Shown: positions 1 to 64,000 of the stretch, one piece after another
Numbering within the stretch: position 1 is the first letter of the stretch
Layout: every line of letters starts with the position of its first letter
Virus record (IMG/VR): IMGVR_UViG_3300028833_002727
From: a virus
Taxonomy: Duplodnaviria; Heunggongvirae; Uroviricota; Caudoviricetes
DNA length: 64,000 bases
Reading direction: 5' to 3' (one strand)
Program-made: the position numbers and the translations under genes
Notes under the pieces: model-generated
The model's database searches: none
The model's input: only the letters and a program-made list of their open reading frames with translations
Told to the model about the DNA's origin: nothing

Positions 1-3000
1 ATATCGAGTACATACAAACGTTAGAGAAGATAAATTCTTAAACGTAAATATTAACCAAGATATTGAACAAATAGAAATCCTTAGTTTGAAACTTGATGTA
101 GAAAATTTTTATAAATTACATACATCAAGTTATGGTTGTTTAGTTGGGCGTGTTTTAGCAAACCAAGGTGTAGGTATTCCTAATGTCAAAATATCTGTGT
201 TTATACCAGTAGAGTCTGCTGATTTACAGAACCCAATATATAGATACCTTTATCCATACACGAACACAAAGACAAAAAACCAAGATGGTATCAGATATAA
301 TTTATTACCAGACGTAGTTTCAGATAAGTGTCACCAAGATGTAGGTACTTTTCCAAATAAACGATTGGTATTAGATGATGTAAATGTCATTGAAGTGTTT
401 GATAAATATTACAAATATACTACAGTTACGAATGATGCTGGTGATTATATGATATTCGGTTTACCTGTCGGATTAAATACTATTCATAGTGAACTTGATT
501 TATCTGACATAGGTATGTTATCACAGAAACCGCGTGATTTGTATTATAAAGGTTATGGTAAAACTCTTTTTGAAAACTCTTCACAATTTAAAAATGATAC
601 AAATCTTGATTATTTAACACAGATTATAGTTCAGGATACACCCGTACAGGTGTACCCGTTCTGGGGTGATGATGACACTGAAAATTATGATGGTGTTGAC
701 AAACAAGTAAAAATCACCCGTAATGATATTGATATTAACTATAAATTTGAACCAACGTGTATATTTATTGGTTCACTTGTTGCTGATGACAAATCAAATG
801 GTTTTAGTAAAAAATGTATTCCAACTGAACGTTCAGGCAAAATGGATAGATTAACAACTGGTACTGGTACAATTGAAATGATACGTAAAACACCAGATAA
901 CCAAGTTGAAAGTTTCTCTATTCAGGGTAATGATTTGATAGATGGTAATGGTACATGGTGTTATCAAATACCAATGAATTTGGATTATGTAAAAACTGAT
1001 GAATATGGTAGATTAGTTGCGGCGGAAGATGAAACAACAGGTATTCCAACTAGAGCTCGTGTGCGTTTTAGAATTTCTCTTGCAGACTATGAAAGTGATT
1101 CAGCAAACGCGCATTTACCAAAAGTTTTAGTTCCTAACAATCCTACTATGGATGAATGCGTATTAACCACAAACAACTACACATTACCTGATGGCACAAT
1201 AATGAAGAGTATGCACCAAGGACCAGATTATAACTTTGGTACATATACAAGAGAAAGTTCTTTTAGGGACTTGTTGTGGAATAATGTATATACAGTAAAA
1301 CAACATATACCTAGAATACAAAATATTATTGTTGAAGGTAGACATGTGGATAGAAATAAAAATTTCAGTGGAATTAAAGCAGTTAACGTAAATGGTAGTA
1401 ATAACCCAATACCTTATAACAATTTACGTGTAAATTTAACATTCTTATTTGTATTCCAATGTATTATTTTTAAAGCATTAGTATTGATAGTAACAATATT
1501 AAATAAAATTATATACTTCATACAAGTAGTTTTAAATGGGCTAACATGTAAAAAAGGTTTCAAAAAGAAAGTCGATCGTATTACTTGTTGTGATTGTGAA
1601 TGTGGCGGACAATGTAACGCCAAACTATTATACATTACTTTTGATGGAAGTATGTGTCCAAGTATGGAAGGTTATCAAATGGCTCTTGGCGCACACGAAA
1701 CACACGATGCAACAGGTGGTACTAAAAATGTTAATGCTCAAGAATTAGTATATAAAACTTGTATGGCTGGAACAAGTACTGGTGCAGAATTAGAAGGCAG
1801 ATTTGAAGAAACTGAATCAAAAGGTACGGACGGTATGTATGGTGATAATCCTAAAATGGACACTAAAACTACAGGTACAGTAAAGAGAGCAACTAACGAT
1901 TTTGATCCACTTTCAGCAGAAGCAAAATATAGTAGTGAACAACCACCAGATTTTTATGAGACACCAAACACTGGAACAACAAATGAAACCCCAAAGACAG
2001 GCCTCGGGTGGGTATCAAAAAATATGGTATCAGCAAGATCTCAATACTTTGTTAAATGTGTTGAATTACAGTTTGCAATGGAATATGAAGTAATTCAGTT
2101 TGATTTTTATAATGACTGGATTAACGGGTTAATATATCTACCAAGATGGTTTGCTGAGTTAAAACGTAGAAAACGTGTTGATTATGTTAACGCTTGTAAT
2201 GAAAATTATGGTGGACAGCGCGAGTTAGTTCAACAATGTGCTGTATATTATCGTGGTGATGGTAGTTTAAATAGTAATGGACAATGTGTTGGCCCACGCA
2301 AAAAAGAGTTTAATTGCCACAGAAGAAGTGGAAGAAGATCTGTTCATGTATTTAATGGCGTAGATTACTATCATGATGTTATGGGTAGAACACATAAAAT
2401 ACCACAGGGCGGTATAATACAAACCATAAAAAATCACATTGATGATAGGTATTTGTATTATTTACGCCCATGTAAAATAATGAGACAACTCGGAACAACT
2501 GGGGCTACGGTTAAGGCAAATTTATTTGCTACAGATATTGTATTATTGGGTAGTGTAAATGATTGTAGTATTTTCGGTATACCAAAAGCGACAGGATATT
2601 CATCTAGTACATTTATCATGCCACCACCAACTGGACAAATTGTTAGTGATAGTCAGGAGATGAGTATATATTATAAAAAAGATATTCAATTTGATGCTGG
2701 AGATGACGATTTTTTCATTACTCAAAATAGGAGATTACCAAATGACACGACATATGAAGCAACACAGCATGAGTTGTCTGGAATAGATTGGGGATATAAT
2801 CCATTTAATCTTGATGAGTCAGAAAATAACTCAACACAAAACGTGCAAAATCAACAAGGCGGACATTTCCTTGAAATTGGTTGTGTGGCTGCTGATGTTA
2901 CTCCAAAAAGTTGTATCAATTTACAACGTATATGTGAATTAGGATCAGAAATGTCACAATCACATTTCTATAGTAACAATGCTGTTGACGGCTCTGGTAC

Positions 3001-3535
3001 AGTGACAGGATATTTTGTTGGTGCCAAAGGTATTATATCTGGTAGGGAAATAAATAGTGAAGACATGCGCACAAAGTTTGCCGCACTTAATTCTCAACAA
3101 TTGGCAACAATACCAACTTCAATCAATATGAGAAAACTAAGGGTTGAGGGTCTTACACCATATAATTTTAATGGAACATTAAAAGGTTGGGAACAAATAG
3201 GTAGTTTTTTAAATAATAGCGGTGAAAATGAATCTGCATCATATACAAAATTTAGATTTTTTAGAGATTCAAATGATTATGTTTCATGTTGCAATAGAGC
3301 AAAAACATATAGTAATTCTTATTTAGGGTCTAGATTTTTAATAACAGATGGTACTCTTTTTACTATGCCAATGTATGAAAACTCATTTTATTTCTATTTT
3401 GGATTAAAAGACGGAAACACAGCAATTGACAGATTATATACAGAATATTTCAGTGAATGTACAAATAACGAAAATATTGAAGTAGATACTTCTCTTGTAT
3501 TAGGACAAAAGGTTGATGAATTCGTTGAAAAATGA
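1..3535 (+). CDS. Large structural protein, 5'-truncated at the window edge. The frame is open from nt 2, and the listed TTG at 86 is internal.
   Basis: Frame 2 has no stop from nt 2 to 3535. It lies in the tail/structural module upstream of the tail fibre. It has an AT-rich low-complexity hydrophobic insert at ~1430-1560. Confidence 0.5.
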   Translation, partial: YRVHTNVREDKFLNVNINQDIEQIEILSLKLDVENFYKLHTSSYGCLVGRVLANQGVGIPNVKISVFIPVESADLQNPIYRYLYPYTNTKTKNQDGIRYNLLPDVVSDKCHQDVGTFPNKRLVLDDVNVIEVFDKYYKYTTVTNDAGDYMIFGLPVGLNTIHSELDLSDIGMLSQKPRDLYYKGYGKTLFENSSQFKNDTNLDYLTQIIVQDTPVQVYPFWGDDDTENYDGVDKQVKITRNDIDINYKFEPTCIFIGSLVADDKSNGFSKKCIPTERSGKMDRLTTGTGTIEMIRKTPDNQVESFSIQGNDLIDGNGTWCYQIPMNLDYVKTDEYGRLVAAEDETTGIPTRARVRFRISLADYESDSANAHLPKVLVPNNPTMDECVLTTNNYTLPDGTIMKSMHQGPDYNFGTYTRESSFRDLLWNNVYTVKQHIPRIQNIIVEGRHVDRNKNFSGIKAVNVNGSNNPIPYNNLRVNLTFLFVFQCIIFKALVLIVTILNKIIYFIQVVLNGLTCKKGFKKKVDRITCCDCECGGQCNAKLLYITFDGSMCPSMEGYQMALGAHETHDATGGTKNVNAQELVYKTCMAGTSTGAELEGRFEETESKGTDGMYGDNPKMDTKTTGTVKRATNDFDPLSAEAKYSSEQPPDFYETPNTGTTNETPKTGLGWVSKNMVSARSQYFVKCVELQFAMEYEVIQFDFYNDWINGLIYLPRWFAELKRRKRVDYVNACNENYGGQRELVQQCAVYYRGDGSLNSNGQCVGPRKKEFNCHRRSGRRSVHVFNGVDYYHDVMGRTHKIPQGGIIQTIKNHIDDRYLYYLRPCKIMRQLGTTGATVKANLFATDIVLLGSVNDCSIFGIPKATGYSSSTFIMPPPTGQIVSDSQEMSIYYKKDIQFDAGDDDFFITQNRRLPNDTTYEATQHELSGIDWGYNPFNLDESENNSTQNVQNQQGGHFLEIGCVAADVTPKSCINLQRICELGSEMSQSHFYSNNAVDGSGTVTGYFVGAKGIISGREINSEDMRTKFAALNSQQLATIPTSINMRKLRVEGLTPYNFNGTLKGWEQIGSFLNNSGENESASYTKFRFFRDSNDYVSCCNRAKTYSNSYLGSRFLITDGTLFTMPMYENSFYFYFGLKDGNTAIDRLYTEYFSECTNNENIEVDTSLVLGQKVDEFVEK

Positions 3536-3549
3536 TAATATAATAATAT

Positions 3550-6312
3550 ATGGAAAATATTAAATTAACATTAAATAAAAATAAAAGTTTTTCAAGTGTA
3601 GATAAAATACAAAATCTACACTTGGATTTAGAATCTGAGGAAAAACTATTACCTGTAAGTGATTTACAAGGTAAGATAGACGCGTATGAACAATACTTAA
3701 AAGAAAAGGATGCGTGCAATACATATCGCTTCATTTTCACAATACGTCCTTATTGTTCAAATATTTTATTTAATCATATAACCGAAGTAGGATTACAAAA
3801 CCCATGGGTAAATTCCAAAATCCCATATCATGCATTATTTTTACACGAAGACAAAGCATACAATTTTGAATGTCATAATTTGTCAGACCCAAAATATTCT
3901 GATACAAAGAATGAGGCAGGAGTTAACGCACCAATAACAAGAGATACTGGATATTCAGATCAGTTGGATTATTATTGCGGTATAGACATTTTTAATAATC
4001 ATAATTTAAGAAGAAAAGAATTTGTTTGTATAAACCAACTAAAAGATGGTGAAACTAGGGACAAGGAATTTTTTAATACATTATTTGATTATGTAAGATC
4101 AGAGTCAGGCGCTAGAATTGATGGTTTTACATACAATATAAATAACCCTAGCGAGACAAGTTCGTTACATTTGTATACCAAAGATAGTGTATATTCATTC
4201 ACTGATGCCATTGCTAAAAATTTAGATGAAGAAAATGGTTGGGTTGGTTTTAAAAATGTTACAATTCTTGATACGTTTAAGACATCTGTGAAGGATAACC
4301 AAAAAATATATAAAATGTTGAAAAATTATCAACCATGTACATTTGTTGATATGTATCCAACAAGAAAACATTTTTCTTTCGTACCATTTATTAACAAAAA
4401 TCCAATTCGAACCGAAAAAAATTGGGAATACTTATTGACGTATCCATATAAAAATGTGTATGATAATCCATTAGTATATGATAATATGAGAAAAATTTAT
4501 GGTATTAGGTGTGACTTGGAATTACCTGAAAACATGGGAACAGATAGTGGTGAAATAAGTTTAAAACAGTTATTAGGTTTAGATGATGATAATCCCGTTA
4601 ATGTTCCACTAAACATTACATTTTCTTCTCATTTAAAACATAACTTAACTCAAAATGATAAAATCAATTTGCATATTTTCAATGGCAACGCGAAAGTATT
4701 TACAAGTAGTAATGTAAATATTGTGTCAACTGGTTATAATGGTTATGATAGCGAACATTATTTTTCTGTAGCGTTAAATGATGTTATAACTGACATGACA
4801 TTAGCACTTAATGTATACCCAGAAGGAATAATTGGTTTTAGATTTGAAAAAATTAGTGTTGGTAGACCTTGTAGATATTATCTTCGTAAATTTAGGAAAT
4901 TACCTAATTTTGATGGTATACAGGTAGATACAGCTAATGAAATAGCCAATGAAGAAACTATTAAAGAAGCACTACAAAACAACGAATTTTCATCTTCATT
5001 GAATAAATTAGGGTTTAGTAAAACAATATATGGTGATGATATTTCACAAATTATATATGATGATGTGAAAATTGAAGGCTTACGAGATAATTTAGGAAGA
5101 GAGTTATCAGTCATTTATTTAACAATCATTAAAACTAATTATGGGCATGATGATTGGTATAAAATAAGTAATGTGGATACTTATTTTCCGGTTAATAATA
5201 TTGAATATTCACATTGTTTTGGTAAAGTATCATCAGGATTCGATTTACAACCAACCGTGATAGATAAGGACGAGTATAATATTCATAGGCAGCACAACAT
5301 AACCACTACAGTAACGCCTAGGTCAAAAACGCTAATTAACAATATACAGGCTTCTAGTGCAAAATTAGAAGATGATATATCAGTGCGCAGTGATACTTTT
5401 CTTGAAAACTTTGATTTATTTGGGGACATTATTGAATTAAACGAAGCAACATTAGAAGAGACGGTTTTGGAAACAGTACAACATAGATTTAACACCGCAC
5501 AACGCGAGTTTGATGAAATCGTGGGTGATGATACAACTTCAAACCCCTTTTCTAAATTAACGATTGACACCATTGAACACGACGATTATGATAACGCTGC
5601 CGGATTTAAAGGTAAAACTGAAAACATAATGTGTGCAGGTTATTGGGCAAATATTGCACCAGAAGGATATTATTATCAAGCGCATTACCCAATAAGGATA
5701 AAACAATATGACACAATAGTTAATACTGGTTATCACACACAAGTTAAATTTACTGGTGTAACAGGTAAAACAATTACAACAGATGTAAACTATTATTTAG
5801 AGTTAAATGACGAATTATATTTGTTTAAGAAAGATGATAAAACCAATACAAAATATATCGCACATGTAGATAAAGTTGAAGGCGACGATTTTACAAAAAT
5901 TACATTATCAGTTCCAACTGATGCAACTGGTAGTCTTAGTGACTACATCATATTCAAACCTAATGTGTTAAAACCAGATGGGGCATATGATTTTGGTGAC
6001 ATTGAACCAAGTTCATATAGAGAAAAAAGTGGTAGATATGTATGGAGAGAGTTGTTACCATCATCAAAAATACCAAGAGATAGTGAACTATATGACTCTA
6101 TTTTTACTAATGGTGCAATATATCACTACAAAGACATCAATTTTTATGTAAAAAGACAAGATCCATACGGTGAATATGGTTTGCATCCATTATATAATAA
6201 AGATGAGGCTAGTGATACATGTATTAAACCATTTGATTTAGAATTCGATGGAAATGAAACAGATATTACATATGGTGACTACTTTGAACCTGGAGAGAAT
6301 AATGTTTGTTAA
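3550..6312 (+). CDS. Hypothetical virion structural protein (920 aa)
   Basis: Long ORF in the co-directional structural block. No recognisable motif. Confidence 0.4.
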   Translation: MENIKLTLNKNKSFSSVDKIQNLHLDLESEEKLLPVSDLQGKIDAYEQYLKEKDACNTYRFIFTIRPYCSNILFNHITEVGLQNPWVNSKIPYHALFLHEDKAYNFECHNLSDPKYSDTKNEAGVNAPITRDTGYSDQLDYYCGIDIFNNHNLRRKEFVCINQLKDGETRDKEFFNTLFDYVRSESGARIDGFTYNINNPSETSSLHLYTKDSVYSFTDAIAKNLDEENGWVGFKNVTILDTFKTSVKDNQKIYKMLKNYQPCTFVDMYPTRKHFSFVPFINKNPIRTEKNWEYLLTYPYKNVYDNPLVYDNMRKIYGIRCDLELPENMGTDSGEISLKQLLGLDDDNPVNVPLNITFSSHLKHNLTQNDKINLHIFNGNAKVFTSSNVNIVSTGYNGYDSEHYFSVALNDVITDMTLALNVYPEGIIGFRFEKISVGRPCRYYLRKFRKLPNFDGIQVDTANEIANEETIKEALQNNEFSSSLNKLGFSKTIYGDDISQIIYDDVKIEGLRDNLGRELSVIYLTIIKTNYGHDDWYKISNVDTYFPVNNIEYSHCFGKVSSGFDLQPTVIDKDEYNIHRQHNITTTVTPRSKTLINNIQASSAKLEDDISVRSDTFLENFDLFGDIIELNEATLEETVLETVQHRFNTAQREFDEIVGDDTTSNPFSKLTIDTIEHDDYDNAAGFKGKTENIMCAGYWANIAPEGYYYQAHYPIRIKQYDTIVNTGYHTQVKFTGVTGKTITTDVNYYLELNDELYLFKKDDKTNTKYIAHVDKVEGDDFTKITLSVPTDATGSLSDYIIFKPNVLKPDGAYDFGDIEPSSYREKSGRYVWRELLPSSKIPRDSELYDSIFTNGAIYHYKDINFYVKRQDPYGEYGLHPLYNKDEASDTCIKPFDLEFDGNETDITYGDYFEPGENNVC

Positions 6313-6327
6313 AAAAATTTATAGATT

Positions 6328-7560
6328 ATGGAACGAAGAACAATAGACGTTGATAGTATAACTAATAGTGAGAATGGTGTTAATTTCGAAATACCATTAT
6401 CTAATGATTTTGCAGTTGGGCTTCAACAAAACGATTCATTGAATAATTCTTATCTAGATGAAGTTAAAGAAAATAGTATCAATAAAGTAGTTAATTATGA
6501 GAAATATTTGTTTTATCCGGCATATCTAACAACAACTTTAAAATTTACTGGGGGTTATTTTATAGATAACAAAGGCGTACTACGACTAGGTTATCAACCT
6601 AAAATTGATGACTTAGATGACTATGTACGTGATGTTAACAAAATAACTTTCCACCTATATCTTAAACACCGTGAACATGATAGTAATAATGATTACGGTT
6701 CATGGAATAGTTCAGATGAATATTATTGGAATAGATGGGACGGAGAAACTGAATCTGATGGCAAGAAAAAAACAAGTAATAAATTATCGACTAAAAAAAA
6801 TGGCGATTTACTTGGTTGTTTAGGTTTTAACGACGAAGATGTACTTTATCAAAAAAACGCACTAAAAAAATCATTTTTACGTATATCAATATATGATTCA
6901 CCATATAGACAGACACAAAAATTGTTATATTATGCTACACTGTTTTTTGACACTAATGAATTATATAACAAATATAATTATCTAGCAAACACTTATACAA
7001 TTAAGGATGGACAACAAAGGGTATATCAAATTGAAGATAGAACTACCATGCCGATTACGCATGATGATGAGAAACTTACTGCTACTTTTACTTGTACTAG
7101 TAAAGACGATACCAGCGCCTGTAGTGATGGTTTTTATTTGTATCTGTTTAACACAATTGTAGATAGTAATAAAGCAACTCAACTATATATGAAAGTTGAA
7201 TTTAATAACGCAAAATATGGTAAGACAGTTGTATTAACAAATCCAAGGGTAAGAAAGGGAACCGATATTACTCTTAACGATCAATTAACATTAGATTATA
7301 ATAATGGTAACAATGATTTTCCAACTGATTATGAGGTGACAAGTGGTAGTGGAGATAACTCATATGTTGATATTGCAAAACTTTACGATGATTTATATAT
7401 ACCAATTTTTGTTAGGTATAATAGCAAAAAAAATAGATATGAATGGTATATTGCAAGTAATGAACAATGTGGATTATCATTAAAAACAAACCCAGACGAA
7501 GAACCAGGAAATATTAACATTTATTTATTTGAACCTAGAATAAACAAATTAAAACCATAA
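6328..7560 (+). CDS. Hypothetical structural protein (410 aa)
   Basis: ORF tightly packed in the structural operon. Confidence 0.4.
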   Translation: MERRTIDVDSITNSENGVNFEIPLSNDFAVGLQQNDSLNNSYLDEVKENSINKVVNYEKYLFYPAYLTTTLKFTGGYFIDNKGVLRLGYQPKIDDLDDYVRDVNKITFHLYLKHREHDSNNDYGSWNSSDEYYWNRWDGETESDGKKKTSNKLSTKKNGDLLGCLGFNDEDVLYQKNALKKSFLRISIYDSPYRQTQKLLYYATLFFDTNELYNKYNYLANTYTIKDGQQRVYQIEDRTTMPITHDDEKLTATFTCTSKDDTSACSDGFYLYLFNTIVDSNKATQLYMKVEFNNAKYGKTVVLTNPRVRKGTDITLNDQLTLDYNNGNNDFPTDYEVTSGSGDNSYVDIAKLYDDLYIPIFVRYNSKKNRYEWYIASNEQCGLSLKTNPDEEPGNINIYLFEPRINKLKP

Positions 7561-7571
7561 ACAACTTTAAT

Positions 7572-9485
7572 ATGGACAAAATACATAAAATAATAAACCT
7601 TGAACAAGCAAAAAATAGAACACCAAATCCAATACAACATTATGTTATTGATTATGAAGAACATACTTGTAATCCACAAGATTATGATACGTTTGGCGGG
7701 TATTGTTTAGACATTTTGGTACCAAAAACCGCCGAGATTTGTGTACCTTTGATTTCTTGGGCACACGATTTAGATGATATTTATCATTTTGAGGAAGTTG
7801 AAGTGACTGCATTTGATATTCTTAGTGAAAATGTTGTTCGTCCAAATTGTGAGTTTGGTAATTGTAATCCAGAGGATGTAACAATAGCATATTGGGTTCG
7901 TTATAAAAATTTAATGGCAATGTACCATTGGTTGTTAAATGTGTTTATACCGTCCATTAGTTTTTACCAAAAATGTACAAATGGATATAAATCAATTAAG
8001 GTTAATGACAGAAAAGACATTTTCAAAACTGATATTGAGATATTTAGTGAACTACCAACAAACGATGAATTTGAACCTGGAACAATTATAGGGGTAACAT
8101 CTATGTATGGCGAGTTTATTTCAAAATTCAAAAGTGTTGAAACATGTAAAGATTTTTTACTTTTCATGGAAAGATTGTTGAGTGAAGGTATATTTTCACC
8201 AATTTCAGGAACAACACCATATATTGATGTTGAATTATCAATTACAAGTAATAATACTGATCTTGGTATAATGTCGCCTGTATGTGAAGAATGGATACCG
8301 AATAAAAAATATCACCTTGGAGATGTTGTTTTATATAATGGTATAACATATATATTGGGTAAATGTGATGAAACGAAATATGATAAAATTGAATTAACTG
8401 GTGAACTATTAAACAGTATTTTGGAAATATTGAAAGATGAGTCTCAAGACATTTATAACGTTGTAACTTCATCCTCAGACATACCTGAAGAAACATTTAG
8501 GTTAAAAGTTATTAGTTACGACAATAAACCTCATGTATATAAGCAATGTTTATTGAAGCAAACAACTGCTGGAATAGTGACATGGTATTTAGTTTCTCCA
8601 TATGACGACGGATTTTATAGTAGGTATTCAAAAACAACTAAGTTTACTAGCGAAACTGGAAAAACAAATTGGACAATATATAGAAAAAACTATAATGTGT
8701 CTGACTCGACTTCATATACTGGAATTACCGAATCTAAGTTAATATCGCTAAAACGTAAAATTACTTCAGTTGATGATTTTGGTGAGATATTACCTTTTAT
8801 AATAAAAGATAATGACCCCAATAACACTCACGGTGAAATACCGTACATGTCTGGAATAACTAATGAACGTTTGTATGAGGATGGTACATTTAGGGCTGAT
8901 GATTTGCGTATAGTTTCAATTAGTCCGGTTAATACTGATGTTCCAAGTAGTTGGACTAATATTACAAGTGATTCAATTACTAGTGATAAATTTAACGATA
9001 GTGGATTTATTAAGTTCATATACACGATTGGCTGTGAATTAGGGAATACTAAACTTGTGCGCCCATACACTGGAGTAGAATATGTAGATGTTTGGAAATA
9101 CACCAAACAACAAATGACTGTTCGTATACAAGGAAGGAATTATACTTTTGATTATATTTTAATTACACCAATTGACAGTAATGAACCGATAAATAATCTT
9201 GATATTACCAATAAAACTCCTATATTATCAAAAATATCATATCACGGTGCAGAATTAAAATATCTTGATTATTTACTAGCCCCATATATTAAAGAAGAAG
9301 AATTATTGGGCGTACAAGACATTAACACTGTTGAATATGATATGCACACTGGAAAATATGTTAACACTGTTAATGGATACATCAAGCGAGGTACTGCTGG
9401 CGCATTAGAAAGACATCAGATTTTGGGTGAAGTAAAAACATTCAATGATTTAGAAAATTACAGGAATAATTTTTTCCAAATCTAA
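7572..9485 (+). CDS. Hypothetical structural protein (637 aa)
   Basis: Long ORF placed in the structural operon. Confidence 0.4.
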   Translation: MDKIHKIINLEQAKNRTPNPIQHYVIDYEEHTCNPQDYDTFGGYCLDILVPKTAEICVPLISWAHDLDDIYHFEEVEVTAFDILSENVVRPNCEFGNCNPEDVTIAYWVRYKNLMAMYHWLLNVFIPSISFYQKCTNGYKSIKVNDRKDIFKTDIEIFSELPTNDEFEPGTIIGVTSMYGEFISKFKSVETCKDFLLFMERLLSEGIFSPISGTTPYIDVELSITSNNTDLGIMSPVCEEWIPNKKYHLGDVVLYNGITYILGKCDETKYDKIELTGELLNSILEILKDESQDIYNVVTSSSDIPEETFRLKVISYDNKPHVYKQCLLKQTTAGIVTWYLVSPYDDGFYSRYSKTTKFTSETGKTNWTIYRKNYNVSDSTSYTGITESKLISLKRKITSVDDFGEILPFIIKDNDPNNTHGEIPYMSGITNERLYEDGTFRADDLRIVSISPVNTDVPSSWTNITSDSITSDKFNDSGFIKFIYTIGCELGNTKLVRPYTGVEYVDVWKYTKQQMTVRIQGRNYTFDYILITPIDSNEPINNLDITNKTPILSKISYHGAELKYLDYLLAPYIKEEELLGVQDINTVEYDMHTGKYVNTVNGYIKRGTAGALERHQILGEVKTFNDLENYRNNFFQI

Positions 9486-9532
9486 ATCAAAAAAGATAAT
9501 AAAAATAGTATTTATAGTTAAAAGATTGCACA

Positions 9533-10462
9533 ATGATTACAAACGGAACATACGGAACAAAAAAACCCGCATTTATCACATCAGATGATGTAGATATATT
9601 CTATTTTTATCGTCCTACTAGAAGCACTGATTCTATGGAATTTTCAACGGGTTTTCAAATGTTAGATTCATCTTTATTGATGTCCACTACTTATGTGGAT
9701 GATGATGATAATGTATCTAATTTGCCTGGTATGTATAATTTAAAACTACCAGTTGATAAATTTGGCTCACCAGGTATTTATACGATTTACATTAAACCAA
9801 AAGAAATTGAAGCAACCATATCAGATATTGGCGTGTTAACAGCATACCCAAATATTAGAGGTGTTGTATTGAACTCTAGCAATATAAATGCTACAAATTC
9901 ACAAATTTTTAATAATGGTGGGTTAATTGGTTATAGAATTGATTATTATGATAACGATGTAAATGGGCAATTAACACAACAGGACATGTATAGGATTATA
10001 ACATCAAATAATAGATGTGAACCAGTTTCACAGAATTTTAATGATGTTAATGGAAAAGGTATTAAGTATAGATTAAATAATTCAAGTAATTTAATTTTCT
10101 GTACCGTTACACCATCTATAGGTATGTCTTTTAACCCTAACGATTTACCAAGTTTAGGTACTACGGGACAAAAAATTAAACTTGTTAACACAAAATTCAA
10201 TCCGATTTCTTTGGAAATTGAAATGGTTGAACGTGATGTTCAAGATATTGCAACAATGTTAGAAGGCGACCAGATTAGAAACCTTGATAATGCAATTATT
10301 ACAACATTCAATAAAGATGGTGAAATTTATCACCAAGCAGAATATGGTAATATTGTTGACACCGCAACTGGTACACATACAGACTTTAAATTTGCAAAAG
10401 ATAGAACTAATTTTGATGCTAGTGAAAAGCAAAAAATGGACGAAATTAAAGAACAGATATAA
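9533..10462 (+). CDS. Hypothetical structural protein (309 aa)
   Basis: ORF whose stop overlaps the next start (ATAATTATG). Confidence 0.4.
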   Translation: MITNGTYGTKKPAFITSDDVDIFYFYRPTRSTDSMEFSTGFQMLDSSLLMSTTYVDDDDNVSNLPGMYNLKLPVDKFGSPGIYTIYIKPKEIEATISDIGVLTAYPNIRGVVLNSSNINATNSQIFNNGGLIGYRIDYYDNDVNGQLTQQDMYRIITSNNRCEPVSQNFNDVNGKGIKYRLNNSSNLIFCTVTPSIGMSFNPNDLPSLGTTGQKIKLVNTKFNPISLEIEMVERDVQDIATMLEGDQIRNLDNAIITTFNKDGEIYHQAEYGNIVDTATGTHTDFKFAKDRTNFDASEKQKMDEIKEQI

Positions 10463-10464
10463 TT

Positions 10465-13440
10465 ATGTCAAATAACCGCTACATAATAACAAAAAGTAAC
10501 TATACTCTCAAAGAAAAACATAAGGAGTTAAATAACGGAAAGTTTATTTACGAGAGAGATTACATGGTAACTACCAATCTTGGCGGTTACGATAGTGGTG
10601 CGATACCTTATGGTGAAAGTAACTTCAAATTTGTTCATAGACAGAATGATAATGTAACAAGAAGTTTTAACAACGGACATTGGTTAACTGATGATAAAGG
10701 AAATTCTGTATGGACACTCGATAATATACCAAATAAACCTAAAAAACAGGAAAGTGAGATTAACATAAAAACTAATCAAAATTCTTTGCGAGATTTTGTT
10801 TATTATGGTAGTTGCGTTGAGTTGATTAAGTGTTCGCTTGAGAATATTGTGAAATATTATCCTGGCGAACTATATGTAACAAATGAAAAATTTGTTTATG
10901 AAGTAACTGAAAGTGGGAGAACACAAACTAAAGTACTTGGAGAAGAAGCATTTTCAAATCCTGTTGTTGTATATAATCCGTTCGGAATAAACCTAACAGA
11001 TAAAACACTATCAAGTGATATTAAACAAAGTCCAGATTATTATGATTTAAGATATTTTGCTGATTCACTTCATAAATACAATTTACTTCACGATGATGTT
11101 TCTGAATGTTTTGATAATTGGGAAGTTAGAACTAAAAATAAGAAATGTTACAAGAATGGTGAACTAATTAGTAATATTATTCTGAAGTATAACACATACA
11201 ACTCATTGGTGATTAACGAATACTACTATGAAGGTACTACAATTCTAATTACTGATGGAGGATGCACAGGTTATCATATACGCCCTATTGAAAGGGTTAT
11301 AACAGATGTATTCACAACCAAATTTACTGATTTTGAACGTTTCTTATTGAATAGAGAAAGTAATCCTTTATATACAATAAGCATTGACACACCTAGGGAA
11401 ACAGACTATGGCATCGCAGTATCAAGAACAACGTTCACGTTGCCAACCGCGTATGGATGGAACATTGATGTAGATTCACCTGATTATTCAAGTTATATTA
11501 ACAAGTTGTCTGATGTAGCATTATTCTACGATGAACACTATTCAAATAACCTGTGGGAGAATATTGTACACGAATCAATAAAGAATATGGATGTGCAAAT
11601 GAGTAATCCATCTCACGATGAGGATGTTGACGATTATAGACTTGGTATTAGTAATATACATGGTTTAATGCTTGCATACGCACGTCAATTTGATGATATA
11701 AAACTATACATCGGAAATATTAAATCATCAAACACTGTAACATATGATGAAAACAACAACATTCCGGATTATTTCTTAACAGATGTGTTGGAATTGGCTG
11801 GTTGGGAAGTTAAGAGTATAATTACTGATTTGGATGAGAATGCAAGTGTAAGTGGTTTATTCCCAGGTTTAGATAAAGAATATACTACCGAAAATTTAAA
11901 TACAACATTCATGCGTAATTTGAAATTAAATTCAAAAGATATATTCTCAAGAAAGGGAAATAGACACGCAATTGAAATGTTGTTAGCATTATTTGGCTTG
12001 TCATCTTATGAATTTGGTAGAAATTACTATAATTGTTTACCAGAAACTAGTAAAATAACTTCTGGAGGTAAACATTTAGATTGGGAAAGTTTAAGTGAGG
12101 AAGACAAGGCTAAATTCTATGATTACAAGTTCGACGAATATGTTGTAGTTGCCAAAAACAAAAATGGTGAAGACGATATTGTAAATGAAAATGAATTACT
12201 TTGTGTTGAGGAAATAAATCAACAAATAAAAGGTGATGCGGTTACTTCAATTGTTAGTGGGACACATGAAGAATCAATTGAAATGCTTAACTCATTAGTT
12301 GGTTTACCTGTTAGAATGGTTTATGTTACATCTAACGTTAGCGGTACAACTGGTGAAACACAAACATTGAAATATATCATCCCATGGTTTGATAAAACTG
12401 TTGAATACGATGGTAAGACATATTTCCAAATGTATGGTGGTTGGGATTTTATAGAAACTGATAACCCATACTATATGGAAACATTAAAATATCTAAATAT
12501 CGTTGGTAATATCAGCCAACTTAAACAGGTTTTACAAAAAGATTTAACGGATGGAACAATTTACTATGTAACAGATATTTCTGATTATAAAAAATACTAT
12601 CCGTCACACACTGAACAACCTTCACATTATTTCTATATTGGAGATATAACAAAATCATATAAATATGCTGATGTAGGAAACGATGGGTGGGAAATAATAC
12701 CACAATCAGATATTGCTAATCCGCCAATCCGACACGGTATACAGGTATATCAATTAGAGAGTATTATTAACGATTATAGAGGTAATAACCCACACGTCGG
12801 TTTTGGTAAATATGACTCAGGTGATAAATACCTTGAAAGATTAGCCCATGTATTTGATGGTGCATTCGATGAAGGATTGGTTAATGACTGCATATACACT
12901 TGTGGGGGAGATGAAGTTGACATTGACGATATTAGAGAAATGGGTTTCGAGTTAAGCGATAAACTTGTAGACAACGTGAAATGCTGGTATTTTGTTGATA
13001 ATGTAGCAGAAAATAATATTCTTGAGGTACGTAAAAGATATGTAACAGTTGAAGATGATATTGACGGTACAACATATGAGATACCTGATGGTTATGAAGA
13101 AGTACCATACAAAGATAAAATACATGTTGGTAAATCTGCACAAAACAATGGCGATATTCATAACACAAGTGAACTAGAAACATTTAACTTTGAAACACAA
13201 AAAACAGACAGCAATGATGAGGCTGCTGCTAACTCAATTATTAACGTGAAAAACATTAGTATTGAGTTTAACAAATACAAATATAATAACGATGATTTTG
13301 AAACATACTTACATGATGTAATCATGTTCTATTTAAACCAGTTAATACCAACAACAAGTATGTTAACTGTTAAATACTTTAGAGATGATGAATTTGCAAC
13401 ATGTTACACAACACCAGTTATTACTGGGGTATCAAAATAA
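10465..13440 (+). CDS. Hypothetical large structural protein (991 aa)
   Basis: Long ORF in the structural block. Confidence 0.4.
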   Translation: MSNNRYIITKSNYTLKEKHKELNNGKFIYERDYMVTTNLGGYDSGAIPYGESNFKFVHRQNDNVTRSFNNGHWLTDDKGNSVWTLDNIPNKPKKQESEINIKTNQNSLRDFVYYGSCVELIKCSLENIVKYYPGELYVTNEKFVYEVTESGRTQTKVLGEEAFSNPVVVYNPFGINLTDKTLSSDIKQSPDYYDLRYFADSLHKYNLLHDDVSECFDNWEVRTKNKKCYKNGELISNIILKYNTYNSLVINEYYYEGTTILITDGGCTGYHIRPIERVITDVFTTKFTDFERFLLNRESNPLYTISIDTPRETDYGIAVSRTTFTLPTAYGWNIDVDSPDYSSYINKLSDVALFYDEHYSNNLWENIVHESIKNMDVQMSNPSHDEDVDDYRLGISNIHGLMLAYARQFDDIKLYIGNIKSSNTVTYDENNNIPDYFLTDVLELAGWEVKSIITDLDENASVSGLFPGLDKEYTTENLNTTFMRNLKLNSKDIFSRKGNRHAIEMLLALFGLSSYEFGRNYYNCLPETSKITSGGKHLDWESLSEEDKAKFYDYKFDEYVVVAKNKNGEDDIVNENELLCVEEINQQIKGDAVTSIVSGTHEESIEMLNSLVGLPVRMVYVTSNVSGTTGETQTLKYIIPWFDKTVEYDGKTYFQMYGGWDFIETDNPYYMETLKYLNIVGNISQLKQVLQKDLTDGTIYYVTDISDYKKYYPSHTEQPSHYFYIGDITKSYKYADVGNDGWEIIPQSDIANPPIRHGIQVYQLESIINDYRGNNPHVGFGKYDSGDKYLERLAHVFDGAFDEGLVNDCIYTCGGDEVDIDDIREMGFELSDKLVDNVKCWYFVDNVAENNILEVRKRYVTVEDDIDGTTYEIPDGYEEVPYKDKIHVGKSAQNNGDIHNTSELETFNFETQKTDSNDEAAANSIINVKNISIEFNKYKYNNDDFETYLHDVIMFYLNQLIPTTSMLTVKYFRDDEFATCYTTPVITGVSK

Positions 13441-13465
13441 AACAATATAACAACTTTACACAACA

Positions 13466-16400
13466 ATGGGAATAAAAAACGTTTTTAAATGGCGAGTTAC
13501 TTCAACTAAATATCTTTATCTTACAGATGAGGAAAATAAAAATCCATTTATTCTAGATAAAAAAACTGGTGACAGAATTTATCCATTACCAGTAAGCGGT
13601 AGCACTGTAACAGGTATTACCGTTGTTACTGGTATGACATTAGATGAAGGTTTAATCAGCCAAACAGTAGCACAAATAAAAAATGAAACGGATTATTCAA
13701 GAAAATATAATAGAATGGTTGAATTAGCGGCTTACGATGAGAACGCTAGTGGTTTAACATTTTTGGATTATACAAAATATTTTAATCTTGACGGTGATGA
13801 GTGTATTGAAGAGGCGGTAGCACCTAAATGTGAAGGCTATGAGCCAGTATTTAATGTTTCAGCGTATACACTAGAGAATGGTACTGATGTGAAGTATAGT
13901 TTTTATGCCGATAAAAACGAATCTGACAAAACATTGCGCTATAATTTGAAGCTTGGTATCCCAAGAGGTGAAAAAGGTGAAAAAGGTAATGATGGTGCTG
14001 GTTGTAAAGGTGAACCAGGCGATCCTGGTTTACCAGCAATATTTGATGATATTACTGCAAGAATTGAGTCATTAGAACCAGATGAGCAACCAACAATCAA
14101 TCTTTTTAGTGCATCAACAACGGCTAATACTTATCAGTTACAATTTGATTTTGGTGTACCAAGAGGTGAGGCTGGTGAACCAGGTGTTGAAGGACCACAA
14201 GGTGATGATGGTATACCAGCCAGACTTGGCAGTGTCGACATAGAAAGTGAAACTTTGGCTCCAGGTGAAGAGGCTTATGTACAAATAAAAGATGGTACAT
14301 ATGAAGTAAATAGGGTTTATGATAGTTATGAAGGGCGTGAATTTTACAATACAACATTCACACTTCAATTTGGTTTACCACAAGGTATACAAGGTTTACA
14401 AGGTATTCCAGGAGAAAATGCCGAGATTAGAGAAGTAACAGCTAAAGTTATAGAAACGCTTGAGCCAGGATATTGGTATCCTAGTGAAAGTGATCCTAAC
14501 AGAACATGGATTAAAAATGATGCTGAAGCAGGTGTTGATGTTAATCCTGTTGGCGGTGGTAATGTAGTTGATTTACATTTCTGGTTTAAAATACCAAGAG
14601 GTGATAAAGGTGATCCTGGTAAGGATGGTGAACCAGGTGGAGGTGGCGGATGGATGTATAATTTCATGGATCCACAATTCATACCAACACCTGGACTAGA
14701 AGAACCAATTGGTGATTTTGATGTACATTATTATCCATTATTAGGCAAAGCAGACGTAATTTTGCAAATTTACTACCCAGAAGATTGGGGTGGCGGCGGA
14801 AAAAAATGTCGTGGTTATGTTTGGACAGAATTCACATCAGAAGGTGGATATATGCGTTTAATTAATTCATTTGCTGAAGGTGACATTGAAACCGCAGAAG
14901 GCACGAATAACCAACCAATTGCTACTGGTTATAGAAGTCACGCAGAAGGTAAGCGTACTAAAGCAATTGGACAGGCTTCTCATGCTGAAGGTATTGGAAT
15001 AGTACCAGAACAACCTGAACTTGAAAATATTATTGGTGGATTAAAAAACGATTGTCATAATGATAATATAATTGTTATGCCAAAACAACAATTTGTTGAT
15101 GCTGATGTTGATTGGGATGATTTGTATGATGAATTTTTCATCGGAGCAACATTTTCAATACCTAGCGATATACCAATAAACGCAAATGCATTACCATCTG
15201 GCGTAACTGAGGCTCAATTTAGAAATAGTATATTAACAATAACATCATGTGATTTGAATTCCTATAATGCTGAAAATAATTATTTTTCACTTGATAATGT
15301 TAGCGTTAGTTTTGATGTTGATGGACAAACATATCAAATAGATAGTAGAACATTTGAAAGTAATAGTAATGGTATTTTACAAACTGTTGGTGGTGAATCA
15401 GGTGTTGGTATCAATGAATATGTAGATTGGAATAATCCAATAACGATTCATATTAACAATGTAGGCCCAATTTCAATTCCAAATGCTATTGGTGTAGCTT
15501 CTCATACAGAAGGTAATGGATGCCAAACAAATGGTGATTATTCTCACGCTGAAGGTAATGAAACACGTACAGTTGGTGTTGCGTCAGATGCCGAAGGTGC
15601 ATACACAAAAGCTAATGGGAATTATTCACATGCTGGCGGATTTGGTACTATTGCTGAAGGTACCGCTTCATATGCTGGTGGATATAATAATAGAGAAGAT
15701 GATGACAGTACCATTATGGCGAGTGGTAATGGTTCACATGCCGAAGGTTATGCTAGTGGTGGTACAATTCAAACAGGAGGCGATGGTGCATATGCCCGTG
15801 GTTATACAGAAGGTAGTGGTAGTACAATTCAAGCAATTGGTGATGGTTCACACGCTGAAGGTTATATAGTTAGAGGTTCGAATGTAACAGCACATGGAAC
15901 AAACAGCCTTGCTTTTGGTAGTATTTGGGATGAGAATAGTCAAATATTATCGTCTGGCGATACATCTGTTGCGATAGGTAATATTGCTGGAAATAACTCA
16001 TCTATTGAAGCAAGTGGCAATGGTGCATGTGCTATTGGAAGTGTAGAGGGTAGTGGTGGTACAATTGAAGCAAGTGGCAATGGCGCATGTGCTATTGGAA
16101 GTGTAGAGGGTAGTGGTGGTACAATTGAAGCAAGTAATAATGGTTCACATGCCGAAGGTTATGCAAATGGTGGTACAATTCAAACAGGCGGTGATGGTTC
16201 ACATGCCGAAGGTTATGCAAATGGTGGTACAATTCAAACAGGCGGTGATGGTGCATGTGCTATTGGAAGTGTAGAGGGTAGTGGTAGTACAATTCAAGCA
16301 AGTAGTAATGGTGCACATGCTAGTGGATATGCGCGTAATGGTGGTACCATTGAAGCAACTGATTATGGTGCACACGCGGAAGGCTATGCGGAAGGTAGTG

Positions 16401-18286
16401 GTAGTATAATTCAAACAGGCGGTAATGGTGCATATGCCCGTGGTTATGCGGAAGGTAGTGGTAGTATAATTCAAGCAAGTAGTAATAGTGCACATGCTAG
16501 TGGATATGCGCATGGTTATACAGATGATGTTGCTATAATTAATGCGGGTGGTGTTGGTTCACATGCCGAAGGTTATGCAAATGGTGGTACAATTCAAACA
16601 GGTGGTGATGGCGCATATGCCAGTGGTTGTGCGGAAGGTAGTGGTAGTATAATTCAAGCAAGTAGTAATGGTGCACATGCTAGTGGATATGCGCGTAATG
16701 GTGGTATCATTGAAGCAACTGATTATAGTTCATTTGCTAGTGGATACGCATATAACGATGATAATTACAGTGGAAATACTAGTGCGATTCAAGCAAGTAG
16801 TGAAGCTTCTCATGCTAGTGGATATGCGCGTAATGGATCTATAATTCATGCAGATAATGCAGGTTCACATGCTGAAGGTTATGCAGGAGGGAATTCTACA
16901 ATTCAAGCAAGTAGTAGTGGTTCACACGCCGAAGGTTATGCATCTAGTGGTGGTACAATTGAAGCAAGTAGTAGTGGTTCACACGCCGAAGGTTATGCAT
17001 ATAGTGGTGGTACAATTGAAGCAACTGATTATGGTGCACACGCGGAAGGATGCTCGACTGAGAATGGTAAAATTAAAGCAAATAACAAAGGTGCGCATGC
17101 AGAAGGCTATGCATCTAGTGGTGGTACAATTGAAGCGAGTGGTAATGGTGCACATGCTGAAGGATGTAACACAATAGCAAGTGGTTTTGCTTCTCATGCG
17201 GAAGGTATAGGTTATCCAGGTGAAAGACACGATGTAAATAATTGTGTTTTAAGTAGTTGGAAAATCTTTGGTTTAGGCTCTAACTGTGATTCGAATATAT
17301 TTATAGATGAAAAATTTGAAAAAGAAGAAATTTATATCATTGGAAGTAAATTTGAATATGATGGTACAATTTATACAGTGACGAGTGCTAACTCTAATTA
17401 TCAACAGGAAAATACACATACAATTTTCACTAACGTGAATGTAAAGGCTGAAGGTGGGAATGAAATAGATATTTCAGTATTACTAGGTGGTGAGGATAAT
17501 AGACGGGACGGCATAGTATTGAGTGGAGTAACAATGGCTGAAAAAGAAAATGCAATTGGCGCTGCTTCTCATACAGAAAACAATTTAACTGTTGCTGAAG
17601 GTGATTATTCACACGCTGAAGGTAATGAAACACGTGCATTTGGTGTTGGTTCACATGCCGAAGGTTGTTTTAGTGAAGCTACTGGCGATTATTCACATGC
17701 TGCTGGACTTGGTACTGTAGCTAATAACGATCACATGACTGCTATTGGTAAATTCAATCAATATACTGGCTTAACACCTGATGTTTTATTTGTAATTGGT
17801 AATGGTACGGATAATGAAAACAGAAGTAACGTTTTATTAGTTGATGGCAATACTAGAAAAATAACATTGTCACAGGGTGGTGGTATTAAACTTCCAAGTG
17901 GCGGTAGCAGTACTCTTGTTTGGAACACAACAGGCGGTACAACCGAAATAAGTGGTACTACTTACTCAAGTTCAGATATACGTAAAAAAGATATTTTAGA
18001 AGAAATATCAATAGATAAAGCGTATGAATTGGTTAATAAGTGTCAAACTATTTTCTATACTTGGAAAGATGATGAAACTAAAAAGAAAGAAATTGGTTTA
18101 ATTGCACAGGAAGTACAACAATATTTTCCAGAATTAGTTTCAGAAGATAAAGATGGTTATTTAACACTTGATTATTCAAAATTAACTGTTATACTATTAG
18201 TAGTAATACGTGATTTAACACAGAAAGTAAGTAAGATAGATAAGTTAGAAGAAAAAATAAATCAACTTGAAGAAAAAATACAGTAA
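13466..18286 (+). CDS. Tail fibre/spike protein. It has collagen-like G-X-Y runs, tandem SHAEG (Phage_fiber_2-type) repeats and a C-terminal peptidase-S74 intramolecular chaperone domain.
   Basis: Collagen-like triplets: GEKGEKGNDGAGCKGEPGDPGLP, PRGEAGEPGVEGPQGDDGIP, PRGDKGDPGKDGEPGG. There are dozens of G-x-HAEGYA-x-GGTIQTGGDG repeats. The C-terminus SSDIRKKDILEEI...GLIAQEVQQYFPELV...DGYLTLDYSKL plus a coiled coil matches the endosialidase-chaperone (S74) consensus. Confidence 0.8.
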   Translation: MGIKNVFKWRVTSTKYLYLTDEENKNPFILDKKTGDRIYPLPVSGSTVTGITVVTGMTLDEGLISQTVAQIKNETDYSRKYNRMVELAAYDENASGLTFLDYTKYFNLDGDECIEEAVAPKCEGYEPVFNVSAYTLENGTDVKYSFYADKNESDKTLRYNLKLGIPRGEKGEKGNDGAGCKGEPGDPGLPAIFDDITARIESLEPDEQPTINLFSASTTANTYQLQFDFGVPRGEAGEPGVEGPQGDDGIPARLGSVDIESETLAPGEEAYVQIKDGTYEVNRVYDSYEGREFYNTTFTLQFGLPQGIQGLQGIPGENAEIREVTAKVIETLEPGYWYPSESDPNRTWIKNDAEAGVDVNPVGGGNVVDLHFWFKIPRGDKGDPGKDGEPGGGGGWMYNFMDPQFIPTPGLEEPIGDFDVHYYPLLGKADVILQIYYPEDWGGGGKKCRGYVWTEFTSEGGYMRLINSFAEGDIETAEGTNNQPIATGYRSHAEGKRTKAIGQASHAEGIGIVPEQPELENIIGGLKNDCHNDNIIVMPKQQFVDADVDWDDLYDEFFIGATFSIPSDIPINANALPSGVTEAQFRNSILTITSCDLNSYNAENNYFSLDNVSVSFDVDGQTYQIDSRTFESNSNGILQTVGGESGVGINEYVDWNNPITIHINNVGPISIPNAIGVASHTEGNGCQTNGDYSHAEGNETRTVGVASDAEGAYTKANGNYSHAGGFGTIAEGTASYAGGYNNREDDDSTIMASGNGSHAEGYASGGTIQTGGDGAYARGYTEGSGSTIQAIGDGSHAEGYIVRGSNVTAHGTNSLAFGSIWDENSQILSSGDTSVAIGNIAGNNSSIEASGNGACAIGSVEGSGGTIEASGNGACAIGSVEGSGGTIEASNNGSHAEGYANGGTIQTGGDGSHAEGYANGGTIQTGGDGACAIGSVEGSGSTIQASSNGAHASGYARNGGTIEATDYGAHAEGYAEGSGSIIQTGGNGAYARGYAEGSGSIIQASSNSAHASGYAHGYTDDVAIINAGGVGSHAEGYANGGTIQTGGDGAYASGCAEGSGSIIQASSNGAHASGYARNGGIIEATDYSSFASGYAYNDDNYSGNTSAIQASSEASHASGYARNGSIIHADNAGSHAEGYAGGNSTIQASSSGSHAEGYASSGGTIEASSSGSHAEGYAYSGGTIEATDYGAHAEGCSTENGKIKANNKGAHAEGYASSGGTIEASGNGAHAEGCNTIASGFASHAEGIGYPGERHDVNNCVLSSWKIFGLGSNCDSNIFIDEKFEKEEIYIIGSKFEYDGTIYTVTSANSNYQQENTHTIFTNVNVKAEGGNEIDISVLLGGEDNRRDGIVLSGVTMAEKENAIGAASHTENNLTVAEGDYSHAEGNETRAFGVGSHAEGCFSEATGDYSHAAGLGTVANNDHMTAIGKFNQYTGLTPDVLFVIGNGTDNENRSNVLLVDGNTRKITLSQGGGIKLPSGGSSTLVWNTTGGTTEISGTTYSSSDIRKKDILEEISIDKAYELVNKCQTIFYTWKDDETKKKEIGLIAQEVQQYFPELVSEDKDGYLTLDYSKLTVILLVVIRDLTQKVSKIDKLEEKINQLEEKIQ
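15480..17220 (+). repeat. Tandem near-identical 60-90 bp DNA repeats inside the tail fibre gene, encoding the SHAEG repeats
   Basis: 16008-16067 and 16068-16127 are near-identical. The units recur through 15.5-17.2 kb. Confidence 0.7.
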
Positions 18287-18287
18287 T

Positions 18288-19082
18288 ATGGCACAAACAT
18301 ATTTAACATCAAAAGGTACGCCTATTAAAATTTCACATTTTCCTGGATGGACAAGATATAAATACAAATATCTAATAGATAGATTTTCAAAAACAAAAAT
18401 TAAACCACTTCCAGAAAAAATACAACTTATTACATGTATGGATGATGATAGTGTTTCGTATAACAAATCACCACTTATTAATCAGTTGAATTCTAATGGT
18501 ATTCCATTTATAAACGCTGCTGAGCATAAAGATGTATATCCTTGGGTTAACAATAAAAAAATTAAGTTGATTTATGACGCTTTACAAAATGTAACAAGCG
18601 AGTATTGTTTGATTTTAGATGGTATAGACGTTACAATAAATCAAGATTTAGATGACATTATTGACATTTACAAAACGTATGATAAAAAAATTGTATTTAA
18701 TGCAACACCTTGGGCACATCCAAAAGTAATAATAGATATGGTTGAAGATAGAAAAATACGTTACGGAAAATATTGTTTTTTAAACGCTGGATGTTGCATC
18801 GGAGAAACTGAATCATTGCGTTCATTTTACAAAGAAGCACTTGATATATTTAATGAAACACCACAAGATAACCCATATTGGAGTAGTGAACAATATTTCA
18901 TAAGAAAAGTTTTCGCAAATCATATGGATACAGTATTTTTTGATTATGATTGTAAAATATTTCAAATATGGCATAAAACGAAAGTTGGCTTACCTCAAAT
19001 AAATAGAAAAAACGGGCATATAACATATCAAATTATTGATGATGAGGAAAATAACGTTGAGAAAGAAGAAAATAATGTATAA
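18288..19082 (+). CDS. Hypothetical protein (possible glycosyltransferase-like; weak)
   Basis: ATG at 18288 immediately after the fibre stop. An ILDGIDV acidic motif is the only hint. Confidence 0.35.
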   Translation: MAQTYLTSKGTPIKISHFPGWTRYKYKYLIDRFSKTKIKPLPEKIQLITCMDDDSVSYNKSPLINQLNSNGIPFINAAEHKDVYPWVNNKKIKLIYDALQNVTSEYCLILDGIDVTINQDLDDIIDIYKTYDKKIVFNATPWAHPKVIIDMVEDRKIRYGKYCFLNAGCCIGETESLRSFYKEALDIFNETPQDNPYWSSEQYFIRKVFANHMDTVFFDYDCKIFQIWHKTKVGLPQINRKNGHITYQIIDDEENNVEKEENNV

Positions 19083-20170
19083 TGATATATTTTGCTAAAC
19101 CAAATGGTGTTGGTAACGGTACGACTATAGAACAAGCAGGTGAATTCACTGAAATAGTGAATAACCTGCGTTCTGGTGATGTTTTATATCTTTTAGGCGG
19201 AATTTATCAATACAGTAAACAAATAACGTTAACATTGAATGGAACACCAACAAATGAGATTTTAATTACAGCCGATGACAAAGAAAATTTACCGGTATTT
19301 GATTTCAAATATCAACCATATGGTAGTAATTCAGATAGTGATTGTAATGGTATTAGATTTTTTGGTGAATATGTAAACATAGATGGGTTAATTGTTAGAT
19401 ATGCTGGTTACAAAGGTATTAGAAGCGAATTAAGTAATTCAACTTTACAGAATATTGAAGTTTACGGTTGTTGTGACTCAGGAATACAAATGTGTTCAGG
19501 AGGAAATAATACATTAATTAATTGTGTCTCACATGATAATTTTGGTTATATGACAGTAGATTATGGTGTAATAAAATTTGGATATAATTCTGATGGAATA
19601 TCTGATAAACTACACTATGGATTGCCAAATAAATTTATAAACTGTAAATCATTTAACAATACTGACGATGGGTTTGATTTTTTTGGAAGATGTACTGAAA
19701 CTTTCACTTATTTAGAGAACTGTGAAAGCTGTAACAATGGTATATCAATGTTTGATATGACAAATTATCCGCGTTATGAGATTGATAAAGAATGGTTTGA
19801 ACAATTTAAAAAAGAAGAAATATATAACACAATTAACGGAAATATTCCTATTGATTTAGAACATTATCCAGCGTTTGGTAATGGTAACGGATTTAAATTA
19901 AGTGGTAAGAGAAGATTTCATTGTGTGGAGTTACATAATTGCGTGGCGAACGGTAATAAAATGAAAGGGTTTGATCAGAATCACAATAGTGGTAAAATGA
20001 AATTATATGATTGTTATGCTGAAAATAATTTACTATTCGATTATGGTTTTCGTGATAATGAAGTCGGTGAAGTATATTTCAAAAATTGCGTAAGTAAGAA
20101 TAATAATGTTAGCATTAAATCAAAACACTTTGAAACAATAAATTGCTCATGGAACATAATAGATAACTAA
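19082..20170 (+). CDS. Right-handed beta-helix (pectate-lyase-fold) protein. It is a putative tail-associated polysaccharide depolymerase.
   Basis: The N-terminus KPNGVGNGTTIEQAGEF...SGDVLYLLGGIY matches the start of pectate-lyase-superfamily proteins. Repeated N/C-rich turns (NCVSHDNFG, NCKSFNNTDDGFDFFG). It follows the tail fibre. Confidence 0.55.
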   Translation: MIYFAKPNGVGNGTTIEQAGEFTEIVNNLRSGDVLYLLGGIYQYSKQITLTLNGTPTNEILITADDKENLPVFDFKYQPYGSNSDSDCNGIRFFGEYVNIDGLIVRYAGYKGIRSELSNSTLQNIEVYGCCDSGIQMCSGGNNTLINCVSHDNFGYMTVDYGVIKFGYNSDGISDKLHYGLPNKFINCKSFNNTDDGFDFFGRCTETFTYLENCESCNNGISMFDMTNYPRYEIDKEWFEQFKKEEIYNTINGNIPIDLEHYPAFGNGNGFKLSGKRRFHCVELHNCVANGNKMKGFDQNHNSGKMKLYDCYAENNLLFDYGFRDNEVGEVYFKNCVSKNNNVSIKSKHFETINCSWNIIDN

Positions 20171-20218
20171 AAAGTACATTGATACAACAAAAATAGAGCG
20201 GAAAACTCCGCTCTATTT

Positions 20219-21508
20219 TTATACCTTAGTGTTTATATAATAAACTTGTTCTAATCCGAATCTTGTATGCCAAATAAACACTTCATGTTTTTTTGTTGCT
20301 CCGACGTATCTATTTTCCGCGTGCCAAGCATCAGTTGAACATGGACTACCTATACGTCTTGTAATCATACCTCCTTCATCATCTACAGTAACTTCTTTAT
20401 GTAAATGTCCAAGGTGTAACTCTCTGAACTTATGTGAGCCCCATTCAGAATAGAACTCAGCAGGTATTGATTTTATTATTTGTGCTAACTTAGCATCTCC
20501 GTGATTATAGAAAATTGCACAATCGCCAAATGAATAACATTGGGTTTGTTTGTAATTTTCAATAAAATTCACAGTTTTATCATCAAAAAAACGCTGTTGT
20601 AATGCAAAATATAAATAAGTTTCCATAGCCCTGGCGTGATTTCCTGCACAAAGCATAATATCCACTGTATTAAAATATTTTTTCAATGTTAGGATAAATG
20701 ATAAATACATTTTCAATCCTTCATCAAACAGTTTAATATAGCCATGCGAGTTCTGTTGAGGGATTTTGTGTACACTTGTGCAGCAATCACTTTCTGAGTT
20801 GAAAAAATCACTACCAACAACAAGTAAACACTTTCCACATTTCTCAATTGATTGTTTTCTTATAATATTTTCACAAATATCATAGAAACGCTTTTTAGCA
20901 ATTTCCAATGTGTATTCTTCACCAGTTTGGATAGTGTCAGCTATTTTACCAAGGTGTAACTCAATTGGAGGTATCTCCATGAGTTTTTGATTTTTCAACC
21001 CGGTTATATCTTTAACACTTTTTATTGTTATAGGTTGGATTTCACGTTGGAAAACCTTTTTTGCAGTCTCTAAATAGTTTTCATAAGATAAAACTTTTGG
21101 TTCGAGACGATATTGAAGACTATATCTTGGTGCACCGCCAGCACCACCATCCCATTGTGAAATTCTCCAGGAAACAAGTTCCCACTCCTTATCACTGTAG
21201 CCTAAATAATTAAGGATTTTAGACTTATCACCGCCAAGGGCGAATACATTATCCAGAACAGTCTTGGTAGCATCAATCGAACCATCTTTATTGTGTGCTT
21301 CATAGTCTCTGCTAATTGAACAACCTGTTTGTTGTGTTGTATTGTTACTATTGTTTTGTCTGTTACAAACTCGTTTAACACGTTTCCTAATAGCGTCAAC
21401 ACTGAGCATTTGATTGAATTGTTTATAGAAATCCTCAATCAATTCTCTCCAAGACTCACCATTAGTGTGGCGTACTCCAGCTTGTAAGTAAAAATCTTCT
21501 TGTGTCAT
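20219..21508 (-). CDS. Calcineurin-like metallophosphoesterase domain protein
   Basis: GNHARAME (GNHE-type) and LHLGHLH (GH.H) metallophosphatase motifs. Confidence 0.55.
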   Translation of the reverse strand: MTQEDFYLQAGVRHTNGESWRELIEDFYKQFNQMLSVDAIRKRVKRVCNRQNNSNNTTQQTGCSISRDYEAHNKDGSIDATKTVLDNVFALGGDKSKILNYLGYSDKEWELVSWRISQWDGGAGGAPRYSLQYRLEPKVLSYENYLETAKKVFQREIQPITIKSVKDITGLKNQKLMEIPPIELHLGKIADTIQTGEEYTLEIAKKRFYDICENIIRKQSIEKCGKCLLVVGSDFFNSESDCCTSVHKIPQQNSHGYIKLFDEGLKMYLSFILTLKKYFNTVDIMLCAGNHARAMETYLYFALQQRFFDDKTVNFIENYKQTQCYSFGDCAIFYNHGDAKLAQIIKSIPAEFYSEWGSHKFRELHLGHLHKEVTVDDEGGMITRRIGSPCSTDAWHAENRYVGATKKHEVFIWHTRFGLEQVYYINTKV

Positions 21509-21581
21509 TAAATTACAAATTTTTCACTTGCATTATTATTATTAGTAGCCGCCATCAGACTCACAGCCAGCAGAAGTGAAG

Positions 21582-22331
21582 TTAGATGGACATTGGACCT
21601 TCACAACATGGCGTGTCATCGTCATAGTTATATGCTGATCCATCGCAGCACACGTCCTCAGTTTCACAGCAATCGCCTTCGTCACAGCAATCACCTTCGT
21701 CACAGATTTCGTAATCCTCATCACCATCAGAATACAAATCGTTAAGGTTACGCTCATTCGGCAATTGTAAATAATTTTTTACGAAGTCGTAAACTAACAT
21801 ATTCGTAAATACGTCAATAAAGCCAATTCCGAAGCCGTCATTATTGTCACAGAGTTCATCAAATTTCTTTGATTTCTCTTCATCATTAAATAATTTCCAC
21901 AATGTGGTTTCCTCTTCCGGGAACAACTCGTTTAGTTTACCCTCATATTTTTTGAATTCATCATGCAACTCGGATACGTCACGTGTACGTTCGAATAGAC
22001 TTTCAAGACGTGTTGTCTCAAAGTAAGTTGTGAACTCATAAGCAGGAATATTCATTTCCACATTATAGTCAATTGTTGCTTTCTTCGCTAAAATAATCAT
22101 CATTGATGTACATACACACGGTACACAAGTTTTTTCAGACTCTTCATTATAAGTGTCCTTGTAGAAAGAGTAGATAATGTTATCCATACTCAACGCAGCA
22201 AAAGCGGCATTTCTGTATTTAGAGTCAATTACTTCTTTCCAACGCTCTTCAGGTGTGTAGTCTCTTTTTGTTTTAGCAAACTCACTCCACATTTGTGAAA
22301 GTTTTTCTTTTGGATACTCGTCAAAAAACAT
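21582..22331 (-). CDS. Hypothetical protein with an acidic Cys-rich C-terminus
   Basis: ORF. The C-terminus is CDEGDCCDEGDCCETEDVCCDGS. Confidence 0.4.
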   Translation of the reverse strand: MFFDEYPKEKLSQMWSEFAKTKRDYTPEERWKEVIDSKYRNAAFAALSMDNIIYSFYKDTYNEESEKTCVPCVCTSMMIILAKKATIDYNVEMNIPAYEFTTYFETTRLESLFERTRDVSELHDEFKKYEGKLNELFPEEETTLWKLFNDEEKSKKFDELCDNNDGFGIGFIDVFTNMLVYDFVKNYLQLPNERNLNDLYSDGDEDYEICDEGDCCDEGDCCETEDVCCDGSAYNYDDDTPCCEGPMSI

Positions 22332-22344
22332 AATTTTTCAAATT

Positions 22345-23133
22345 TTATTTGTTAATACTATTATTTATTCTATTGTTTATTAAATTACAATATTCTTCGT
22401 TTATTTCTATACCAACGTATTTCCTGTTTAGTTTTTTAGCAGCCAATGCGGTTGTTCCAGAACCCATGAATGGGTCTAACACTAAATCACCTTCGTTACT
22501 CCAAGATTTGATATGTTCTTCTATTAGGTTTTGTGGGAATACAGCAGGATGCCCACTTTTATTTTGTGCAATAGCAAAATCCCACACATTTTCCTTAATC
22601 TTCTCCTTGTTAATATTGAACTCTTTATAAGTTCTCCCATTTTCTCCGCCCATGTTTTTGGTTGTTGAATGATATTCTTTCCCAGCGCATTTACATGGAA
22701 CCATTATCGGATTGAATGTTTTTGGCTTTCCTTTCGATAATACAAACATGTATTCGAACACATCAGTATATCGTGGTTGTTTTACAACAGGCATAGGATT
22801 GGTTTTTCTCCATATCATAACATCATTTACAATGAAGCCAATTTCCTGAAAATAAAGCGCTTGCCTAAATGATACTAATGATTTTCCTCCGTTTTCCGTT
22901 TTATCGTTCACAATCCATACGATAACACCGCCATTTTTTGTTACCCTATATAACTCATCAGCTATTTTTCTGAATTTATCATCATTCCAAGTTTCATTTG
23001 ATAATGTATTACCATAATGACGAAGATCAGAATATGGAGGAGATGTAATGGTTAAATCAATGGTATTATCTGGTATTTTTTCTTTTAATACGTTTTCAGC
23101 ATCACCAAGATATATTTCGTTTTCAATCATCAT
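22345..23133 (-). CDS. DNA methyltransferase, beta class (N6-adenine or N4-cytosine)
   Basis: Motif IV TSPPY precedes motif I DPFMGSGTT (beta permutation). The SPPY form is often N4C. Confidence 0.85.
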   Translation of the reverse strand: MMIENEIYLGDAENVLKEKIPDNTIDLTITSPPYSDLRHYGNTLSNETWNDDKFRKIADELYRVTKNGGVIVWIVNDKTENGGKSLVSFRQALYFQEIGFIVNDVMIWRKTNPMPVVKQPRYTDVFEYMFVLSKGKPKTFNPIMVPCKCAGKEYHSTTKNMGGENGRTYKEFNINKEKIKENVWDFAIAQNKSGHPAVFPQNLIEEHIKSWSNEGDLVLDPFMGSGTTALAAKKLNRKYVGIEINEEYCNLINNRINNSINK

Positions 23134-23401
23134 ATATTGCCATTATATTCTCTCTCATAAACCCAAAAAATGTATATGAACCGTTTTTGGTATATATTTT
23201 AGTTGTGTATCCTTTTTCATCTGTATCGACTTTGATTATTTCATCCATTTCAATTTCGGATGTTGAATTGCACTCAATAAATCTTCCGCAACTATCTCCA
23301 GGACGTAAATTTTTAAATTCATTCCATTTTTGACACACCGCAATGGACGTTAAGGATAATGCCACAAAAACAAAAATACCGAAAATTATACCTGTTATCA
23401 T
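23123..23401 (-). CDS. Small membrane protein
   Basis: N-terminal hydrophobic helix. Overlaps the upstream stop. Confidence 0.35.
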   Translation of the reverse strand: MITGIIFGIFVFVALSLTSIAVCQKWNEFKNLRPGDSCGRFIECNSTSEIEMDEIIKVDTDEKGYTTKIYTKNGSYTFFGFMRENIMAIYDD

Positions 23402-23426
23402 AATTAAAACTGTTATTTTGCGTGAA

Positions 23427-24011
23427 TTAGTCGATAAGATCAGAGAAGTCAGTTACCCCAATCTGGATGAAATATACAATTAAAAAATTAATCAGACGAA
23501 TAACCATGTGATTATGAATAGTTGTACACTCTTTAATATCACTACAAATACCATTCAGAGAATCAATAACATTATTATTGCGTTCACCTTTCAAAAAACC
23601 ATCAAACGAAAAATCAATACACCCGCAATATCTTTTCTCATGGAAATTACGGTTGATGTAGTTACTTTTTACAATTTCTAGGATATGATTTACTTTTTCT
23701 TCGAATGTTTTATCATTATTCTCATCTACACTGATTAAATAAAGTATACAATACCCAAGTAAATCGTATAAATCGTTTTTACGTAATTCACGACTGTTTT
23801 TAATACGTGATAATTTATCATCCAAGCGAATGCATATACTATCAGTTGCATCACCTTTATAAAAAACATTGATTGGTGCTAATGCTGAATTACCATATCG
23901 TTTATTTTTCTCAATTAAAACACTCTTGATGGATGCAACAACTTTATAACATGCTTCCACGTTAATTTCCAATGCTGGCTCAGCAGGCCAGTCTAAATCT
24001 TGTAATCCCAT
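23427..24011 (-). CDS. Putative MazG-like all-alpha nucleotide pyrophosphohydrolase
   Basis: KNKRYGNSALAPINVFYKG...IRLDDKLSRIKN...DLYDLLGYCILYL resembles MazG-like phage NTP-PPases. Confidence 0.35.
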   Translation of the reverse strand: MGLQDLDWPAEPALEINVEACYKVVASIKSVLIEKNKRYGNSALAPINVFYKGDATDSICIRLDDKLSRIKNSRELRKNDLYDLLGYCILYLISVDENNDKTFEEKVNHILEIVKSNYINRNFHEKRYCGCIDFSFDGFLKGERNNNVIDSLNGICSDIKECTTIHNHMVIRLINFLIVYFIQIGVTDFSDLID

Positions 24012-24067
24012 ATAAATTCTTATTTTAATTTTCCTAAATATACAGAAAAAAACTTATAAGTACAAAA

Positions 24068-24095
24068 AAAAAGAGGCTTCGAAACCTCTTTTTAT
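24068..24095. terminator. Bidirectional rho-independent terminator
   Basis: Hairpin AAGAGGCTTCGAAACCTCTT flanked by an A-run and a T-run. Confidence 0.6.
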
Positions 24096-24099
24096 TTTT

Positions 24100-24615
24100 T
24101 TAGAACCATAAATTTTTCCAATTCTTAAACATTTCCCCAAACTCTCCGAACATATCTCGGTTCGCATAGAACGTTTCACGTAAACTTTTGGTTACATCGT
24201 CAATTGCCTGGTTGATGTCGGTTTTGTGGTTAGCGTACTCCTCTTTGGTAATTTCCTTACCATCCTTTAACAACTCGTCAATTTGGAGAGCAGTATAAGT
24301 TTTGAACTCAGTCTCAGCCTCACGTACTTTGTATGTGGCGGTATATTCAAGGAATACACGATTCATTACAACACCTACAACTTTGTACGCCTTGTTACCA
24401 ACGAGGTAATATTTACCAAGTACGTCGTGTTGCTTGCGGAGAAGTGCTTTATCAGCCTCTTTTGCAGCCTCGCGTTTCTCTGTTTCACGAGCCTCTTCAC
24501 GAGCGGCAAGTTCTTCCTCGATTTGTTTACGTAAACCTTCAGCTTCTTTCAAGCCAGTTAATGCATTCAAACGCTCTTGTAATTCAGCGTCAGTTAATTG
24601 TTTAATTTCCTTCAT
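24100..24615 (-). CDS. Hypothetical coiled-coil protein
   Basis: ORF with an E/K-rich N-terminal helix. Confidence 0.4.
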   Translation of the reverse strand: MKEIKQLTDAELQERLNALTGLKEAEGLRKQIEEELAAREEARETEKREAAKEADKALLRKQHDVLGKYYLVGNKAYKVVGVVMNRVFLEYTATYKVREAETEFKTYTALQIDELLKDGKEITKEEYANHKTDINQAIDDVTKSLRETFYANRDMFGEFGEMFKNWKNLWF

Positions 24616-24705
24616 TTTTGTATATGTTTTTAAGTTAAGTTTATTTTTTCTTTCATTTTTATTAGCAATTTGTGTGCCATTTGAAATTTCATGACATTTT
24701 GTCAG

Positions 24706-25209
24706 TTATAACGTCACAACACTGCCAATTATCTTACCATTTTCAAATTTTTTGACAATAAATTTGTCACCCTCTTTGGCATTATCAAGATATACAACGA
24801 TACTTGTTTGTGTTTTATCGGTTAGTTTACATAAGTATGCCCCCTCGCTATATGTTTGAACAACAACACCAGTCATACCCAACAAAGTATCCTTGGTATA
24901 GAGTTCTTGTTCTTGGTTTAATTGTTGAGGAATATACAACGGCTCACGCCAAGTAATCACCATCAACAAAAATCCGAGCGGCAAACCGATAAGAAATATA
25001 AGTACCAAAGTTGATAATAGTGTTGGTGCATCACCCCACAAGTGAAGATTATACTCACTAATTGCTACATACGTCCATGAAGCACTTGTGGTAAATGAGA
25101 GAAGCATACTTACGAGTATGTTCACGTATTTGTTAGTAATATCCACTAATCCATATAATACCAACAGTGTGGATGCAAACAATGCAACTATGTAATTTAT
25201 CGGTATCAT
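24706..25209 (-). CDS. NfeD-like membrane protein (TM helices plus a C-terminal OB-fold-like barrel)
   Basis: 3-4 N-terminal TM helices. A C-terminal GMTGVVVQTYSEGAYLCKLTD...KEGDKFIVKKFENGKIIGSVV beta-rich tail typical of short NfeD (YuaF-like). Confidence 0.4.
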   Translation of the reverse strand: MIPINYIVALFASTLLVLYGLVDITNKYVNILVSMLLSFTTSASWTYVAISEYNLHLWGDAPTLLSTLVLIFLIGLPLGFLLMVITWREPLYIPQQLNQEQELYTKDTLLGMTGVVVQTYSEGAYLCKLTDKTQTSIVVYLDNAKEGDKFIVKKFENGKIIGSVVTL

Positions 25210-25210
25210 A

Positions 25211-25519
25211 TTAGAATTCTACTTTTGGAATATACTTCTCAGTATTCTTATTTTTACCAATGGAACGTACGTTGTTAACAATAAGTCGATAATCAGTATC
25301 ACCAAACTTAAAATTAACACCAAGACACACGTTTGATGAGTTGAAAAGATATGTTTTATTTGGGTGATGACTATCATTCAGAAAATCATATTTCTTCATG
25401 AGGACATCATATATCTCATTATCAGTAGGAAAACTATCAAACTCAACAAAATCGTAACCAACTGGACGAGACATATTGGTTGTGTAGTTCATTAAATGTA
25501 AATCAAATGCGTATATCAT
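25211..25519 (-). CDS. Hypothetical protein
   Basis: ORF in the co-directional early block. Confidence 0.35.
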   Translation of the reverse strand: MIYAFDLHLMNYTTNMSRPVGYDFVEFDSFPTDNEIYDVLMKKYDFLNDSHHPNKTYLFNSSNVCLGVNFKFGDTDYRLIVNNVRSIGKNKNTEKYIPKVEF

Positions 25520-25523
25520 ATTT

Positions 25524-25844
25524 TTATGTGTATAAGTTCATTTTATCTGGTTTTTTATCTTCCACGACAGGGCGTAAACCTGTAAAATATAGGTAATACG
25601 TATTATCACCTACGGTAAAGTTTACGCAACAATAATGACGCCCATGTTTTGTATCTTTACCACCAGGTGTTGCGCGAGAAAGCCCTTTTTCCTCTATGAA
25701 ATCCTCTTGTAAAAATGATAATTCTTCTATTATTTTTTTTCCTACTTCGAACGGTTCTGGATATTTATCATTTTCAAAGAAAAATTCTCCATATGGCATA
25801 AGATGCCCATTTGTTTCATACCACAAATCGCAAACATATTTCAT
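25524..25844 (-). CDS. Hypothetical protein
   Basis: ORF. Confidence 0.35.
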   Translation of the reverse strand: MKYVCDLWYETNGHLMPYGEFFFENDKYPEPFEVGKKIIEELSFLQEDFIEEKGLSRATPGGKDTKHGRHYCCVNFTVGDNTYYLYFTGLRPVVEDKKPDKMNLYT

Positions 25845-25849
25845 ATTGT

Positions 25850-26470
25850 TTATTTTTTTACAGTATCACAACACTTTGGGAAGTATAACAGAGTAATACC
25901 GTCCTTGTGGATGTCGATACCAGGATATTCTTTGCGGAAACTATCCATATTGAAACCAGTTGATAAGAAATGGTAGCCATTTTTAGTCGGCACCTCAATT
26001 CTTATTTTTTCTGGCACGTCAAATGGAGGTAATGAGTTGATATATGCTCTGATCTCATCACGTTTGTCGGCGTACTCACCGTCTAAGTCGATAAGATATA
26101 AAGCATCAAAGCCTTTTTGTTTTCCACATTCACCGCAAGCGGAGTTAAAACGGCTTGCCAATTCATGCCAGTTTTCTTTACGAATAGACTCAGTGATAAG
26201 CGCAATTGTTTTGAGTGCAACAGATTGTGCATCAAGACAGTTCATCTTGATATACGCACGAGCACGGTTCTTTTCACATTTTTCGATAATGTGTTTCTTG
26301 TACTTATCAAAATCCTTTTTACTGTAGATATAGAAACTCTCTACAGGAATTGAGTATGAACTCAACTCTGGGTTCTCTTTTTTGCGTCTCAAAATCTGTA
26401 CGAAGTAGAAACTTCTTTTATTCTTTTGGAAACGTAGGTTTTTTCTTATTAAATCAAAATTGTCTACCAT
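25850..26470 (-). CDS. Hypothetical protein
   Basis: ORF. It contains a CGECGK motif. Confidence 0.4.
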   Translation of the reverse strand: MVDNFDLIRKNLRFQKNKRSFYFVQILRRKKENPELSSYSIPVESFYIYSKKDFDKYKKHIIEKCEKNRARAYIKMNCLDAQSVALKTIALITESIRKENWHELASRFNSACGECGKQKGFDALYLIDLDGEYADKRDEIRAYINSLPPFDVPEKIRIEVPTKNGYHFLSTGFNMDSFRKEYPGIDIHKDGITLLYFPKCCDTVKK

Positions 26471-26640
26471 AGTTTTTTTTTGTTTTTTTTATCTCCAGTC
26501 CCAATGGCAGTCCAAACATTCAAATCTGTCTACGAACATACCTGCATGGCAATGCACATGTGTTGAACCACAGTTTGGACATATCCACGGATTATCTGGA
26601 TGTAGTTTTTTATTCTCAACTTCTTCTATATCGTCCATAA

Positions 26641-26961
26641 TCAGAATTGTGAAATTTTGTTATATTCCTTGAATGTCATTTTTTGCTCATTATCAAGTTC
26701 AATGGATTCCACTTTACCTTTTGGGCTACGTGTAATACTGATAACTTTCGCGCTGTTTACTGGTACGTAGTTACCGTATTCAAACCACCACTCCATTTCG
26801 GTGAATACATAGTCACCGACTTTAAGGTTATTAAAAGCGGCGCGATTGAGTACCCATTTGATTGGCAGGAATACCAATTGGAAAATGAAATAAATTCCAA
26901 TCCAAACTCCAAAAACGATTGCTCCCATAACGAGAGAAGATGTAATTGATAGTAATGTCAT
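26641..26961 (-). CDS. Small membrane protein
   Basis: Two N-terminal TM helices. Confidence 0.35.
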   Translation of the reverse strand: MTLLSITSSLVMGAIVFGVWIGIYFIFQLVFLPIKWVLNRAAFNNLKVGDYVFTEMEWWFEYGNYVPVNSAKVISITRSPKGKVESIELDNEQKMTFKEYNKISQF

Positions 26962-27003
26962 ATTTGTGTTTGTTTTTTAATGTTGCTTTAAATATACATT
27001 ATT

Positions 27004-27663
27004 TTATAGATATATTTTATTAAGGAATATATACTTAGCAGCCTCTTTGCGTGCCTCTTCTTCACTATTCCACTTTTGATTTCCTCGACTATCAACAATG
27101 TCTACATTACCAACTTTCGCATAGAAATGAGAACCACCAGGCCATTGAATGATACGAACATCATCTATAGTGGCTAAGTGTTGTGCAGGGAAAACAAACT
27201 CATCGGAGAAACGTTGTTCACATATCTCGTAATATTCTTCGCTATAACCAAACTGCTGAACACCATTGGCAAGATAACACTCGCCATATTTCATTAGTGT
27301 CTCTATACGCGTTTTATACGCATCTAACAGCATTTGGTTGGTAGTCTCGAACATTGATAATGGACGAGGTTCACCATGATATATACTATCTATGTAACGA
27401 ATTGCTCCTTCAATATCATTATCCGCGTGCTTCAGGAAAAAATCCAAATGAACATCTTTATCCTTGCAATTAAGAAAACGGCCCAAAGCGGTGCTAAATT
27501 TTTCAGAGAAAGAATTGTACCCACCTTGAAGTATCGGACGTAAAATTCGATCAGTATGCAATGTAACATCATTCAATGTTTTTGCACGAAAATACCAGAC
27601 AGTATCTTCTTTACCGTCTCGTTTACTTTTTAACCTTACAAATTCGTACTTACATTGTTCCAT
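27004..27663 (-). CDS. Hypothetical protein
   Basis: ORF. Confidence 0.4.
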   Translation of the reverse strand: MEQCKYEFVRLKSKRDGKEDTVWYFRAKTLNDVTLHTDRILRPILQGGYNSFSEKFSTALGRFLNCKDKDVHLDFFLKHADNDIEGAIRYIDSIYHGEPRPLSMFETTNQMLLDAYKTRIETLMKYGECYLANGVQQFGYSEEYYEICEQRFSDEFVFPAQHLATIDDVRIIQWPGGSHFYAKVGNVDIVDSRGNQKWNSEEEARKEAAKYIFLNKIYL

Positions 27664-27668
27664 ATGTT

Positions 27669-27983
27669 TTATTTTTTAATTTTTCCGTGTTTGGTAGTAT
27701 ATACACCACGATAACCACCATTTTCCAGTGTATCTCTGTCAATCTCTTTTGCTGTTAATACAAACGAGCCATCTGTTGGTTCAGCCCAATCATCTTTCAT
27801 TGGTATATTGAGTGATGTATAGGCTTCATCAAATTCAGATATGTCTTTATGTGCCAACGTATCTCGAATTATCTGCTTTTCTTTTGCACGTATACTACGA
27901 CGTTTCATGCGATAGAATTTTCTGTTGTCGCCAGTGCAAATACCAAATTTTCTTACTTTTGAATAACTTTTACTCATATTCAT
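27669..27983 (-). CDS. Hypothetical basic protein
   Basis: ORF. First gene of the minus-strand block. Confidence 0.35.
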   Translation of the reverse strand: MNMSKSYSKVRKFGICTGDNRKFYRMKRRSIRAKEKQIIRDTLAHKDISEFDEAYTSLNIPMKDDWAEPTDGSFVLTAKEIDRDTLENGGYRGVYTTKHGKIKK

Positions 27984-28268
27984 TCATTTTATAAATCTGC
28001 TGCAAAGGTAATACATTTTTTTCAAATAACCAAATAAAGTTGAAATTATTTTAAAAAGTCCTATGACCCGGAGGTTACCGGACGTAGCTATCCCGGGAAG
28101 CTTTAATCTAATAATAAAAGAAATAAATAAAGAAAACTACAAAAAGAAATATAAAGGAACGTGCGTTATGTGCATATGTATGATGGATTAGAATTTTTTT
28201 CTTTTTTTAATTTTATCAAGAAAAAAATGTATATTTGTTATGAAATTTGAATTAAATCATAAAGCAAC

Positions 28269-28739
28269 ATGAAAAACGAAAAAGATTTTAGAGATTTACT
28301 AACTATCAAACCGAAAGGATCAGAGGGTTTGAAAAACAGATTAAAAGTATGGATGAAATGGGATTCAAATGATGCAGATTATATAGAACGCACGGATATA
28401 ATGGATCCTCAACAATTATTTGGTAATAAAAAGTTAATTTATTGTTTGGCTTATATTACAACACCTTACGATTTCAAAGGGCACGATTGGAATGATGACG
28501 TATTTGAACATCATATTCCAGATAATAGAGATATAGAAGATTTGGAAGAAATTTTAGCGGACAATGATTTTATGGTTTATTCCGATTGGGGTTCATGCCA
28601 TTCATGTGAAGGTATTGAAATTACATATTATGACGAAAATGAAACACCATTTGAAATAACTTTTGATGATATTCACAAAGAGTTCGAAAAAATGACATAT
28701 GGGGAAATTTGTGAGAAAATAAATTCATTGCAAGAATAA
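28269..28739 (+). CDS. Hypothetical protein
   Basis: ORF. A TATATTTG -7-like box lies at 28230-28237. Confidence 0.4.
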   Translation: MKNEKDFRDLLTIKPKGSEGLKNRLKVWMKWDSNDADYIERTDIMDPQQLFGNKKLIYCLAYITTPYDFKGHDWNDDVFEHHIPDNRDIEDLEEILADNDFMVYSDWGSCHSCEGIEITYYDENETPFEITFDDIHKEFEKMTYGEICEKINSLQE

Positions 28740-28790
28740 AAATTTGTATATTTGAGATAACAAACTGAAAAAATAAGTTAAAATTTAATA

Positions 28791-29807
28791 TTGAGAAACA
28801 TGAGTAAATTAAAGGAAAGTCAAATTGAAGAGGTAAAAGAAGCTGTTGAAGTTGTTGCTCCAAATGAACCAGTTACTCTAACTGAAGATGAGGAACGTGT
28901 GGATCAGAAGGAAATCAACGTAATTGGTAAGCAGTGGAGTTTAATTGAGGGACAGTACATTGTTCCTGTATCTGACACATTCGAACACCTTGAACCAGGT
29001 TATTACTCAATCGGACAAGATATGAAGATTGGTTTGTATTTTGTCAAAGAGAAAGTAAATTTGGATAAGTTGTATCGTATGCCGAACAAAGCAACTGACA
29101 TCATCATGGATGACATTAGCAAGTTCTGGACTTTAAGAGACAGATACAAAAAGTATCATCACGTATTCAAACGTAACTATTTGTTATATTCAGCACCTGG
29201 TACTGGTAAGACATCTCTTATCAACCTTATGTGTCAGGATTTGATTAGCAAGTATAACGGTTTGGTATTTGGTTTAACAAGCGAAGGTGATATTGCAGCC
29301 TTTGTTGACGTAGTACGCCGTGTACGTAAAATTGATGGTGACACACCAATTATCGCGGTAATTGAGGATATTGATAACTTCATCGGAAACGAACATCAAC
29401 GCTCATCCCTTGATACACAACTATTGAACATCCTCGACGGTAACTACAAAATGTCAGATGTTGTAATTATTGCAACCACTAACTATATTGAACGTGTACA
29501 GGCGCGTTATAAGAACCGTCCATCTCGTTTCAATCGTGTAGTTGAATTCCCATTACCAAATGCTGAAAGTCGTAAGATGTATATCGAGAATACTATCTTA
29601 CCTGAAGATATGGATATGTTCAACATCGACGAATGGGTTGAAAAGACTGAGGGTTATACAATCGACCACATCAAGGAACTTATTCAACAGTTCTTCGTTC
29701 TTGGTGAGAGTGAAGAAAACGCATTCGCAAGTGTTGATGCTATGGTTAACAACAACAACCGCCTCCGTAACAAGGATAGTGTAAACCAAAGCAAATTGGG
29801 CTTCTAA
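28791..29807 (+). CDS. AAA+ ATPase
   Basis: Walker A SAPGTGKTSL, Walker B IIAVIEDID, sensor-1 ATTN. Confidence 0.8.
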   Translation: MRNMSKLKESQIEEVKEAVEVVAPNEPVTLTEDEERVDQKEINVIGKQWSLIEGQYIVPVSDTFEHLEPGYYSIGQDMKIGLYFVKEKVNLDKLYRMPNKATDIIMDDISKFWTLRDRYKKYHHVFKRNYLLYSAPGTGKTSLINLMCQDLISKYNGLVFGLTSEGDIAAFVDVVRRVRKIDGDTPIIAVIEDIDNFIGNEHQRSSLDTQLLNILDGNYKMSDVVIIATTNYIERVQARYKNRPSRFNRVVEFPLPNAESRKMYIENTILPEDMDMFNIDEWVEKTEGYTIDHIKELIQQFFVLGESEENAFASVDAMVNNNNRLRNKDSVNQSKLGF

Positions 29808-29883
29808 AATGATTTGAACTTTGGGGTAGCAATACCCCTTAGTTTAAATTAGTAAATAACAAAGTAAAAATAATATCAAGATT

Positions 29884-30417
29884 ATGAGAAATGTACATTA
29901 TGAATTTAGCGGTGACAACACAATCACTGGTACTGTAGTTTCTAAAGGAGAAACATTTACAGCAGAGGCTAAATTATGTCCTGGTGACAAATACTCAGAG
30001 GAACTTGGTAAGTTAATCGTAAAATATCGTCTCGAAATCAAGCAACGTAGACGTGATTTACGTAATACTGAAGAAGTTATCGAGAGATTGAAGGAAATTT
30101 ATGCCGACGAACACAACAACAAAGATTTCAGTGAAATCTCAAAGCACTGGATGCGTTTCATTCAAGATGCTTCTGAGGAACGTAAATCACAACTCGAAAA
30201 CATTGCATTCGCTAAAACTGCATTAGAGGTTTTAAGCCAAGGTGACGGTAAGGTTGAAACAATGATTCGTAAAATTGTTAAGAAACACTATTCAGACGAA
30301 CGCACAATCGGTTTGTTAATCGCATTGGTTAACATGGTACGTGGTGAAGTTAATAGTGAAGTATTAACTGGCGGTGAAAACAATATTGATTACGTCAAAC
30401 ACGTAAAGAAAGTTTAA
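29884..30417 (+). CDS. Hypothetical protein
   Basis: ORF. Confidence 0.4.
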   Translation: MRNVHYEFSGDNTITGTVVSKGETFTAEAKLCPGDKYSEELGKLIVKYRLEIKQRRRDLRNTEEVIERLKEIYADEHNNKDFSEISKHWMRFIQDASEERKSQLENIAFAKTALEVLSQGDGKVETMIRKIVKKHYSDERTIGLLIALVNMVRGEVNSEVLTGGENNIDYVKHVKKV

Positions 30418-30437
30418 TCACTAAACAAAATTTAATT

Positions 30438-31238
30438 ATGGGAAAAGTTAAAAAAGACAGTTTAGGTGACAGAATGAAAAGATACGAGGGTGTAAGCAAA
30501 AACACTCTTGTATCTCGTATGCCAGTAATTCTTAGATTGGATGGCTGTCACTTCCACACATTTACAAAAGGTTTTCAAAAACCATTTGATGATGTTTTAA
30601 TGAAATCAATGAAAGACACTATGAAGTATCTTTGTGAGAACATTCAGGGCTGTGTATTTGGTTACACTCAATCTGATGAAATCACATTGGTATTAGTGGA
30701 TTATCAGAACATCAATTCATCACCGTGGTTTGATAACGAGGTACAAAAAATGTGCTCTGTTGCATCATCTATGGCTGGTATGTTCTTTGCACGTACGTTT
30801 GCATACAACGTACTAATGTCAGAACTCAATGAAGATGATAAACTATTCAAGGTTTATAACAATGCAATTAACCGTGGTGCTTACTTCGATTGTAGAGCAT
30901 TTAACGTTCCACAGAGCGATGTTTGTAACTGTGTTCTATGGCGCCAGCAAGACGCAACAAGAAACTCAATACAAGCATTAGCACAAGCTAACTTTTCTCA
31001 AAAACAACTACATGGCTTGAGTTGTGATAAACTTCAAGATAAACTGTTTGTTGAGAAAGGCATTAACTGGAACAATTTGTCAACTGACAAGAAACGTGGT
31101 TCTGCATGTATTAAGCAGAAGTATTCATTCACTAACCAACATGGGGAGGAAACAATCAGAATGCGTTGGATTGTTGATGATGATATGCCTATTCTCACAC
31201 AAGATAGGGATTATATTGAGAAACTAATTTATTTTTAA
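30438..31238 (+). CDS. Thg1-like protein (tRNA-His guanylyltransferase family 3'-5' nucleotidyltransferase)
   Basis: VILRLDGCHFHTF, KPFDDVLMKSM and FGYTQSDEITLVL align with the Thg1 signatures VVVRLDGRNFHRF, KPND...LM and YGQSDEYSFVF. Confidence 0.8.
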   Translation: MGKVKKDSLGDRMKRYEGVSKNTLVSRMPVILRLDGCHFHTFTKGFQKPFDDVLMKSMKDTMKYLCENIQGCVFGYTQSDEITLVLVDYQNINSSPWFDNEVQKMCSVASSMAGMFFARTFAYNVLMSELNEDDKLFKVYNNAINRGAYFDCRAFNVPQSDVCNCVLWRQQDATRNSIQALAQANFSQKQLHGLSCDKLQDKLFVEKGINWNNLSTDKKRGSACIKQKYSFTNQHGEETIRMRWIVDDDMPILTQDRDYIEKLIYF

Positions 31239-31259
31239 CAATTTAACAAAATACAATTT

Positions 31260-32765
31260 ATGGAATTAAGTTCAATTATTACTATTTGTGTGGTTGTAGT
31301 CTTATTATTGGTGCTCGTTGCACTATCATACGTTAAGACTAGTCCTAACCAAGCCTTGGTTATCTCTGGATGGCCTAAAAAGAAACCTAAGTTTTTAATC
31401 GGTACTGGTGGGCTTCGTATCCCAGGTTTGCAGAAAATTGACAAACTTTACCTTGGACAATTATCTGTAGATATTAAGACTGATACATCAGTTCCAACGT
31501 CTGACTTTATCAATGTAGATGTAGATGCAGTAGCGAAAGTTCGTATCGACCCTAATCACATTGATATTGCAGCAGCAAACTTCCTTGGTAAATCACGTGA
31601 AGACATTGCACGAGAAATTAGAGACTCATTGCAAGGTAACATGCGTGAAATCATTGGTACACAAGACTTACGTTCTTTGAACAATGATAGAGATGGCTTC
31701 TCTAACCAAATTCAAGAAAAGGCTGCGCCAGATATGGCGAAACTTGGTATTGAGATTCTTTCATGTAACATTCAATCAATTACCGATAAGGAAGGATTGA
31801 TTCACGCACTTGGTGCTGACAACACATGTAAGATTACTAAGGATGCTTCTATCAACAAAGCAAATGCGGAACGTGACGTTGCAATCGCTAAGGCTCAAGC
31901 AGAGAAAGAGGCTAATGATGCTCGTGTCGCTTCTCAAACACAAATTGCTGAAAAGAATACTGAATTAGCAGTTCGTCAGGCTGAATTGAAACGCCAGGCT
32001 GATACCCAAAAGGCTATTGCCGACGCTGCTTATGAGATTCAAAAGCAAGAACAAGCAAAGGATATTAACGTGAAGACTGTTGAGGCAGAAACTGCTCGTG
32101 AAATACGTGCGCAAGAGCAACAACGTCAAATTAACAAACTTACAGTTGAAGCACAAGTTGAGCGTGCAAAACAAGAGCAACTTTTGAGAGAGCAAGAGAT
32201 TGCCATCCAGGAGAAAACTCTTCAAGCACAAATTAACAAGAAAGCAGATGCTGAGAAGTATCAGAAAGAGGTTGATGCAGCAGCCGTATTGGAGCAACGC
32301 AAACGTGAAGCAGAGGCTAAACGTTATGAGGCTGAACAAGAGGCAGCAGCAGTAAAAGCAAAAGCAGAGGCTGATTTATTCGCACAACAACAAAAAGCGG
32401 CAGGTATTGAGGCTGTAGGTAAGGCAGAAGCGGCAGCAATTAAGGCTAAAGGTGAAGCCGAGGCAGCAGCAATGGATAAAAAGGCTGAAGCGTTCAAGAA
32501 GTATGGACCAGCCGCTCTTGCAGAAATGGCATTCAACAAACTTCCTGAAGTTGCACGTGAAGTTGCACAACCAATTTCATCAATTAAGGATGTACACGTA
32601 TACGGTACTACAGGCTGTGAGGCTTCTGGTGTCGCAGGTAACGTTCCAGTTTTGATGAAACAAACTATGGATGTAATGCAAGAGGCAACTGGTGTAGATT
32701 TGCGTCAAATCATGCAAGACAACTCAAAAGTTGTTGCAGCAGGTGCTGAGGTAAAACATAAATAA
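31260..32765 (+). CDS. SPFH/band-7 flotillin-like protein
   Basis: N-terminal TM helix, an SPFH core, then a long EA-rich coiled coil (AEAKRYEAEQEAAAVKAKAEA...). Confidence 0.75.
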   Translation: MELSSIITICVVVVLLLVLVALSYVKTSPNQALVISGWPKKKPKFLIGTGGLRIPGLQKIDKLYLGQLSVDIKTDTSVPTSDFINVDVDAVAKVRIDPNHIDIAAANFLGKSREDIAREIRDSLQGNMREIIGTQDLRSLNNDRDGFSNQIQEKAAPDMAKLGIEILSCNIQSITDKEGLIHALGADNTCKITKDASINKANAERDVAIAKAQAEKEANDARVASQTQIAEKNTELAVRQAELKRQADTQKAIADAAYEIQKQEQAKDINVKTVEAETAREIRAQEQQRQINKLTVEAQVERAKQEQLLREQEIAIQEKTLQAQINKKADAEKYQKEVDAAAVLEQRKREAEAKRYEAEQEAAAVKAKAEADLFAQQQKAAGIEAVGKAEAAAIKAKGEAEAAAMDKKAEAFKKYGPAALAEMAFNKLPEVAREVAQPISSIKDVHVYGTTGCEASGVAGNVPVLMKQTMDVMQEATGVDLRQIMQDNSKVVAAGAEVKHK

Positions 32766-32858
32766 AACTTTACCCTTCATATATTAGAAAATAAACTGGT
32801 AATTTTCACGGATTATCAGTTTATTTTTGTATATTTACAGTGTAAAACAAAAACAAAC

Positions 32859-33401
32859 ATGAGAAAGATAGGTTTAAATGATAATGTGTGTATTAGACTA
32901 ACAGAAGTTGGCGCTAATGAAATAAACAGAGTTCACAAAGAGTTAATCGAAAACGTATTGAGATTAGGCGGTGCTGATATATCCAGGATTTATAGAACCA
33001 ACTATGTACCAAATGAAATTGTTGAAATGCAATTAAGTGATGTGTTTAATACTTTCAAAAATTTGAATTTTAACACTGGTGGTGAAATACCATTTACCTT
33101 ACATATAGTAGATTACTATGAGGAGTTACCTCAACAAATCAAACTTGATTCAACTGGAGAGATATATGATTTGTTTATTGAATATAACCCTGGTGGTACT
33201 GAAGGTTTCTTTGTTGGATATGATAAACCAAAAAAATACCATATTTGTGAAGATTTCAAACCGCTTATAGTAAATGGAATTGAATTAAACGCTTATGGTT
33301 ACACATTCCATGAAGCATGTGAGAAATTATACAATATATTAAGAAATAGAGATTTATCATGGGAAGTAATTCACATTAGAAAACAATTAAATATTAGTTA
33401 G
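32859..33401 (+). CDS. Hypothetical protein
   Basis: ORF. Confidence 0.4.
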   Translation: MRKIGLNDNVCIRLTEVGANEINRVHKELIENVLRLGGADISRIYRTNYVPNEIVEMQLSDVFNTFKNLNFNTGGEIPFTLHIVDYYEELPQQIKLDSTGEIYDLFIEYNPGGTEGFFVGYDKPKKYHICEDFKPLIVNGIELNAYGYTFHEACEKLYNILRNRDLSWEVIHIRKQLNIS

Positions 33402-33402
33402 T

Positions 33403-33597
33403 ATGGAACAAGTAAAGTACATTAAATTACATGGTACTGTCAACGATTTAGGTTTGATTTTAAGAGCCTATGACATTGTTATAGTAAAAGACAATAGAAT
33501 AAACAGAGAGGTTACGTTTATACTTGATGGAAAATTACACACATTTTTGGTAACGGACAGTATAGACTACATTTTTGATGAACTAACGAAAAAATAA
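33403..33597 (+). CDS. Small hypothetical protein
   Basis: ORF overlapping the upstream stop. Confidence 0.3.
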   Translation: MEQVKYIKLHGTVNDLGLILRAYDIVIVKDNRINREVTFILDGKLHTFLVTDSIDYIFDELTKK

Positions 33598-33609
33598 ATT
33601 TATATAGAC

Positions 33610-34104
33610 ATGGCAAAATATTCAAAAGATTTAGATTCAAAATTTGTAACGAGAGTTAGACAAATTAGTACGGAGTTTCCTATGCTTGGTGAGGTTAAAA
33701 TTGAACCAATTCGCTTAATTAAGGGTAATACGTATGGAGAAGTAATGAAAGCAAACGAGTTAACTCAATTATTCACTGGTGAAGAAAATGTAGTTGCAGT
33801 TGCGCTTTATGAAGAATTGTTTGACAAATTGGATGAAAATGTTCAAAACATTCTGATCCGCAATTTGCTTGAACAAATTAACGTTGAGGAATCAAAAGAT
33901 GGTATGAGTATCAAAGTTAAGATTGAGAAACCACAATTAAACCTTGGACTTGAAACATACCATTTGTACGGTGACATCGCAACCCAAGCATTAGAGGGTG
34001 TTCTACTTATTTTAGATCAGATGGCAGAACAGGAAAGAGAAATGAAAGAGTTGGCAAAACAAGAAAAAGCACGTAACAAAAAAAGTAAGAAAAAAGGATT
34101 CTAA
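33610..34104 (+). CDS. Hypothetical protein
   Basis: ORF. Confidence 0.4.
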   Translation: MAKYSKDLDSKFVTRVRQISTEFPMLGEVKIEPIRLIKGNTYGEVMKANELTQLFTGEENVVAVALYEELFDKLDENVQNILIRNLLEQINVEESKDGMSIKVKIEKPQLNLGLETYHLYGDIATQALEGVLLILDQMAEQEREMKELAKQEKARNKKSKKKGF

Positions 34105-34106
34105 TT

Positions 34107-34658
34107 ATGATATTTGGTATTAAAACAAGAAGAGAGTTAAAACAAGAGGTGTTAGACTTGGAAGACAGAATTTACAGAGCAAACAGTAAATTACTTGCTT
34201 TTTCTGATAAAAGCAATCGCGATGACGCAAAAATTAAGTTTTATGAAGACATCTTCAATCATTTGATTTTTGAAAATGGTAGCACGGACATTCCAGAAGG
34301 TTCGATATTATTAGAACTAAAGGAATTTAGCCTTATTGGTAAAACCGAAGAGGCAATCGAAGCACTTGAAGGTGTAAAGGAAGAAACTGAGACGCCAAAG
34401 TATAATGCGACATTATATTGTAATGAGGATGCACCATATATGTATCTTTCTAAAAAACTTACAGAAGGTTATAAATACTTTGCCGCTAATTTCTCAAAAG
34501 GTAGCATTCAGTTCTATTTGAACAATGATGGTAAAGGTATTGAGATTGATAGTAATAACCGAGTAAGAAATAAGTTAATTCTCCAACTTTTACAGGAGTT
34601 ATACGGGTTCATTGACGGAAAAAATTCATTATTTTTCGAAAAAATTCAAATTTTTTGA
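34107..34658 (+). CDS. Hypothetical protein
   Basis: ORF. Confidence 0.4.
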   Translation: MIFGIKTRRELKQEVLDLEDRIYRANSKLLAFSDKSNRDDAKIKFYEDIFNHLIFENGSTDIPEGSILLELKEFSLIGKTEEAIEALEGVKEETETPKYNATLYCNEDAPYMYLSKKLTEGYKYFAANFSKGSIQFYLNNDGKGIEIDSNNRVRNKLILQLLQELYGFIDGKNSLFFEKIQIF

Positions 34659-34959
34659 TATTTTTTAAATTATTCGTATATTTATTGTAGAAGAAATTAA
34701 AAAAGTAGACAAAAACACGTTACAACAAAATGATTAACAATTACACAAATATTATTAGTGCTGCCACATCTAGTTTATCAAACTTAGATGAACAACATTC
34801 ATGTGATCCAGCCAATAATGTCGCGTTGTAGGAGTTAATCGGAGATATAACTAAAAAAATAGACGAGTGTTTAGAAAGTGATTTTCCTCCTCCTACAATC
34901 AAAAGTAGCGTGGAGGTTTTTTAGTGCTTAAAAAGATTTTTTGCATTTTTTTCGTAAAA

Positions 34960-34995
34960 TATTTGGTTATTTGAAAAAAAAGCAGTATCTTTGCA
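34960..34995 (+). promoter_or_regulatory. Bacteroidetes sigma-A-type promoter. It is copy 1 of a 5-copy ~40-nt repeat.
   Basis: TTTG at 34962-34965 and TAtcTTTG at 34986-34993. The wider sequence AAATATTTGGTTATTTGAAAAAAAAGCAGTATCTTTGCACCAG is shared. Confidence 0.6.
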
Positions 34996-35080
34996 CCAGA
35001 AATTGAATGTCACGGATAAAAAGTTACGCGAAAGCACTTGACTTTTTGAAAAGATCAGTGATATTGAAATTAGAAACAAT

Positions 35081-35192
35081 GGGCTATTAGTTTAATGGAG
35101 TACGACGCGTCTATTAAAGAAGTTTAACTTCGACTCGTACGCTAGAATGCCAGGCAGTCCTGTTGAATGAGGTTCGATTCCTTGATAGTCCG
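35081..35192 (+). ncRNA. tRNA-like element A (112 nt). It has a 7-bp acceptor, a canonical T-arm and an unresolved core with an extra long hairpin.
   Basis: GGGCTAT pairs ATAGTCC. The T-arm is TGAGG-TTCGATT-CCTTG. The element lies ~70 nt downstream of promoter copy 1. Confidence 0.35.
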
Positions 35193-35217
35193 CAAAAAAA
35201 AATAAAAAAAATGCAAA

Positions 35218-35255
35218 AATATTTGGTTATTTGAAAAAATTGCCGTATCTTTGCA
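35218..35255 (+). promoter_or_regulatory. Promoter repeat copy 2
   Basis: TTTG at 35222-35225 and TAtcTTTG at 35246-35253. Confidence 0.55.
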
Positions 35256-35628
35256 CCAGATTTCAGTAATGAAGTCTACAAGTGGATAAGATTGAAACAA
35301 CGAAACATAGTCGACAGTTTCTATGTGGGGAGTGTTGGAAGAACAATAAATCCACACCAATGTGTTCTTTGACGTATTGATTGACTATAGAAAAAAGACA
35401 TGGAACGGTTGGGAATACCTCTCAACCACCAGATGCACCTGTTCCACGTTGTGAAACGCATTTGGGTTCGTCCTTTTATCTATTATATATATTATAAGGT
35501 GTAAGACTTGGCGAAATGTTGGGAATGAAAAGAAGCATTGATGAGTGTATATAATGATAATTGAAATAAACATTAAGGAATATATAACTGTAATTAAACC
35601 TTATAAAAAACTTAGTTCAGTTCAACTT

Positions 35629-36397
35629 GGCGCTGTGGTGGAATTGGTAGACACGAGGGACTTAATTCGTAATTGATTGATTATCAATACATTACAATTT
35701 GAGTGATACGGCACGAAAGTCCGTATTAGAACCTACCTAATTCGGTAGAAGTCCGTTGAGTATGTGTAGTATCACTTGTTGATGCAATAATAATGCGACA
35801 CTCATGTGTCACAGAGGCGGTTGAGAACCCGCCCGCATACAAATCCCATAGCATAAACAAAGATATGTGTGAGGGTGCTAAACAATAATGTATACGGAAA
35901 ATACCGAGCCAATATGCTATGCAAGGATGCTTCTGTTATAATAATCCATATCACTGTGGATGTTCGACGTTCACTCGTCGTGGAAAACAGTTTTAGACGT
36001 AAAAAGCGAAGTATAGTGATAGTGCGTAGAGACTTTACAGTAGGAACCTAAGTTAGAATTGTTATGTTAGAACGAAACTCGCGATCAATTGAGGGTATGT
36101 GTATTGCCGTTGATGATTGGTAACCATCTGATGCTTCGAGCATAAAAACGCCATGTTGCATGGAACGCACACAAATAGTAGAGGAGAGTGGCATAACAAC
36201 TTGCAAGATTCTAATATGGTTTAGAGCAAGTCCAGACTACAACAAACAACAAAACGGGTTTGACTCCCTTAGTAGGCTAACGACCCGCTGAACGAGAAAT
36301 CGTTATACGATGCTGTTGTTTGGCTATGGCAACATAGAGTAGTATGAAAATCCCTTGCCCAGTGATGGGCGTGCCGGTTCGAGTCCGGCCAGCGCTA
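35629..36397 (+). tRNA. tRNA-Leu(UAA) interrupted by an intron. Exons are 35629-35663 and 36347-36397.
   Basis: The 5' exon is GGCGCTG-TG-GTG-GAATTGGTAGA-CAC-G-AGGGA-CTT. The 3' exon is AAAA-TCCCT-TGCCCAGTGATGGGCG(long variable arm)-GCCGG-TTCGAGT-CCGGC-CAGCGCT-A73. The intron sits between U34 and A35. Confidence 0.7.
35664..36346 (+). ncRNA. Putative group I intron (~683 nt, no ORF) in tRNA-Leu(UAA)
   Basis: It lies at the canonical cyanobacterial/plastid trnL(UAA) position. The 5' exon ends in U and the intron ends in G. An IGS-like AAGTCC (35716-35721) is complementary to the exon GGACTT. A P7-like CAGACTA lies at ~36228. Confidence 0.5.
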
Positions 36398-36540
36398 CAA
36401 ACCTCCTTTCGTTAAAAACTCCTGGGTTTTCAGAGTTTCCAAATCTGGTTAGCAGAAGCCCTTTCTTTTTTTAAAAAATTAACAAAAAAATGTAATACTT
36501 TTCGAACTTTACAAGTATTTATTATAAAAGAAAGTAAATT

Positions 36541-37122
36541 ATGGATAGTATTAGATTTTGTAAAAAACATGGCGAATGTGAACACGTGTTAAGTTCTGGT
36601 AAGTGGCGTTGTAAAAAATGCCGTAGTGAAGCGGTACAAAAACGTAGAGATAAGATTAAACTAATGTCTATTGAATATAAGGGTGGAAAATGTGAAATAT
36701 GCGGATATGACAAATGTATAGATGCATTAGAATTTCATCATTTAAATCCAAATGAAAAAGATTTTGGTATTGCCGAAAAAGGGTACACACGTTCATTTGA
36801 TAAAGTAAAAGAAGAGTTAGATAAATGTATTTTAGTTTGTGCGAATTGTCACAGAGAAATACACCATAAAGATAAAAAAAGAAATGTTTATGAATTGTTA
36901 AATGAAATTCACAATAAACAAGAAAAAGCAATTACGTCTAAAAAAGAAAGAAAACAAATACCAACCATAGATGAATTTATATCAGTATTTAAAATGTATT
37001 TAAACTTTACACAAGTTGGAAAATATTTTGGTGTCACAGATAATTCTGTGAGGAAATGGTGTAAAAAATATGGTTTACCAATCCATACTAAAGAATTGTG
37101 TAGGTATATACATAACATGTAA
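36541..37122 (+). CDS. HNH homing endonuclease with a C-terminal HTH-like module
   Basis: GKCEICGY...EFHHLNPNEKD...CANCHREIHH. Conserved leader AAGTATTTATTATAAAAG upstream. The stop overlaps the tRNA-Asn start. Confidence 0.75.
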   Translation: MDSIRFCKKHGECEHVLSSGKWRCKKCRSEAVQKRRDKIKLMSIEYKGGKCEICGYDKCIDALEFHHLNPNEKDFGIAEKGYTRSFDKVKEELDKCILVCANCHREIHHKDKKRNVYELLNEIHNKQEKAITSKKERKQIPTIDEFISVFKMYLNFTQVGKYFGVTDNSVRKWCKKYGLPIHTKELCRYIHNM

Positions 37123-37199
37123 CCGTAGTCAAGTGGCCAACGACAGCAGACTGTTAATCTGCCCCGAAAGGTTCCCAGGTTCGAATCCTGGCGGTTGCG
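37119..37199 (+). tRNA. tRNA-Asn(GUU), atypical 12-nt variable region
   Basis: Acceptor GTAACCG/CGGTTGC. Anticodon arm GCAGA-CTGTTAA-TCTGC. T-arm CCAGG-TTCGAAT-CCTGG. Confidence 0.55.
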
Positions 37200-37730
37200 C
37201 AAAAATCCAACACACCATTCCGTAAGTGGTTGAGGTTGATGTCTTTGTAGAGTATAGCGGTTACGGACGTGATTTTCTACATCTGGCTAAAGGCAATAAT
37301 ATAGTGAAACCTGGTTATCACGGCGCCTAGAGTGCGCAATTCGGGTTCAAATCCTGGCTATTGACAATAAGAGAGGCATACAGCAAAACAAAAAACTATT
37401 TTTTTAAAAACATTGAATTTGGGTTTCAAAAACGTTATAAAAAAGTGCCTCTTGTACTCAAGTATATATAGCCGCCACCCCCAAGTACAAGGGGCACACC
37501 AGACTTACATGGTTATCTCTTTTCCTGGAGAGATTGTAAAATAGGGCATTAGGAGCGAGTTAGTTGGATCAGAACTTATCTGATTAGAGAATTGCCCGCA
37601 GTCTGCGAACGTAAATAAGCAGTAATGGTAGATATGGGGAGCACTGAATTACGTAATAGATGTTTCATGAAACTATCTAAAAGTGACAAGCAAGCCACTT
37701 TAGCGTGTGATAAAACCGCACAGGGCGCCG

Positions 37731-38966
37731 ATAGTTGAGGGACAACAACTTTAAAAACCTCTATGGAGAAGTACAATTCATGGCAAAGTATAGACGGGGT
37801 TGAGGTGGTGCGCACTGTACTATAAAAAGAGTAAGGATAAGGAAAATGCGTAGCCTCACTTATAGTTGAAGGAAAACAACTTTAAAAAAGACAATAACCT
37901 ATGAATAATTAGGTGAGTTAAACCAGCTACACAAATGCTGTATGTGATAGTGATAAAATGCAGCCATGGAGGCTAACAAAAAGATTGCAAACTTTTTGAA
38001 TGCATTAATAACTTCCATGATTAAATAGTTGAAGGAAAACAACTTTAAAAACCAATATTAAACCACGAAAAAGACTAGAAGTTACAGCGTTGCTCCATTT
38101 TAGCCGAGGACGAAGCCGTGTGGGTCACTATTGAAATGAAGACTCTTTCCGGTGGGGAGAGTGATATTACTTTCACTAATGGAGGTGGGAGTGATAGGAT
38201 AGGCCAAAAACAGCACTATGTGGTTTATATTTAAAGTATTGCGCTGGTGATGAGAAGATACCAGTACCACAGGCCGTAGAAAGCAAAGAGAAATAATTGC
38301 GCAATAAAACTCTTGGGCGTACTACTGATAAGCGAAGATAAAGGTTAAAACTAGGCTGCTTCGGATACTTCAATATAGTTGAAGGAAAACAACTTAAATG
38401 AACCAAATTTAACTCCTATCGTCTAGTGGTTTAGGACATGCCGCGGTAAAGACATTGGTTCGAATCCAATTGGGAGTTCTTTGTGAAGAAAAACGGCTTA
38501 TAAAAAGCAACTTAGAAAAGTCGAGGAACTTCTGTTTATGCAATTTGACATTACGTCACCAGTCGATATTCGATGAGGCTCTGAATAGGTCGCACCTTAT
38601 AAGTAGGGGAATTGAGTACATAAACAGCGGGAGAAAGGTAAACTCGTGGGCTGGTTCGCTCTCCCAAATTTATAGTTGAAGGAAAACAACTCTAAAAACC
38701 CATACAGATGGAGTGAGAGATACTCGATTCGGTTGAAGGTGTCCTGCCGATAACAACGAGACATATCCTAAACATCGGGATAATTTTGATGTTCGGTTAG
38801 TTAGATACCGCTTGATAGGTGTACAATGTCAAGTTGCTAATCGTTAATAGGCCGACAGGTAATCTGTTCTTATTACGCGAGTTGCCTGAGTTCGAACACG
38901 CTTCTTCCGAACAGAACAGAAAAGTATCTTTTAATTATAGTTGAAGGAAACAACTTAAAAAATCCC
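37731..38966 (+). repeat. Six copies of the hairpin motif TAGTTGAAGGAAAACAACTTTAAAAA in an ORF-free structured region
   Basis: Copies at 37731-37759, 37861-37890, 38025-38053, 38375-38400, 38671-38700 and 38937-38966. The stem is AGTTG/CAACT with an 8-nt loop. Spacing is irregular (127-347 nt). Confidence 0.7.
38410..38477 (+). pseudogene. tRNA-like (Glu/Val-type body) with a disrupted anticodon arm
   Basis: Acceptor ACTCCTA/TGGGAGT. D-arm GTCTAGTGGTTTAGGAC. T-arm ATTGG-TTCGAAT-CCAAT. No foldable anticodon stem. Confidence 0.4.
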
Positions 38967-39470
38967 AATAATGGTGATGAAAAGGTAGCACTTATATGCC
39001 TCGTAAGCATATGGTTATACAATTCCGGATTAAAGTATGACTTATTGACTTCAATTCAATCGTCACCGAAATTACATATAAGTTGGCAGACTTATATAAT
39101 GTCCTTTTGGACAACCTTATCGGTTAATGATACTACTCCGATGAATGATGTAAAAAATGGGCTTACTTAACATCTGCCCCCGAATAGTTTCAATGCACAC
39201 TGCCAATTTGCATTGTTAGGAAAGTCGGTGTTCGTTCAGAAATCTCCTGATATACGACTCTAACTCGATTATATCAGTGTGAAGTATCTTTTAGTATAGT
39301 GAAGCAATCCTACTCAGTGGAAAGTGAGGGTGTGAGTTCCCATATCCAAGAAACAGAAAAAAATCAGAACACATGGAAAATCATAATTTTCTTAAAAAGA
39401 GGCTTAGGATGTGAATTGGAACCGTTAAGCAAATGTATGATTTGACTATCAGGAATAGACTGATACTTTT

Positions 39471-39542
39471 GCCCCGTTCGTCTAGTGGCCCAGGACATCG
39501 CCCTTTCACGGCGGAAACTCGGATTCGAATTCCGGACGGGGT
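39471..39542 (+). tRNA. tRNA-Glu(UUC)
   Basis: GCCCCGT...GTCTAGTGGCCCAGGAC-A-TCGCC-CTTTCAC-GGCGG...TTCGAAT...ACGGGGT. Confidence 0.85.
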
Positions 39543-40829
39543 ACAACAAAAGATTACTTATTACTGATCTTCTACTATAAATTTTATAAGTGTTAGGATT
39601 GGAAGTGTCCATACTTAATGAGTGGTTGCCCACCGGATCTATTAACGCCCATTGGTAACAGATGGAAACGCAACTTAGTCGGATAAATGGAAAAAGAAAC
39701 TTTAAGTTCAATTTTATGTGAGTGTAACTGAAAAGGAATTGCATAAAATATATTTACCTTTGGTGTAAAAACACGCTTATATAATTTTTTTACGTATATT
39801 TAAAACGAAGAGAGACGTACAGCAAAACTCACACTTTATTGGAAAACAGCAAATTTTCTACCAAAAGCAAATTGTCTCTTGTAAATGCTTGAATACTTTT
39901 CATAAGCAACATATACGGAAGACGTACAGCAAAGCATTTTTAGGATAACACTTTTAATGTTAAATTCTTGTCTTCTGAACTACAGTTGGCAACTGACTTA
40001 TAGTTGCGGAGAAAATCGGGATGATAACCCGTTGACTGTTGTGTGTTTTCAACATGACGTGAACACTCGCTGAGGTTAGAATTTTTCCGCATAGGCTAAT
40101 CACCAGAAATTCAAATTTTTCAACTCCACCATTTCATTGGTGGACAAAGACACGAAACCCTAACACGGTACTAAATTCGTGACTGCCAGGTTATAAGGTT
40201 GCTCCTGACAAAAATAGTTCTTAGGTGAACGGTATGCCAATAAGCTTTTAATTAGCGCCTGAAGCAGACTTTCTTCGGTGGGTGAAAGTCAAACCTGGGT
40301 CGCGCCAGGATTGGTAGCAAATAATAACTTATGTGCCTGAATAAGCGGTAGACTGCTGCTAAAGGACGTATTGTTGTACTGAAAAGTACGCGGTGCGGTT
40401 AACGGGCATTACGAAGCATAAAGTTGAATTAGCCACGGTTGGCCAACCGTGAGTGACGTAAGAACAGGACAAATCGTGTTTTATGACTGAGGTCTGTATC
40501 CTGTTGGAGGTAATCATTCCTCCCACCCATTCAAACTAAGAGAGTTGCTAACTCTTAGGGGTGTGACTGAATAATGTGCGTAGTGTTTGGTTTTATAGGT
40601 AGTCAGGAATCCTATCATTTGTTATTACCTTTTATGTCTTATGTTGTATTATTCTTTTTTGTGAGATATAAACAACTGTCCCAAGACATTAGACTTGTGA
40701 AAGGCTGTAGTGTTTGTTTTATTAGTTTTCTGTCAAAGTGCAGTAACCTTGACGTCAGGACAAAACATGAAAACTAATTTTTATCGTGGCAGAGTGAAAC
40801 GGATATGTCGATAAGCATTTCGGCAGACA

Positions 40830-40881
40830 TCATCAGAGGCTCATAACCTCTGGATAGTGGGTTCGACTCCCGCAGCCGCAA
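40830..40881 (+). other. Partial tRNA-like: anticodon arm (CAU), T-arm and 3' acceptor strand without a matching 5' half
   Basis: AGAGG-CTCATAA-CCTCT, GGATA, GTGGG-TTCGACT-CCCGC, AGCCGCA-A. No complementary TGCGGCT upstream. Confidence 0.3.
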
Positions 40882-40887
40882 CAATAT

Positions 40888-40961
40888 GATAGCGTAGCTC
40901 AACTGGTTAGAGTGCTGGCCTGTCACGCCAGTGGTTGCGGGTTCGAGTCCCGTCGCTATCG
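40888..40961 (+). tRNA. tRNA-Asp(GUC)
   Basis: GATAGCG/CGCTATC acceptor. CTGGC-CTGTCAC-GCCAG anticodon arm. Confidence 0.85.
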
Positions 40962-40998
40962 CTAAAGATAGACGTACAGCGAACAACTAACTCATTTG

Positions 40999-41082
40999 GG
41001 AACTATGGGTCGTGGGTTCGAGTCCCGCCCGCCCGACTAAATAACACAAATCGGGCGGTAGCTCAGTTGGCAGAGCAATAGT
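40999..41082 (+). other. Permuted tRNA locus 1. The 3' half (41002-41036) lies upstream of the 5' half (41052-41082).
   Basis: The 3' half is ACTAT-GGGTC-GTGGG-TTCGAGT-CCCGC-CCGCCCG-A. A 15-nt spacer follows. The 5' half is CGGGCGG-TA-GCTC-AGTTGGCA-GAGC-A-ATAGT. The acceptor strands are perfectly complementary and the anticodon-stem halves ATAGT/ACTAT are complementary. Leader ATAGAC is complementary to trailer GTCTAT. Confidence 0.45.
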
Positions 41083-41489
41083 AGAGAAAAAAATGTCTAT
41101 TGTAATTTTATGTTGTGTTATTTTCTTTTTGTAAATATGAACAACAGTGAGTAAACACTATAACATCTGGCGGAGAGGTGTGGATTTGTTCCACGTTTCC
41201 AGCGCGGTAACGCTCTAAAATTCCAGTAGCCCGTAGGTGAGCGGGTGAAGAGACTGTGGAGGGAAGAGGCAACGAACCCTGTGAAACAGTAATATCATAA
41301 GCCAAATTTCGGTTGGTAGATAATCACCTTCCAGTATTGATGCAAACTTTGTAATAGGGTGAAACAATGTTACATCGGGCAACCCCGTTTGCGTTTCTAA
41401 GCGGCTAGGATGTAGGTTGACACTTGGTAATACGAGTGGGGCTACGGACACCGACAAGGCTTTTTGGTTGCTCATCAATACTTTTTAAT

Positions 41490-41564
41490 GGGGGATTAGC
41501 TCAGTCTGGCTAGAGCACCTGCTTTGCAAGCAGGGGGTCGTGGATTCGAATTCCACATCCTCCA
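41490..41564 (+). tRNA. tRNA-Ala(UGC)
   Basis: GGGGGAT...CCTGC-TTTGCAA-GCAGG...GTGGA-TTCGAAT-TCCAC-ATCCTCC-A. Confidence 0.85.
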
Positions 41565-41637
41565 CTTTTGTAAAAAAAAAGTTCGAAATAAGTATTTTTC
41601 CACACTAATGAAGTATTTATATATAAACAATAAAAAT

Positions 41638-42552
41638 ATGTATATAGATATTTCAACAGAAGAAAAAAAACAAGAATTTATACTACTTTTAAGTAGGTTT
41701 AAACGGAAAGGGGATATATTCAAATATTATCAAGTATCAGACAACACAAAAAATACAAGATATTTAAACAATATATTACAAACATTAGGTATAAACAATG
41801 AGTTTTTTTCCAAAAAAAGAAAAGAAAAGAAATTTTGTTTAAAGTGTGGTAAAGAATTAAAATATGGACAACATAAATTTTGTAGTAACAGTTGTTCGGC
41901 ATCTTACAACAATAAAAATAGAGAATATAGTGACGAAGTAAAACAAAAAATACGTGTTGGTGTTTTATTGTCTATGGGTATAACAGATATTGAAACATAT
42001 AGAAATACCAGCACAGAAAAAAAATGTGGGTACTGTGGTAGAATGTTCACTACAGCAAAAAAACATCAAAAATTTTGTTGTCAAGAATGTTCAAGAAGAA
42101 ACAGAAGATTACAAGAAATAAAAAATAAGGACGAAAGGGATATATATAAAAGTCAAACTAAATTCAATTTTAGTTTAAATGCTTATCCAGATGAGTTTGA
42201 TTTTTCCTTAATCAAAGAAAATGGTTGGTATCAAGCGACAAATCATGGTGATAACTTACGTGGCATTAGCAGAGATCATATGTTTTCAGTAGATGAAGGA
42301 TATAAACAAAATATAGACCCGTATTTAATTTCTCATCCAGCAAATTGTAAATTGATGAAACATGAAGACAACTTTAAAAAGAAAACAGAATGTTCAATAA
42401 CACTTAATGAACTAAAACAAAGAGTTAATGATTGGAATAAAAAATACGGAGTATATGAAAATAAAATAGATTATACAAAATTAGAAAAATTTAAGGAAAT
42501 GCAGGGTTCGAATCCCGCATCCTCCACAACTAATAATAATGTTAAACAATAA
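41638..42552 (+). CDS. HNH homing endonuclease with N-terminal CxxC zinc-finger repeats
   Basis: GISRDHMFSVDEGY...NCKLMKHEDN HNH motif. The start is placed after the conserved leader GAAGTATTTATATATAAAC. The 3' end of the ORF overlaps a degenerate copy of the tRNA-Ala 3' end. Confidence 0.7.
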   Translation: MYIDISTEEKKQEFILLLSRFKRKGDIFKYYQVSDNTKNTRYLNNILQTLGINNEFFSKKRKEKKFCLKCGKELKYGQHKFCSNSCSASYNNKNREYSDEVKQKIRVGVLLSMGITDIETYRNTSTEKKCGYCGRMFTTAKKHQKFCCQECSRRNRRLQEIKNKDERDIYKSQTKFNFSLNAYPDEFDFSLIKENGWYQATNHGDNLRGISRDHMFSVDEGYKQNIDPYLISHPANCKLMKHEDNFKKKTECSITLNELKQRVNDWNKKYGVYENKIDYTKLEKFKEMQGSNPASSTTNNNVKQ

Positions 42553-42682
42553 AAAACGAAACAACTATGAAAAATCACATTCATTGGTAGATTCGTAGAA
42601 GTCGTTCTCCTAATGTGTTTTTGTTAATCTAAGGAGGTAACAAAAATCAAAATTAAATTAACAAAAAATAAACACATTAAAA

Positions 42683-43090
42683 ATGGAGAATAAAACTATG
42701 AAAACTACAGAACAAATCAATCAAATTAAAACATTAAAACGCTTAATTGCGGAAATGGTAGCAGAACACAAGGCTACTAAATTAAACGAAGGACGCTACG
42801 GTAAATTCCGTAACGAAAGAGAACGCCTATTCATTGCATATACGGCTTACTATATGCTTCGTCATGGCATCGAAGACTTTGATGCATACATCGAGTCAGT
42901 AATGAACAAATTAAAACCAGAAAAACAAAATAAGGAGTATCCTTACCAGTTCTTCGGTGTTGAATTAGAGTCATTACCTCGTTGGAATAGATGGGGAAGC
43001 GTTAAGAATGCAGTAACCCATTGCATCGAATGCTTGGACAAAGTTATTGCTAAGGAGCAAGAAAATGCAGTTGAAGATGGAAACGAGTAA
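42683..43090 (+). CDS. Hypothetical protein
   Basis: ORF with a GGAG ribosome-binding site. Confidence 0.4.
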   Translation: MENKTMKTTEQINQIKTLKRLIAEMVAEHKATKLNEGRYGKFRNERERLFIAYTAYYMLRHGIEDFDAYIESVMNKLKPEKQNKEYPYQFFGVELESLPRWNRWGSVKNAVTHCIECLDKVIAKEQENAVEDGNE

Positions 43091-43376
43091 CCGCCTTTAC
43101 ATCCTCGTAAGTGAGGATTTAGCACCAATCTACGGCGCTGTACAGGGCGGGCACGCAATAGCGCAGTGGATGTTGGAACATTCCGACAATCTCTACTGGA
43201 AAAACGAAACTGTTGTGTATTTAAGTTGTAATGTTGAAAAGATGAAGTATCTACTTGAATGGGATGATATATCCATATTCAGAGAACCTGATCTTAATAA
43301 CAAACTTACAGCAATCGCAGTAGTTGGTAATCCAAGAAATGAACGAATGTTCAAGAAATTGAGACTTCTTCAATGA
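43065..43376 (+). CDS. Pth2-like peptidyl-tRNA hydrolase (start uncertain: 43047, 43065 or 43077)
   Basis: YILVSEDLAPIYGAVQGGHAIAQW resembles the PTH2 GKxAAQxxHAA core. The C-terminal KKLRLLQ resembles the PTH2 tail. Confidence 0.5.
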   Translation: MQLKMETSNRLYILVSEDLAPIYGAVQGGHAIAQWMLEHSDNLYWKNETVVYLSCNVEKMKYLLEWDDISIFREPDLNNKLTAIAVVGNPRNERMFKKLRLLQ

Positions 43377-43418
43377 ATGTCATAAAAAATTTGGGCGTTG
43401 AAATATACGCCTGAATAT

Positions 43419-43490
43419 GACCTATTAGTTCAACGATAGAACGGTACCCTCTAAAAGTATGCGTCGCGGGTTTGACTCCTGCATAGGTCA
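43419..43490 (+). tRNA. Putative amber-suppressor tRNA(CUA)
   Basis: Acceptor GACCTAT/ATAGGTC. D-stem GTTC/GAAC. Anticodon arm GTACC-CTCTAAA-AGTAT with U33 and A37 in place and a C31-A39 mismatch. T-arm GCGGG-TTTGACT-CCTGC. Confidence 0.45.
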
Positions 43491-43655
43491 CAAATGTTTA
43501 TATGTAGTAGTTACATGTTTAGAACGATCAACAAAACACAACATATGAAAGCATATGGGATAAAATGGATTCTGCTATTACACCGCAGTTCATAAGTATG
43601 TTTACCGTGGAGAATCGGGAATCGGTAATGTAACTATTAACTTGTAATCATAGTT

Positions 43656-43740
43656 GCCACATTGGGACAGTTGGTCGACTCCGCTTGACTTGTAATCAAG
43701 ATGCTTATGCGCGCCGTCGGTTCGAATCCGGCATGTGGCT
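43656..43740 (+). tRNA. tRNA with anticodon UGU (Thr) but an 85-nt type-II-like body (15-nt variable region)
   Basis: GCCACAT/ATGTGGC. CTTGA-CTTGTAA-TCAAG. GTCGG-TTCGAAT-CCGGC. Confidence 0.5.
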
Positions 43741-44461
43741 CTAAATAAGGTTGACGGTAGATGTCATTAAATCATTCTACAGAACTAAATTTACTGAGTT
43801 CAGTACTCCTCACGGGGAGTTCAAAGTAAAAAGGGGTGCCGAGTCCTCTTGAGCCTTATGACAGTTTACGTTCAATATTCAGAGGGGAGTAGCTTTGAGC
43901 GAAATTAAAACATCTGACCCTTATTTGGTAGTTGGACGTTATCCTATATTGTCCGTCTGATGTTCATGCGCAGAACAGTCATTCGTAAAAATCGTAATCG
44001 AACACCTCTTTAGTTCGAAATGAAGGGTTGTGGTAAATCTAATGCTTAGTGTTACGGATAAGATAGCAACGCAGTATGCTAACAAGACTATGCTGCTCAT
44101 TTTTTGGACGCGGTTGTTTTATGGTTAAAAAACATCCTAGCCTCTTCGGAGGTTGAACCAATAGTATCACCCAACTCGCAGAGTTAGGACGCTAAACCAG
44201 TGGCGCGCCAAAGATATTCGTCAGGCGCTGAGCCTTTCGCCAGAAGGCAGTGGTGATATTTTTAATAGTCGCTCATCCGACTTATTTTCCTGGTTTTGTA
44301 TAAATCAGGTGGTGGCCAAGCCGTGGGTTTTTTACCAAATACCCTGCATCGTTTTTTGGGTTGGAGTTAAGCATTGGCAAGATTGTGATGCTCATTAGTG
44401 AATTCGGTTAAAGTCCGAAAGCTTCATCCCCCTTACAAAACGGTGTGAACTAATAAATTTT

Positions 44462-44532
44462 TGCCTTCTAGTATATCGGTATTACACCTGACTCTGACTC
44501 AGAAGAGCGGGGTTCGATTCCTCGGAGGGCGA
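44462..44532 (+). tRNA. tRNA-Gln(CUG), weak stems
   Basis: TGCCTTC/GAGGGCG with two G-U pairs. Anticodon loop CTCTGAC. T-arm CGGGG-TTCGATT-CCTCG. Confidence 0.45.
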
Positions 44533-44726
44533 CAAAGATAACATCAAGAAACGACGATACCAAAGTGGTTAGGATAGCGATGTAAGACGTGATACTCTAT
44601 ATGGTATTGAGAATGGGAGTAGTAAGCGTTATCCGTGGTGTTATCTAACATTGTCCCATAGTGTAACTGGCTAACACCTGATAAATTATGGGATGTTTTT
44701 ATGAAAAATCATAATTTTCAATATAT

Positions 44727-44812
44727 TGCCTCTTGGTGTAACTGGCTAGCACGTCAGATTTTGATTCTGGAGGGTCCGAAAGGCATTGGGGGTTCGAATC
44801 CCTCAGAGGCAA
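44727..44812 (+). tRNA. tRNA with anticodon UUG (Gln) and a long 18-nt variable region (86 nt)
   Basis: TGCCTCT/AGAGGCA. GTGT-AACTGGCTA-GCAC. TCAGA-TTTTGAT-TCTGG. GGGGG-TTCGAAT-CCCTC. Confidence 0.5.
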
Positions 44813-45120
44813 CAATAGTAGAACGTATAGTTTAATGATAGCGCGCTAAAACATGTAGAACAACGGCGTAGTAAGTCGTAGGTATAGGTTTGATTCCTTT
44901 TGCGCTCTGAATCAGTCACTGATGTTGTCAAGACTCGTTCTTGGCTGGGATATAAAAGCATTACACTGGTAAAATTTTTCTGAAAAAAACACAAAATATC
45001 ATATAAAAGTTGTATATTTAACTTGAAGAGAGACTTACAGCACAATTTAAGATTTCCACAATCTAAACCAAACGTCTCTTGACAAAAAATAAATACAATC
45101 AAAAAAAACAATCACAAGTA

Positions 45121-45651
45121 ATGCCTAAAAAGGGATTAGTAATTAACTTAATTGGCGGGCCTGGTAGTGGTAAGTCAACCACAATGGCTGGAGTTTTCTA
45201 TAAACTCAAAAAAAACGGTGTAAATTGCGAGATTGCTACGGAGTTTACCAAAGAAAAAGTCTGGGAAGAAGATTATAGGATGCTGGACGATCAGTTGTAC
45301 ATCATTGCTAAACAATTCCACAGAATTAGTCGTTTAATCGGAAAAGTAGATGTAGTGATTATGGATACATCATTGCTAAGTTCCGTAATATACGATAAAA
45401 GCGGTAGTCAAAACCTGAAAGGCTTGTGTATTGAGTGTTTCAATCAGTTTGATAACATGGTATTCTTCATCGACAGAAGTGACATCAAGTATCATACAGA
45501 GGGAAGAGTAGAGTCACAAGAAAAAGCAAAGGAAATTGACGAAAGTTACAAAAAACTCATGGAAGAGAATAATATACCATACACAGTTGTAACTAATGAA
45601 AATTGTGTTGATGTTATTTTCCGACAATTGAAAGAAAAAGGATATATTTAA
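45121..45651 (+). CDS. P-loop NTPase/kinase (AAA_28/NadR-RNK-like or nucleotide/polynucleotide kinase-like)
   Basis: Walker A INLIGGPGSGKST and Walker-B-like VVIMDTSLLS. The ATG at 45121 is preferred over the TTG at 45079. Confidence 0.5.
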   Translation: MPKKGLVINLIGGPGSGKSTTMAGVFYKLKKNGVNCEIATEFTKEKVWEEDYRMLDDQLYIIAKQFHRISRLIGKVDVVIMDTSLLSSVIYDKSGSQNLKGLCIECFNQFDNMVFFIDRSDIKYHTEGRVESQEKAKEIDESYKKLMEENNIPYTVVTNENCVDVIFRQLKEKGYI

Positions 45652-45757
45652 GGAGTTCTGCCTTAAATGTTCAAAAATAACCTATAAGAGAGACTTACAG
45701 CAAATTTCTACTTTATTTCTGCGTTAATTAGAAAAAAAAAGAATGTCTCTTGTATTT

Positions 45758-45848
45758 GGAGGGTTGGCAGAGTTGGTCGATTGCGTCGGTCTTGAAAACC
45801 GAAGATCCCGTAAGGGGTCCGGGGGTTCGAATCCCTCACCCTCCGCCA
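45758..45848 (+). tRNA. tRNA-Ser(UGA) with encoded CCA
   Basis: GGAGGGT/ACCCTCC. TCGGT-CTTGAAA-ACCGA. Long variable arm. GGGGG-TTCGAAT-CCCTC. G73 then CCA. Confidence 0.85.
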
Positions 45849-46163
45849 AAATATGTATAAGTCGACTATCGGGTTAGAGATGATATGAAGCGCAGTGAGA
45901 GACTGCAACTAAACGGGTTCGACTCCCGCTTGGGCACAATTGCAATAGGAATCATTCTTATACTTAACTAAGCCTATTCCTGCTCGTAGGTATCCGAGTG
46001 AGCAGAGGGGGTCGAGCTGCTGACAGCCATACGTATAAGTAGCAGGTACTTCTTACCTTAAAGAGGCTTTTCTCTGGGTTCAGGGGCGATTTATTTGTTG
46101 TTCGTGAACAATAAATAGCATGTTGGATGCTTCAGGTGGAGGGATACCACCATCAATTTTTAT

Positions 46164-46238
46164 CTGGGTATAGTTCAGTCCGGCTAGAACACTACATTTG
46201 GGATGTAGGGGTCGCAGGTTCGAATCCTGCTATCCAGA
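46164..46238 (+). tRNA. tRNA-Pro(UGG)
   Basis: CTGGGTA/TATCCAG. CTACA-TTTGGGA-TGTAG. GCAGG-TTCGAAT-CCTGC. Confidence 0.8.
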
Positions 46239-46255
46239 CAATGTAAAAATTGAAT

Positions 46256-46906
46256 ATGGGAAAAAGTAGACCTTATACGTGGAAATGTGATGTTTGTGGT
46301 GAAGTTTTTAAAACTAGAAAATTATTATATTCCCATTGGAATGAAAAACCAGAACACCATATTATTAAAACATCTGCAACTTATAAAGGTGAATATTATT
46401 GTAAATATTGTAATAAATTTTGTGATCAGTTAAATTCGTTACATTTACATGAAAAACATTGTATTTTAAATCCAAATCGCATTGATGGCGCATCAAAAGG
46501 TAGAACAATGACAGATGAGTTTAAGAAAAAACAATCTGAAAGAATGAAAGAACGCCATAAAAATGGGACAGCTGTTTCATTAGCACATCTAAGAAGTAAA
46601 GAAAAACCGTCATATCCAGAGCAGTGGCTAATGGAAGTAATAAAAAATGAAAATATTAATTCAGAGTATATTAGAGAATATAAATTTCACACATTTTCTT
46701 TAGATTTTTATTGGGAGAAAAAGAAAAAAGTTATTGAAATGGATGGTAGATTTCATAAAATTTCTGAATATCAAAAAGATTGTGATAAAAGGAAAGACGA
46801 ACAACTTAAAAAAGATGGAATAGATGAAATGAGAATTGATTGGGAATATTGTTATAAACATCCAAAAGAAGTAATTAAAAAAATAAAAGATTTTATTGGA
46901 GAGTAA
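46256..46906 (+). CDS. Homing-endonuclease-like protein with two C2H2 zinc fingers and a C-terminal DUF559/Vsr-like PD-(D/E)xK domain
   Basis: C2H2 fingers CDVCGEVFKTRKLLYSHWNEKPEHH and CKYCNKFCDQLNSLHLHEKH. LDFYWEKKKKVIEMDGRFH...DEMRIDWEY is Vsr-like. The stop overlaps the tRNA-Ser(GCU) start. Confidence 0.55.
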   Translation: MGKSRPYTWKCDVCGEVFKTRKLLYSHWNEKPEHHIIKTSATYKGEYYCKYCNKFCDQLNSLHLHEKHCILNPNRIDGASKGRTMTDEFKKKQSERMKERHKNGTAVSLAHLRSKEKPSYPEQWLMEVIKNENINSEYIREYKFHTFSLDFYWEKKKKVIEMDGRFHKISEYQKDCDKRKDEQLKKDGIDEMRIDWEYCYKHPKEVIKKIKDFIGE

Positions 46907-46985
46907 TGCTTGATGGTGATAGCGGCAACCTGCTAAGTTGTGCGCACCTGAAAAATGGTGTCTGGTTCGATTCCAGTGCTCTCCG
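46898..46985 (+). tRNA. tRNA-Ser(GCU)
   Basis: GGAGAGT/GCTCTCC. GCAAC-CTGCTAA-GTTGT. Long variable arm CACC...GGTG. TTCGATT T-loop. Confidence 0.8.
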
Positions 46986-48079
46986 CCTTTTCAAAGAGCC
47001 AATTTGAAGAGTGTTTCTTAATGATTATTTATCGTTAAAATAATCATGTGACTCCATTGTTTCAAAATGAATCAATTCGTGGCTGGCTACGGTTACCAGA
47101 ACCCTTTTCACTTGCAGGTTAAAGTATATGTTTGTGGGTAGAACAAAAAACCCTCATTTTGGTATACTTTGTTGGCTCAAAGTATACTTTCTAAAAAACA
47201 GTGGCTTGGCTGCATACCATAAGAACTGCTCCGAGTCCGATTTTATAAATGTCTAAGAAAGGTATCGGTACGAGTGGGGAGAGCCATGAGCACAATGACT
47301 GCTATACGCTGCACAACGTCACCGGACGATAAGCACTGAGCCTAACGGTACACACTAAGGATAATAGTCGAGTACTATCAACTCTCTAATGGTGTGTGAA
47401 GCTCTTATGCGTTGCTCGAAGAATAGACAATTTGCAATGTGGCGCATAAGGTTATAGCCAGATACCAATGAAAGTACCGAAGACATTTTTACTCTAATCT
47501 CAAACCTTGGGGTCTTGTTTTATTTCTGAATCCCCATGCATATAGTAATTATCGGATGTCGACTGAAAGAGATTACGATTATGGTTCGTCCCTGAGATTA
47601 CGTTATAGTTACAATTATTCGTTCACACTTATCGAAGGCTTACCTAGGGTTTTTGGGTAAAAGTGAATTCATAGAGAGCCGAATTGTAATTTTTATACAA
47701 CACCGAATCCATTCATGTGATATTCGATATAACTGAGAACTAATCACGTTTTCCTGAATGGCGTTGCTACTCAATGGTATGGAGGCATACTGAGTACCGT
47801 AGGCGTTACGAAAACATAGCCTGGCTTTCATTTTTAAGGTGTTGTTACTTTTACAGAGGATGCGAAACATCTAAGTCATAGGCGTACGCTGCTGAGATTA
47901 CATCAATGATTGCAGATTCAACTAAACGATTAGTAGCACCTGATGAGTAGGCGTCGTAACTCATCTTAACTGTTTTTTAGTCAATCAATATGTCCACGTC
48001 TTTCGGGACGTTAAATGTTGTTTACCAATGGTAAGGAACAATGGTTTCCAACGCTGAACCAGTTAATCAGCGTTTAGAT

Positions 48080-48151
48080 GGGTTTGTTAGTTTAACGGTA
48101 GAATGAGACGTTGTGGCCGTCAAGACAATGGTTCGACTCCATTACAGACCC
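48080..48151 (+). tRNA. tRNA-His(GUG) with a genomically encoded G-1 (48080) and C73
   Basis: G-GGTTTGT/ACAGACC-C. AGACG-TTGTGGC-CGTCA. AATGG-TTCGACT-CCATT. Confidence 0.65.
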
Positions 48152-48292
48152 CCCACTATAAAAATAATAAATAATAAATGGTGTTAATTATTTTGTGAAC
48201 CTTAAAATTTTAAAGAAAAAAAAACAAAAAAAATGAGTTCGAAACGTTATTTTTTCACTTTTAAAAATATTTATATATAAACATATATTGAT

Positions 48293-49057
48293 ATGAAAGT
48301 AAGTGATTTAAAAAAAGAAGAAGTAATTCACGCGTTACAACAAAGTAAAACAAAATTAGATTTTTTACATATTTTTGGTTATAAAAATAATGGAAGTGGT
48401 TATCGTTTTGTTGAAAATGTTATTAAATATTTTAAAATTAATATATACGATTATTTAGATAAAAAAATCACAGAAGACGAATATAATAAACACCCATCGT
48501 GCTGTAAATATTGCGGTAAAAAATTGAATTATAGTAAACGTAACAACAAATTCTGTTCGAAATCATGTTCTGCTTCGTATAATAATTCAACTAGGGTTCA
48601 TTCTATAACCTCAAGATTAAAAACTTCAAAAGCATTATCAGGGGAGAATGCAACGAAAGAAATTAAAGAATGTAAATTGTGCGGTAGAACATTTATAGGT
48701 GATAAAGATTTTTGTTCTGGTAAATGTAGAAAAACATTCGAAAATAATGATAAACTTGATAGATGGTTGAATGGCGAAAATTTTTTACGTGGAGCAACAC
48801 AAGTGCCTACTTTTGTGCGTAAATATTTAATGAATAAATATAATTGTCAATGTCAAAGATGTGGGTGGGGAGAAGAAAATCCATACACACATACGGTACA
48901 ATTAGAAATACATCATATTGATGGTGATTGCACAAATAATAAAAAAGAAAATTTACAATTATTATGCCCGAATTGTCATTCACTGACTGAAAATTTTGGT
49001 TCATTGAATAAAATGTCACATAGATTTCATAGGAAAAGAGTGACATTACAAAATTAA
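48293..49057 (+). CDS. HNH homing endonuclease
   Basis: CQCQRCGW...LEIHHIDGDCTNNKKENLQLLCPNCH. Conserved leader upstream. A tRNA follows 5 nt downstream. Confidence 0.8.
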   Translation: MKVSDLKKEEVIHALQQSKTKLDFLHIFGYKNNGSGYRFVENVIKYFKINIYDYLDKKITEDEYNKHPSCCKYCGKKLNYSKRNNKFCSKSCSASYNNSTRVHSITSRLKTSKALSGENATKEIKECKLCGRTFIGDKDFCSGKCRKTFENNDKLDRWLNGENFLRGATQVPTFVRKYLMNKYNCQCQRCGWGEENPYTHTVQLEIHHIDGDCTNNKKENLQLLCPNCHSLTENFGSLNKMSHRFHRKRVTLQN

Positions 49058-49061
49058 ATAA

Positions 49062-49136
49062 CGGCTCGTAGCTCAGCCTGGTTAGAGCACCACACTGATA
49101 ATGTGGGGGTCGCAGGTTCAAATCCTGCCGAGCCGA
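49062..49136 (+). tRNA. tRNA-Ile(GAU)
   Basis: CGGCTCG/CGAGCCG. CCACA-CTGATAA-TGTGG. GCAGG-TTCAAAT-CCTGC. Confidence 0.85.
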
Positions 49137-49146
49137 CAAAATATAT

Positions 49147-49220
49147 GACAAGGTGCCTGAGTGGACTAAAGGGGCGCTCTGCAAAAGCGTTGTTCGTCGG
49201 TTCGAATCCGACCCTTGTCT
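49147..49220 (+). tRNA. tRNA-Cys(GCA)
   Basis: GACAAGG/CCTTGTC. GCGCT-CTGCAAA-AGCGT. GTCGG-TTCGAAT-CCGAC. Confidence 0.85.
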
Positions 49221-49394
49221 CAAAAAAAAATGTAACTTTTTGAAAATAACAGATATTTATTATAAAAAGGAAATAAAATGGGTAAATACGGAAAAGATAT
49301 GAAGAAGTTTGTCGGCTATTTTGGTAAATGGCTTAATCTATTTTCGTGTTCACAAGTTAAAAGGTGATACTTTATTTGGATCAGAGATATTCAA

Positions 49395-49433
49395 ACCTTG
49401 ATACTGTGAACAAACGCGTATCAAGGTTTTTTT
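49395..49433 (+). terminator. Rho-independent terminator
   Basis: ACCTTGATA...TATCAAGGT stem followed by TTTTTTT. Confidence 0.55.
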
Positions 49434-49440
49434 ATTGCAA

Positions 49441-49478
49441 AATATTTGGTTATTTGAAATAAAAGTAGTATCTTTGCA
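49441..49478 (+). promoter_or_regulatory. Promoter repeat copy 3
   Basis: TTTG at 49445-49448 and TAtcTTTG at 49469-49476. Confidence 0.55.
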
Positions 49479-49490
49479 TCGTGAAATAAT

Positions 49491-49575
49491 GACCTCGTAG
49501 CTCAGCTGGTTTGCGTATGCTTAGAGCACCTGCCTTTTAAGCAGGGGGTCGTGGGTTCGAATCCCACCGGGGTCA
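49491..49575 (+). tRNA. tRNA-Lys(UUU) variant with a ~10-nt insertion in the D-loop (85 nt). It is a possible pseudogene or variant.
   Basis: GACCTCG/CGGGGTC. D-loop AGCTGGTTTGCGTATGCTTA. CCTGC-CTTTTAA-GCAGG. GTGGG-TTCGAAT-CCCAC. Confidence 0.5.
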
Positions 49576-49738
49576 CAAGAATCAATTCGGTGGATGGTAA
49601 CATGTACATTGGGCGGTTGTACACTATGTGTCGACGGGAGTGCATGACTTGGTTCTTTTTTTGAAAATTAAAATAAAAAACGTATATTTATAAACGAAGA
49701 GAGACTTACAGCAAAACAACATTATCTATCAATCCATG

Positions 49739-49825
49739 TTAAGGAAGGGGTCGCGGGTTCAAGTCCCGTCATCGTCTCAAAAAAAAAATGTATGACGATG
49801 TAGCTCAGTTGGTTAGAGCACTTAA
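49739..49825 (+). other. Permuted tRNA locus 2. The 3' half (49739-49777) lies upstream of the 5' half (49794-49825).
   Basis: The 3' half is TTAAG-(9 nt)-GCGGG-TTCAAGT-CCCGT-CATCGTC-T. A 16-nt spacer follows. The 5' half is GACGATG-TA-GCTC-AGTTGGTTA-GAGC-A-CTTAA. The acceptor and anticodon-stem halves are complementary. It sits inside a unit bounded by AGAGAC...GTCTCT. Confidence 0.45.
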
Positions 49826-49962
49826 AAATAGAAACCGTCTCTTGTATTTTTTGAAAAACAAAACAAACAAACAGAAACAATGATGAAGACTAAGAAACAT
49901 ATGAAGAAAACGTAATATCGGTGACAAATTGTGTCACTGGTTACTATTCAACGTGCCCGTGG

Positions 49963-50026
49963 CGCAATTGGCTAGCGCAACAGACTTTTAATCTGTGGGT
50001 TGCGAGTTCGAGTCTCGTCGGGCACA
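49963..50026 (+). tRNA. tRNA-Lys(UUU)
   Basis: GTGCCCG/CGGGCAC. GCGC-AATTGGCTA-GCGC. ACAGA-CTTTTAA-TCTGT. GCGAG-TTCGAGT-CTCGT. Confidence 0.8.
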
Positions 50027-50111
50027 CACATAAATGTTTTTTAGAAAAAAATAATTAAATTGCAGTACTTTTTCAAACCCAGAAGTATTTATTATATATA
50101 AAAAGATAAAT

Positions 50112-50804
50112 ATGGGTATGAGAACAAACAAAACAAAAGAAGATTTTATAGAAGCAGCAAAACATAGTTTTAGTATTGCTGGAATGTGTAGATTTCTTGG
50201 TTGGAAACCATCTGGAAGTTATAATGTGATTAAGAAATATATCCGCGAATACGATATTGATACATCACATTTTACAGGAAAGAAATGCGTTGGAAGAGTT
50301 GCATCTAACAAATTGAGTGCAATTGAGTATTCGAAAAGTTATTATTGTAAAAGTGCAACTTTACTGAAAAAACTTATTGAAGAAGGTTTGAAAGAACACA
50401 AATGTGAAAAATGTGGTAGAACAGAGTGGGAAGGTGATAAAATACCACTAGAACTACATCATATTGATGGAAATCATTATAATAATGTTTTTGATAACCT
50501 AATCGCGTTATGTCCAAATTGTCATGCACAAACAAATGGATATAAGGGGAGGAAAAAAAGATTTTGTTCTGAGTGTGGAAAAGAGATAACAAGATATAGT
50601 AAAACAGGGCTATGTAATGTATGTAATCATACAATAAATCAACGAAAAGTTGATTGGCCTACAAAAGAAGAATTAGAATTGTTACTGGAAACAAATAGTA
50701 TGGAAGCAATAGGAAGGCTTTACAGTGTTTCTGGCACAACAGTTAAAAAATGGAAAAACAAATATAATATAAAAATGAATAAGCGTAACAAGAATATTAA
50801 GTAG
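50112..50804 (+). CDS. HNH homing endonuclease with a C-terminal HTH-like module
   Basis: HKCEKCGRTEWEG...LELHHIDGNHYNN...LCPNCHAQT. Conserved leader AGAAGTATTTATTATATATAAAA upstream. Confidence 0.8.
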   Translation: MGMRTNKTKEDFIEAAKHSFSIAGMCRFLGWKPSGSYNVIKKYIREYDIDTSHFTGKKCVGRVASNKLSAIEYSKSYYCKSATLLKKLIEEGLKEHKCEKCGRTEWEGDKIPLELHHIDGNHYNNVFDNLIALCPNCHAQTNGYKGRKKRFCSECGKEITRYSKTGLCNVCNHTINQRKVDWPTKEELELLLETNSMEAIGRLYSVSGTTVKKWKNKYNIKMNKRNKNIK

Positions 50805-50916
50805 TAATGGTGTAAATCTTAATGATTGCACCAATTAAGGCCTGCAAGCATTAAGGTGATGCACGAAACTCTTAATTTCGGGAAGAGGGGTCAGTACCCT
50901 CGCGGGCCACACATAT

Positions 50917-51095
50917 TGCGGGGTAGAGCAGAGGCAGCTCGTCAGGCTCATATAATGTGATAAGCATTAACAATCTTATCGAGACTATTGTTTAAAGTTC
51001 CGTATTATAATCGGACTGGAAATCAGCTGTAAGTGGGTTCGAAACCCATCAATAGTCCAACCTGAAGGTCGGTGGTTCGAGTCCACCCCCCGCAA
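50917..51095 (+). tRNA. tRNA(CAU) (Met or Ile2) carrying a ~107-nt insertion/intron in the anticodon loop (50954-51060)
   Basis: TGCGGGG/CCCCGCA acceptor. GAGC-AGAGGCA-GCTC D-arm. TCAGG-CTCATAA-[107 nt]-CCTGA. AGGTC. GGTGG-TTCGAGT-CCACC. The insertion carries its own hairpins. Confidence 0.5.
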
Positions 51096-51251
51096 CACTT
51101 TTGATGGTTTGAATTAGGAAATCACACGCAGAGCGCGAGGTGTCATGGAGCGCACTCTACCGTTCGAGATGGAGTACACGGCGTTTTTTCACGGAAAGTA
51201 TCCAATCCTAGGATTTTTGTTTACTGGAAGTGGTTGTACGGAACAACATTT

Positions 51252-51351
51252 GCCGAGATAGTGCAGTGGTTAGCATGTCGAATCAATACTGACGTGAAAA
51301 CGTTATAGGGGTTGCTCTTCGAAGACTGAGGTTCGATTCCTTGTTTTGGCT
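51252..51351 (+). ncRNA. tRNA-like element C (100 nt), same T-arm as element A
   Basis: GCCGAGA/TTTTGGC with two G-U pairs. GTGC-AGTGGTTA-GCAT. A 5-7 bp stem with the 9-nt loop AATCAATAC. A 31-nt variable region. TGAGG-TTCGATT-CCTTG. Confidence 0.35.
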
Positions 51352-51583
51352 CAAAAAAAAATGAAAAAAAAGTTGATAAATGTTCACTTTTTAAAATAAT
51401 AAGGTATATTTATTATAGAAACAAAACAAAAAACATGGGAAGTAATTAAAATATGAAGTTGTATCTTGGACATATGGTGTATGGGTTTGGCTACCGTTTT
51501 GGTTGGCTAGGTGACTCTGTGTGTTCATAGGTAGAGGTTTTTTGAAACATGTTTGAAAACTATATATAAAGCCATGAGGCAAA

Positions 51584-51625
51584 ACCTTGAAAGATGAACA
51601 CAACCAAATCTTCCAAGGTTTTTTC
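51584..51625 (+). terminator. Putative rho-independent terminator
   Basis: ACCTTG...CAAGGT stem then TTTTTT. Confidence 0.4.
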
Positions 51626-51757
51626 ATTATATAGGAGTGTAGTACAATGGCTAGTATGGCGGTGTAATGTAATAAAAATCGAACTAAATCATATTTTTTT
51701 GGATAAAAATTATACTTTTTTTCGAACTAAGAAGTATTTATATAAAAACAAAAAAAT

Positions 51758-52696
51758 ATGGAAGAAAACGATTTTATTGAAAAACTACGTAAAAATGGAG
51801 ATAAATGCCGCAATATGTACGAATTATGCCTTAAACTTGGGATTACTAGTATTGGTGGTGAGACATATCGTGAAATTAGAAGTATTGCTGAAGAAAATAA
51901 TATTACTTTAGTTTTTAATGGTTTATCAAAAAAGATAACACAAAAAAATCAAGAAAAAAAACTTGAAGAATTATTGTGTGATGATAGTGTTATAACTAGT
52001 AATAAGTTGAAAATGAAAATAATTGAGAATGGGTTAAAGCCATATAGATGTGAATGCTGTGGAAATACTGAATGGAACGGAAAACCAATACCGCTTGAAT
52101 TACACCACATTAATGGAAAACATAATGACAATCGTATAGAAAACCTTCAATTACTATGTCCAAATTGTCATGCACAAACAGATAACTATTGTGGAAAAAA
52201 TACTGGTAATAAAAAGAAATTAAGAAAGATAGTAAAGGTTAACAAAACAACTGGTAATTTATCTTATGTTAATAAACAATATTTGATTAATCTATTATAT
52301 TTACATCCAATTAAAGAGGTTGCAAAACAGTTGGAAATTAATGAGTATCGTTTAAAATATTGGTTAAAGAAATTAGAAATACATGTATCAAATAAGTGGA
52401 GGGAAGATTTACATAAAAATAACCCTGAAATATTTGGAATATGTGAATATTGTGGAAAACGATTTATAAAAAAAACATTAGAACAAAAATTTTGTAATCA
52501 AGAATGTAGTAAATTGTCAACTAGAAAAATAGAGATAACAAAGGAAAAACTGATACATAGTTTAAAAGAAAACAAAAGTTTTGTACAAACAGGAAAGATG
52601 TTTGGTGTAAGTGATAAATGTGTTATTAAATGGTGTGCAAGATTTGGTATACCAAATAGAAAAAAGGAAATGATAGAATACATTAAACGTATATAA
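51758..52696 (+). CDS. HNH homing endonuclease with a C-terminal HTH-like module
   Basis: YRCECCGNTEWNG...LELHHINGKHNDN...LCPNCHAQT. Leader AAGAAGTATTTATATAAAAAC. tRNA-Trp follows 5 nt after the stop. Confidence 0.8.
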   Translation: MEENDFIEKLRKNGDKCRNMYELCLKLGITSIGGETYREIRSIAEENNITLVFNGLSKKITQKNQEKKLEELLCDDSVITSNKLKMKIIENGLKPYRCECCGNTEWNGKPIPLELHHINGKHNDNRIENLQLLCPNCHAQTDNYCGKNTGNKKKLRKIVKVNKTTGNLSYVNKQYLINLLYLHPIKEVAKQLEINEYRLKYWLKKLEIHVSNKWREDLHKNNPEIFGICEYCGKRFIKKTLEQKFCNQECSKLSTRKIEITKEKLIHSLKENKSFVQTGKMFGVSDKCVIKWCARFGIPNRKKEMIEYIKRI

Positions 52697-52700
52697 ACAC

Positions 52701-52772
52701 AGGAGTGTGGTGTAATGGCAAACATAAACGGCTCCAACCCGTTAGATGTGGGTTCGATTCCTGCCACTCCTG
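52701..52772 (+). tRNA. tRNA-Trp(CCA)
   Basis: AGGAGTG/CACTCCT. AACGG-CTCCAAC-CCGTT. GTGGG-TTCGATT-CCTGC. Confidence 0.8.
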
Positions 52773-52797
52773 CAAAAAAATTAAAAAAAAGTGCAAA

Positions 52798-52835
52798 AAT
52801 ATTTGGTTATTTGAAAAAAAAGCAGTATCTTTGCA
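52798..52835 (+). promoter_or_regulatory. Promoter repeat copy 4. It is near-identical to copy 1, including ~40 nt of downstream leader.
   Basis: TTTG at 52802-52805 and TAtcTTTG at 52826-52833. Shared ...GCACCAGAAATTGAA...AGATCAGTGATA. Confidence 0.6.
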
Positions 52836-52978
52836 CCAGAAATTGAAAACAAGCGAACATTGAAATAAGATCAGTGATAAAAATAGTTAGTAACTAAGAC
52901 TTGGGTTAAACTCCCATGTTGGCGGTGACTGCATCGAGATAGTGTGAAAATGATAGCACGAGTTATTAACTATAAAAT

Positions 52979-53051
52979 GGTGCAGTAGCTCAGTTGGTAG
53001 AGCAGCAGACTGAAGATCTGCGTGTCGGCGGTTCGATTCCGTCCTGCACCA
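52979..53051 (+). tRNA. tRNA-Phe(GAA)
   Basis: GGTGCAG/CTGCACC. GCAGA-CTGAAGA-TCTGC. GGCGG-TTCGATT-CCGTC. Confidence 0.85.
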
Positions 53052-53172
53052 CAAAAATACCGAGGCGTTGGTGGGCGTTACACAAGTTAAACCAATTTAG
53101 CGGGTCTCTGTGTAATACTGGATATTCTGGATAATATAGGCCGATTCAGGAATATGTGTAGGTATTTTTTAA

Positions 53173-53254
53173 TGGGAGTGTTCCTAATGCGGTAGTTAGG
53201 ACCAGACTGTAAATCTGGCGCTTCGGCTTCGGGGGTTCGAATCCCTCCACTCCC
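53173..53254 (+). tRNA. tRNA-Tyr(GUA)
   Basis: GGGAGTG/CACTCCC. CCAGA-CTGTAAA-TCTGG. Long variable arm. GGGGG-TTCGAAT-CCCTC. Confidence 0.8.
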
Positions 53255-53460
53255 ACAAAAATCCAAGATACTTACTGCAATAAGGTGAGGTGGCGTTTTA
53301 CTGACATTTGCAGATGGAGGTAATTCGTAAAGATGAATTTGGTGTATGGCGGCACATTGGGTGGCTAAACCCAAAGGAGAGCAACAGCGACGGTTGTTGT
53401 ACGTCAATTGACGCCTAATGGTTGCGTGTCAATTGGTAGGTTCGATTCCTCATTTTCAAC

Positions 53461-53631
53461 AAAAGACTGTGTAGGTAGGGGTTTGTAGCGCTAACTGCAA
53501 ATCAACCGCCGACAATGGCACAGAAAGAAAGCACATGGATGCGGTATTGGGGCATAACGTCCCCTTTATCTCAACCACCTTTAGCGGGGTAAAGTGTGTT
53601 AGTATGGAATGTTGGTTCAATTCCAACCACA
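53461..53631 (+). tRNA. tRNA-like with a ~97-nt insertion in the anticodon loop. Candidate anticodon GCA (Cys). D-arm unresolved.
   Basis: Perfect acceptor GACTGTG/CACAGTC. GCTAA-CTGCAAA-[~97 nt]-TTAGT. GTTGG-TTCAATT-CCAAC. Confidence 0.35.
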
Positions 53632-53841
53632 GTCTCCCATAGTTTGGTAGTATCTTATACGCGTTAAAAAACTACCCGGTGATGTATTATCCCACAGCCG
53701 AATTATTAAGTTGCCACTTAATAAAATTGTTGGGAAAAAGATGGTTGTAAGCCCCGGCAAGGGTGAGGCACCTGGCGTTTCGAGATAGAAATGGAGATAT
53801 TTTTGCCGATTTATCGAAGTGAAGAAATCCGATTCGTAAAG

Positions 53842-53923
53842 AATGTAGTGGCGGAACTGGTAGACGCGGGGCCATGAGACGGCCCTGTCGAAAGACGTGC
53901 AGGTTCGAATCCTGTCTATGTGC
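53842..53923 (+). tRNA. tRNA-Leu(GAG), type II
   Basis: TG-GCG-GAACTGGTAGA-CGC-G-GGGCC-ATGAGAC-GGCCC. Variable arm GTC-GAAA-GAC. GCAGG-TTCGAAT-CCTGT. The acceptor has one mismatch. Confidence 0.55.
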
Positions 53924-53938
53924 TAAATTTATTAAAAA

Positions 53939-54163
53939 ATGGAAGTAGTTAAAATTGGTAATCCAAACATACGCGTGTGCGATTGTTGTCATACTGAATT
54001 AAAATATGATAAGTATGATTTGCAATGGACACACACAGAAGAAGATTATTACTATATCAAATGTCCTATTTGCGGTGCTATCGTATGGATACCTGGTGAT
54101 GAGAGGCATCATCAAATGTTCAAAGAAGCCTGGGATGAACGTAGGGCAAAAGAGAATAAGTAA
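53939..54163 (+). CDS. Small zinc-ribbon protein
   Basis: CDCCH...CPICG motifs. Confidence 0.4.
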   Translation: MEVVKIGNPNIRVCDCCHTELKYDKYDLQWTHTEEDYYYIKCPICGAIVWIPGDERHHQMFKEAWDERRAKENK

Positions 54164-54169
54164 TTATTT

Positions 54170-54245
54170 GCAGGAATAGCTCAGTTGGTATTAGAGCGCT
54201 GCCTTGCCAAGGCAGAGGTCGCGAGTTCGAATCTCGTTTCCTGCT
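54170..54245 (+). tRNA. tRNA-Gly(GCC)
   Basis: GCAGGAA/TTCCTGC. CTGCC-TTGCCAA-GGCAG. GCGAG-TTCGAAT-CTCGT. Confidence 0.85.
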
Positions 54246-54564
54246 CAAAGAAACAGTTCAGGCAACGAATTGAATGGGGTGTGTAAAGGATATACGTACA
54301 AGAGTTCTTTTTGAAAGAAGTCCTTTATACTATGAAACTCGATTGAAGGCAAGAGATATGAGGATATGGCCATTCATTACGTTTCGGTGAATTTTTGGGG
54401 TTTCCCATTCGTAGGTATGACGAACCTATTCCGTGAGGGGCCGTAAGGTACAACGCAACATGACAGGTATAAGGAAATCGTATGTTAAAACGATGAACGT
54501 GTAAGGTGCCTCCGATAAGCGCTTAGTCAAGTCCGTAGTTCGCAAATTGACTGTTTCTGTTTTT

Positions 54565-54650
54565 GCAGGTGTCGCCTAGTGGACGATGGCGCCGGATTTC
54601 CAATCCGGAGTGGCGAAAGCCCCACGAGAGTTCGAATCTCTTCACCTGCT
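54565..54650 (+). tRNA. tRNA with anticodon UCC (Gly codons) on a type-II body (3-bp D-stem, 17-nt variable arm)
   Basis: GCAGGTG/CACCTGC. GCC-TAGTGGACGAT-GGC. CCGGA-TTTCCAA-TCCGG. GAGAG-TTCGAAT-CTCTT. Confidence 0.5.
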
Positions 54651-54669
54651 CATAAAATTTAAAAATAAC

Positions 54670-55002
54670 ATGGAATATACGTACAAAGGAAAAGAGGATA
54701 GAGCAACTGCTGAAAAATTGAAACAAGGTGAAACTTGTTGGGTATTAGGCATTGGTAATTCAATGACTCCAGTACTAAAAAACAAACAAGCGGTAATTTG
54801 TGCCCCAGTTACAGAGGAAACTGTGTTGAAAAAGAAAGATATTGTGCTTGCCAAAGCAAGAGGACATTATTACTTACATTTCATACATGGTATCAAGGGA
54901 AATGGTGAAGAATTCCTGATCGGTAACAATCATGGGCATATGAATGGATGGGTAAGTAGAAATTGCGTATTCGGAAAAGTAGTAGAAATACTACCTGAAT
55001 AA
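54670..55002 (+). CDS. S24 (LexA/UmuD-like) peptidase domain protein
   Basis: VLGIGNSMTPVLKN (Ser in GNSM) and DIVLAKARG (Lys). Confidence 0.45.
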   Translation: MEYTYKGKEDRATAEKLKQGETCWVLGIGNSMTPVLKNKQAVICAPVTEETVLKKKDIVLAKARGHYYLHFIHGIKGNGEEFLIGNNHGHMNGWVSRNCVFGKVVEILPE

Positions 55003-55007
55003 TAAAT

Positions 55008-55089
55008 GCGTCTGTGGCGGAATGGGTAGACGCGCCAGACCTAGGATCTGGTCCCGCAAGGGGTGTGGGTTCGAGTCCCACCAGACGCA
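55008..55089 (+). tRNA. tRNA-Leu(UAG), type II, unusual C at position 33
   Basis: GCGTCTG/CAGACGC. GCG-GAATGGGTAGA-CGC. CCAGA-CCTAGGA-TCTGG. Variable arm CCC-GCAA-GGG. GTGGG-TTCGAGT-CCCAC. A73. Confidence 0.6.
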
Positions 55090-55268
55090 CAACAATCAAG
55101 GGGGCGATGTAGTTCGTTATTATCGAGAACAAGCATGAACAGTGAAGCCTTGACGTAAAGTACCACATATAGAGTATAGGTGAAAACGAGTAACTGATTA
55201 ACTTATGTAGGAGTACACAGAGATGTGAAGAAGGTAACTAGGTGGAGCACGTAAGATTCCACCCCTGT

Positions 55269-55345
55269 GGCGAGATAGCTCAACGGGCTAGAGCGCGGCA
55301 CTCATAATGCCGAGGTTATGGGTTCGAGTCCCGTTCTCGCTACCA
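55269..55345 (+). tRNA. tRNA-Met(CAU) with encoded CCA
   Basis: GGCGAGA/TCTCGCT. CGGCA-CTCATAA-TGCCG. ATGGG-TTCGAGT-CCCGT. A-CCA. Confidence 0.8.
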
Positions 55346-55366
55346 AAAATTTTATGTATATTTATT

Positions 55367-55501
55367 ATGGATAATCCATGTATAAATTGTTCTGAAATCT
55401 ATAGAAAACGTCCAAGATGCAAAAGGTTGAAATGTCCTATGTATTTTGAACATTTGAAAGAAGATGAGGAATTTAAAAAATACGTCGAAGGGCATCCTTA
55501 A
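55367..55501 (+). CDS. Small Cys-rich protein (44 aa)
   Basis: MDNPCINCSEIYRKRPRCKRLKCP. The start is placed after the tRNA. Confidence 0.3.
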   Translation: MDNPCINCSEIYRKRPRCKRLKCPMYFEHLKEDEEFKKYVEGHP

Positions 55502-55784
55502 TTATTGGAATTATAGTCGAATTGCGCACCGACTCTAAATATAGATGTGCTCCAGATATTGCGTGGCATTGCTGGAAGGTTATTGCGAATAGTCTTAACC
55601 TAACGCCTGAACAGATTGGACTAAAACCGCGTCAAATAAAACGAGAGGATAGCACCTTGTTTGGAAACGAAAAGACACGCCACTCGCAGGGATGGCCTCC
55701 TGTAAAATGATTGTTTAGAAATTGGTTGTTGCCGCCGTCCTAAAGTTTCAGAAAGTAAGGAAACTATGGAAAATGGTAACATAC

Positions 55785-55858
55785 GGGTCTGTCGTCTAGT
55801 GGTTTAGGACATCTCCCTTACAAGGAGAAGATCGCTGGTTCGACTCCAGCCAGACCCA
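55785..55858 (+). tRNA. tRNA-Val(UAC)
   Basis: GGGTCTG/CAGACCC. TCTCC-CTTACAA-GGAGA. GCTGG-TTCGACT-CCAGC. Confidence 0.85.
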
Positions 55859-56081
55859 CTCGCGAATTGGTGTAATAAACATAGGAACCTATCGGAAAAT
55901 TGTTGTATGAAAAACGACAACATGGTCCAAGGTGAAGATAACGCTGGTGCACACGTTATTGGATCTGATGGTTGATAGAGTGTACGTACACAGCACAGCC
56001 TCGTACATTGCGGGAAGATTACGTGGAAGTCGTAGTTCGCAACCAACAAAACAAAAAAAGTTGAGAAATCAATTTAATTTT

Positions 56082-56155
56082 GCCCCGTTAGCTCAGCTGA
56101 ATAGAGCGTCCGGCTACGAACCGGAAGGTCGCAGGTTTGAGTCCTGCACGGGGTA
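56082..56155 (+). tRNA. tRNA-Arg(ACG)
   Basis: GCCCCGT/ACGGGGT. TCCGG-CTACGAA-CCGGA. GCAGG-TTTGAGT-CCTGC. Confidence 0.85.
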
Positions 56156-56372
56156 CAAATAATTACGCAATCCATCGCGCCCATTCGATAGAAGTAAGTG
56201 GTGAGGAAGTTCAGGACACTCATTTGGGAGTGAAAGTCTAAGTATAGGTGGTTACCCAAATTATTGCCTCCAGGGTAAGACGAATAGTTAAATGATGGAT
56301 ATAGGTACAGAATCCTGGCTATTACGTAATTATTTTATTACAACAATAATAATAAACAAAAAAACAAAAGAC

Positions 56373-56699
56373 ATGAAGAAATTTTTTAATTTACTATTAG
56401 TGATGTTTTTTGTAGTTGGTTTGACATCATGTGCATCTACTAGTAGAATAAGCAACAAATGGGTTAGTGATTCTAGAGTAGAAATTGTAAATGAGCAAAC
56501 TGTGATTTTTAGGGATGTGGTTAAAATTGAGATATTTTCAAACAACCCAACACAAATTACTTATGTGTATGATTTGGATCATAGTACAAACGTGAAAGTT
56601 GCAAGAGGCTCATTCAATGTTGAATTAAAACGTGGTGATTATTTAATTCAATCAAACCGTAAAATCACAAAAACATTGTACGATGTTATTATAGAGTAA
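56373..56699 (+). CDS. Lipoprotein (Bacteroidetes-type lipobox)
   Basis: MKKFFNLLLVMFFVVGLTSC signal peptide with the L-T-S-C lipobox. Confidence 0.55.
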   Translation: MKKFFNLLLVMFFVVGLTSCASTSRISNKWVSDSRVEIVNEQTVIFRDVVKIEIFSNNPTQITYVYDLDHSTNVKVARGSFNVELKRGDYLIQSNRKITKTLYDVIIE

Positions 56700-56707
56700 T
56701 AACATTC

Positions 56708-56778
56708 AACATAATAGCTCAATGGTATAGAGCAATTTCGTATGAAATGATTGCGGGTTCGAATCCCGCCTTATGTTC
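56708..56778 (+). pseudogene. tRNA-like with an aberrant anticodon arm (4-nt loop)
   Basis: AACATAA/TTATGTT acceptor. GCTC-AATGGTATA-GAGC. GCGGG-TTCGAAT-CCCGC. No canonical anticodon loop. Confidence 0.35.
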
Positions 56779-56791
56779 AATATTATTAAAC

Positions 56792-56865
56792 GCCGCTATC
56801 GTCTAAGTGGTTTAGGACTTTACCCTCTCAAGGTAAGAATGGGGGTTCGAGGCCCCCTGGCGGTA
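56792..56865 (+). tRNA. tRNA-Glu(CUC)
   Basis: GCCGCTA/TGGCGGT with G-U pairs. TTACC-CTCTCAA-GGTAA. GGGGG-TTCGAGG-CCCCC. Confidence 0.7.
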
Positions 56866-57022
56866 CTAACATTTAAATTATAACAATATGGTAAATGTTG
56901 AAAAATTGTATGCAATTGCAAAGCCAAGAGACGAAAAGGCACACAGAAAATTTATGTTGAGGTACAAATATAGATTTTTTATACATATTTGGCAAGATTT
57001 GCAATTGTTTTGGTACAAACTT

Positions 57023-57094
57023 GCAGGTATAGCACAACGGCTAGTGCACTAGTTTCCCATACTGGGGATGCCAGTTCGATTCTGGTTACTTGCT
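57023..57094 (+). tRNA. tRNA-Gly(CCC)
   Basis: GCAGGTA/TACTTGC. CTAGT-TTCCCAT-ACTGG. GCCAG-TTCGATT-CTGGT. Confidence 0.65.
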
Positions 57095-57209
57095 CAACGT
57101 TGCAGGTTCTTATTGGAATGAAAGTGTGGAAAATCCACTGCTAATAAGATGAAATAAACTTGAATACGAGACTGCAAATGACTCAGACAATGCGGCTGAG
57201 TCACAAAAT

Positions 57210-57291
57210 GCACGAGTGGTGGAATTGGTAGACACGCTAGACCAAGGATCTAGTCCCTTCGGGGGTGTGGGTTCGAGTCCCACCTCGTGTA
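57210..57291 (+). tRNA. tRNA-Leu(AAG), type II, C at position 33
   Basis: GCACGAG/CTCGTGT. GTG-GAATTGGTAGA-CAC. CTAGA-CCAAGGA-TCTAG. Long variable arm. GTGGG-TTCGAGT-CCCAC. A73. Confidence 0.55.
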
Positions 57292-57312
57292 CAAACAAAG
57301 TTTAGATGGATT

Positions 57313-57543
57313 ATGAAGAATATTGAACGAGACATTGAAGAGTTGACATGGGCTATCAAAACGTTCCAGAAATGCGTTCCAGAACAGTATAGGAGTCCAA
57401 TTAACGTACTTATTGGTAAATATTATTCAAAGCATCCATCTGATGAAATAATAACGAAAATTGTTTCTATTATTGATAAGTGTGACAAGAAAAAATACGA
57501 TACCATTGAGAAACAAGTAAAATATGTGATTGGGGAATTATAA
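57313..57543 (+). CDS. Hypothetical protein
   Basis: ORF MKNIERDIEEL... The start is placed after the tRNA. Confidence 0.35.
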   Translation: MKNIERDIEELTWAIKTFQKCVPEQYRSPINVLIGKYYSKHPSDEIITKIVSIIDKCDKKKYDTIEKQVKYVIGEL

Positions 57544-57749
57544 TGAGTGTAGAGGAAGCACAAGAGAACTGTAAAAGTGGGTGGAAATTAAATAATAACG
57601 AGAAAGTGGTTAATGCTATTATCAACCGCATTAACAAATGTGATGGGAATTGTCCATGCTTGAATGATAGCGTCGATAAACATTGTCCATGTTCAAACTA
57701 CAGAGAGAAAGATTATTGCTGCTGTGGTTTGTATGTAAAAAAAGATTGA
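57543..57749 (+). CDS. Small Cys-rich protein
   Basis: CDGNCPCLNDSVDKHCPCSNYREKDYCCC. Confidence 0.35.
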   Translation: MSVEEAQENCKSGWKLNNNEKVVNAIINRINKCDGNCPCLNDSVDKHCPCSNYREKDYCCCGLYVKKD

Positions 57750-57931
57750 TATTCAAATAAAAACACGAATTAACGTGGTTCGTATCTGGCGAAGACTGAT
57801 AGACCGTAGGTTGCAAATGAAAGTCATCCTCCCTATGGCTGGTTTGAGATAACATCAATAAGAACATATCCCGGATAACTACCCTCTGAGTAAGGCAGCA
57901 ATAAGGGCAGAGGGATTTGAATATTTTTTAT

Positions 57932-58013
57932 GCCTCTGTGCTGGAATTGGTAGACAGGCCTGACTCAAAATCAGGTGCCGAAAGGCGTGTGGGTTCGAGT
58001 CCCACCAGAGGTA
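57932..58013 (+). tRNA. tRNA-Leu(CAA), type II
   Basis: GCCTCTG/CAGAGGT. CTG-GAATTGGTAGA-CAG. CCTGA-CTCAAAA-TCAGG. Variable arm GCC-GAAA-GGC. A73. Confidence 0.8.
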
Positions 58014-58194
58014 CACACCGAATATGTGTAGGTGTATTGTAACGTTACTAGCCCACAGTCGAGAGTCCTGGGCAATATAAAATGGACTACCAAGCCGTCT
58101 TGAGGAACTATAGGCGGAAGTTGTTTGACTTAAAAACAGGCTAAAGTTAGGTGTTTTATAAAGATTAAACACTATTCAGGTGAAATTTCTGTTG

Positions 58195-58266
58195 GGCCTG
58201 GTAGCGCAGTGGTAGCGCGTCCCCATGGTAAGGGGAAGGTCGTGGGTTCGAGTCCCACCTGGGATG
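58195..58266 (+). tRNA. tRNA-Thr(GGU)
   Basis: GGCCTGG/CTGGGAT (one mismatch). GCGC-AGTGGTA-GCGC. TCCCC-ATGGTAA-GGGGA. GTGGG-TTCGAGT-CCCAC. Confidence 0.55.
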
Positions 58267-58284
58267 CTAAAATTTAAGAAACAT

Positions 58285-58620
58285 ATGAGAAGTAAAGAAG
58301 AAATGATAGATTTGTACGAATCTATGTATGCTGATAATATGTTATGGTTTGTCCTTGGTGGTTTAGTTTCGTCTGATACGTTTGCGCCATACATGTATGA
58401 TAATAATAAAGAATTATTTAGTACATATAGAGAAAACATTCATCAATTAGAAAATTTAATAATTTATTTACCAGAAAGTAATATTCCAAACAAAGAAAAG
58501 AAAAAAGCAATAAAACTTGCTAAACGTGGGATAAAAATTTTGAAAAATGAACACAACAATATAATAGATATTAAAGAAAAACGTGGTGAATTTTTACATG
58601 GTGAATTTGAGAAAATTTAA
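58285..58620 (+). CDS. Hypothetical protein
   Basis: ORF. The start is placed after the tRNA. Confidence 0.4.
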   Translation: MRSKEEMIDLYESMYADNMLWFVLGGLVSSDTFAPYMYDNNKELFSTYRENIHQLENLIIYLPESNIPNKEKKKAIKLAKRGIKILKNEHNNIIDIKEKRGEFLHGEFEKI

Positions 58621-58631
58621 ACACAGATAAA

Positions 58632-58979
58632 ATGAAAACTTTACGATTTTTTAAACAGGATTACAAATGGTACGCTGATGTATCAAATCATACGTTAGAA
58701 GATAACGAAATGGTGTTCGGAAGTGACACCATGCTTGATATATTTGCAGGTGGTAAAGAAAGTGTAACACTTCAACTATCAGATGATTTTGAAGATGGTT
58801 ACGAGAAGCCAATGCTTGCATTACACCGCAAAGAGCATGATGATGATGGAGCATTTTATGGTGTGGAAGTGTTGACAACTATATTTCGTGGTGAATTATC
58901 AGATATATGGATTTGCAACGTGACACACGATGTATTTGGTGAACACCCAGAAGATATTTACATTTACAGTATTGAGTAA
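58632..58979 (+). CDS. Hypothetical protein
   Basis: ORF. Confidence 0.4.
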   Translation: MKTLRFFKQDYKWYADVSNHTLEDNEMVFGSDTMLDIFAGGKESVTLQLSDDFEDGYEKPMLALHRKEHDDDGAFYGVEVLTTIFRGELSDIWICNVTHDVFGEHPEDIYIYSIE

Positions 58980-59010
58980 GTGTAAGAAAAATAACACGAG
59001 TGATAAATAG

Positions 59011-59259
59011 TTGGTAAAAATGACATTAAAAGAAATAGTACAAGGCACTGCTGATTTAAGTTGCGTACTTTCTGGTGGTATTGCTGTATATATATTAACA
59101 GACGTTAACGGAAAGAAATATCAAATTGAAATTGATTTGTCAGATAGGCATGATGTTGGCGAAACTGCCACGTTTGCTCTTCACTACGATAAAGCGATTT
59201 ATTTGATGCGTTGGATTAGACGTGCTATGGAACATGATAAACTAATTGCATTAGATTAA
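59011..59259 (+). CDS. Hypothetical protein
   Basis: ORF. Confidence 0.4.
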   Translation: MVKMTLKEIVQGTADLSCVLSGGIAVYILTDVNGKKYQIEIDLSDRHDVGETATFALHYDKAIYLMRWIRRAMEHDKLIALD

Positions 59260-59623
59260 ATGGGGCTGTTTGGCTTTGACTGGAAGATTGATACGATTGT
59301 AAGCATGTAGAGAATGAGAAATCTCTTTAAAAGACTTGACAACACAATAAATGGCGAAAGAACTTACGCTCTTGCTGCTTAATCGAAGCACAGTAGATTA
59401 ACTTTTTCAGATGCAAGGCATTTGAGCAAGACATCACTCCAAGCCGAGTCTGTGGGCTTAATGGATATAGTGGTGCTGGAATACATAGAATAGATGTTAC
59501 ATGCTGTGATGTAATGTTGAAGTTTTAGCAGATAAGGTGACTTTTGATGGTTTGAGTCGTATAGTCGCTCGAAAATCTAAATCAAACTAAACATGTAGAA
59601 AGCGAAAATATTACTTGCAACAC

Positions 59624-59650
59624 ACGGGTTCGACTCCCGTCAGCTCCACC
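59624..59650 (+). other. Isolated tRNA 3' fragment (T-arm plus acceptor 3' strand plus CC)
   Basis: ACGGG-TTCGACT-CCCGT-CAGCTCC-A-CC. No complementary 5' half in the window. Confidence 0.4.
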
Positions 59651-59655
59651 TACAT

Positions 59656-59729
59656 TCTCTCATAGCTCAACTGCATAGAGCACATTTCTCCTAAAAATGG
59701 GGTTCCGAGTTGAAGTCTCGGTGGGAGAG
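59656..59729 (+). tRNA. tRNA-Arg(CCU) with a non-standard T-loop TTGAAGT
   Basis: TCTCTCA/TGGGAGA. GCTC-AACTGCATA-GAGC. CATTT-CTCCTAA-AAATG. CCGAG-TTGAAGT-CTCGG. Confidence 0.6.
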
Positions 59730-59748
59730 CAAAAATTTTTATTTTATA

Positions 59749-60359
59749 TGGCAGAAAACAAAGATTGGACTGGCAATAGTCGTTCGGTATATGGAACAAT
59801 CGGAGCAAGCAATCATACAGAAGGTGAACGCGAGGAAAATGACTATTACGCAACATCGCCGATTGCGATGGAGTTGATATTAGAGAAAGAATCATTTAAT
59901 AAAGACATTTGGGAGTGTGCAGCAGGTGGAGGACACTTATCAAAGGTATTACGCAAACATGGACACAATGTTCGTTGCAGTGATATTATAGATAGAACTG
60001 GTGACACTGAAATACTTGACTTTTTGACGTACAAAGGTACATGGGATGGTGATGTTGTTACCAATCCGCCTTACAAATACGCTCAAGAGTTTGTTGAAAA
60101 GGCATTAGAGATAGTTCCAGATGGTAACAAAGTAGCAATGTATCTTAAACTTACTTTTCTGGAAGGTAAGAAGCGTCAAAAGATGTTCAAGAAATATCCA
60201 CCTAAATACGTTTATGTTGCCGCAGGGCGTATGGGGTGTGCCAAAAATGGTGAGTTTTCTGATATGGAACATGAATATGAAGCGGGCGCAGTGGCATTTG
60301 CCTGGTTTATATGGGAAAAAGGTTACAAAGGTGAGCCAATAATAAGGTGGTTTAATTAA
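59749..60359 (+). CDS. N6-adenine DNA methyltransferase (small; motif I before motif IV)
   Basis: ECAAGGGHL (motif I) and VVTNPPY (motif IV). The start is placed downstream of the tRNA overlap. Confidence 0.7.
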
Positions 60360-60394
60360 AATCTTGGAGAAATCTGAGATTTTTTTTTTATTTT

Positions 60395-60430
60395 TTTTTG
60401 GTTATTTGAAAAAAAAGTATTACCTTTGCA
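60395..60430 (+). promoter_or_regulatory. Promoter repeat copy 5, driving the TonB-dependent receptor gene
   Basis: TTTG at 60397-60400 and TAccTTTG at 60421-60428. It shares TTTGGTTATTTGAAAAAAAAG with copies 1-4. Confidence 0.6.
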
Positions 60431-60456
60431 GCAGAATTTAAAAAACAATGTAAAAT

Positions 60457-62580
60457 ATGAAGAAAATTTTTGTCTTTCTGATCGGAATTTTGTTTTCCGT
60501 ACAAGCGTTTTCTCAGGTTAACGACACAATCAAAAACCTGACACTGGATGAGGTAACAGTTACCTCGATGTATCGTTCTAACACCACCGACATGGATGAG
60601 TTGAAGGTTGACGTTATCAACCATGTAAATGTCGGACAGGAACCGTCTCACATGTTTAAAACTATGCCGTCTATCTATGCGCGTAGCGATAACGGTACGG
60701 AGTTTGGTTATGGTTACTACTATATTCGTGGTTTGGATCAGACTCGTATTAACGTAACATTGGATGGTATGCCGTGGAATGAGGGCGAAGACTTTGGTAC
60801 TTATTTTGCAAACTCCCCGGATTTAATGGCAAGTATGCACAGTGCAAAGGTTGAGCGTGGTACAAGTTCAAAAACGAATGGTGTATCAGCAGCAGCAGGT
60901 AATGTTAACTTGGAGTCCGTAAATTTGCGCCAGGACACGCTTTCTTATGTCCAAGGTATGTACGGTGGGGATAACACCTATAAAGCCAGCGTAGTGTACA
61001 ATATGGGGCTTAAAAAGGGTTTTGGATTACACCTTAAAGCCACTACAAGCCATACGGATGGTTATCGTAGTAATAGTTGGAATAATTCACATGCGTTTAC
61101 TGCTAAATTTGGCTACTATTTCAATGATAGACACTCGATTGATGTGTTAAGCATTAACGGTTATCATAGTAACTGTCAGGGATGGATTGGCTCAACAAAA
61201 GCAGAGTTGGACAACGACGCGCGTGCCAATGGTAACACAAAAGATGAAACTGATAACTGGATTCAGACTGTTAATAAAATCCAATATAAGGGTTGGTTGA
61301 CTGACAACACACTGTTGAGTGCATCTGTATATCTCCAATATCAAACAGGTAGTTATCGTTTCGACCATGATAATTATTGCTATCATGCTATTCTTGCAAC
61401 TCCATATACAGACGATGGCGGAGTATATCATCCATATGGTGATTGGGCTGTGAATCCTGGTACAATTTATGATTACGGATTGACACATTATTTGTATGGT
61501 GGTAACGTAGTTGCACGTAGTACTGTTGGCATATTTGACATCTATGGCGGTGTAAACGCATATGGCTTCCAACGTGAGCATTTTATGGATGAGCGTAATA
61601 AATCCCATTGGAAAAATGTTCATGTTTCGGAATACTATGATAACATTGGTTATAAAACCGATATTAACGTATTCGCAGGTACAACAGCACACCTTGGTAA
61701 TTGGACACTTGGCGCGAATTTACAATACCGTCATGTTGATTTCTCTTATACAGATAAAATGAACAATGTACATTTATCTAGTGGTGACATGAAAACTAAT
61801 TGGAATTTCGTAAATGGTGGTGTTGACATTACCTATAATATCAATAAAAATCATCATATATATGCAAAATTAGCAGTATCTAATCGTGAGCCGATGCGTA
61901 GTGATATGTTCGATGGTAATGAACGTATATATCCTGATTCTTCGGGTGATATTAAATTTACTAATGAACTTAAATCAGAATTAGTACATGATGTGGAACT
62001 TGGATGGGAAGGTAAAGGTTCTATCTTTAAAGCGAACGTGAACCTCTATTACATGCATTTCAAGAATGAGTTAATTCTGAATGGTAATCTTGGTTCGAAC
62101 GGACTCCCTGGGCACGTAAATGCAGATAACAGTTTCCGTACTGGTGCAGAGGTATCGTTTGATGTTGAACCCGTAAAAGGTTTACACTTTGTAAATTCTA
62201 CATCTTATGCCTATGGAAAAGTGAACAAAGCGAATGTATGTAACAATGCTACTCACATTTTCTTCCCTGCATGGACGTTGTTCCAAGATATTCACTATGA
62301 TACGAAAGTTGGTGATGTAGCGGTTACTGTAGGCGCTAACTATGACTTGCGTAGTAAAATCTACCTTGATTTGGATAACCAATATTCGTTGCCTACCAAT
62401 ATGGCACTTAACGTATATGGTAGTCTTACATTCCGCGATAGAATTGAGTTGTCGTTGCACCTCAACAATATCACAAATCATGTGAATTACTCTTATGGTA
62501 GTGTGAATGGTAATGGTGACATTCTGTACGTACAGGAGTCTAAATTCAACTGCCTTGGTAGTGTAAAGTTCTACTTCTAA
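60457..62580 (+). CDS. TonB-dependent outer-membrane receptor
   Basis: Signal peptide. Plug-domain motif IRGLDQTRINVTLDGMPWN. Long beta-barrel region. C-terminal aromatic residue F. Confidence 0.8.
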   Translation: MKKIFVFLIGILFSVQAFSQVNDTIKNLTLDEVTVTSMYRSNTTDMDELKVDVINHVNVGQEPSHMFKTMPSIYARSDNGTEFGYGYYYIRGLDQTRINVTLDGMPWNEGEDFGTYFANSPDLMASMHSAKVERGTSSKTNGVSAAAGNVNLESVNLRQDTLSYVQGMYGGDNTYKASVVYNMGLKKGFGLHLKATTSHTDGYRSNSWNNSHAFTAKFGYYFNDRHSIDVLSINGYHSNCQGWIGSTKAELDNDARANGNTKDETDNWIQTVNKIQYKGWLTDNTLLSASVYLQYQTGSYRFDHDNYCYHAILATPYTDDGGVYHPYGDWAVNPGTIYDYGLTHYLYGGNVVARSTVGIFDIYGGVNAYGFQREHFMDERNKSHWKNVHVSEYYDNIGYKTDINVFAGTTAHLGNWTLGANLQYRHVDFSYTDKMNNVHLSSGDMKTNWNFVNGGVDITYNINKNHHIYAKLAVSNREPMRSDMFDGNERIYPDSSGDIKFTNELKSELVHDVELGWEGKGSIFKANVNLYYMHFKNELILNGNLGSNGLPGHVNADNSFRTGAEVSFDVEPVKGLHFVNSTSYAYGKVNKANVCNNATHIFFPAWTLFQDIHYDTKVGDVAVTVGANYDLRSKIYLDLDNQYSLPTNMALNVYGSLTFRDRIELSLHLNNITNHVNYSYGSVNGNGDILYVQESKFNCLGSVKFYF

Positions 62581-62590
62581 ACAGGAAAAT

Positions 62591-62848
62591 ATGAACGGAT
62601 TTGTAGAAATCTCATACAGAACTAAACAAATTATCTCGGCAAAATGTTCGGAAGATGATATGTATGTACATTGCCAATGTGGAGGTTCTGATGCGCGAGA
62701 AGCAACTGATGAAGAGGTTAAGGAAAACGCAGATTACTACGCTACTCATGGTGAATGCAAATTTCATATTTTTGAAGACACCCCCACTGGGTGTGGATAC
62801 TATAGCAGAGACTGTTTAGTTTGCGGACGACATATTGGTTTAATTTAA
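62591..62848 (+). CDS. Hypothetical Cys-rich protein
   Basis: ORF containing CQCGG and CLVCGRH. Confidence 0.35.
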   Translation: MNGFVEISYRTKQIISAKCSEDDMYVHCQCGGSDAREATDEEVKENADYYATHGECKFHIFEDTPTGCGYYSRDCLVCGRHIGLI

Positions 62849-62861
62849 AAAGTGAAATAAT

Positions 62862-63980
62862 ATGGGAAAATTTACTTCATGGGATATAGGTGTTGTTTTC
62901 GGGGGTTATTGCCCAATGCATCAAGGGCACCTCGAAGCAATCCTTAAAGCCAAAAAAGAATGCCGTAACGTATTCGTTGTGGTATGTGGATACAATAACG
63001 AACCTCGTGCGAAAGAACTTGGTTTAACACACGAAGAACGTGTTAAATTGATAACTGATTACTTCAAAGGTGATGAGGTAATCCAGGTAATCAGTGTCAA
63101 TGATGACGAGTTACATATCGACCAGAGTGAATCCGACGCAAATTGGAAAATTTGGGTACGTGCGGTTCGTGAACAAATTTTTGAGTTTGGTGAAGGTGAC
63201 GATGATGTATTCTTCTATGTTGGAGAACAACGTTACTATGACGCAATGATGCGTATTTGGAAGGGTAGTTACAATATACCTATTCTTGTTGGATTGAATG
63301 AGAATGGTGAGCGTATCAACGATATTTCCGCTACTAAGTTGCGCCAACATCCACAGAAGTATTGGAACAAAATTCTTCCTCCGTTCAAGGAAAAATTGAC
63401 GAAACGTATCCTTATCACTGGTACAGCGTCTGAGGGTAAAACCACTATGGTTAAAGACTTGGCACGTTATTTCCAGTGTCCGTACACTACCGAGTATGGG
63501 CGTGACTATATGGAAGCACGCAACATGAAGGATCCTGACTTGGGTTTCGAGGATTTCCTAAATTTCATTGTAGGACAAAACCAGTATTACTATAATGCTC
63601 TGAAATCCCCTGCTAACAATGGTATTATTATCTCTGATACTGATAACCTTGTTACTCTTATGTATGCAAGAGCATATGTAGATAATCCAGAAATGAAAAT
63701 CAACGGTAAAGATTATCTTGCATTGTACAATTGTGTAGAGCAGTGCAAAGACAATATCACGTGGGATAAGATTTTCGTTCTTCCTCCAACAAAAGGATTT
63801 GTTGATGACGGTAGCCGTTATATGGGGCAATCAAGTCTGAAAGAGCGTCAAGCCAACTTTGATAAACTTATGAAGTTGATTGAAGATTTTGGTTTGATGG
63901 ACAAAGTAGAAGTCCTCTATAGTGATTTTTCACACAATTTCCAACACGTTAAAGAATATATTGAAAGTTTGTATGTTTGA
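62862..63980 (+). CDS. NadR-like bifunctional NMN adenylyltransferase / ribosylnicotinamide kinase, without the HTH
   Basis: N-terminal (H/T)xGH nucleotidyltransferase motif GYCPMHQGH. C-terminal P-loop ITGTASEGKTT. Confidence 0.7.
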   Translation: MGKFTSWDIGVVFGGYCPMHQGHLEAILKAKKECRNVFVVVCGYNNEPRAKELGLTHEERVKLITDYFKGDEVIQVISVNDDELHIDQSESDANWKIWVRAVREQIFEFGEGDDDVFFYVGEQRYYDAMMRIWKGSYNIPILVGLNENGERINDISATKLRQHPQKYWNKILPPFKEKLTKRILITGTASEGKTTMVKDLARYFQCPYTTEYGRDYMEARNMKDPDLGFEDFLNFIVGQNQYYYNALKSPANNGIIISDTDNLVTLMYARAYVDNPEMKINGKDYLALYNCVEQCKDNITWDKIFVLPPTKGFVDDGSRYMGQSSLKERQANFDKLMKLIEDFGLMDKVEVLYSDFSHNFQHVKEYIESLYV

Positions 63981-64000
63981 GAACATGTCGAAGTGGGCAA

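What the first reader, a model, noticed from the sequence alone, without database searches (positions are those of the whole stretch)
43419..43490. Putative amber-suppressor tRNA(CUA), plus an upstream small ORF with in-frame TAG codons
- The tRNA fold is good except for a C31-A39 mismatch. U33, CUA at positions 34-36 and A37 are all in place.
- At 34731-34958 a small ORF (ATGATTAAC...) reads 33 codons, a TAG, 30 more codons, a TAG, then 9 codons to a TAA.
- The structural genes here are intact in the standard code, so no global TAG recoding is visible in this window.
The suppressor could serve genes elsewhere in the genome or manipulate host translation.
Basis: seen in the sequence. Interest (0 to 1): 0.5.

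Follow-up and report, generated by a model that had tools for sequence, protein, structure and literature searches.

The report
Phage amber-suppressor tRNA with hydrolase partner
The window holds a real stop-codon-reading (amber suppressor) tRNA in a roughly 380 kb phage that appears to use the normal genetic code, and across hundreds of large phages this kind of tRNA sits next to the same small peptidyl-tRNA-hydrolase-like gene, a pairing I could not find described.

Summary
The tRNA(CUA) at 43419-43490 is real. Rfam scores it 51.7 bits. ARAGORN calls it only below its default threshold. Strain alleles and distant orthologues keep the cloverleaf through compensatory changes and keep the anticodon.

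It lies in a + strand array of about 40 tRNAs plus a tmRNA, in a huge phage whose contigs reach 379-389 kb. I found no TAG recoding in the 64 kb window or about 10 kb of flanks, tail-fibre and baseplate genes included.

The small ORF exists at 34730-34957, not 34731-34958, and its last piece is 10 codons. ORFs interrupted only by TAG are as common here as the TGA control, and its few substitutions are mostly non-synonymous. It is probably not a gene.

The new result is a linkage. The 99-aa ORF 42 nt upstream (43077-43376) has a Pth2 (peptidyl-tRNA hydrolase 2) fold. In relatives, the tRNA nearest to its homologue is a suppressor (CUA, UUA or UCA) in 72 of 78 IMG/VR loci, 65 of 76 JGI loci and 10 of 11 GTDB loci. 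This holds in both TAG-recoded Lak megaphages and standard-code phages. A small helical protein (42683-43090) usually precedes it.

Most likely this is a functional suppression module. What it does in a standard-code phage is inferred, not shown.

The parts
43419..43490 (+). tRNA with anticodon CUA (amber suppressor). Stems of 7/4/5/5 bp, G1-C72, discriminator A73, C31/A39 unpaired, tertiary pair A19-U56, no encoded CCA.
   Evidence: Rfam 51.7 bits. ARAGORN -ps90. Covariation across 20 orthologues. 19-56 covaries in 51 of 51 unique suppressors. Strain alleles differ at 6 and 17 positions, all structure-preserving, and keep CUA.
43077..43376 (+). Protein B: 99-aa protein with a Pth2 (peptidyl-tRNA hydrolase 2) fold. 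Its TGA stop lies 42 nt before the tRNA.
   Evidence: AlphaFold2 pLDDT 93.9. In Foldseek against PDB, the only matches with E <= 0.01 are 14 chains of 7 entries: archaeal Pth2 and Pth2-like structural-genomics entries, human Bit1 and Atu0240, then a gap to E > 0.3. Viral matches are annotated peptidyl-tRNA hydrolase. PHROG 3668 'hydrolase' 1.6e-9. No Pfam, NCBIfam or PDB-sequence match. 8 synonymous and 0 non-synonymous codon changes against strain L101.
42683..43090 (+). Protein A: 135-aa helical protein of unknown function. It overlaps the start of protein B by 14 nt.
   Evidence: A homologous ORF directly precedes the Pth2-like gene in 77 of the 83 loci that have an upstream ORF, out of 84 examined. 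AlphaFold2 pLDDT 85.8 from only 8 sequences; no significant fold match. 26 synonymous and 7 non-synonymous codon changes against L101.
43394..43411 (.). Short G+C-rich hairpin between the protein B stop and the tRNA. Role unknown.
   Evidence: Pattern scan and the sequence itself. Not analysed further.
59262..59650 (+). Phage tmRNA (tag GERTYALAA), in the same array. A possible partner in clearing ribosomes that read through stops; this is inferred only.
   Evidence: ARAGORN. Rfam RF00023 114 bits.
34730..34957 (+). Probably a non-coding leader or promoter region at the head of the tRNA array, not a target gene.
32859..33401 (+). One of two credible TAG-terminated genes in the window. Read-through would add 7 residues.
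50112..50804 (+). HNH endonuclease gene that ends TAG and is followed at once by TAA.

Best explanation
This is a functional amber-suppressor tRNA. It belongs to a conserved phage module made of a small helical protein (A), a Pth2-fold protein (B) and a suppressor tRNA.

Proposed mechanism (inferred):
- After infection the tRNA is transcribed with the array, receives CCA and is charged by a host synthetase. Gln is most likely by analogy with recoded phages; Lys is the alternative.
- It then competes with release factor 1 at UAG codons.
- As far as can be seen this phage uses the standard code, so the tRNA causes UAG read-through rather than decoding a reassigned codon. That read-through acts on host messages and on the few phage genes ending in TAG. 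It also buffers amber mutations.
- Protein B, probably together with the phage tmRNA, is inferred to release or recycle the peptidyl-tRNAs and stalled ribosomes that suppression creates.
- This could explain why the partnership holds whichever stop codon the neighbouring tRNA reads.

Shown: the tRNA, its selection for structure and for the anticodon, the fold of B, and the linkage.
Inferred: expression, charging, which messages are read through, and the activity of B.
For: The tRNA is real and under selection:
- Rfam 51.7 bits.
- Across 20 orthologues, 93% of cells are paired and 19 of 22 pairs change on both sides. The covariation score is 0.775, against 0.235 for shuffles and 0.085-0.16 for slid partners.
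- The tertiary 19-56 pair covaries without exception: 41 G-C and 10 A-U.
- Within one phage species, strains whose protein B is identical carry tRNA alleles that differ at 6 or 17 of 72 positions. Every stem change preserves pairing and CUA is kept.

Linkage of protein B to a suppressor:
- The tRNA nearest to the B homologue is a suppressor in 72 of 78 IMG/VR loci (62 CUA, 7 UUA, 3 UCA), although suppressors are only 82 of 836 tRNAs in those loci.
- This holds in 14 of 18 protein clusters at 70% identity, with 3 more mixed.
- It replicates in 65 of 76 JGI loci and 10 of 11 GTDB loci. In six of the GTDB loci the suppressor is the only tRNA present.

Fold of B: Pth2.

Standard code here:
- 97% coding density in 1-34000.
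- No internal TAG in the called genes of the 161 kb and 379 kb contigs of this phage (6293 and 2349 codons in the fetched stretches). A Lak contig from the same collection has 56 in-frame TAGs in 5489 codons.

The module occurs in TAG-recoded relatives (Lak, L061), in relatives whose fetched loci show in-frame TGA (L028, L047, L056), and in standard-code relatives.

Published context:
- Standard-code relatives of recoded phages acquire suppressors (10.1101/2021.08.26.457843).
- Jumbo phage XacN1 has two CUA suppressors with no identifiable targets (PMC5852040).
- PTH2 in jumbo phages has been proposed to act in ribosome rescue (PMC7824862).
Against: - There is no evidence of transcription, CCA addition, charging or suppression.
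- ARAGORN misses the tRNA at its default threshold.
- The unpaired 31-39 position might weaken decoding.
- Only about 74 kb of a roughly 380 kb genome was readable, so a few recoded genes elsewhere cannot be excluded.
- Extensions after TAG stops (0 and 7 codons) are no shorter than after TAA or TGA (median 6-7), so the phage shows no visible adaptation to read-through.
- Protein B is not recognised by Pfam PF01981 or by PDB sequence profiles, and its catalytic residues were not checked, so hydrolase activity is unproven.
- More distant homologues in XacN1, RAS14 and CC2 are not next to any annotated tRNA.
- The host is unknown.
Confidence: 0.5

Rival explanations
1. Sparse recoding. The tRNA decodes in-frame TAG codons in a limited set of genes (for example capsid or lysis genes) in the roughly 300 kb of this genome that lies outside the window.
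For: [quoted passage not shown] Selection keeps CUA in this phage's strains, which implies a use for reading UAG. Only about 74 kb was examined.
Against: The tail-fibre and baseplate genes here, the class most recoded in Lak and crAss-like phages, have no internal TAG across more than 11,000 codons. The collection's gene caller can pick a TAG-sense model, yet it used the standard code for the 161 kb and 379 kb contigs of this phage and for the 277 kb and 214 kb relatives. No release factor gene was found in the window. The similar-sized Jug gut phages are reported to show no alternative code (PMC12880540), but membership of that group was not tested here.
Confidence: 0.25
2. The pair is kept together for a reason other than translation. 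For example, it may be a mobile cassette that travels as a unit through the homing-endonuclease-rich array, or the tRNA may act as a processing or stability signal for the A-B transcript.
For: The array is mosaic between strains, with HNH and DUF559 genes present or absent. In strain L102 the tRNA allele changes abruptly (17 of 72 positions) next to almost identical flanks: 2 of 300 differences in B and 1 of 41 in the spacer. That pattern points to cassette-like recombination.
Against: A processing signal would not need a stop-codon anticodon. Yet the neighbour is a suppressor in about 90% of loci, even though tRNA type (short or long variable arm), anticodon (CUA, UUA, UCA), side and distance all vary.
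Confidence: 0.1
3. Relic. The tRNA is a decaying remnant of a recoded ancestor, or a pseudo-tRNA with no present function.
For: ARAGORN does not call it at default settings. It has a C31-A39 mismatch, a D loop without GG and a T loop reading UUUGACU. Several neighbours in the array are clearly aberrant tRNA-like sequences.
Against: The odd D and T loops form a compensated A19-U56 pair that covaries perfectly across the family. The 31-39 mismatch is enriched in these suppressors: 21 of 52, against 26 of 557 other tRNAs. It stays a mismatch (C.A to C.C) while three adjacent pairs are swapped compensatorily. Anticodon, U33 and A37 are conserved.
Confidence: 0.07
4. The small ORF at 34730-34957 is a real gene whose two TAG codons are read by this tRNA.
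For: Its codon-usage score of +0.26 per codon lies in the top 1.9% of non-coding windows. Both TAGs and the first 130 nt are conserved in all variants, including a different downstream context in L115. The region diverges less than its flanks in L101.
Against: TAG-only-interrupted ORFs are as frequent here as TGA-only ones. With 12 such ORFs, one score this high is expected about one time in five. Most observed substitutions change the amino acid (S/P, V/E/G, N/K, K/E) and only one synonymous change was seen. The only database 'homologues' are the same DNA translated with TAG as Q on contigs under 1.5 kb. It has no Pfam match. It sits in the A+T-rich spacer at the head of the tRNA array, so conservation could reflect a promoter or leader.
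Confidence: 0.04
5. It is a pyrrolysine tRNA, as the ARAGORN label suggests.
For: ARAGORN prints tRNA-Pyl(cta).
Against: That label is only ARAGORN's name for a CUA anticodon. The sequence has a 5-bp anticodon stem, a 5-nt variable loop, G18 and U54-U55. From my own knowledge, tRNA-Pyl has a 6-bp anticodon stem, a 3-nt variable loop and lacks these loop bases. No PylS or PylBCD family appeared in any Pfam scan of window ORFs.
Confidence: 0.01

Closest known systems
Suppressor tRNAs of TAG-recoded (code 15) phages: Lak megaphages and crAss-like phages (PMC6784885; 10.1101/2021.08.26.457843; PMC9523058)
   Same: A phage-encoded tRNA that reads a stop codon, in a low-GC phage with TAA-dominated stops. 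Lak phages carry a homologue of the adjacent Pth2-fold gene (51-54% identity) with a suppressor tRNA beside it.
   Different: This phage shows no in-frame TAG in about 74 kb, structural genes included, and no release factor 2 gene in the window. The Lak tRNA next to the homologue has anticodon UUA, not CUA.
Suppressor tRNAs in standard-code jumbo phages, such as Xanthomonas phage XacN1 (two CUA) and Agrobacterium phage Atu_ph07 (UCA) (PMC5852040; PMC6102473)
   Same: A large tRNA complement, the standard code and a suppressor with no identifiable target genes. Both phages also encode Pth2-type hydrolases.
   Different: In XacN1 the homologous domain is the C-terminal part of a 279-aa protein with no annotated tRNA within 3 kb. 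The tight gene-tRNA pairing seen here is not reported in those papers.
PTH2 of jumbo phages (Iyer et al. 2021, PMC7824862) and archaeal or eukaryotic Pth2 (2zv3, 3erj, 1xty, 1q7s)
   Same: The same fold, with TM-scores of 0.6-0.8. A proposed role in ribosome rescue.
   Different: The sequence is too diverged for Pfam PF01981 or a PDB sequence profile to detect. The protein is shorter, at 99 aa. That paper does not mention suppressor tRNAs.
The 'code change module' of Jade phages: suppressor tRNA, tRNA synthetase and release factor (10.1101/2021.08.26.457843)
   Same: A suppressor tRNA clustered with protein genes that act on translation termination or charging.
   Different: The partners differ: a Pth2-fold protein and a small helical protein, with no synthetase or release factor. 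It is not next to a lysis cassette here, and it also occurs in standard-code phages.

Membership tests
Elongator tRNA (Rfam RF00005) | Full-length match to the covariance model above the gathering score | tested here: met
   51.7 bits against a gathering score of 29, model positions 1-71.
Elongator tRNA (Rfam RF00005) | Cloverleaf stems maintained by compensatory change in relatives | tested here: met
   93.2% of cells paired and 19 of 22 pairs with changes on both sides. No shuffle out of 500 reaches the observed values, and slid controls score 0.085-0.16 against 0.775.
Elongator tRNA (Rfam RF00005) | Tertiary contacts for the L shape (U8, A14, G18, U54-A58, 19-56 pair) | tested here: met
   All are present in the sequence. 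The 19-56 pair is A-U here and covaries in 51 of 51 unique suppressors.
Elongator tRNA (Rfam RF00005) | Called by a standard tRNA finder at default settings | tested here: not met
   ARAGORN default finds nothing. It calls the tRNA at -ps90. tRNAscan-SE was not available.
Amber suppressor tRNA | Anticodon CUA at 34-36 in a 7-nt loop with U33 and a purine at 37 | tested here: met
   The loop is C U C U A A A. 48 of 52 related suppressors have A37.
Amber suppressor tRNA | Anticodon conserved in orthologues | tested here: met
   CUA is kept in three strain alleles that differ at up to 17 positions, and in relatives whose protein B is 72% and 50% identical.
Amber suppressor tRNA | Aminoacylation and read-through of UAG in vivo | not testable with these tools
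   Needs a reporter assay, tRNA-seq or proteomics.
TAG-recoded (code 15) phage genome | In-frame TAG in conserved genes, with coding density restored when TAG is read as sense | tested here: not met
   In the window, 1-34000 is 97% coding in the standard code and gains 0.7 percentage points with TAG as sense. The only long TAG-containing ORFs are antisense with negative codon scores. Lak loci rise from 0.42-0.55 to 0.80-0.89. Only about 74 kb of roughly 380 kb was examined.
TAG-recoded (code 15) phage genome | Phage release factor 2 gene | tested here: not met
   No release factor family appeared in Pfam scans of 43 window ORFs. The rest of the genome was not seen.
Pth2 peptidyl-tRNA hydrolase (Pfam PF01981) | Pth2 alpha/beta fold | tested here: met
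   Model pLDDT 93.9. The only Foldseek PDB matches with E <= 0.01 are 2zv3, 3erj, 1wn2, 1rlk, 1q7s, 1xty and 2gax (E 4e-5 to 5e-3); the next hit has E 0.3. Matches in BFVD (predicted viral structures) are annotated peptidyl-tRNA hydrolase, with TM-scores up to 0.79.
Pth2 peptidyl-tRNA hydrolase (Pfam PF01981) | Sequence match to the family profile | tested here: not met
   No PF01981 hit even at E <= 10. No NCBIfam hit. A profile built from 44 homologues finds no PDB sequence.
Pth2 peptidyl-tRNA hydrolase (Pfam PF01981) | Catalytic residues, and hydrolysis of peptidyl-tRNA | not tested
   No residue-level structural alignment was available. Family-invariant residues are W41, N43, E70 and T78, with near-invariant Q23-G-G-H26 and P71-D72. 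Whether they map onto the Pth2 active site is unknown.
tRNA-Pyl | Atypical architecture (6-bp anticodon stem, 3-nt variable loop) and pyl genes nearby | tested here: not met
   It has a 5-bp anticodon stem and a 5-nt variable loop. No Pyl family appeared in the Pfam scans. The defining features are from my own knowledge.
Suppressor tRNA with adjacent HDV-like theta ribozyme (PMC10879173) | HDV-like ribozyme next to the tRNA | tested here: inconclusive
   An Rfam scan of 43350-43560 at E <= 1 returns only the tRNA. I do not know whether Rfam 15 holds a theta-ribozyme model.

The most novel reading that the evidence does not exclude
The helical protein A, the Pth2-fold protein B and the suppressor tRNA form a dedicated and widespread phage 'termination-override' module. 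In this reading, B is needed for suppression to work or to be tolerated, for instance by releasing peptidyl-suppressor-tRNA or rescuing ribosomes that read through stops. Standard-code huge phages would then deploy the module to reprogramme termination on host messages. The same module would be the pre-existing machinery from which TAG or TGA recoding repeatedly evolved, as in Lak phages.
Probability: 0.3. Interest if true: 0.8.

Novelty: new variant of a known kind. Interest (0 to 1): 0.6.

Why it matters
Why phages that use the normal genetic code carry stop-codon suppressor tRNAs is an open question. How phages that recode TAG or TGA tolerate the switch is another. A protein partner that travels with suppressor tRNAs, whichever stop they read and whether or not the genome is recoded, gives both questions a concrete and testable handle. 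It consists of one 99-aa protein, one 135-aa protein and one tRNA, all of which can be expressed with an amber reporter.

If the Pth2-fold protein proves necessary for efficient or tolerable suppression, three things follow:
- It would help explain how recoding evolves.
- It could improve detection of code-changing phages in metagenomes.
- It might offer a tool for engineered stop-codon suppression.

If the partnership turns out to be mere synteny, the finding reduces to one more suppressor tRNA in a jumbo-phage tRNA array, which is already known.

Tried and rejected
- DNA searches for the tRNA or its region in INPHARED (megablast and blastn) and IMG/VR (exact 41-mer) found nothing useful.
- A locus search with the nearby AAA_28 protein found no relatives.
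- I looked for a paralogue in the array from which the suppressor could have arisen by an anticodon change. None is close. The best is tRNA-Arg(ACG) at 73% identity, which shares the A19-U56 pair. The amino-acid identity therefore remains unknown.
- Homologues of the small ORF turned out to be only the same ORF. Contigs under 1.5 kb had been translated with TAG as Q by the collection's gene caller, while the DNA carries TAG. This is a database artefact, not evidence of a sense codon.
- Fold search for protein A gave no significant match.
- I tested whether A and B are fused in XacN1 or RAS14. hhalign finds no similarity between A and their N-terminal regions.
- I tested whether TAG-terminated genes have unusually close back-up stops. 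They do not: 0 to 98 codons, median 9, against a median of 7 after TAA.
- I looked for an HDV-like or theta ribozyme next to the tRNA. Rfam finds none.
- I tried to reach the rest of the genome. The look-up tools return at most 10 kb around proteins encoded in the window, so only about 6.4 kb upstream and 3.8 kb downstream were added.
Full report
**1. The observation**

Rfam's tRNA model matches window 43419-43490 (+) from end to end at 51.7 bits. The gathering score is 29 and the E-value is 3e-8 for the whole window. ARAGORN at default settings lists 33 tRNAs and a tmRNA in the window but not this one.
- a perfect 7-bp acceptor stem, a 4-bp D stem and a 5-bp T stem;
- a 5-position anticodon stem with G27.U43 and unpaired C31/A39;
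- the loop C-U-CUA-A-A.

'tRNA-Pyl' is only ARAGORN's label for a CUA anticodon.

The D loop (AACGAUA) lacks GG and the T loop is UUUGACU. Together these give A19-U56 in place of the usual G19-C56.

The small ORF starts at 34730, not 34731. It reads 33 codons, TAG, 30 codons, TAG, 10 codons, TAA.

**2. Surroundings**

The window is phage DNA.
- Positions 1-20170 encode very large proteins. One has a Peptidase_S74 tail-fibre chaperone domain.
- A gp25 baseplate-wedge gene, ClpP and SSB lie just upstream of the window.
- From about 35 to 60 kb there is a + strand array of about 40 tRNAs and tRNA-like elements plus a tmRNA. It is interleaved with HNH and DUF559 endonuclease genes.
- After the array come a TonB-dependent receptor gene and NAD-salvage genes.

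Nearly identical DNA occurs on contigs of 161 kb and 379 kb. The identical 99-aa protein is recorded on a contig of 388,829 bp. This is therefore a huge phage of roughly 380-390 kb.

The ENA assembly names (WILK20, STEW19, XIEF21, SHIW14) and the 'RUG' titles of two related records suggest rumen samples. That is my inference. The TonB-dependent receptor and the link to Prevotella Lak phages hint at a Bacteroidota host, which was not tested.

**3. Genetic code**

- Standard-code ORFs of at least 100 codons cover 97.1% of positions 1-34000. Reading TAG as sense raises this only to 97.8%.
- Every ORF that gains length across a TAG does so upstream of its real start or within a few codons of its end.
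- The only ORFs of at least 250 codons with internal TAGs are antisense and have negative codon scores.
- Of 48 ORFs listed, 39 end in TAA, 6 in TGA and 3 in TAG. One of the TAG three (51594-51911) overlaps an HNH gene and is doubtful.

The public collection's gene caller can choose a TAG-sense model. It did so for Lak contigs, where 7 of 17 genes carry 56 in-frame TAGs. It also did so for some contigs under 1.5 kb. For the 161 kb and 379 kb contigs of this phage, and for the 277 kb and 214 kb relatives, it used the standard code with TAG as a stop. This is indirect evidence that the whole genome is not heavily recoded. I could not read the other roughly 300 kb.

**4. The small ORF**

- ORFs of at least 70 codons that start at ATG and are interrupted only by TAG number 6 on each strand of the array region. 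The same count for TGA is 5 and 7.
- The ORF's codon score of +0.26 per codon is in the top 1.9% of non-coding windows and the bottom 6% of gene windows. With 12 such ORFs this is not significant.
- It has no Pfam match and no homologue in any fetched locus other than strains of the same phage.
- A database search returned five 'proteins' with Q at the TAG positions. The three whose DNA I fetched carry TAG at the first of those positions, so they are artefacts of gene calling with a TAG-as-Q model.
- Most substitutions among the variants change the amino acid (S/P, V/E/G, N/K, K/E), and only one synonymous change was seen.
- The stretch lies at the head of the array and is more conserved than its flanks. 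That fits a promoter or leader.

I rate it as probably not a gene.

**5. Is the tRNA under selection?**

Yes, on three lines of evidence.

First, strain alleles. Strains whose flanking genes are 93-98% identical, and whose 99-aa protein is identical, carry different alleles of the tRNA.
- L101 differs at 6 positions: A2-U71 to G2-C71, A19-U56 to G19-C56, G27.U43 to A27-U43, and one loop base.
- L102 and four other contigs differ at 17 of 72 positions. Two acceptor pairs, three anticodon-stem pairs, one T-stem pair and the 19-56 pair are all exchanged compensatorily. The discriminator changes from A to G. Position 31-39 stays unpaired (C.A to C.C). The anticodon stays CUA.
- In L102 the neighbouring gene differs at 2 of 300 nt and the spacer at 1 of 41. 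The allele was therefore probably swapped by recombination.

Second, twenty orthologous suppressors from relatives fit the cloverleaf. 93.2% of cells are paired and 19 of 22 pairs change on both sides. This is far above the shuffled and slid controls.

Third, the tertiary 19-56 pair is G-C in 41 and A-U in 10 of the 51 unique suppressors whose T loop could be parsed, out of 52 found. None is discordant.

The 31-39 position is unpaired in 21 of 52 suppressors, against 26 of 557 other tRNAs from the same loci (Fisher 1.5e-12; the sequences are not phylogenetically independent).

**6. The neighbour**

The ORF at 43077-43376 (99 aa) ends 42 nt before the tRNA.
- It has no Pfam, NCBIfam or PDB-sequence match. 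PHROG 3668 'hydrolase' matches at 1.6e-9.
- A model built from 44 homologues has pLDDT 93.9.
- Its only Foldseek matches in the PDB with E <= 0.01 are Pth2-family entries, then a gap to E > 0.3. They comprise archaeal Pth2 and Pth2-like structural-genomics proteins (MJ0051, AF2095, PH1539, TA0108, Sulfolobus Pth2), human Bit1/PTRH2 and Atu0240.
- Viral matches are annotated peptidyl-tRNA hydrolase in Myrna, RaK2, VH7D, Atu_ph07 and giant viruses.
- Against strain L101 it shows 8 synonymous and 0 non-synonymous codon changes.

PTH2 in jumbo phages is already known and has been proposed to serve ribosome rescue (PMC7824862).

**7. The linkage**

Homologues of the 99-aa protein lie on huge-phage contigs. 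In each of the three lineages first fetched, a suppressor tRNA lies beside the gene:

| Lineage | Identity of the B homologue | Neighbouring suppressor |
|---|---|---|
| L012 | 72% | CUA, 31 nt downstream |
| L018 | 50% | CUA, about 470 nt downstream |
| Lak phages | 54% | UUA, about 500 nt upstream |

An IMG/VR scan found 299 relatives, and I examined the best 80 loci.
- The tRNA nearest to the gene is a suppressor on the same strand in 72 of the 78 loci that have any tRNA (62 CUA, 7 UUA, 3 UCA).
- Suppressors are only 82 of 836 tRNAs in those loci.
- At 70% protein identity there are 18 clusters. In 14 the nearest tRNA is always a suppressor, and 3 more are mixed.

The pattern repeats in JGI metagenome loci, which partly overlap IMG/VR. 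There it holds in 65 of 76 loci, and in 48 of the 54 with at least 600 nt on each side and at least one tRNA. It also holds in 10 of 11 GTDB contigs from varied habitats, where the protein is only 30-52% identical. In six of those the CUA tRNA is the only tRNA in the locus.

The suppressors themselves are diverse. They have short or long variable arms and three different anticodons, lie upstream or downstream, and sit 24 to about 1,900 nt away. What is conserved is 'a suppressor', not one particular tRNA gene.

A second protein, 135 aa in the window (42683-43090), overlaps the start of the Pth2-like gene. A homologue directly precedes that gene in 77 of the 83 loci that have an upstream ORF. 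It is helical and has no fold match.

More distant homologues (30-37% identity) in XacN1, RAS14 and Aeromonas CC2 are not beside any annotated tRNA. The linkage therefore belongs to one subfamily.

Five full-text searches found no paper linking PTH2 or peptidyl-tRNA hydrolase to suppressor tRNAs in phages.

**8. Code of the relatives**

- Lak loci are clearly TAG-recoded. Coding coverage rises from 0.42-0.55 to 0.80-0.89, and there are 56 in-frame TAGs in 5489 codons.
- L061 has a 971-codon ORF with 27 TAGs.
- Loci with both UCA and CUA suppressors (L028, L047, L056) have long ORFs containing TGA.
- Most CUA loci show no long TAG-containing ORFs. This includes this phage and its 72% and 50% relatives.

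The module is therefore found in TAG-recoded and standard-code phages, and in phages whose fetched loci show in-frame TGA.

**9. Interpretation**

Shown:
- a real tRNA with a CUA anticodon, under selection for both its structure and its anticodon;
- a Pth2-fold gene and a small helical-protein gene that accompany suppressor tRNAs across hundreds of phage contigs;
- no TAG recoding in the 74 kb I could read.

Inferred:
- The tRNA is expressed and charged. The amino acid is unknown. Gln is expected from published recoded phages. From my own knowledge of E. coli work, engineered CUA tRNAs are often charged with Gln or Lys.
- The tRNA competes with release factor 1.
- The Pth2-fold protein, perhaps with the phage tmRNA at 59262-59650, clears the peptidyl-tRNA and stalled-ribosome by-products of read-through.

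This fits the published route to recoding: low GC, rare TAG stops, acquisition of a suppressor, then in-frame stops (10.1101/2021.08.26.457843). This phage would sit at the 'suppressor acquired, not recoded' stage or have returned to it. Because CUA is retained through allele replacement, I think the suppressor has a present function rather than being a neutral intermediate.

The main rival is a small set of recoded genes elsewhere in the genome.

**10. Verdict**

The tRNA is a new member of a known kind: suppressor tRNAs in jumbo-phage tRNA arrays. The small ORF is most likely chance. The added value is the conserved partnership of protein A, the Pth2-fold protein and a suppressor tRNA. As far as I could search, this partnership is undescribed, and it makes the function of such suppressors experimentally approachable.

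Noticed in passing
window 43656-43741, 44727-44813, 54565-54651, 37119-37200: tRNA-Thr(UGU), tRNA-Gln(UUG), tRNA-Gly(UCC) and tRNA-Asn(GUU) are 82-87 nt long. ARAGORN draws a long variable stem-loop, in two cases closed by a GAAA-containing loop, for the first three; the Asn tRNA was not drawn. In bacteria this architecture is normally limited to Leu, Ser and Tyr tRNAs.
   Followed up: partly
window 56709-56777, 38412-38478, 51252-51351, 44821-44908: Rfam reports tRNA hits here that ARAGORN misses or cannot assign. One has a tetraloop in place of the anticodon loop. One carries a 28-nt insertion at the anticodon loop. Two are otherwise aberrant.
   Followed up: no
window 41490-41565 and 42497-42530: The 3' half of tRNA-Ala is repeated just before the end of a 342-aa zinc-ribbon ORF (41524-42552) that begins inside the intact tRNA-Ala. 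This looks like the footprint of a mobile endonuclease gene inserted at the tRNA.
   Followed up: no
relatives L012-L100; window 43449/43457 (positions 31/39 of the tRNA): Position 31-39 at the base of the anticodon stem is unpaired (C.A, A.C or C.C) in 40% of the phage suppressor tRNAs, against 5% of other tRNAs in the same loci. It stays unpaired through an allele replacement.
   Followed up: partly
L102, L103, L106, L107, L109 against window 43419-43490: Within one phage species the suppressor tRNA is a divergence hotspot. It differs at 17 of 72 positions, while the adjacent gene differs at 2 of 300. This suggests cassette-like replacement of the tRNA allele.
   Followed up: partly
L012 9542-10282 and L013 1873-2613: In the 72%-identical relative, protein A ends in TAG and is in frame with the Pth2-like gene 15 nt downstream. 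Amber suppression would therefore make an A-B fusion. Only 4 of the 77 A-family ORFs end in TAG.
   Followed up: partly
window 60457-62580 and 62862-63980; L001 3483-6442: The phage carries a TonB-dependent receptor gene and an NAD-salvage set: a NadR-like NMN adenylyltransferase/kinase, a PnuC transporter, a nucleoside deoxyribosyltransferase and a radical SAM protein.
   Followed up: no
window 30438-31238 and 31260-32765: A Thg1-type tRNA-His guanylyltransferase and an SPFH/flotillin protein lie just upstream of the tRNA array.
   Followed up: no
window 59697-60359: This ORF matches only the C-terminal half (positions 183-380 of 458) of PHROG 799 DNA methyltransferase. It begins inside tRNA-Arg(CCU) at 59656-59730, so it may be a truncated or split gene.
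   Followed up: no
L113-L115 (public contigs under 1.5 kb); proteins P0128-P0132: The public protein collection holds translations of the small ORF with TAG read as Q, because the gene caller chose a TAG-sense model for these short contigs. For long contigs of the same phage it used the standard code. Database 'homologues' can therefore be the same stop-containing DNA.
   Followed up: yes
L197, L198, L203 (GTDB records ONIZ01000001.1, JAOZSQ010000001.1, JBBACR010000001.1): Contigs of 410-427 kb that carry the Pth2-like gene are filed as Firmicutes, Thermoplasmatota and Pacearchaeota MAGs, and two of them have a CUA suppressor beside it. They are probably mis-binned huge phages.
   Followed up: no
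window 16000-17100: The 1606-aa tail-fibre gene contains diverged internal repeats. The ENA strain aligns to several registers there at 80-88% identity. The region also has a local GC rise to 40%.
   Followed up: no

Follow-up and report, generated by a model that had tools for sequence, protein, structure and literature searches.

On sequence evidence, locus 1, at positions 50917-51095 of the window (the whole 64-kb stretch of DNA analysed here), is a genuine tRNA-Met gene of the phage, interrupted by a 107-nt structured insert that holds a degenerate tRNA. We lean slightly towards reading it as a functional initiator-like tRNA-Met gene interrupted by a mobile, structured mini-intron of the Lak kind, which would be removed in a structure-guided manner and would home together with a neighbouring HNH endonuclease gene. 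Splicing itself we infer from exon conservation only. The insert belongs to a kind of intron already reported from Lak megaphages, the 'enigmatic' nested-tRNA introns of Devoto et al. (2019, Nat Microbiol; PMC6784885), a description repeated for jumbo phages (PMC13037316). These ~100-nt inserts in megaphage tRNAs have been unexplained since 2019. Locus 1 and its relatives supply a concrete anatomy, in which either junction has a helix, a tRNA mimic is nested within and the 3' tail is one nucleotide long, and they tie the inserts to homing-endonuclease traffic within tRNA arrays.

An interrupted tRNA-Met gene and its two-module insert

With introns allowed (-i), ARAGORN calls a tRNA with a 107-nt insert at 50917-51096, and the same settings make no call in block-wise dinucleotide-shuffled array sequence totalling 920 kb. 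Removal of 50952-51058 leaves a canonical initiator-like tRNA-Met(CAU). Over its whole length the joined tRNA shares 92-93% identity with uninterrupted tRNA-Met genes of viruses (L219 and L217), and its joined anticodon arm, CGTCAGGCTCATAACCTGAAGGTC, has exact matches in at least 120 IMG/VR contigs. The junction chosen by ARAGORN (32/33, anticodon UCC) is one among several equivalent placements. The mature loop CTCATAA, taken from the uninterrupted genes and the ortholog in L112, places the insert at 50952-51058 or 50953-51059; the insertion point is in the anticodon loop, 3' of the anticodon, at 36/37 or 37/38, and the joined exons would read GGCTCAT followed by AACCTGA across the junction. 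The initial annotation had the anticodon (CAU) and the insert length right, but its limits of 50954-51060 would yield the loop CTCATAT. The features of the locus are as follows.

50917..50951, + strand: 5' exon of the initiator-like tRNA-Met(CAU), with the acceptor 5' strand, D-arm (A11:U24), anticodon stem 5' strand and loop CTCAT (ARAGORN -i; joined-exon identity to uninterrupted genes)
50952..51058, + strand: 107-nt insert (mini-intron), a 1-nt slide allowing 50953-51059 (uninterrupted genes and L112 ortholog)
50953..50980, + strand: 5' module, a hairpin or H-type pseudoknot beside the 5' junction (predicted parse; ortholog covariation)
50983..51057, + strand: nested degenerate tRNA (Rfam tRNA model; MFE fold; closing-helix permutation)
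51059..51095, + strand: 3' exon of the tRNA-Met, with AA, anticodon stem 3' strand, variable loop, T-arm, acceptor 3' strand and A73 (ARAGORN; joined-exon identity to uninterrupted genes)

The 5' module begins 1-2 nt past the 5' junction. Its helix S1 pairs TAATG (50953-57) with CATTA (50965-69) and is interleaved with a second hairpin, H1, formed by GATAAG (50959-64) and CTTATC (50975-80). This pseudoknot parse has a score of 12, which 0.7% of shuffles reach. Because single-sequence shuffle tests are weak (scores of 7-12 bp are reached by about 1-40% of shuffles), support for the pseudoknot comes from a cognate versus non-cognate permutation across the family inserts (p=0.006) and from the orthologs, where S1 covaries (AGTG:CACT in L112 and TTAGTG:CACTAA in L270). 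The pseudoknot is weak in some members, being reduced to 2 bp in Lys inserts, and H1 is absent from L112 and L270.

The nested element is closed by an acceptor-like helix of 8 bp, GACTATTG (50983-90) with CAATAGTC (51050-57), and contains a T-arm-like hairpin, GTGGG-TTCGAAA-CCCAT (51033-51049). Both are retained in the MFE fold of the insert. The hairpin had been noticed in the initial annotation; it is real, and forms part of the nested tRNA-like element at 50984-51057. The D and anticodon arms are weak, the anticodon stem having 2 mismatches in 5 bp. The Rfam tRNA model scores 23.9 bits at 50984-51057, under its gathering score, and ARAGORN finds no tRNA in the insert alone; the corresponding element of L112 scores 28 bits and that of L270 is called as a tRNA by ARAGORN. 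We term the element degenerate because the tRNA scores in the window, L112 and L270 lie below or near the curated threshold. A single unpaired C (51058) separates it from the 3' junction. In the fold, and by inspection, the two junctions fall in a three-way junction of the anticodon stem, S1 and the closing helix.

Exchangeable inserts in related megaphages

Orthologs of the interrupted gene in L112 (8293-8465) and L270 (1142-1331) carry inserts of 100 nt and 117 nt, respectively. In both, the exons are kept, with compensatory changes in the D- and T-stems, and S1, the closing helix and the T hairpin of the insert are each present from different sequences. Between the window and L271, the exons are identical at 70/71 positions (34/35 in the 5' exon, 36/36 in the 3' exon). 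Only 54% of the insert can be aligned to that of the ~94%-identical relatives L270/L271 (117 nt in the relative), with flanks that are 96-100% identical. The interior of the nested element is wholly different between these near-identical genomes, and only the acceptor-like helix and T-arm are retained. Constant exons around an insert that is largely replaced in a ~94%-identical relative suggest that the insert acts as a mobile cassette, and make it unlikely that locus 1 bears an insertion scar, as had been considered. The term mini-intron, offered in the initial annotation, fits a locus in which a canonical tRNA is restored, the exons are kept, with compensatory changes, in L112 and L270, and the insert is one of a structured family that recurs.

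The same architecture, again with compensatory changes, occurs in tRNA-Lys, Arg, Gly, Ala and Met genes of related Lak-type megaphages, with inserts of 73-117 nt at tRNA positions 34/35, 35/36 and 36/37. The anatomy could be parsed in 11-12 inserts. All family members restore a 7-nt anticodon loop exactly, and the insert ends in C in 11/11 parsed members. The closing helix averages 7.7 bp in cognate pairings and 3.65 bp in non-cognate ones (permutation p<1e-5). Because MAFFT alignments across subfamilies misalign this helix, pair counting was restricted to one alignment (A6), in which 90.9% of cells are paired, as against 22-40% in slid controls, and 14/22 pairs show changes on both sides, a count reached by 0/500 shuffles. 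The exons of the insert-bearing Lys and Arg tRNAs likewise retain their cloverleaf between L018 and L021. In the nested element of L243, a long hairpin with a tetraloop replaces the 7-nt anticodon loop.

One subfamily (L018, L021, L243 and L267) has a conserved unpaired 5' AUA(C/A)GG, a loop ACCGAAAC and the terminal C. The end motifs of the lineage comprising the window, L112 and L270 are ATAATG and TTAGTG, as against ATACGG elsewhere. Under a covariance model of the ATACGG/ACCGAAAC type (R1, 7 members), the window insert reaches 15.9 bits (E 0.25), less than the 20-40 bits that ordinary tRNAs obtain, so family membership of the window insert rests on architecture and not on sequence. The model matches ordinary tRNAs without discrimination and was rejected as a family detector, as was one of its matches (L028 6470-6567), which is located outside any tRNA. 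The pattern CGTCAGGCTCAT-N85-115-AACCTGAAGGTC has 31 matches in the metagenome; the true inserts among them are those of L243, L267 and L248/L249, and most of the matches are actually tandem tRNA-fMet genes. The first DNA patterns for orthologs gave 0 matches in IMG/VR. Megablast found no close relative in INPHARED, where blastn returned a chance 53-nt match only, and synteny traced through a 220-aa protein (59697-60359) led to relatives without tRNA arrays.

The window carries at least 34 tRNAs and a tmRNA. It also encodes an S24-like protein that is 68% identical to a protein of Wendovervirus sonii (order Grandevirales) and has homologs on 350-660 kb contigs. Within the 64 kb at hand, the tRNA count and these homologs point to a Lak-type megaphage with a large tRNA array. 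The host is expected to be bacterial, since the tmRNA tag ends in ALAA and a TonB-dependent receptor gene is present. The insert resembles the Lak introns (PMC6784885) in lying in the anticodon loop of a phage tRNA within a large array, in its length of ~100 nt, in being unclassifiable with Rfam and in the tRNA predicted inside it, and its genome is that of a Lak-related megaphage. Whereas the Lak introns were reported to be identical across cohorts, the insert described here is swapped between ~94%-identical genomes; the two-module anatomy, variable insertion position, single-C 3' end and HNH adjacency are not part of the Lak description (PMC6784885).

Possible routes of removal and spread

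The Rfam Intron_gpI model finds nothing in the locus 1 insert, either at the gathering score or at E<=10. This is not a failure of detection, because true tRNA-Leu(UAA) introns of ~200 nt were found in other fetched loci. Bacterial group I introns of tRNAs (cyanobacterial tRNA-Leu(UAA) and tRNA-fMet, Azoarcus tRNA-Ile, Patescibacteria tRNAs; PMC13011429) share with the insert a place in the anticodon loop of bacterial-type tRNAs including the initiator, mobility and, often, homing endonucleases nearby. However, their length is ~200 nt or more, and they have a P1-P9 core, a G-binding site, a U at the end of the 5' exon and a terminal G, whereas this insert has 107 nt and, like the other parsed members, breaks the group I end rule by its terminal C.

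The BHB introns of archaea and eukaryotes (processed by EndA/Sen, then RtcB or Trl1) are likewise short, non-catalytic and placed beside the anticodon, with splice sites defined by structure. The insert family lacks the 3-4-3 bulge-helix-bulge and occupies varying positions (34/35, 35/36, 36/37) and not a fixed 37/38, the expected host is bacterial, and no EndA-family splicing endonuclease was found among the ORFs of the 64-kb window (Pfam, PHROGs). The missing motif, a topology also rejected by eye, and the varying positions leave the suggestion of a BHB-like insert unsupported. To our knowledge, protein-dependent tRNA splicing is not known in bacteria or their phages.

Our best guess is that removal proceeds by structure-guided cuts of the RNase P/RNase Z type followed by sealing with an RNA ligase. 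The junctions appear to be set by the intron's own structure rather than by exon sequence, which would mean that structure-reading enzymes cut the RNA. The 3' cut would lie where RNase Z would cleave the nested tRNA. The 5' cut would lie at the base of the 5' helix and might be made by RNase P, perhaps with the phage's own minimal RNase P RNA. After such cuts the exons would carry 3'-OH and 5'-phosphate ends, and an RNA ligase of the Rnl type could join these within the anticodon loop. Non-decoding tRNA mimics at a cut site are known as RNase P and RNase Z signals (mitochondrial tRNA punctuation, the MALAT1 mascRNA, the TYMV tRNA-like structure), and the 3' junction of locus 1 coincides with the expected RNase Z site; those systems involve cutting only, whereas here the flanks would also need to be rejoined inside the anticodon loop, which is undescribed for them. 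RNase P and RNase Z alone fail to account for both junctions in every family member: inserts of the ATACGG type have their 5' junction 3 nt ahead of the first S1 pair, and those of L088 and L091 have their 3' junction 4-6 nt beyond the closing helix. The ORFs of the 64-kb window encode no RNA ligase, RtcB or splicing endonuclease detectable with Pfam or PHROGs; a related array (L029) has an RNA ligase gene at its end.

The insert may also act at the DNA level, beside the following gene.

50112..50804, + strand: free-standing HNH endonuclease gene, candidate homing partner (Pfam HNH)

This gene ends 113 nt upstream of the interrupted tRNA-Met. Insert-bearing tRNAs of related megaphages usually adjoin a free-standing HNH gene, with homologs of the window's HNH gene 9-79 nt away in L018, L021, L024 and L026. 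The link between HNH gene and intron is an association only. The insert probably shields the tRNA gene against its HNH neighbour, insert and endonuclease gene spreading together, as in collaborative homing, of which F-CphI/psbA in cyanophage S-PM2 is an example. T4 provides others in mobE/I-TevIII (PMC2790892) and in SegB of the tRNA cluster (PMC2330249). Locus 1 resembles these systems in having a free-standing HNH gene beside an interrupted phage gene, an insert that would disrupt the presumed endonuclease target and cassette exchange among close relatives. It differs in that the introns of known collaborative homing are self-splicing group I introns.

A more specific and tentative proposal, which we would not expect to hold in full, makes the nested tRNA mimic and the 5' hairpin processing handles, with RNase P acting at the 5' junction (possibly through the RNA of 56159-56333), RNase Z after the single C, Rnl-type sealing, and a cassette that shields tRNA genes from HNH endonucleases: in all, a third tRNA-splicing pathway. 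If true, this would be a previously undescribed pathway made wholly of ordinary tRNA end-processing enzymes. The anatomy, together with natural variants that differ in tRNA and loop position and have swapped cassettes, opens the mechanism directly to in vitro tests with RNase P, RNase Z and RNA ligases.

An unlikely alternative is catalysis by the insert itself, as a small ribozyme of a new class that cleaves or splices itself, with host RtcB joining the exons at 2',3'-cyclic phosphate and 5'-OH ends. Its two junctions would be drawn together by the conserved 5' pseudoknot and the compact tRNA-like fold, and a catalytic RNA would suit the typical small-ribozyme size of the family, the conserved unpaired ends of the ATACGG subfamily, the setting of junctions by intron structure at varying tRNA positions and the failure to find a dedicated splicing protein in the window. 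However, no known small ribozyme (hammerhead, twister, twister-sister, pistol, hatchet, HDV-like or hairpin) matches in Rfam across 50800-53700 at E<=10, an Rfam ribozyme search of the relatives was equally blank, and no Rfam intron or ribozyme model matched the inserts of the two loci. Hammerhead, twister and HDV topologies were rejected by eye, and inspection of the insert sequences gave no sign of an exon-complementary guide. The lineage of the window, L112 and L270 has not kept the end motifs, and tRNA mimicry accounts for most of the conserved structure.

It is quite improbable, in our estimate, that the insert is never removed, the tRNA gene having been inactivated by a mobile tRNA-like element (a scar or pseudogene) or producing a non-decoding RNA, for example a decoy for tRNA-targeting host defences. 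Such a reading would be in keeping with the rapid turnover of the insert, with the two other CAU tRNAs of the array (40806 and 55269) and with the degenerate tRNA-like pieces within it (50837-50911, 51630-51665 and YrlA-like matches). The exons speak against it, in their near-identity to L271 despite a replaced insert, in the compensatory D- and T-stem changes that keep the cloverleaf in the distant ortholog L112, in the same pattern in the Lys and Arg tRNAs of L018 and L021, and in the exact restoration of the 7-nt loop throughout the family. Least of all do we expect the nested element to be the functional product, a second tRNA freed by RNase P and RNase Z with the outer tRNA as carrier or sacrificed (a tRNA-within-tRNA operon), although its tRNA scores in the window and L112, the ARAGORN call in L270 and the suggestion of Devoto et al. 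that a Lak intron 'may encode a tRNA' (PMC6784885) are consistent with it. The nested anticodon arms are degenerate, as seen in the mismatched stem of the window and the tetraloop hairpin of L243, ARAGORN is silent on the window insert alone, and the nested interior differs fully between near-identical genomes.

The window also contains a candidate RNA gene of a kind that would be an unexpected addition to the translation-related gene set of phages, if real.

56159..56333, + strand: minimal RNase P RNA-like gene, 175 nt, with the catalytic domain only (S-domain-less)

It aligns end to end with Rfam RNaseP_arch at 44.4 bits (E 1e-9 to 1.6e-11), short of the gathering score of 84, and a second RNase P RNA-like copy lies in L018 (15318-15477, 54.1 bits). 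The gene is possibly relevant to insert processing.

A second, tRNA-like locus

The other locus annotated as an interrupted tRNA appears from its sequence and folds to be a conserved tRNA-like RNA with a hypervariable centre and without a definable anticodon arm; as an intron-containing tRNA it cannot be established.

53464..53639, + strand: locus 2, tRNA-like RNA with a hypervariable centre (ARAGORN; folds; ~94% relatives)

It had been placed at 53461-53631 with a perfectly paired 7-bp acceptor. The terminal helix and T-arm are real, with slightly different coordinates: the helix has 8 bp (53464-53471 with 53628-53635) and the T-arm spans 53611-53627 with a canonical TTCAATT loop. A hairpin of 9 bp (53480-88 with 53495-503) precedes the hypervariable centre at about 53520-53575. 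As the initial annotation held, the two inserts are unrelated to each other; inspection of locus 2 found none of the parts of the mini-intron family, whether closing helix, T-like hairpin or 5' module.

The proposed anticodon GCA, in a stem forming only across the insertion, is not robust. ARAGORN tolerates 720/1760 arbitrary internal deletions of the locus, with many different anticodons, and removal of a single insert yields no unique anticodon arm and cloverleaf. It is doubtful that locus 2 is a second tRNA with an intron, here a tRNA-Cys (GCA) interrupted by a 77-97-nt member of another intron family. In favour of such a tRNA are the ARAGORN -i calls in the window and five relatives, a 7-bp acceptor followed by U73 (the known Cys discriminator), the canonical T-loop, and conserved ends around a hypervariable centre, as in locus 1. 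Against it stand, besides the arbitrary anticodon arm and the missing family modules, one mismatch in the D-stem, an abnormal variable region (25 nt unpaired, or 8 nt), the lack of any Rfam tRNA match even at E<=10, the absence from IMG/VR of both proposed joined anticodon arms, which leaves neither with an uninterrupted counterpart, and a canonical tRNA-Cys already present in the array at 49147. Homologs beyond the ~94% relatives were found neither in the 2.2 Mb of fetched loci nor in IMG/VR. Among those relatives, locus 2 is kept in five ~94%-identical contigs, where a U-A to U-G change preserves pairing.

The interrupted tRNA-Met and its insert

The tRNA-Met(CAU) at 50917-51095 was initially annotated as split in its anticodon loop by a 107-nt insert, and this reading is upheld by ARAGORN with introns allowed (50917-51096, 107-nt insert), by uninterrupted relatives and by an ortholog. 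Under the same settings, ARAGORN calls nothing in array sequence that had been dinucleotide-shuffled locally (920 kb). Once joined, the tRNA matches viral tRNA-Met genes that have no insert at 92-93% identity over 72 nt, and its joined anticodon arm, CGTCAGGCTCATAACCTGAAGGTC, has exact matches in at least 120 IMG/VR contigs. Junction placement is ambiguous by sequence alone, and ARAGORN's choice (32/33) gives the anticodon UCC. The ortholog, at 8293-8465 of the 351-kb contig L112, reads CTCAT/TT...AC/AA (slashes at the junctions) and permits a single placement. Because of this ortholog and the uninterrupted genes, we place the insert at 50952-51058 or one base rightward. The mature anticodon loop is CTCATAA, and the exon-exon junction expected after insert removal joins GTCAGGCTCAT to AACCTGAAGG. 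In the L112 exons, the changes in the D-stem and T-stem are compensatory and leave the cloverleaf intact. The tRNA is initiator-like, to judge from its A11:U24 pair and its overall resemblance to tRNA-fMet, with the E. coli sequence as reference. Just upstream of the orthologous gene, the L112 megaphage contig carries a GOLLD-like RNA at 7717-8136 (48.8 bits, E 1.5e-10; gathering score 150 not reached).

The first 29 nt of the insert contain the hairpin H1 (GATAAG/CTTATC), whose loop opens with CATTA. This stretch is the complement of TAATG, which occupies positions 2-6 of the insert. The TAATG:CATTA helix (S1) and H1 together form an H-type pseudoknot abutting the 5' junction, with a score matched by only 0.7% of shuffles. 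A 2-nt linker leads to the closing helix of 8 bp, GACTATTG/CAATAGTC, which surrounds weak arms of the D and anticodon type and a perfect hairpin resembling a T-arm. This hairpin, GTGGG-TTCGAAA-CCCAT, had already been recognized within the insert and adjoins the 3' strand of the closing helix; one C separates that helix from the 3' junction. The minimum free energy fold retains the closing helix and the hairpin, and the Rfam tRNA model scores 23.9 bits, under threshold, on 50984-51057. Apart from tRNA, no Rfam family gives a hit to the insert at E<=10. The locus is confirmed as a nested-tRNA mini-intron.

Conservation and mobility of the insert family

Related tRNA arrays were reached through homologs of the upstream HNH gene at 50112-50804, and closer relatives through a conserved neighbour protein. 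Many tRNAs in related megaphage arrays carry inserts of 66-173 nt, and the Rfam tRNA model covers several of these at 44-56 bits. Eleven inserts were parsed; their host tRNAs are Met, Lys, Arg, Gly and Ala, and all share one plan. S1 starts 0-5 nt past the 5' junction, with H1 interleaved in most, and a closing helix of 6-10 bp begins at insert position 28-40. The T-loop-like hairpin stands immediately before the 3' strand of this helix (GTTCGAA in 8 of 11, GTGCAAGTC in 2 of 11), and one unpaired C (two nucleotides in one insert) precedes the 3' junction. Simpler relatives on other phage contigs (L088, L090 and L091) have the nested tRNA flush with the 5' junction.

Every closing helix has a different sequence, yet cognate strands pair over a mean of 7.7 bp against 3.65 bp for non-cognate strands (permutation p<1e-5). 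In a MAFFT alignment of seven inserts of the ATACGG type, a subfamily named after its 5' motif (L018, L021, L243 and L267), 90.9% of cells are paired, and both partners have changed in 14 of the 22 pairs; none of 500 shuffles equals this pairing, and slid controls pair at only 22-40%. S1 is invariant within this subfamily and differs across lineages (CGG:CCG, AAG:CTT, GGG:CCC, AGCG:CGCT, GCCC:GGGT, TAATG:CATTA, AGTG:CACT and TTAGTG:CACTAA). Its cognate pairing exceeds non-cognate pairing (p=0.006), and S1 pairing across lineages has moderate support.

The insertion point lies at 34/35 in L024, L026 and L243, at 35/36 in the Lys and Arg tRNAs of L018 and L021, and at 36/37 in the L018 tRNA-Gly, L112 and the window. 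Since the insert ends stay constant while the insertion point varies, it is the insert, rather than the tRNA, that sets the junctions. The pattern of the L112 exons, compensatory changes with the cloverleaf kept, recurs with the Lys inserts of L018 and L021.

Over 3 kb, the loci L270 and L271 share about 94% identity with the window (HNH gene 99%, spacers 96-100%, exons 34/35 and 36/36), and their 117-nt insert is only 54% alignable to that of the window. It combines an L112-type 5' hairpin with a window-type closing helix and T hairpin around a new interior, which is cassette replacement rather than gradual drift. The exons are nearly unchanged though the insert has been swapped, evidence for a tRNA in use, and the suggestion that the insert is an insertion scar finds no support.

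In the window, L018, L021, L024 and L026, a distance of 9-113 nt separates an HNH gene from a tRNA that carries an insert, and a second HNH paralog lies upstream of the interrupted tRNA-Arg in L018 and L021. This arrangement matches that of collaborative homing by a free-standing endonuclease and a group I intron (PMC2790892), with the HNH genes here as putative homing partners. A different HNH gene, at 51758-52696, is missing from L270 and L271, where tRNA-Trp comes directly; also missing there is a duplicated 5' piece of tRNA-Trp (51630-51665) resembling the start of the tRNA-Trp at 52701. In the segment 51630-52772, a homing-endonuclease gene appears to have inserted recently and duplicated its target. 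Seven further IMG/VR loci (L036, L045, L049, L061, L066, L075 and L085) have 187-226-nt inserts, the size of classical group I introns, in tRNAs adjoining HNH homologs, mostly tRNA-Leu(UAA).

Proposed insert removal and an RNase P RNA-like gene

Group I introns, BHB elements and known small ribozymes were ruled out as families for the insert, and the initial BHB-like reading is not supported. Each junction lies at the base of an insert helix. The 3' junction coincides with the expected RNase Z cut of the nested tRNA mimic, after its discriminator-like C. For the inserts of the window, L112 and L270, the 5' junction lies at the 5' base of S1, the geometry of an RNase P model substrate. Cleavage by RNase P (5') and RNase Z (3') would produce a 3'-OH and a 5'-phosphate within the anticodon loop, the kind of ends that Rnl-type ligases join. 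A PF09414 RNA ligase gene lies at the end of one related array. The RNase P/Z scheme that we infer does not fit every member, because ATACGG inserts have a 3-nt spacer and L088 and L091 have 3' tails of 4-6 nt. We consider it somewhat probable that the insert is a genuine mobile intron with a structure of its own, taken out by enzymes that read RNA structure; that removal follows this specific RNase P/Z and ligase pathway is quite unlikely.

The array also contains the following feature:

56159-56333, + strand, RNase P RNA-like RNA of 175 nt, directly after tRNA-Arg(ACG), matching Rfam RNaseP_arch end-to-end

It has the universal CR-I, CR-IV and CR-V motifs and the conserved stretches GAGGAA.UC, AAGUC, GGGUAAGACG and ACAGAA..GGCUA, with 4 nt in place of the entire specificity domain, and scores 44.4 bits (E about 1e-9 to 1.6e-11; gathering score 84 not reached). 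A second copy lies in a related megaphage array (L018 15318-15477, 54.1 bits). We regard 56159-56333, unexpected in this array, as a candidate minimal (type-T-like) RNase P RNA encoded by the phage; a literature search turned up no earlier account of such a gene.

Devoto et al. 2019 (PMC6784885) reported "enigmatic introns" in the tRNAs of Lak megaphages, among them one in tRNA-Thr(UGU) that may itself code for a tRNA, and a 2026 survey made the same observation for jumbo phages (PMC13037316). Our literature search found no published mechanism for Lak-type tRNA introns, so the interrupted tRNA-Met joins a known, unexplained kind. To this we add a two-module anatomy common to the inserts, with covariation, a variable insertion site, cassette exchange, the HNH association and a testable processing model.

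A second tRNA-like locus and the surrounding array

The locus at 53464-53639 had been proposed as another intron-bearing tRNA. Its terminal 8-bp helix (53464-71/53628-35) and canonical T-arm (53611-27) are real and kept in five relatives, one with a U-A to U-G change that preserves pairing. As in the interrupted tRNA-Met, invariant ends flank a hypervariable centre (about 53520-53575). The proposal is confirmed in part only, for the remainder does not amount to a tRNA: the D-stem has one mismatch, either model requires an abnormal variable region, and neither joined anticodon arm occurs in IMG/VR. The Rfam tRNA model does not match the locus, the insert-family modules are absent, and ARAGORN still calls a tRNA after 720 of 1760 arbitrary deletions within the locus, with many kinds of anticodon. 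We treat it as a conserved tRNA-like RNA; that it is an intron-bearing tRNA of another type is unlikely.

The AT-rich window sequence is the same as ENA ERZ27257202 k141_1545242 and Logan contigs. Its tRNA array spans ~23 kb, with at least 34 tRNA genes, a tmRNA and four or five scattered homing-endonuclease-like genes. Homologs of a small S24-like protein encoded in the array occur on phage contigs of 350-660 kb, Wendovervirus sonii (order Grandevirales) among them, and the source is accordingly a Lak-related megaphage. Further genes in the window are:

Thg1-like enzyme
NadR
TonB-dependent receptor

Long variable arms, formed by small hairpins with a GAAA tetraloop cap in most, occur in tRNA-Asn, Thr, Gln and Gly(UCC) (37119-37200, 43656-43741, 44727-44813 and 54565-54651), tRNAs whose variable loops are usually short. 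Between the HNH gene and the interrupted tRNA-Met lies a degenerate tRNA-Lys(CUU)-like element (50837-50911), 83% identical to the tRNA-Lys(CUU) of two related loci (L022 and L023), with an aberrant T-loop (GTCAGTA) and no call by ARAGORN or Rfam. The tRNA-like domain of YrlA (bacterial Y RNA) has sub-threshold matches inside tRNA arrays (41004-41080, 49745-49825 and L116 6300-6422; 37-45 bits, E about 1e-5 to 1e-6). The ARAGORN 'tRNA-Met' at 40806-40882 has an initiator-like 3' end (GCCGCAAC) and a 5' strand not complementary to it, and may be another disrupted or rearranged tRNA. A third tRNA-like gene, at 51252-51352 (Rfam tRNA, 44.9 bits), carries ~28 extra nucleotides in its anticodon loop as an extended hairpin with a GAAA tetraloop; ARAGORN assigns it as Ala UGC without G3:U70, and its L270 counterpart has the same acceptor and an entirely different interior (61% alignable).

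Follow-up and report, generated by a model that had tools for sequence, protein, structure and literature searches.

A TonB-dependent receptor, NadR and PnuC form a probable NAD+-precursor import operon in a putatively Lak-like megaphage of gut Bacteroidota

The ability of phages to rebuild NAD+ in the infected cell has recently been described for Escherichia phage Bas30, in which a NadR-like enzyme and a PnuC transporter (Bas30_86/87) constitute the NAD+ reconstitution pathway NARP3 (Sci Adv 2026, PMC13464706). This pair imports nicotinamide riboside (NR) and restores NAD+ against Sir2-HerA (PMC13464706). An earlier note on the DNA studied here stated that NadR-type NAD+ salvage occurs in large phages, and this is indeed documented (PMC13464706, PMC11662467, PMC7824862). 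Megaphages of Bacteroidota are also reported to carry a TonB-dependent receptor (TBDT), which earlier papers considered “enigmatic” or guessed to function in carbohydrate uptake, with the connection to pnuC and nadR not made (10.1101/356790, PMC9723777). Additionally, chromosomes of Chitinophaga, Mucilaginibacter, Capnocytophaga, Porphyromonas, Prevotella and other Bacteroidota contain a TBDT-pnuC-nadR operon of which we found no description in the searchable literature.

In this study we analyze the 3' end of a 64,000-nucleotide stretch of viral DNA (IMG/VR record IMGVR_UViG_3300028833_002727, hereafter the window). Its last genes are arranged in the order promoter repeat, TBDT, small open reading frame (ORF), NadR and PnuC, with intergenic gaps of 10, 13 and -8 nucleotides. 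We conclude that this is probably an integral operon of a Lak-like megaphage infecting gut Bacteroidota, and that the TBDT, NadR and PnuC probably import a vitamin-B3 precursor from which NAD+ is rebuilt in the infected cell. The earlier note overlooked pnuC, and also that the receptor belongs functionally with NadR and PnuC and is not a separate oddity.

The receptor gene (60457..62580, plus strand) encodes a complete TonB-dependent outer-membrane transporter of 707 residues, for which Pfam recognizes both the plug (PF07715, 36.4 bits, cut-off 23.9) and the barrel (PF00593, 66.5 bits, cut-off 27), bearing out the earlier note's reading of this gene. An AlphaFold2 model (pLDDT 82.9, pTM 0.82) displays a plug within a 22-stranded barrel, and the best Foldseek matches are PqqU, YncD and FecA, with TM scores of 0.75-0.82 over about 700 columns. 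The N-terminus reads as a predicted signal peptide, MKKIFVFLIGILFSVQAFS, followed by QVN, and a TonB-box-like motif, LDEVTVTS, occupies residues 30-37, where V33, V35 and S37 hardly vary among 46 homologues; the motif is common to bacterial orthologues as well. The protein ends in VKFYF, with F707, the outer-membrane insertion signal, nearly invariant, and both termini are conserved across homologues. The dN/dS ratio of 0.14 against the related locus L004 indicates purifying selection. A SusC-like identity was considered and rejected: SusC-like TBDTs run to about 1000 residues, carry a carboxypeptidase-regulatory-like domain as an N-terminal extension and are encoded next to a SusD-like lipoprotein, whereas this protein has 707 residues, plug and barrel domains only and no SusD neighbour; the gene 3' of it is an 85-residue ORF that lacks a signal peptide, and NadR comes after that. 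The earlier note was right that such a receptor is unusual for a phage, as PHROGs holds no family matching it and a homologue is present in only 22 of 50,697 deposited phage records.

The small Cys-rich ORF (62591..62848, plus strand, 85 residues) matches nothing in Pfam, NCBIfam or PHROGs and occupies a variable slot between receptor and NadR, which in relatives holds unrelated ORFs of 66-118 residues or none; the DNA alignment of the window to loci L110 and L004 breaks precisely at 62581-62858. The next gene (62862..63980, plus strand) encodes a bifunctional NadR-type enzyme of 372 residues with NMN adenylyltransferase (NMNAT) and ribosylnicotinamide kinase (RNK) domains and no HTH domain. 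The NadR-like identity given in the earlier note is confirmed by Pfam (CTP_transf_like and AAA_28) and by a full-length alignment to Lactococcus lactis NadR (PDB 6gye, E 1.6e-54, query residues 3-361). Further PDB matches are 8x7f, 1lw7 and 9x6f, the last of which, judging by its molecule name alone, would be the structure of Bas30_86. The enzyme also matches phrog_3462 (E 6.8e-70), scores 195 bits on TIGR01526, under the 341-bit cut-off, and contains the motifs GGYCPMHQGH, ISATKLR and GTASEGKT (H-x-G-H, ISxTxxR and Walker A, respectively); its dN/dS ratio is 0.21. The start of pnuC, the nicotinamide riboside transporter gene (63973..64000, plus strand), overlaps the NadR stop by 8 nucleotides and is truncated by the window end after nine codons. 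These encode MFENMSKWA, the identical N-terminus of the full-length PnuC proteins in L110 and L004, whose flanking DNA is about 96% and 92% identical to the window, respectively. On TIGR01528, which has a cut-off of 42.45, the L004 PnuC reaches 121.7 bits; it is also a match to phrog_1880.

Upstream of the operon is a DNA-methyltransferase-like gene (59749..60359, plus strand) with an NPPY motif, a match to phrog_799 DNA methyltransferase (E 1.8e-65) and the same GC (0.398) and GC3 (0.33) as the cassette. Because its listed start at 59697 overlaps a tRNA-Arg (59656-59730), translation more probably begins at the ATG at 59749. Directly 3' of this gene a terminator-like hairpin (60358..60399, plus strand), with an 11-bp stem, a GAAA loop and a following U-run, closes off the upstream transcription unit. 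It folds at -9.5 kcal/mol (z -2.0 against shuffles), its orthologue in L004 has a strengthening C-G change, and it is absent from a consensus terminator scan because it has too few G-C pairs. The repeat that the earlier note placed directly upstream of the receptor is real: the promoter-like sequence TTTGGTTATTTGAAAAAAAAGTATTACCTTTGCA (60397..60430, plus strand) lies 28 nucleotides 5' of the receptor ATG, with a -33 box, TTTG, at 60397-60400 and a -7 box, TACCTTTG, at 60421-60428. The window scan with its 33-nucleotide core gave two matches at three or fewer mismatches against zero expected by chance. Six members of the family, all sharing an invariant core, lie in the window: 28003-28034 on the minus strand and copies starting at 34962, 35222, 49445, 52802 and 60397 on the plus strand. 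One copy (49445..49476) lies 23 nucleotides 5' of tRNA-Lys (49499), another 146 nucleotides before tRNA-Phe and another before a sub-threshold tRNA-like sequence, and two copies precede protein genes; the copy at 28003..28034 leads into a minus-strand operon of protein-coding genes, the first ATG of which lies at 27983. The description “phage-specific promoter” applies only to the extended spacer sequence. The conserved boxes are the host-phylum consensus, which we take to be the Bacteroidota sigma-A promoter type (-33 TTTG / -7 TAnnTTTG), and a TTTG...TAccTTTG motif also directly precedes the receptor in L005, a 48% relative. A search upstream of the receptor, in the phage and in bacteria, revealed neither a riboswitch nor any NAD-responsive element of a known kind.

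The receptor is carried by 15 of 15 deposited Lak megaphages and by most related viral contigs, at 39-90% identity within one Lak-like clade. Homologues at 58-62% identity reside on contigs of up to 434-443 kb, and the receptor is also present in phages of 635-735 kb. In crude neighbour-joining trees the receptor and NadR clades include Lak-A and Lak-B, and the Lak phage “Sonny” falls in the receptor clade; at the DNA level the window has no match to deposited phages, and no TAG recoding is visible within it. Linkage to NAD+ genes is the central finding and recurs across these loci. The order receptor-(small ORF)-NadR-PnuC is found in L004, L005, L086, L110 and L111, NadR and PnuC lie 5-6 kb 3' of the receptor in Lak-A and Lak-B, and NadR and/or PnuC occur within 8 kb of the receptor at 20 of 21 informative IMG/VR viral loci. 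A 735-kb phage has a NAD island reading NAD synthase, receptor, ORF, PnuC, NadR, lipoprotein and isochorismatase. The exceptions are IMG/VR locus L107, with neither gene near the receptor, and “Sonny”, in which neither occurs within 10 kb and the receptor adjoins a sigma-70-family gene. We detected 431 cellular relatives of the receptor and examined 80, of which 77 were informative Bacteroidota chromosomal loci. NadR and/or PnuC are at the receptor in 61 of these (both adjacent in 48, NadR only in 12, PnuC only in one) and absent from 16, among them the majority of the closest orthologues from gut Bacteroidaceae. Gut Bacteroidales orthologues adjoin NrtR-like, ADP-ribosylglycohydrolase, NadR and PARG-like genes. 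Bacteroidetes regulators of the NrtR family often control pentose operons (PMC2330246), so the NrtR-like neighbour is only suggestive.

From these genes we propose that host RNA polymerase would transcribe the operon from the Bacteroidota-type promoter that follows the terminator-like hairpin. The receptor would reach the host outer membrane through Sec export and BAM-mediated insertion and there, energised by host TonB-ExbBD, would take up nicotinamide riboside or a similar pyridine nucleoside or nucleotide present in the gut lumen. The precursor would then cross the inner membrane via PnuC and be phosphorylated and adenylated by NadR to NAD+, which would remain available for phage NAD-dependent enzymes and offset NAD+-depleting host defences. 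The analysis itself establishes the gene identities, the receptor fold, the layout of the operon, its conservation, the linkage counts and purifying selection; what the receptor carries, when the genes are expressed and how the phage gains from them are inferred. On this reading the pathway would be of the NARP3 type, extended by a dedicated outer-membrane importer. Among the points against it, porins should already admit a molecule as small as NR, which leaves it unobvious why a TonB-dependent gate would be required.

In a variant of this reading, the trio plays the same general role but imports another pyridine or nucleoside-type compound (nicotinic acid riboside, NMN or NAD) or a different vitamin. 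TBDTs usually handle scarce or larger substrates, which makes NMN or NAD plausible, several vitamins are carried by PnuC-family members, and NR is indicated only by the pnuC equivalog match and the NadR kinase domain. However, the L004 PnuC is above the cut-off of the NR-transporter equivalog, the RNK domain of NadR requires a riboside substrate and the PDB matches of NadR are NR-specific enzymes; we therefore regard another substrate as unlikely. Import of iron, haem or a siderophore, which would feed iron-dependent phage enzymes such as radical-SAM proteins or a haem oxygenase that Lak phages are reported to carry and would make the proximity of NadR and PnuC coincidental, is in our view distinctly unlikely. 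The label “iron complex outermembrane receptor protein” that JGI gives to homologues is a generic orthology label, and the only PDB sequence match, to BauA (E 1.4e-3), is marginal. Siderophore receptors are many of the top fold matches and score nearly as high as PqqU, so that fold and sequence fail to discriminate substrates and the ligand can only be inferred. Genomic context includes radical-SAM genes adjoining the cassette in L004, L110 and L111, and the Lak receptor was listed beside haem oxygenase among “enigmatic” genes by Devoto et al. (10.1101/356790). In contrast, no periplasmic binding proteins, FecIR, haemophores or other iron-uptake genes are adjacent, and coincidence would have to account for linkage to NadR and/or PnuC at 61 of 77 cellular and 20 of 21 viral loci and in two independently derived phage arrangements.

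The conserved linkage in phages and bacterial chromosomes is left unexplained by a role in conflict between phages or between phage and host, in which the receptor would change adsorption or superinfection by acting as a decoy or by replacing a surface protein. TBDTs are common phage receptors in Bacteroidota, FhuA complexes with T5 pb5 and Llp are among the fold matches, and the “Sonny” receptor is uncoupled from NadR and PnuC. However, an extra receptor would raise rather than lower the number of adsorption sites, and TonB box, plug and barrel are under purifying selection, as for an active transporter, making this role very improbable.

The import operon is also supported as an integral part of the phage by its composition. 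A GC shift at 60.4 kb had been claimed, but there is no step, with 1-kb GC bins ranging from 0.35 to 0.45 from 53 kb onward. Receptor and NadR have a GC of 0.39 and a GC3 of 0.36, about 1.3 SD over the window gene means (0.33 and 0.26), and similar values occur in the adjoining upstream gene (59697-60359; 0.40 and 0.33) and in about 12 genes at 21-33 kb. Nor did “host-like codons” hold up: against a gut-Bacteroidales codon reference, receptor and NadR are no more bacteria-like than other window genes, their only distinction being a less extreme usage than that of the AT3-rich structural block. Phage origin is further supported by the 33 tRNAs and a tmRNA carried in the window. Although GC and GC3 slightly exceed the window mean and the receptor family is bacterial in origin, we give almost no credence to a host flank, prophage junction or assembly chimera past 60.4 kb, as there is no compositional step, the promoter repeat recurs elsewhere in the phage, assemblies made independently from further samples (L004, L110, L111 and L086) show the same junctions with phage-type genes downstream, complete circular Lak genomes carry the receptor and the closest cellular homologue is only about 40% identical. 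The earlier note's view of phage-borne auxiliary genes is therefore upheld, while its “recent host acquisition” is contradicted by the distance to these nearest homologues (gut Bacteroidales), by the single Lak-like clade and by purifying selection.

The sequence comparisons suggest separate origins of the trio in two lineages of megaphages: one took over the whole block, and the Lak-like one put it together from genes with unlike histories. NadR and PnuC of the 735-kb phage score 220-300 and 112-140 bits, respectively, against the Bacteroidota operon pair and keep the bacterial gene order, and it is in this clade (LR756501 type) alone that the trio resembles an en bloc copy. In the Lak-like lineage, NadR and PnuC score at most 93 and 77 bits against that pair, and NadR scores 173 bits to L. 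lactis NadR. En bloc capture of the window's trio from the bacterial operon was rejected on the low scores of NadR and its clade's PnuC and on the differing gene order. If the import reading is correct, the convergence of two megaphage lineages on the trio would argue that NAD+ supply in these hosts is limited by the passage of precursor through the outer membrane. We consider it evenly balanced whether Bacteroidota megaphages have built an envelope-spanning NAD+-precursor line at least twice independently, with the receptor family as the first TBDT dedicated to NR or NMN in bacteria and phages and the first phage-installed active outer-membrane nutrient gate that feeds a counter-defence or metabolic pathway. 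If the import reading is true, a gene listed as enigmatic in the original Lak megaphage study is explained and the NARP3 strategy is extended, such that in didermic Bacteroidota the phage supplies the outer-membrane step, the enzyme and the inner-membrane carrier and, during infection, taps the gut NR/NMN pool. A further prediction would be the substrate of a Bacteroidota TBDT family that is widespread but uncharacterised, a point relevant to vitamin-B3 cross-feeding in communities of gut and soil, and the operon would offer a three-gene unit usable for engineering Bacteroides phages or strains.

Among known systems, PqqU/YncD and BtuB-type cofactor TBDTs resemble the receptor as single-protein importers of small cofactors, and PqqU (TM 0.75/0.80) and YncD (0.76/0.82) are its best structural matches; at 11-16% sequence identity, their ligand specificity is not transferable. 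The Lak receptors described in 2019 (10.1101/356790) belong to the same family, with 38-41% identity to the Lak-A, -B and -C proteins, as does the “TonB-dependent receptor (SusC)” of Mar_Mega_1 / LR745206 (PMC9723777), with about 29-30% identity to the LR7xxxxx proteins, and like the window receptor both reside on Bacteroidota megaphages. The Bacteroidota chromosomal operon shares a full-length receptor homologue (28-40% identity) linked to PnuC and NadR, with signal peptide, TonB-box region and C-terminal Phe kept, but its order is receptor-PnuC-NadR rather than receptor-ORF-NadR-PnuC, and the window NadR and PnuC are from another lineage than the bacterial pair. As in NARP3, a phage-borne NadR (NMNAT and RNK, no HTH) precedes PnuC, and the expected route is NR to NMN to NAD+. 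The window NadR is distant from 9x6f (E 4.4e-18) and closer to L. lactis NadR, and the host phylum here is Bacteroidota whereas the Bas30 host belongs to the Enterobacteriaceae. Activity and counter-defence have been shown by experiment for Bas30_86/87 and are predicted here. Finally, “TonB” and “outer membrane” appear nowhere in the NARP3 paper (PMC13464706), whereas here an outer-membrane TBDT heads the operon.

The window ends in a cassette of four genes whose first member, a TonB-dependent outer-membrane transporter (hereafter the receptor), is a candidate importer for NAD salvage. The receptor gene (60457-62580) encodes 707 aa that match the Pfam Plug and TonB-dependent-receptor barrel families above cut-off; its N-terminus resembles a signal peptide, a TonB-box-like motif (LDEVTVTS) is conserved, and the last residue is Phe. 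An AlphaFold2 model built from 46 homologues (pLDDT 82.9, pTM 0.82) superposes on classical TonB-dependent transporters, with the PQQ importer PqqU and YncD as top matches (TM 0.75-0.82); the predicted fold leaves the ligand undisclosed. A sequence search of the PDB with the receptor returned a marginal match to BauA alone, NCBIfam has no informative family for it and PHROGs none. Further downstream is a NadR-type NMN adenylyltransferase/ribosylnicotinamide kinase (62862-63980; 372 aa; Pfam CTP_transf_like and AAA_28; no HTH domain) that aligns over its full length to L. lactis NadR 6gye (E 1.6e-54), with additional PDB matches to 8x7f, 1lw7 and 9x6f. A point missed by the earlier note is that the NadR stop is overlapped by the start of pnuC (ATG at 63973), which reads MFENMSKWA, the same N-terminus as in the full-length PnuC of close relatives that exceeds the TIGR01528 nicotinamide-riboside-transporter cut-off. 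Between the receptor and NadR lies a Cys-rich ORF (62591-62848) of 85 aa that Pfam, NCBIfam and PHROGs assign to no family and that is not homologous to the ORFs found in this slot in relatives. This slot (62581-62858) is a replacement hotspot: its flanking DNA is 90-96% identical to the related locus L110 and 89-92% to L004, and its occupants are homologous 66-68-aa ORFs in these two loci, no ORF in L111, and other ORFs in L005, L086 and L007.

The order receptor-(small ORF)-NadR-PnuC was found in every close relative examined and also in L005, a 48% relative with an NAD-dependent DNA ligase just upstream. In L005 (5656-7830 and 1609-2163) the cassette lies directly 3' of this ligase and near a Tpt1-type RNA 2'-phosphotransferase, both of which consume NAD+. 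NadR-PnuC is located 5-6 kb downstream of the receptor in Lak-A and Lak-B, and both genes occur within 8 kb of the receptor in 20 of 21 informative IMG/VR viral loci. The 735-kb phage LR756501 carries an NAD island with the order NAD synthase, receptor, ORF, PnuC, NadR, lipoprotein and isochorismatase-type (PncA-like) protein. Additionally, in Bacteroidota cells the receptor family (28-32% identity) stands at the head of a receptor-PnuC-NadR operon, in taxa that include Chitinophaga, Mucilaginibacter, Capnocytophaga, Porphyromonas, Saprospiraceae and Prevotellaceae. Both neighbors were present in 48 of the 77 informative cellular loci, NadR only in 12, PnuC only in 1 and neither in 16. Gut orthologues have as neighbors an NrtR-like regulator, an ADP-ribosylglycohydrolase, NadR or a PARG-like gene; the NrtR-like neighbor is only suggestive of an NAD link because NrtR paralogues in Bacteroidetes often target pentose operons (PMC2330246).

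The trio appears to have two origins. In the clade of the 735-kb phage the bacterial gene order is kept, the proteins are close to those of the Bacteroidota operon (NadR 220-300 bits, PnuC 112-140 bits), and by these sequence comparisons the trio looks like an en bloc capture. In the Lak-like clade, which includes the window, NadR precedes PnuC, an order shared with the phage NadR-PnuC pathway for restoring NAD+ known as NARP3. NadR and PnuC of this clade are only distantly related to the Bacteroidota pair (at most 93 and 77 bits, respectively), and NadR is nearer to L. lactis NadR (173 bits). The Lak-like receptor, unlike its NadR and PnuC, is of Bacteroidales ancestry; the trees are simple neighbor-joining (NJ) trees that need confirmation. 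A global search with NadR matched metagenomic proteins only and did not reveal from which cells the Lak-type NadR/PnuC pair came. That the three functions were brought together independently argues more strongly for their joint action than any other evidence available.

PnuC is responsible for bringing in nicotinamide riboside (NR), which NadR turns into nicotinamide mononucleotide and then NAD+ (PMC2330246). We propose that the receptor would supply the outer-membrane step of the NadR/PnuC pathway: expressed under a host-type promoter and placed in the host outer membrane, it would draw energy from host TonB and pass NR, or another pyridine nucleoside or nucleotide related to it, on to PnuC and NadR. 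Its ligand, timing of expression and benefit are inferred. The benefit would be a supply for NAD-dependent phage enzymes and/or counter-defense. We consider import of an NAD precursor in this manner to be likely, although several observations weigh against it. For example, porins could in principle let NR through, and linkage to NadR/PnuC is not universal, as it is absent from the Lak megaphage Sonny, the IMG/VR locus L107 and most of the closest gut Bacteroidaceae orthologues. Furthermore, no riboswitch or other known RNA element, NAD-responsive ones included, was found upstream of the receptor in the phage leader or in 11 bacterial loci. The smaller remaining share of probability falls to import of other substrates by the same logic, to a role in iron or heme uptake, to a role in surface conflict and to misassembly. 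A marine megaphage homologue was guessed in its paper to be "SusC, carbohydrate uptake" (PMC9723777); a SusC-type glycan importer is ruled out here by architecture, as the receptor has neither the size nor the N-terminal extension of SusC, nor a SusD partner.

Misassembly, like a host flank, is rejected, since there is no composition step and the cassette block recurs in independent assemblies from other samples (L004, with 90% amino acid identity; L110, with 98% identity in NadR; L111; L086) that run into phage-type genes, namely nucleoside deoxyribosyltransferase-like, DnaJ, methyltransferase, amidase and T4-type prohead protease genes. The view in the earlier note that these are phage-borne auxiliary genes is thus upheld. 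Full-length receptor homologues were found by tblastn in only 22 of 50,697 deposited phage records: every one of the 15 Lak genomes (38-41%), four phages 635-735 kb in size (~29-30%) and three small fecal fragments. A large protein collection holds 557 receptor relatives, and those with at least 55% identity include proteins on contigs of up to 660 kb; the "TonB-dependent receptor" of Sonny (660 kb) is a homologue. What does not hold is recent acquisition from a host, as the nearest cellular homologues, on gut Bacteroidales MAG contigs, are only 39-40% identical; these contigs are indeed bacterial, with flanks encoding ribosomal proteins S6 and L9, DnaA and similar proteins. An NJ tree places the Lak-like phage receptors in one clade that is sister to the gut-Bacteroidales group, and comparison of the window with L004 gives a dN/dS of 0.14 (receptor) and 0.21 (NadR). 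Given the distant cellular homologues, the single phage clade, the low dN/dS and the recurrence in phages, the receptor is therefore an old phage gene that has been maintained. L007 (JAFRDD010000051.1, from a "Clostridia bacterium" MAG; GC 0.28) has a Lak-type receptor-NadR-PnuC block along with phage-like small ORFs, which suggests a megaphage contig that was mis-binned as bacterial. In the Sonny locus (L087) a sigma-70-family gene (r2 and r4_2; 12127-13002) lies 3' of the receptor in place of NadR and PnuC.

At the protein level the cassette genes fall into families found in Lak megaphages of Prevotella and in further phages larger than 600 kb, and a DNA-level search of the deposited phages with the window matched a 65-nt tRNA-Leu segment alone. 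The window has long ORFs on both strands, low GC (0.27-0.45 per kb), and 33 tRNA genes (ARAGORN) plus a tmRNA (59262-59651; tag GERTYALAA) spanning 37-59.7 kb. This translation-related island (37119-59730) is very large, with small ORFs scattered among the tRNAs, and Rfam adds a few tRNAs to those of ARAGORN. A TAG-to-Gln recoding has been described in Lak phages; it is not evident within the window: of the 47 ORFs with 100 aa or more only 2 stop at TAG, code 11 leaves the long ORFs unbroken, and no suppressor was found among the tRNAs.

The claimed shift in GC and codon usage at 60.4 kb does not hold as stated; one-kb GC bins reveal no step there. The receptor and NadR genes have a GC of 0.39 and a GC3 of 0.36, against means of 0.33 (SD 0.04) and 0.26 (SD 0.08) across the window's genes of 150 aa or more, and these values are matched by a methyltransferase-like gene just upstream and by about a dozen genes at 21-33 kb. 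Nor are their codons host-like: by log-likelihood against the codon usage of gut-Bacteroidales loci they do not come closer to bacteria than the other genes of the window do, and they differ only in being free of the extreme AT3 bias seen at 0.4-20 kb. The window holds two codon-usage classes, one of large plus-strand ORFs at 449-20170 (GC3 0.15-0.23) and one of genes at 20219-32765 and in the cassette region at 59697-63980 (GC3 0.29-0.39). The consensus promoter repeat heads both the receptor operon and a minus-strand operon starting at 27983; possibly, codons are less biased in genes read by the host polymerase than in late genes served by phage tRNAs. Degenerate repeats phased at 57 nt (families D1, D3 and D12) form a long array in the ORF at 13466-18286 (1606 aa), which has a GC of up to 0.44 yet a GC3 of only 0.15 and is probably a repetitive fiber or surface protein.

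The promoter repeat is located directly upstream of the receptor (60397-60430), as had been noted, and belongs to a family of six copies with the invariant core TTTGGTTATTTGAAA..AA..G...TA.CTTTGCA. Because its conserved boxes match TTTG-20 nt-TAnnTTTG, which we take to be the Bacteroidota primary-sigma promoter consensus, the repeat is a host-type promoter whose extended sequence is specific to the phage. One plus-strand copy is located directly 5' of tRNA-Lys; the other five are located 146 nt upstream of tRNA-Phe, ahead of a sub-threshold tRNA-like sequence, ahead of an ORF-free stretch, and ahead of protein genes in two cases (the receptor gene and, at 28 kb, the minus-strand operon). The copies at 34962 and 35222 both precede ORF-free DNA, with a 112-nt tRNA-like match at 35081-35192 (28.6 bits against a gathering score of 29) and a tRNA-like 3' end at 36369-36398, about 1.1 kb past the second copy. 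One possibility is that these sequences (34962-36540) are tRNAs that contain introns or are unusual in another way, or else undescribed RNAs. Just 5' of the receptor repeat lies a hairpin of 11 bp, capped by a GAAA loop and followed by a U-run (-9.5 kcal/mol, z -2.0), and the receptor therefore appears to begin a new transcription unit, within which intergenic spacings are 10, 13 and -8 nt. Relatives at 88-90% carry a 2.3-kb insert (L004 7784-9951; L111 666-2633) between the orthologous terminator/promoter and the receptor, encoding a 356-aa ORF, a radical-SAM protein, a second promoter copy and, in L004 only, a 61-aa ORF. The window is without it (60431-60456), and in L110 a radical-SAM gene is located downstream instead.

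Phage NadR and PnuC have already been characterized and the receptor gene has been reported in Lak phages. The openly searchable literature gave no relevant description of a TonB-dependent NR importer or of a phage link between such transporters and NAD, an earlier description being possible. In that literature we did not find an outer-membrane importer coupled to NARP3-type salvage as a functional unit, the conservation of this unit in megaphages and its double origin, or the underlying Bacteroidota receptor-PnuC-NadR operon. The coupling of importer and salvage is directly testable. Experiments have shown that NARP3 takes up NR, restores NAD+ and defeats Sir2-HerA defense (PMC13464706). Neither that study nor a survey of NAD-synthesizing jumbo phages (PMC11662467) mentions a TonB-dependent or outer-membrane component, whereas the operon in the window has one in its receptor.
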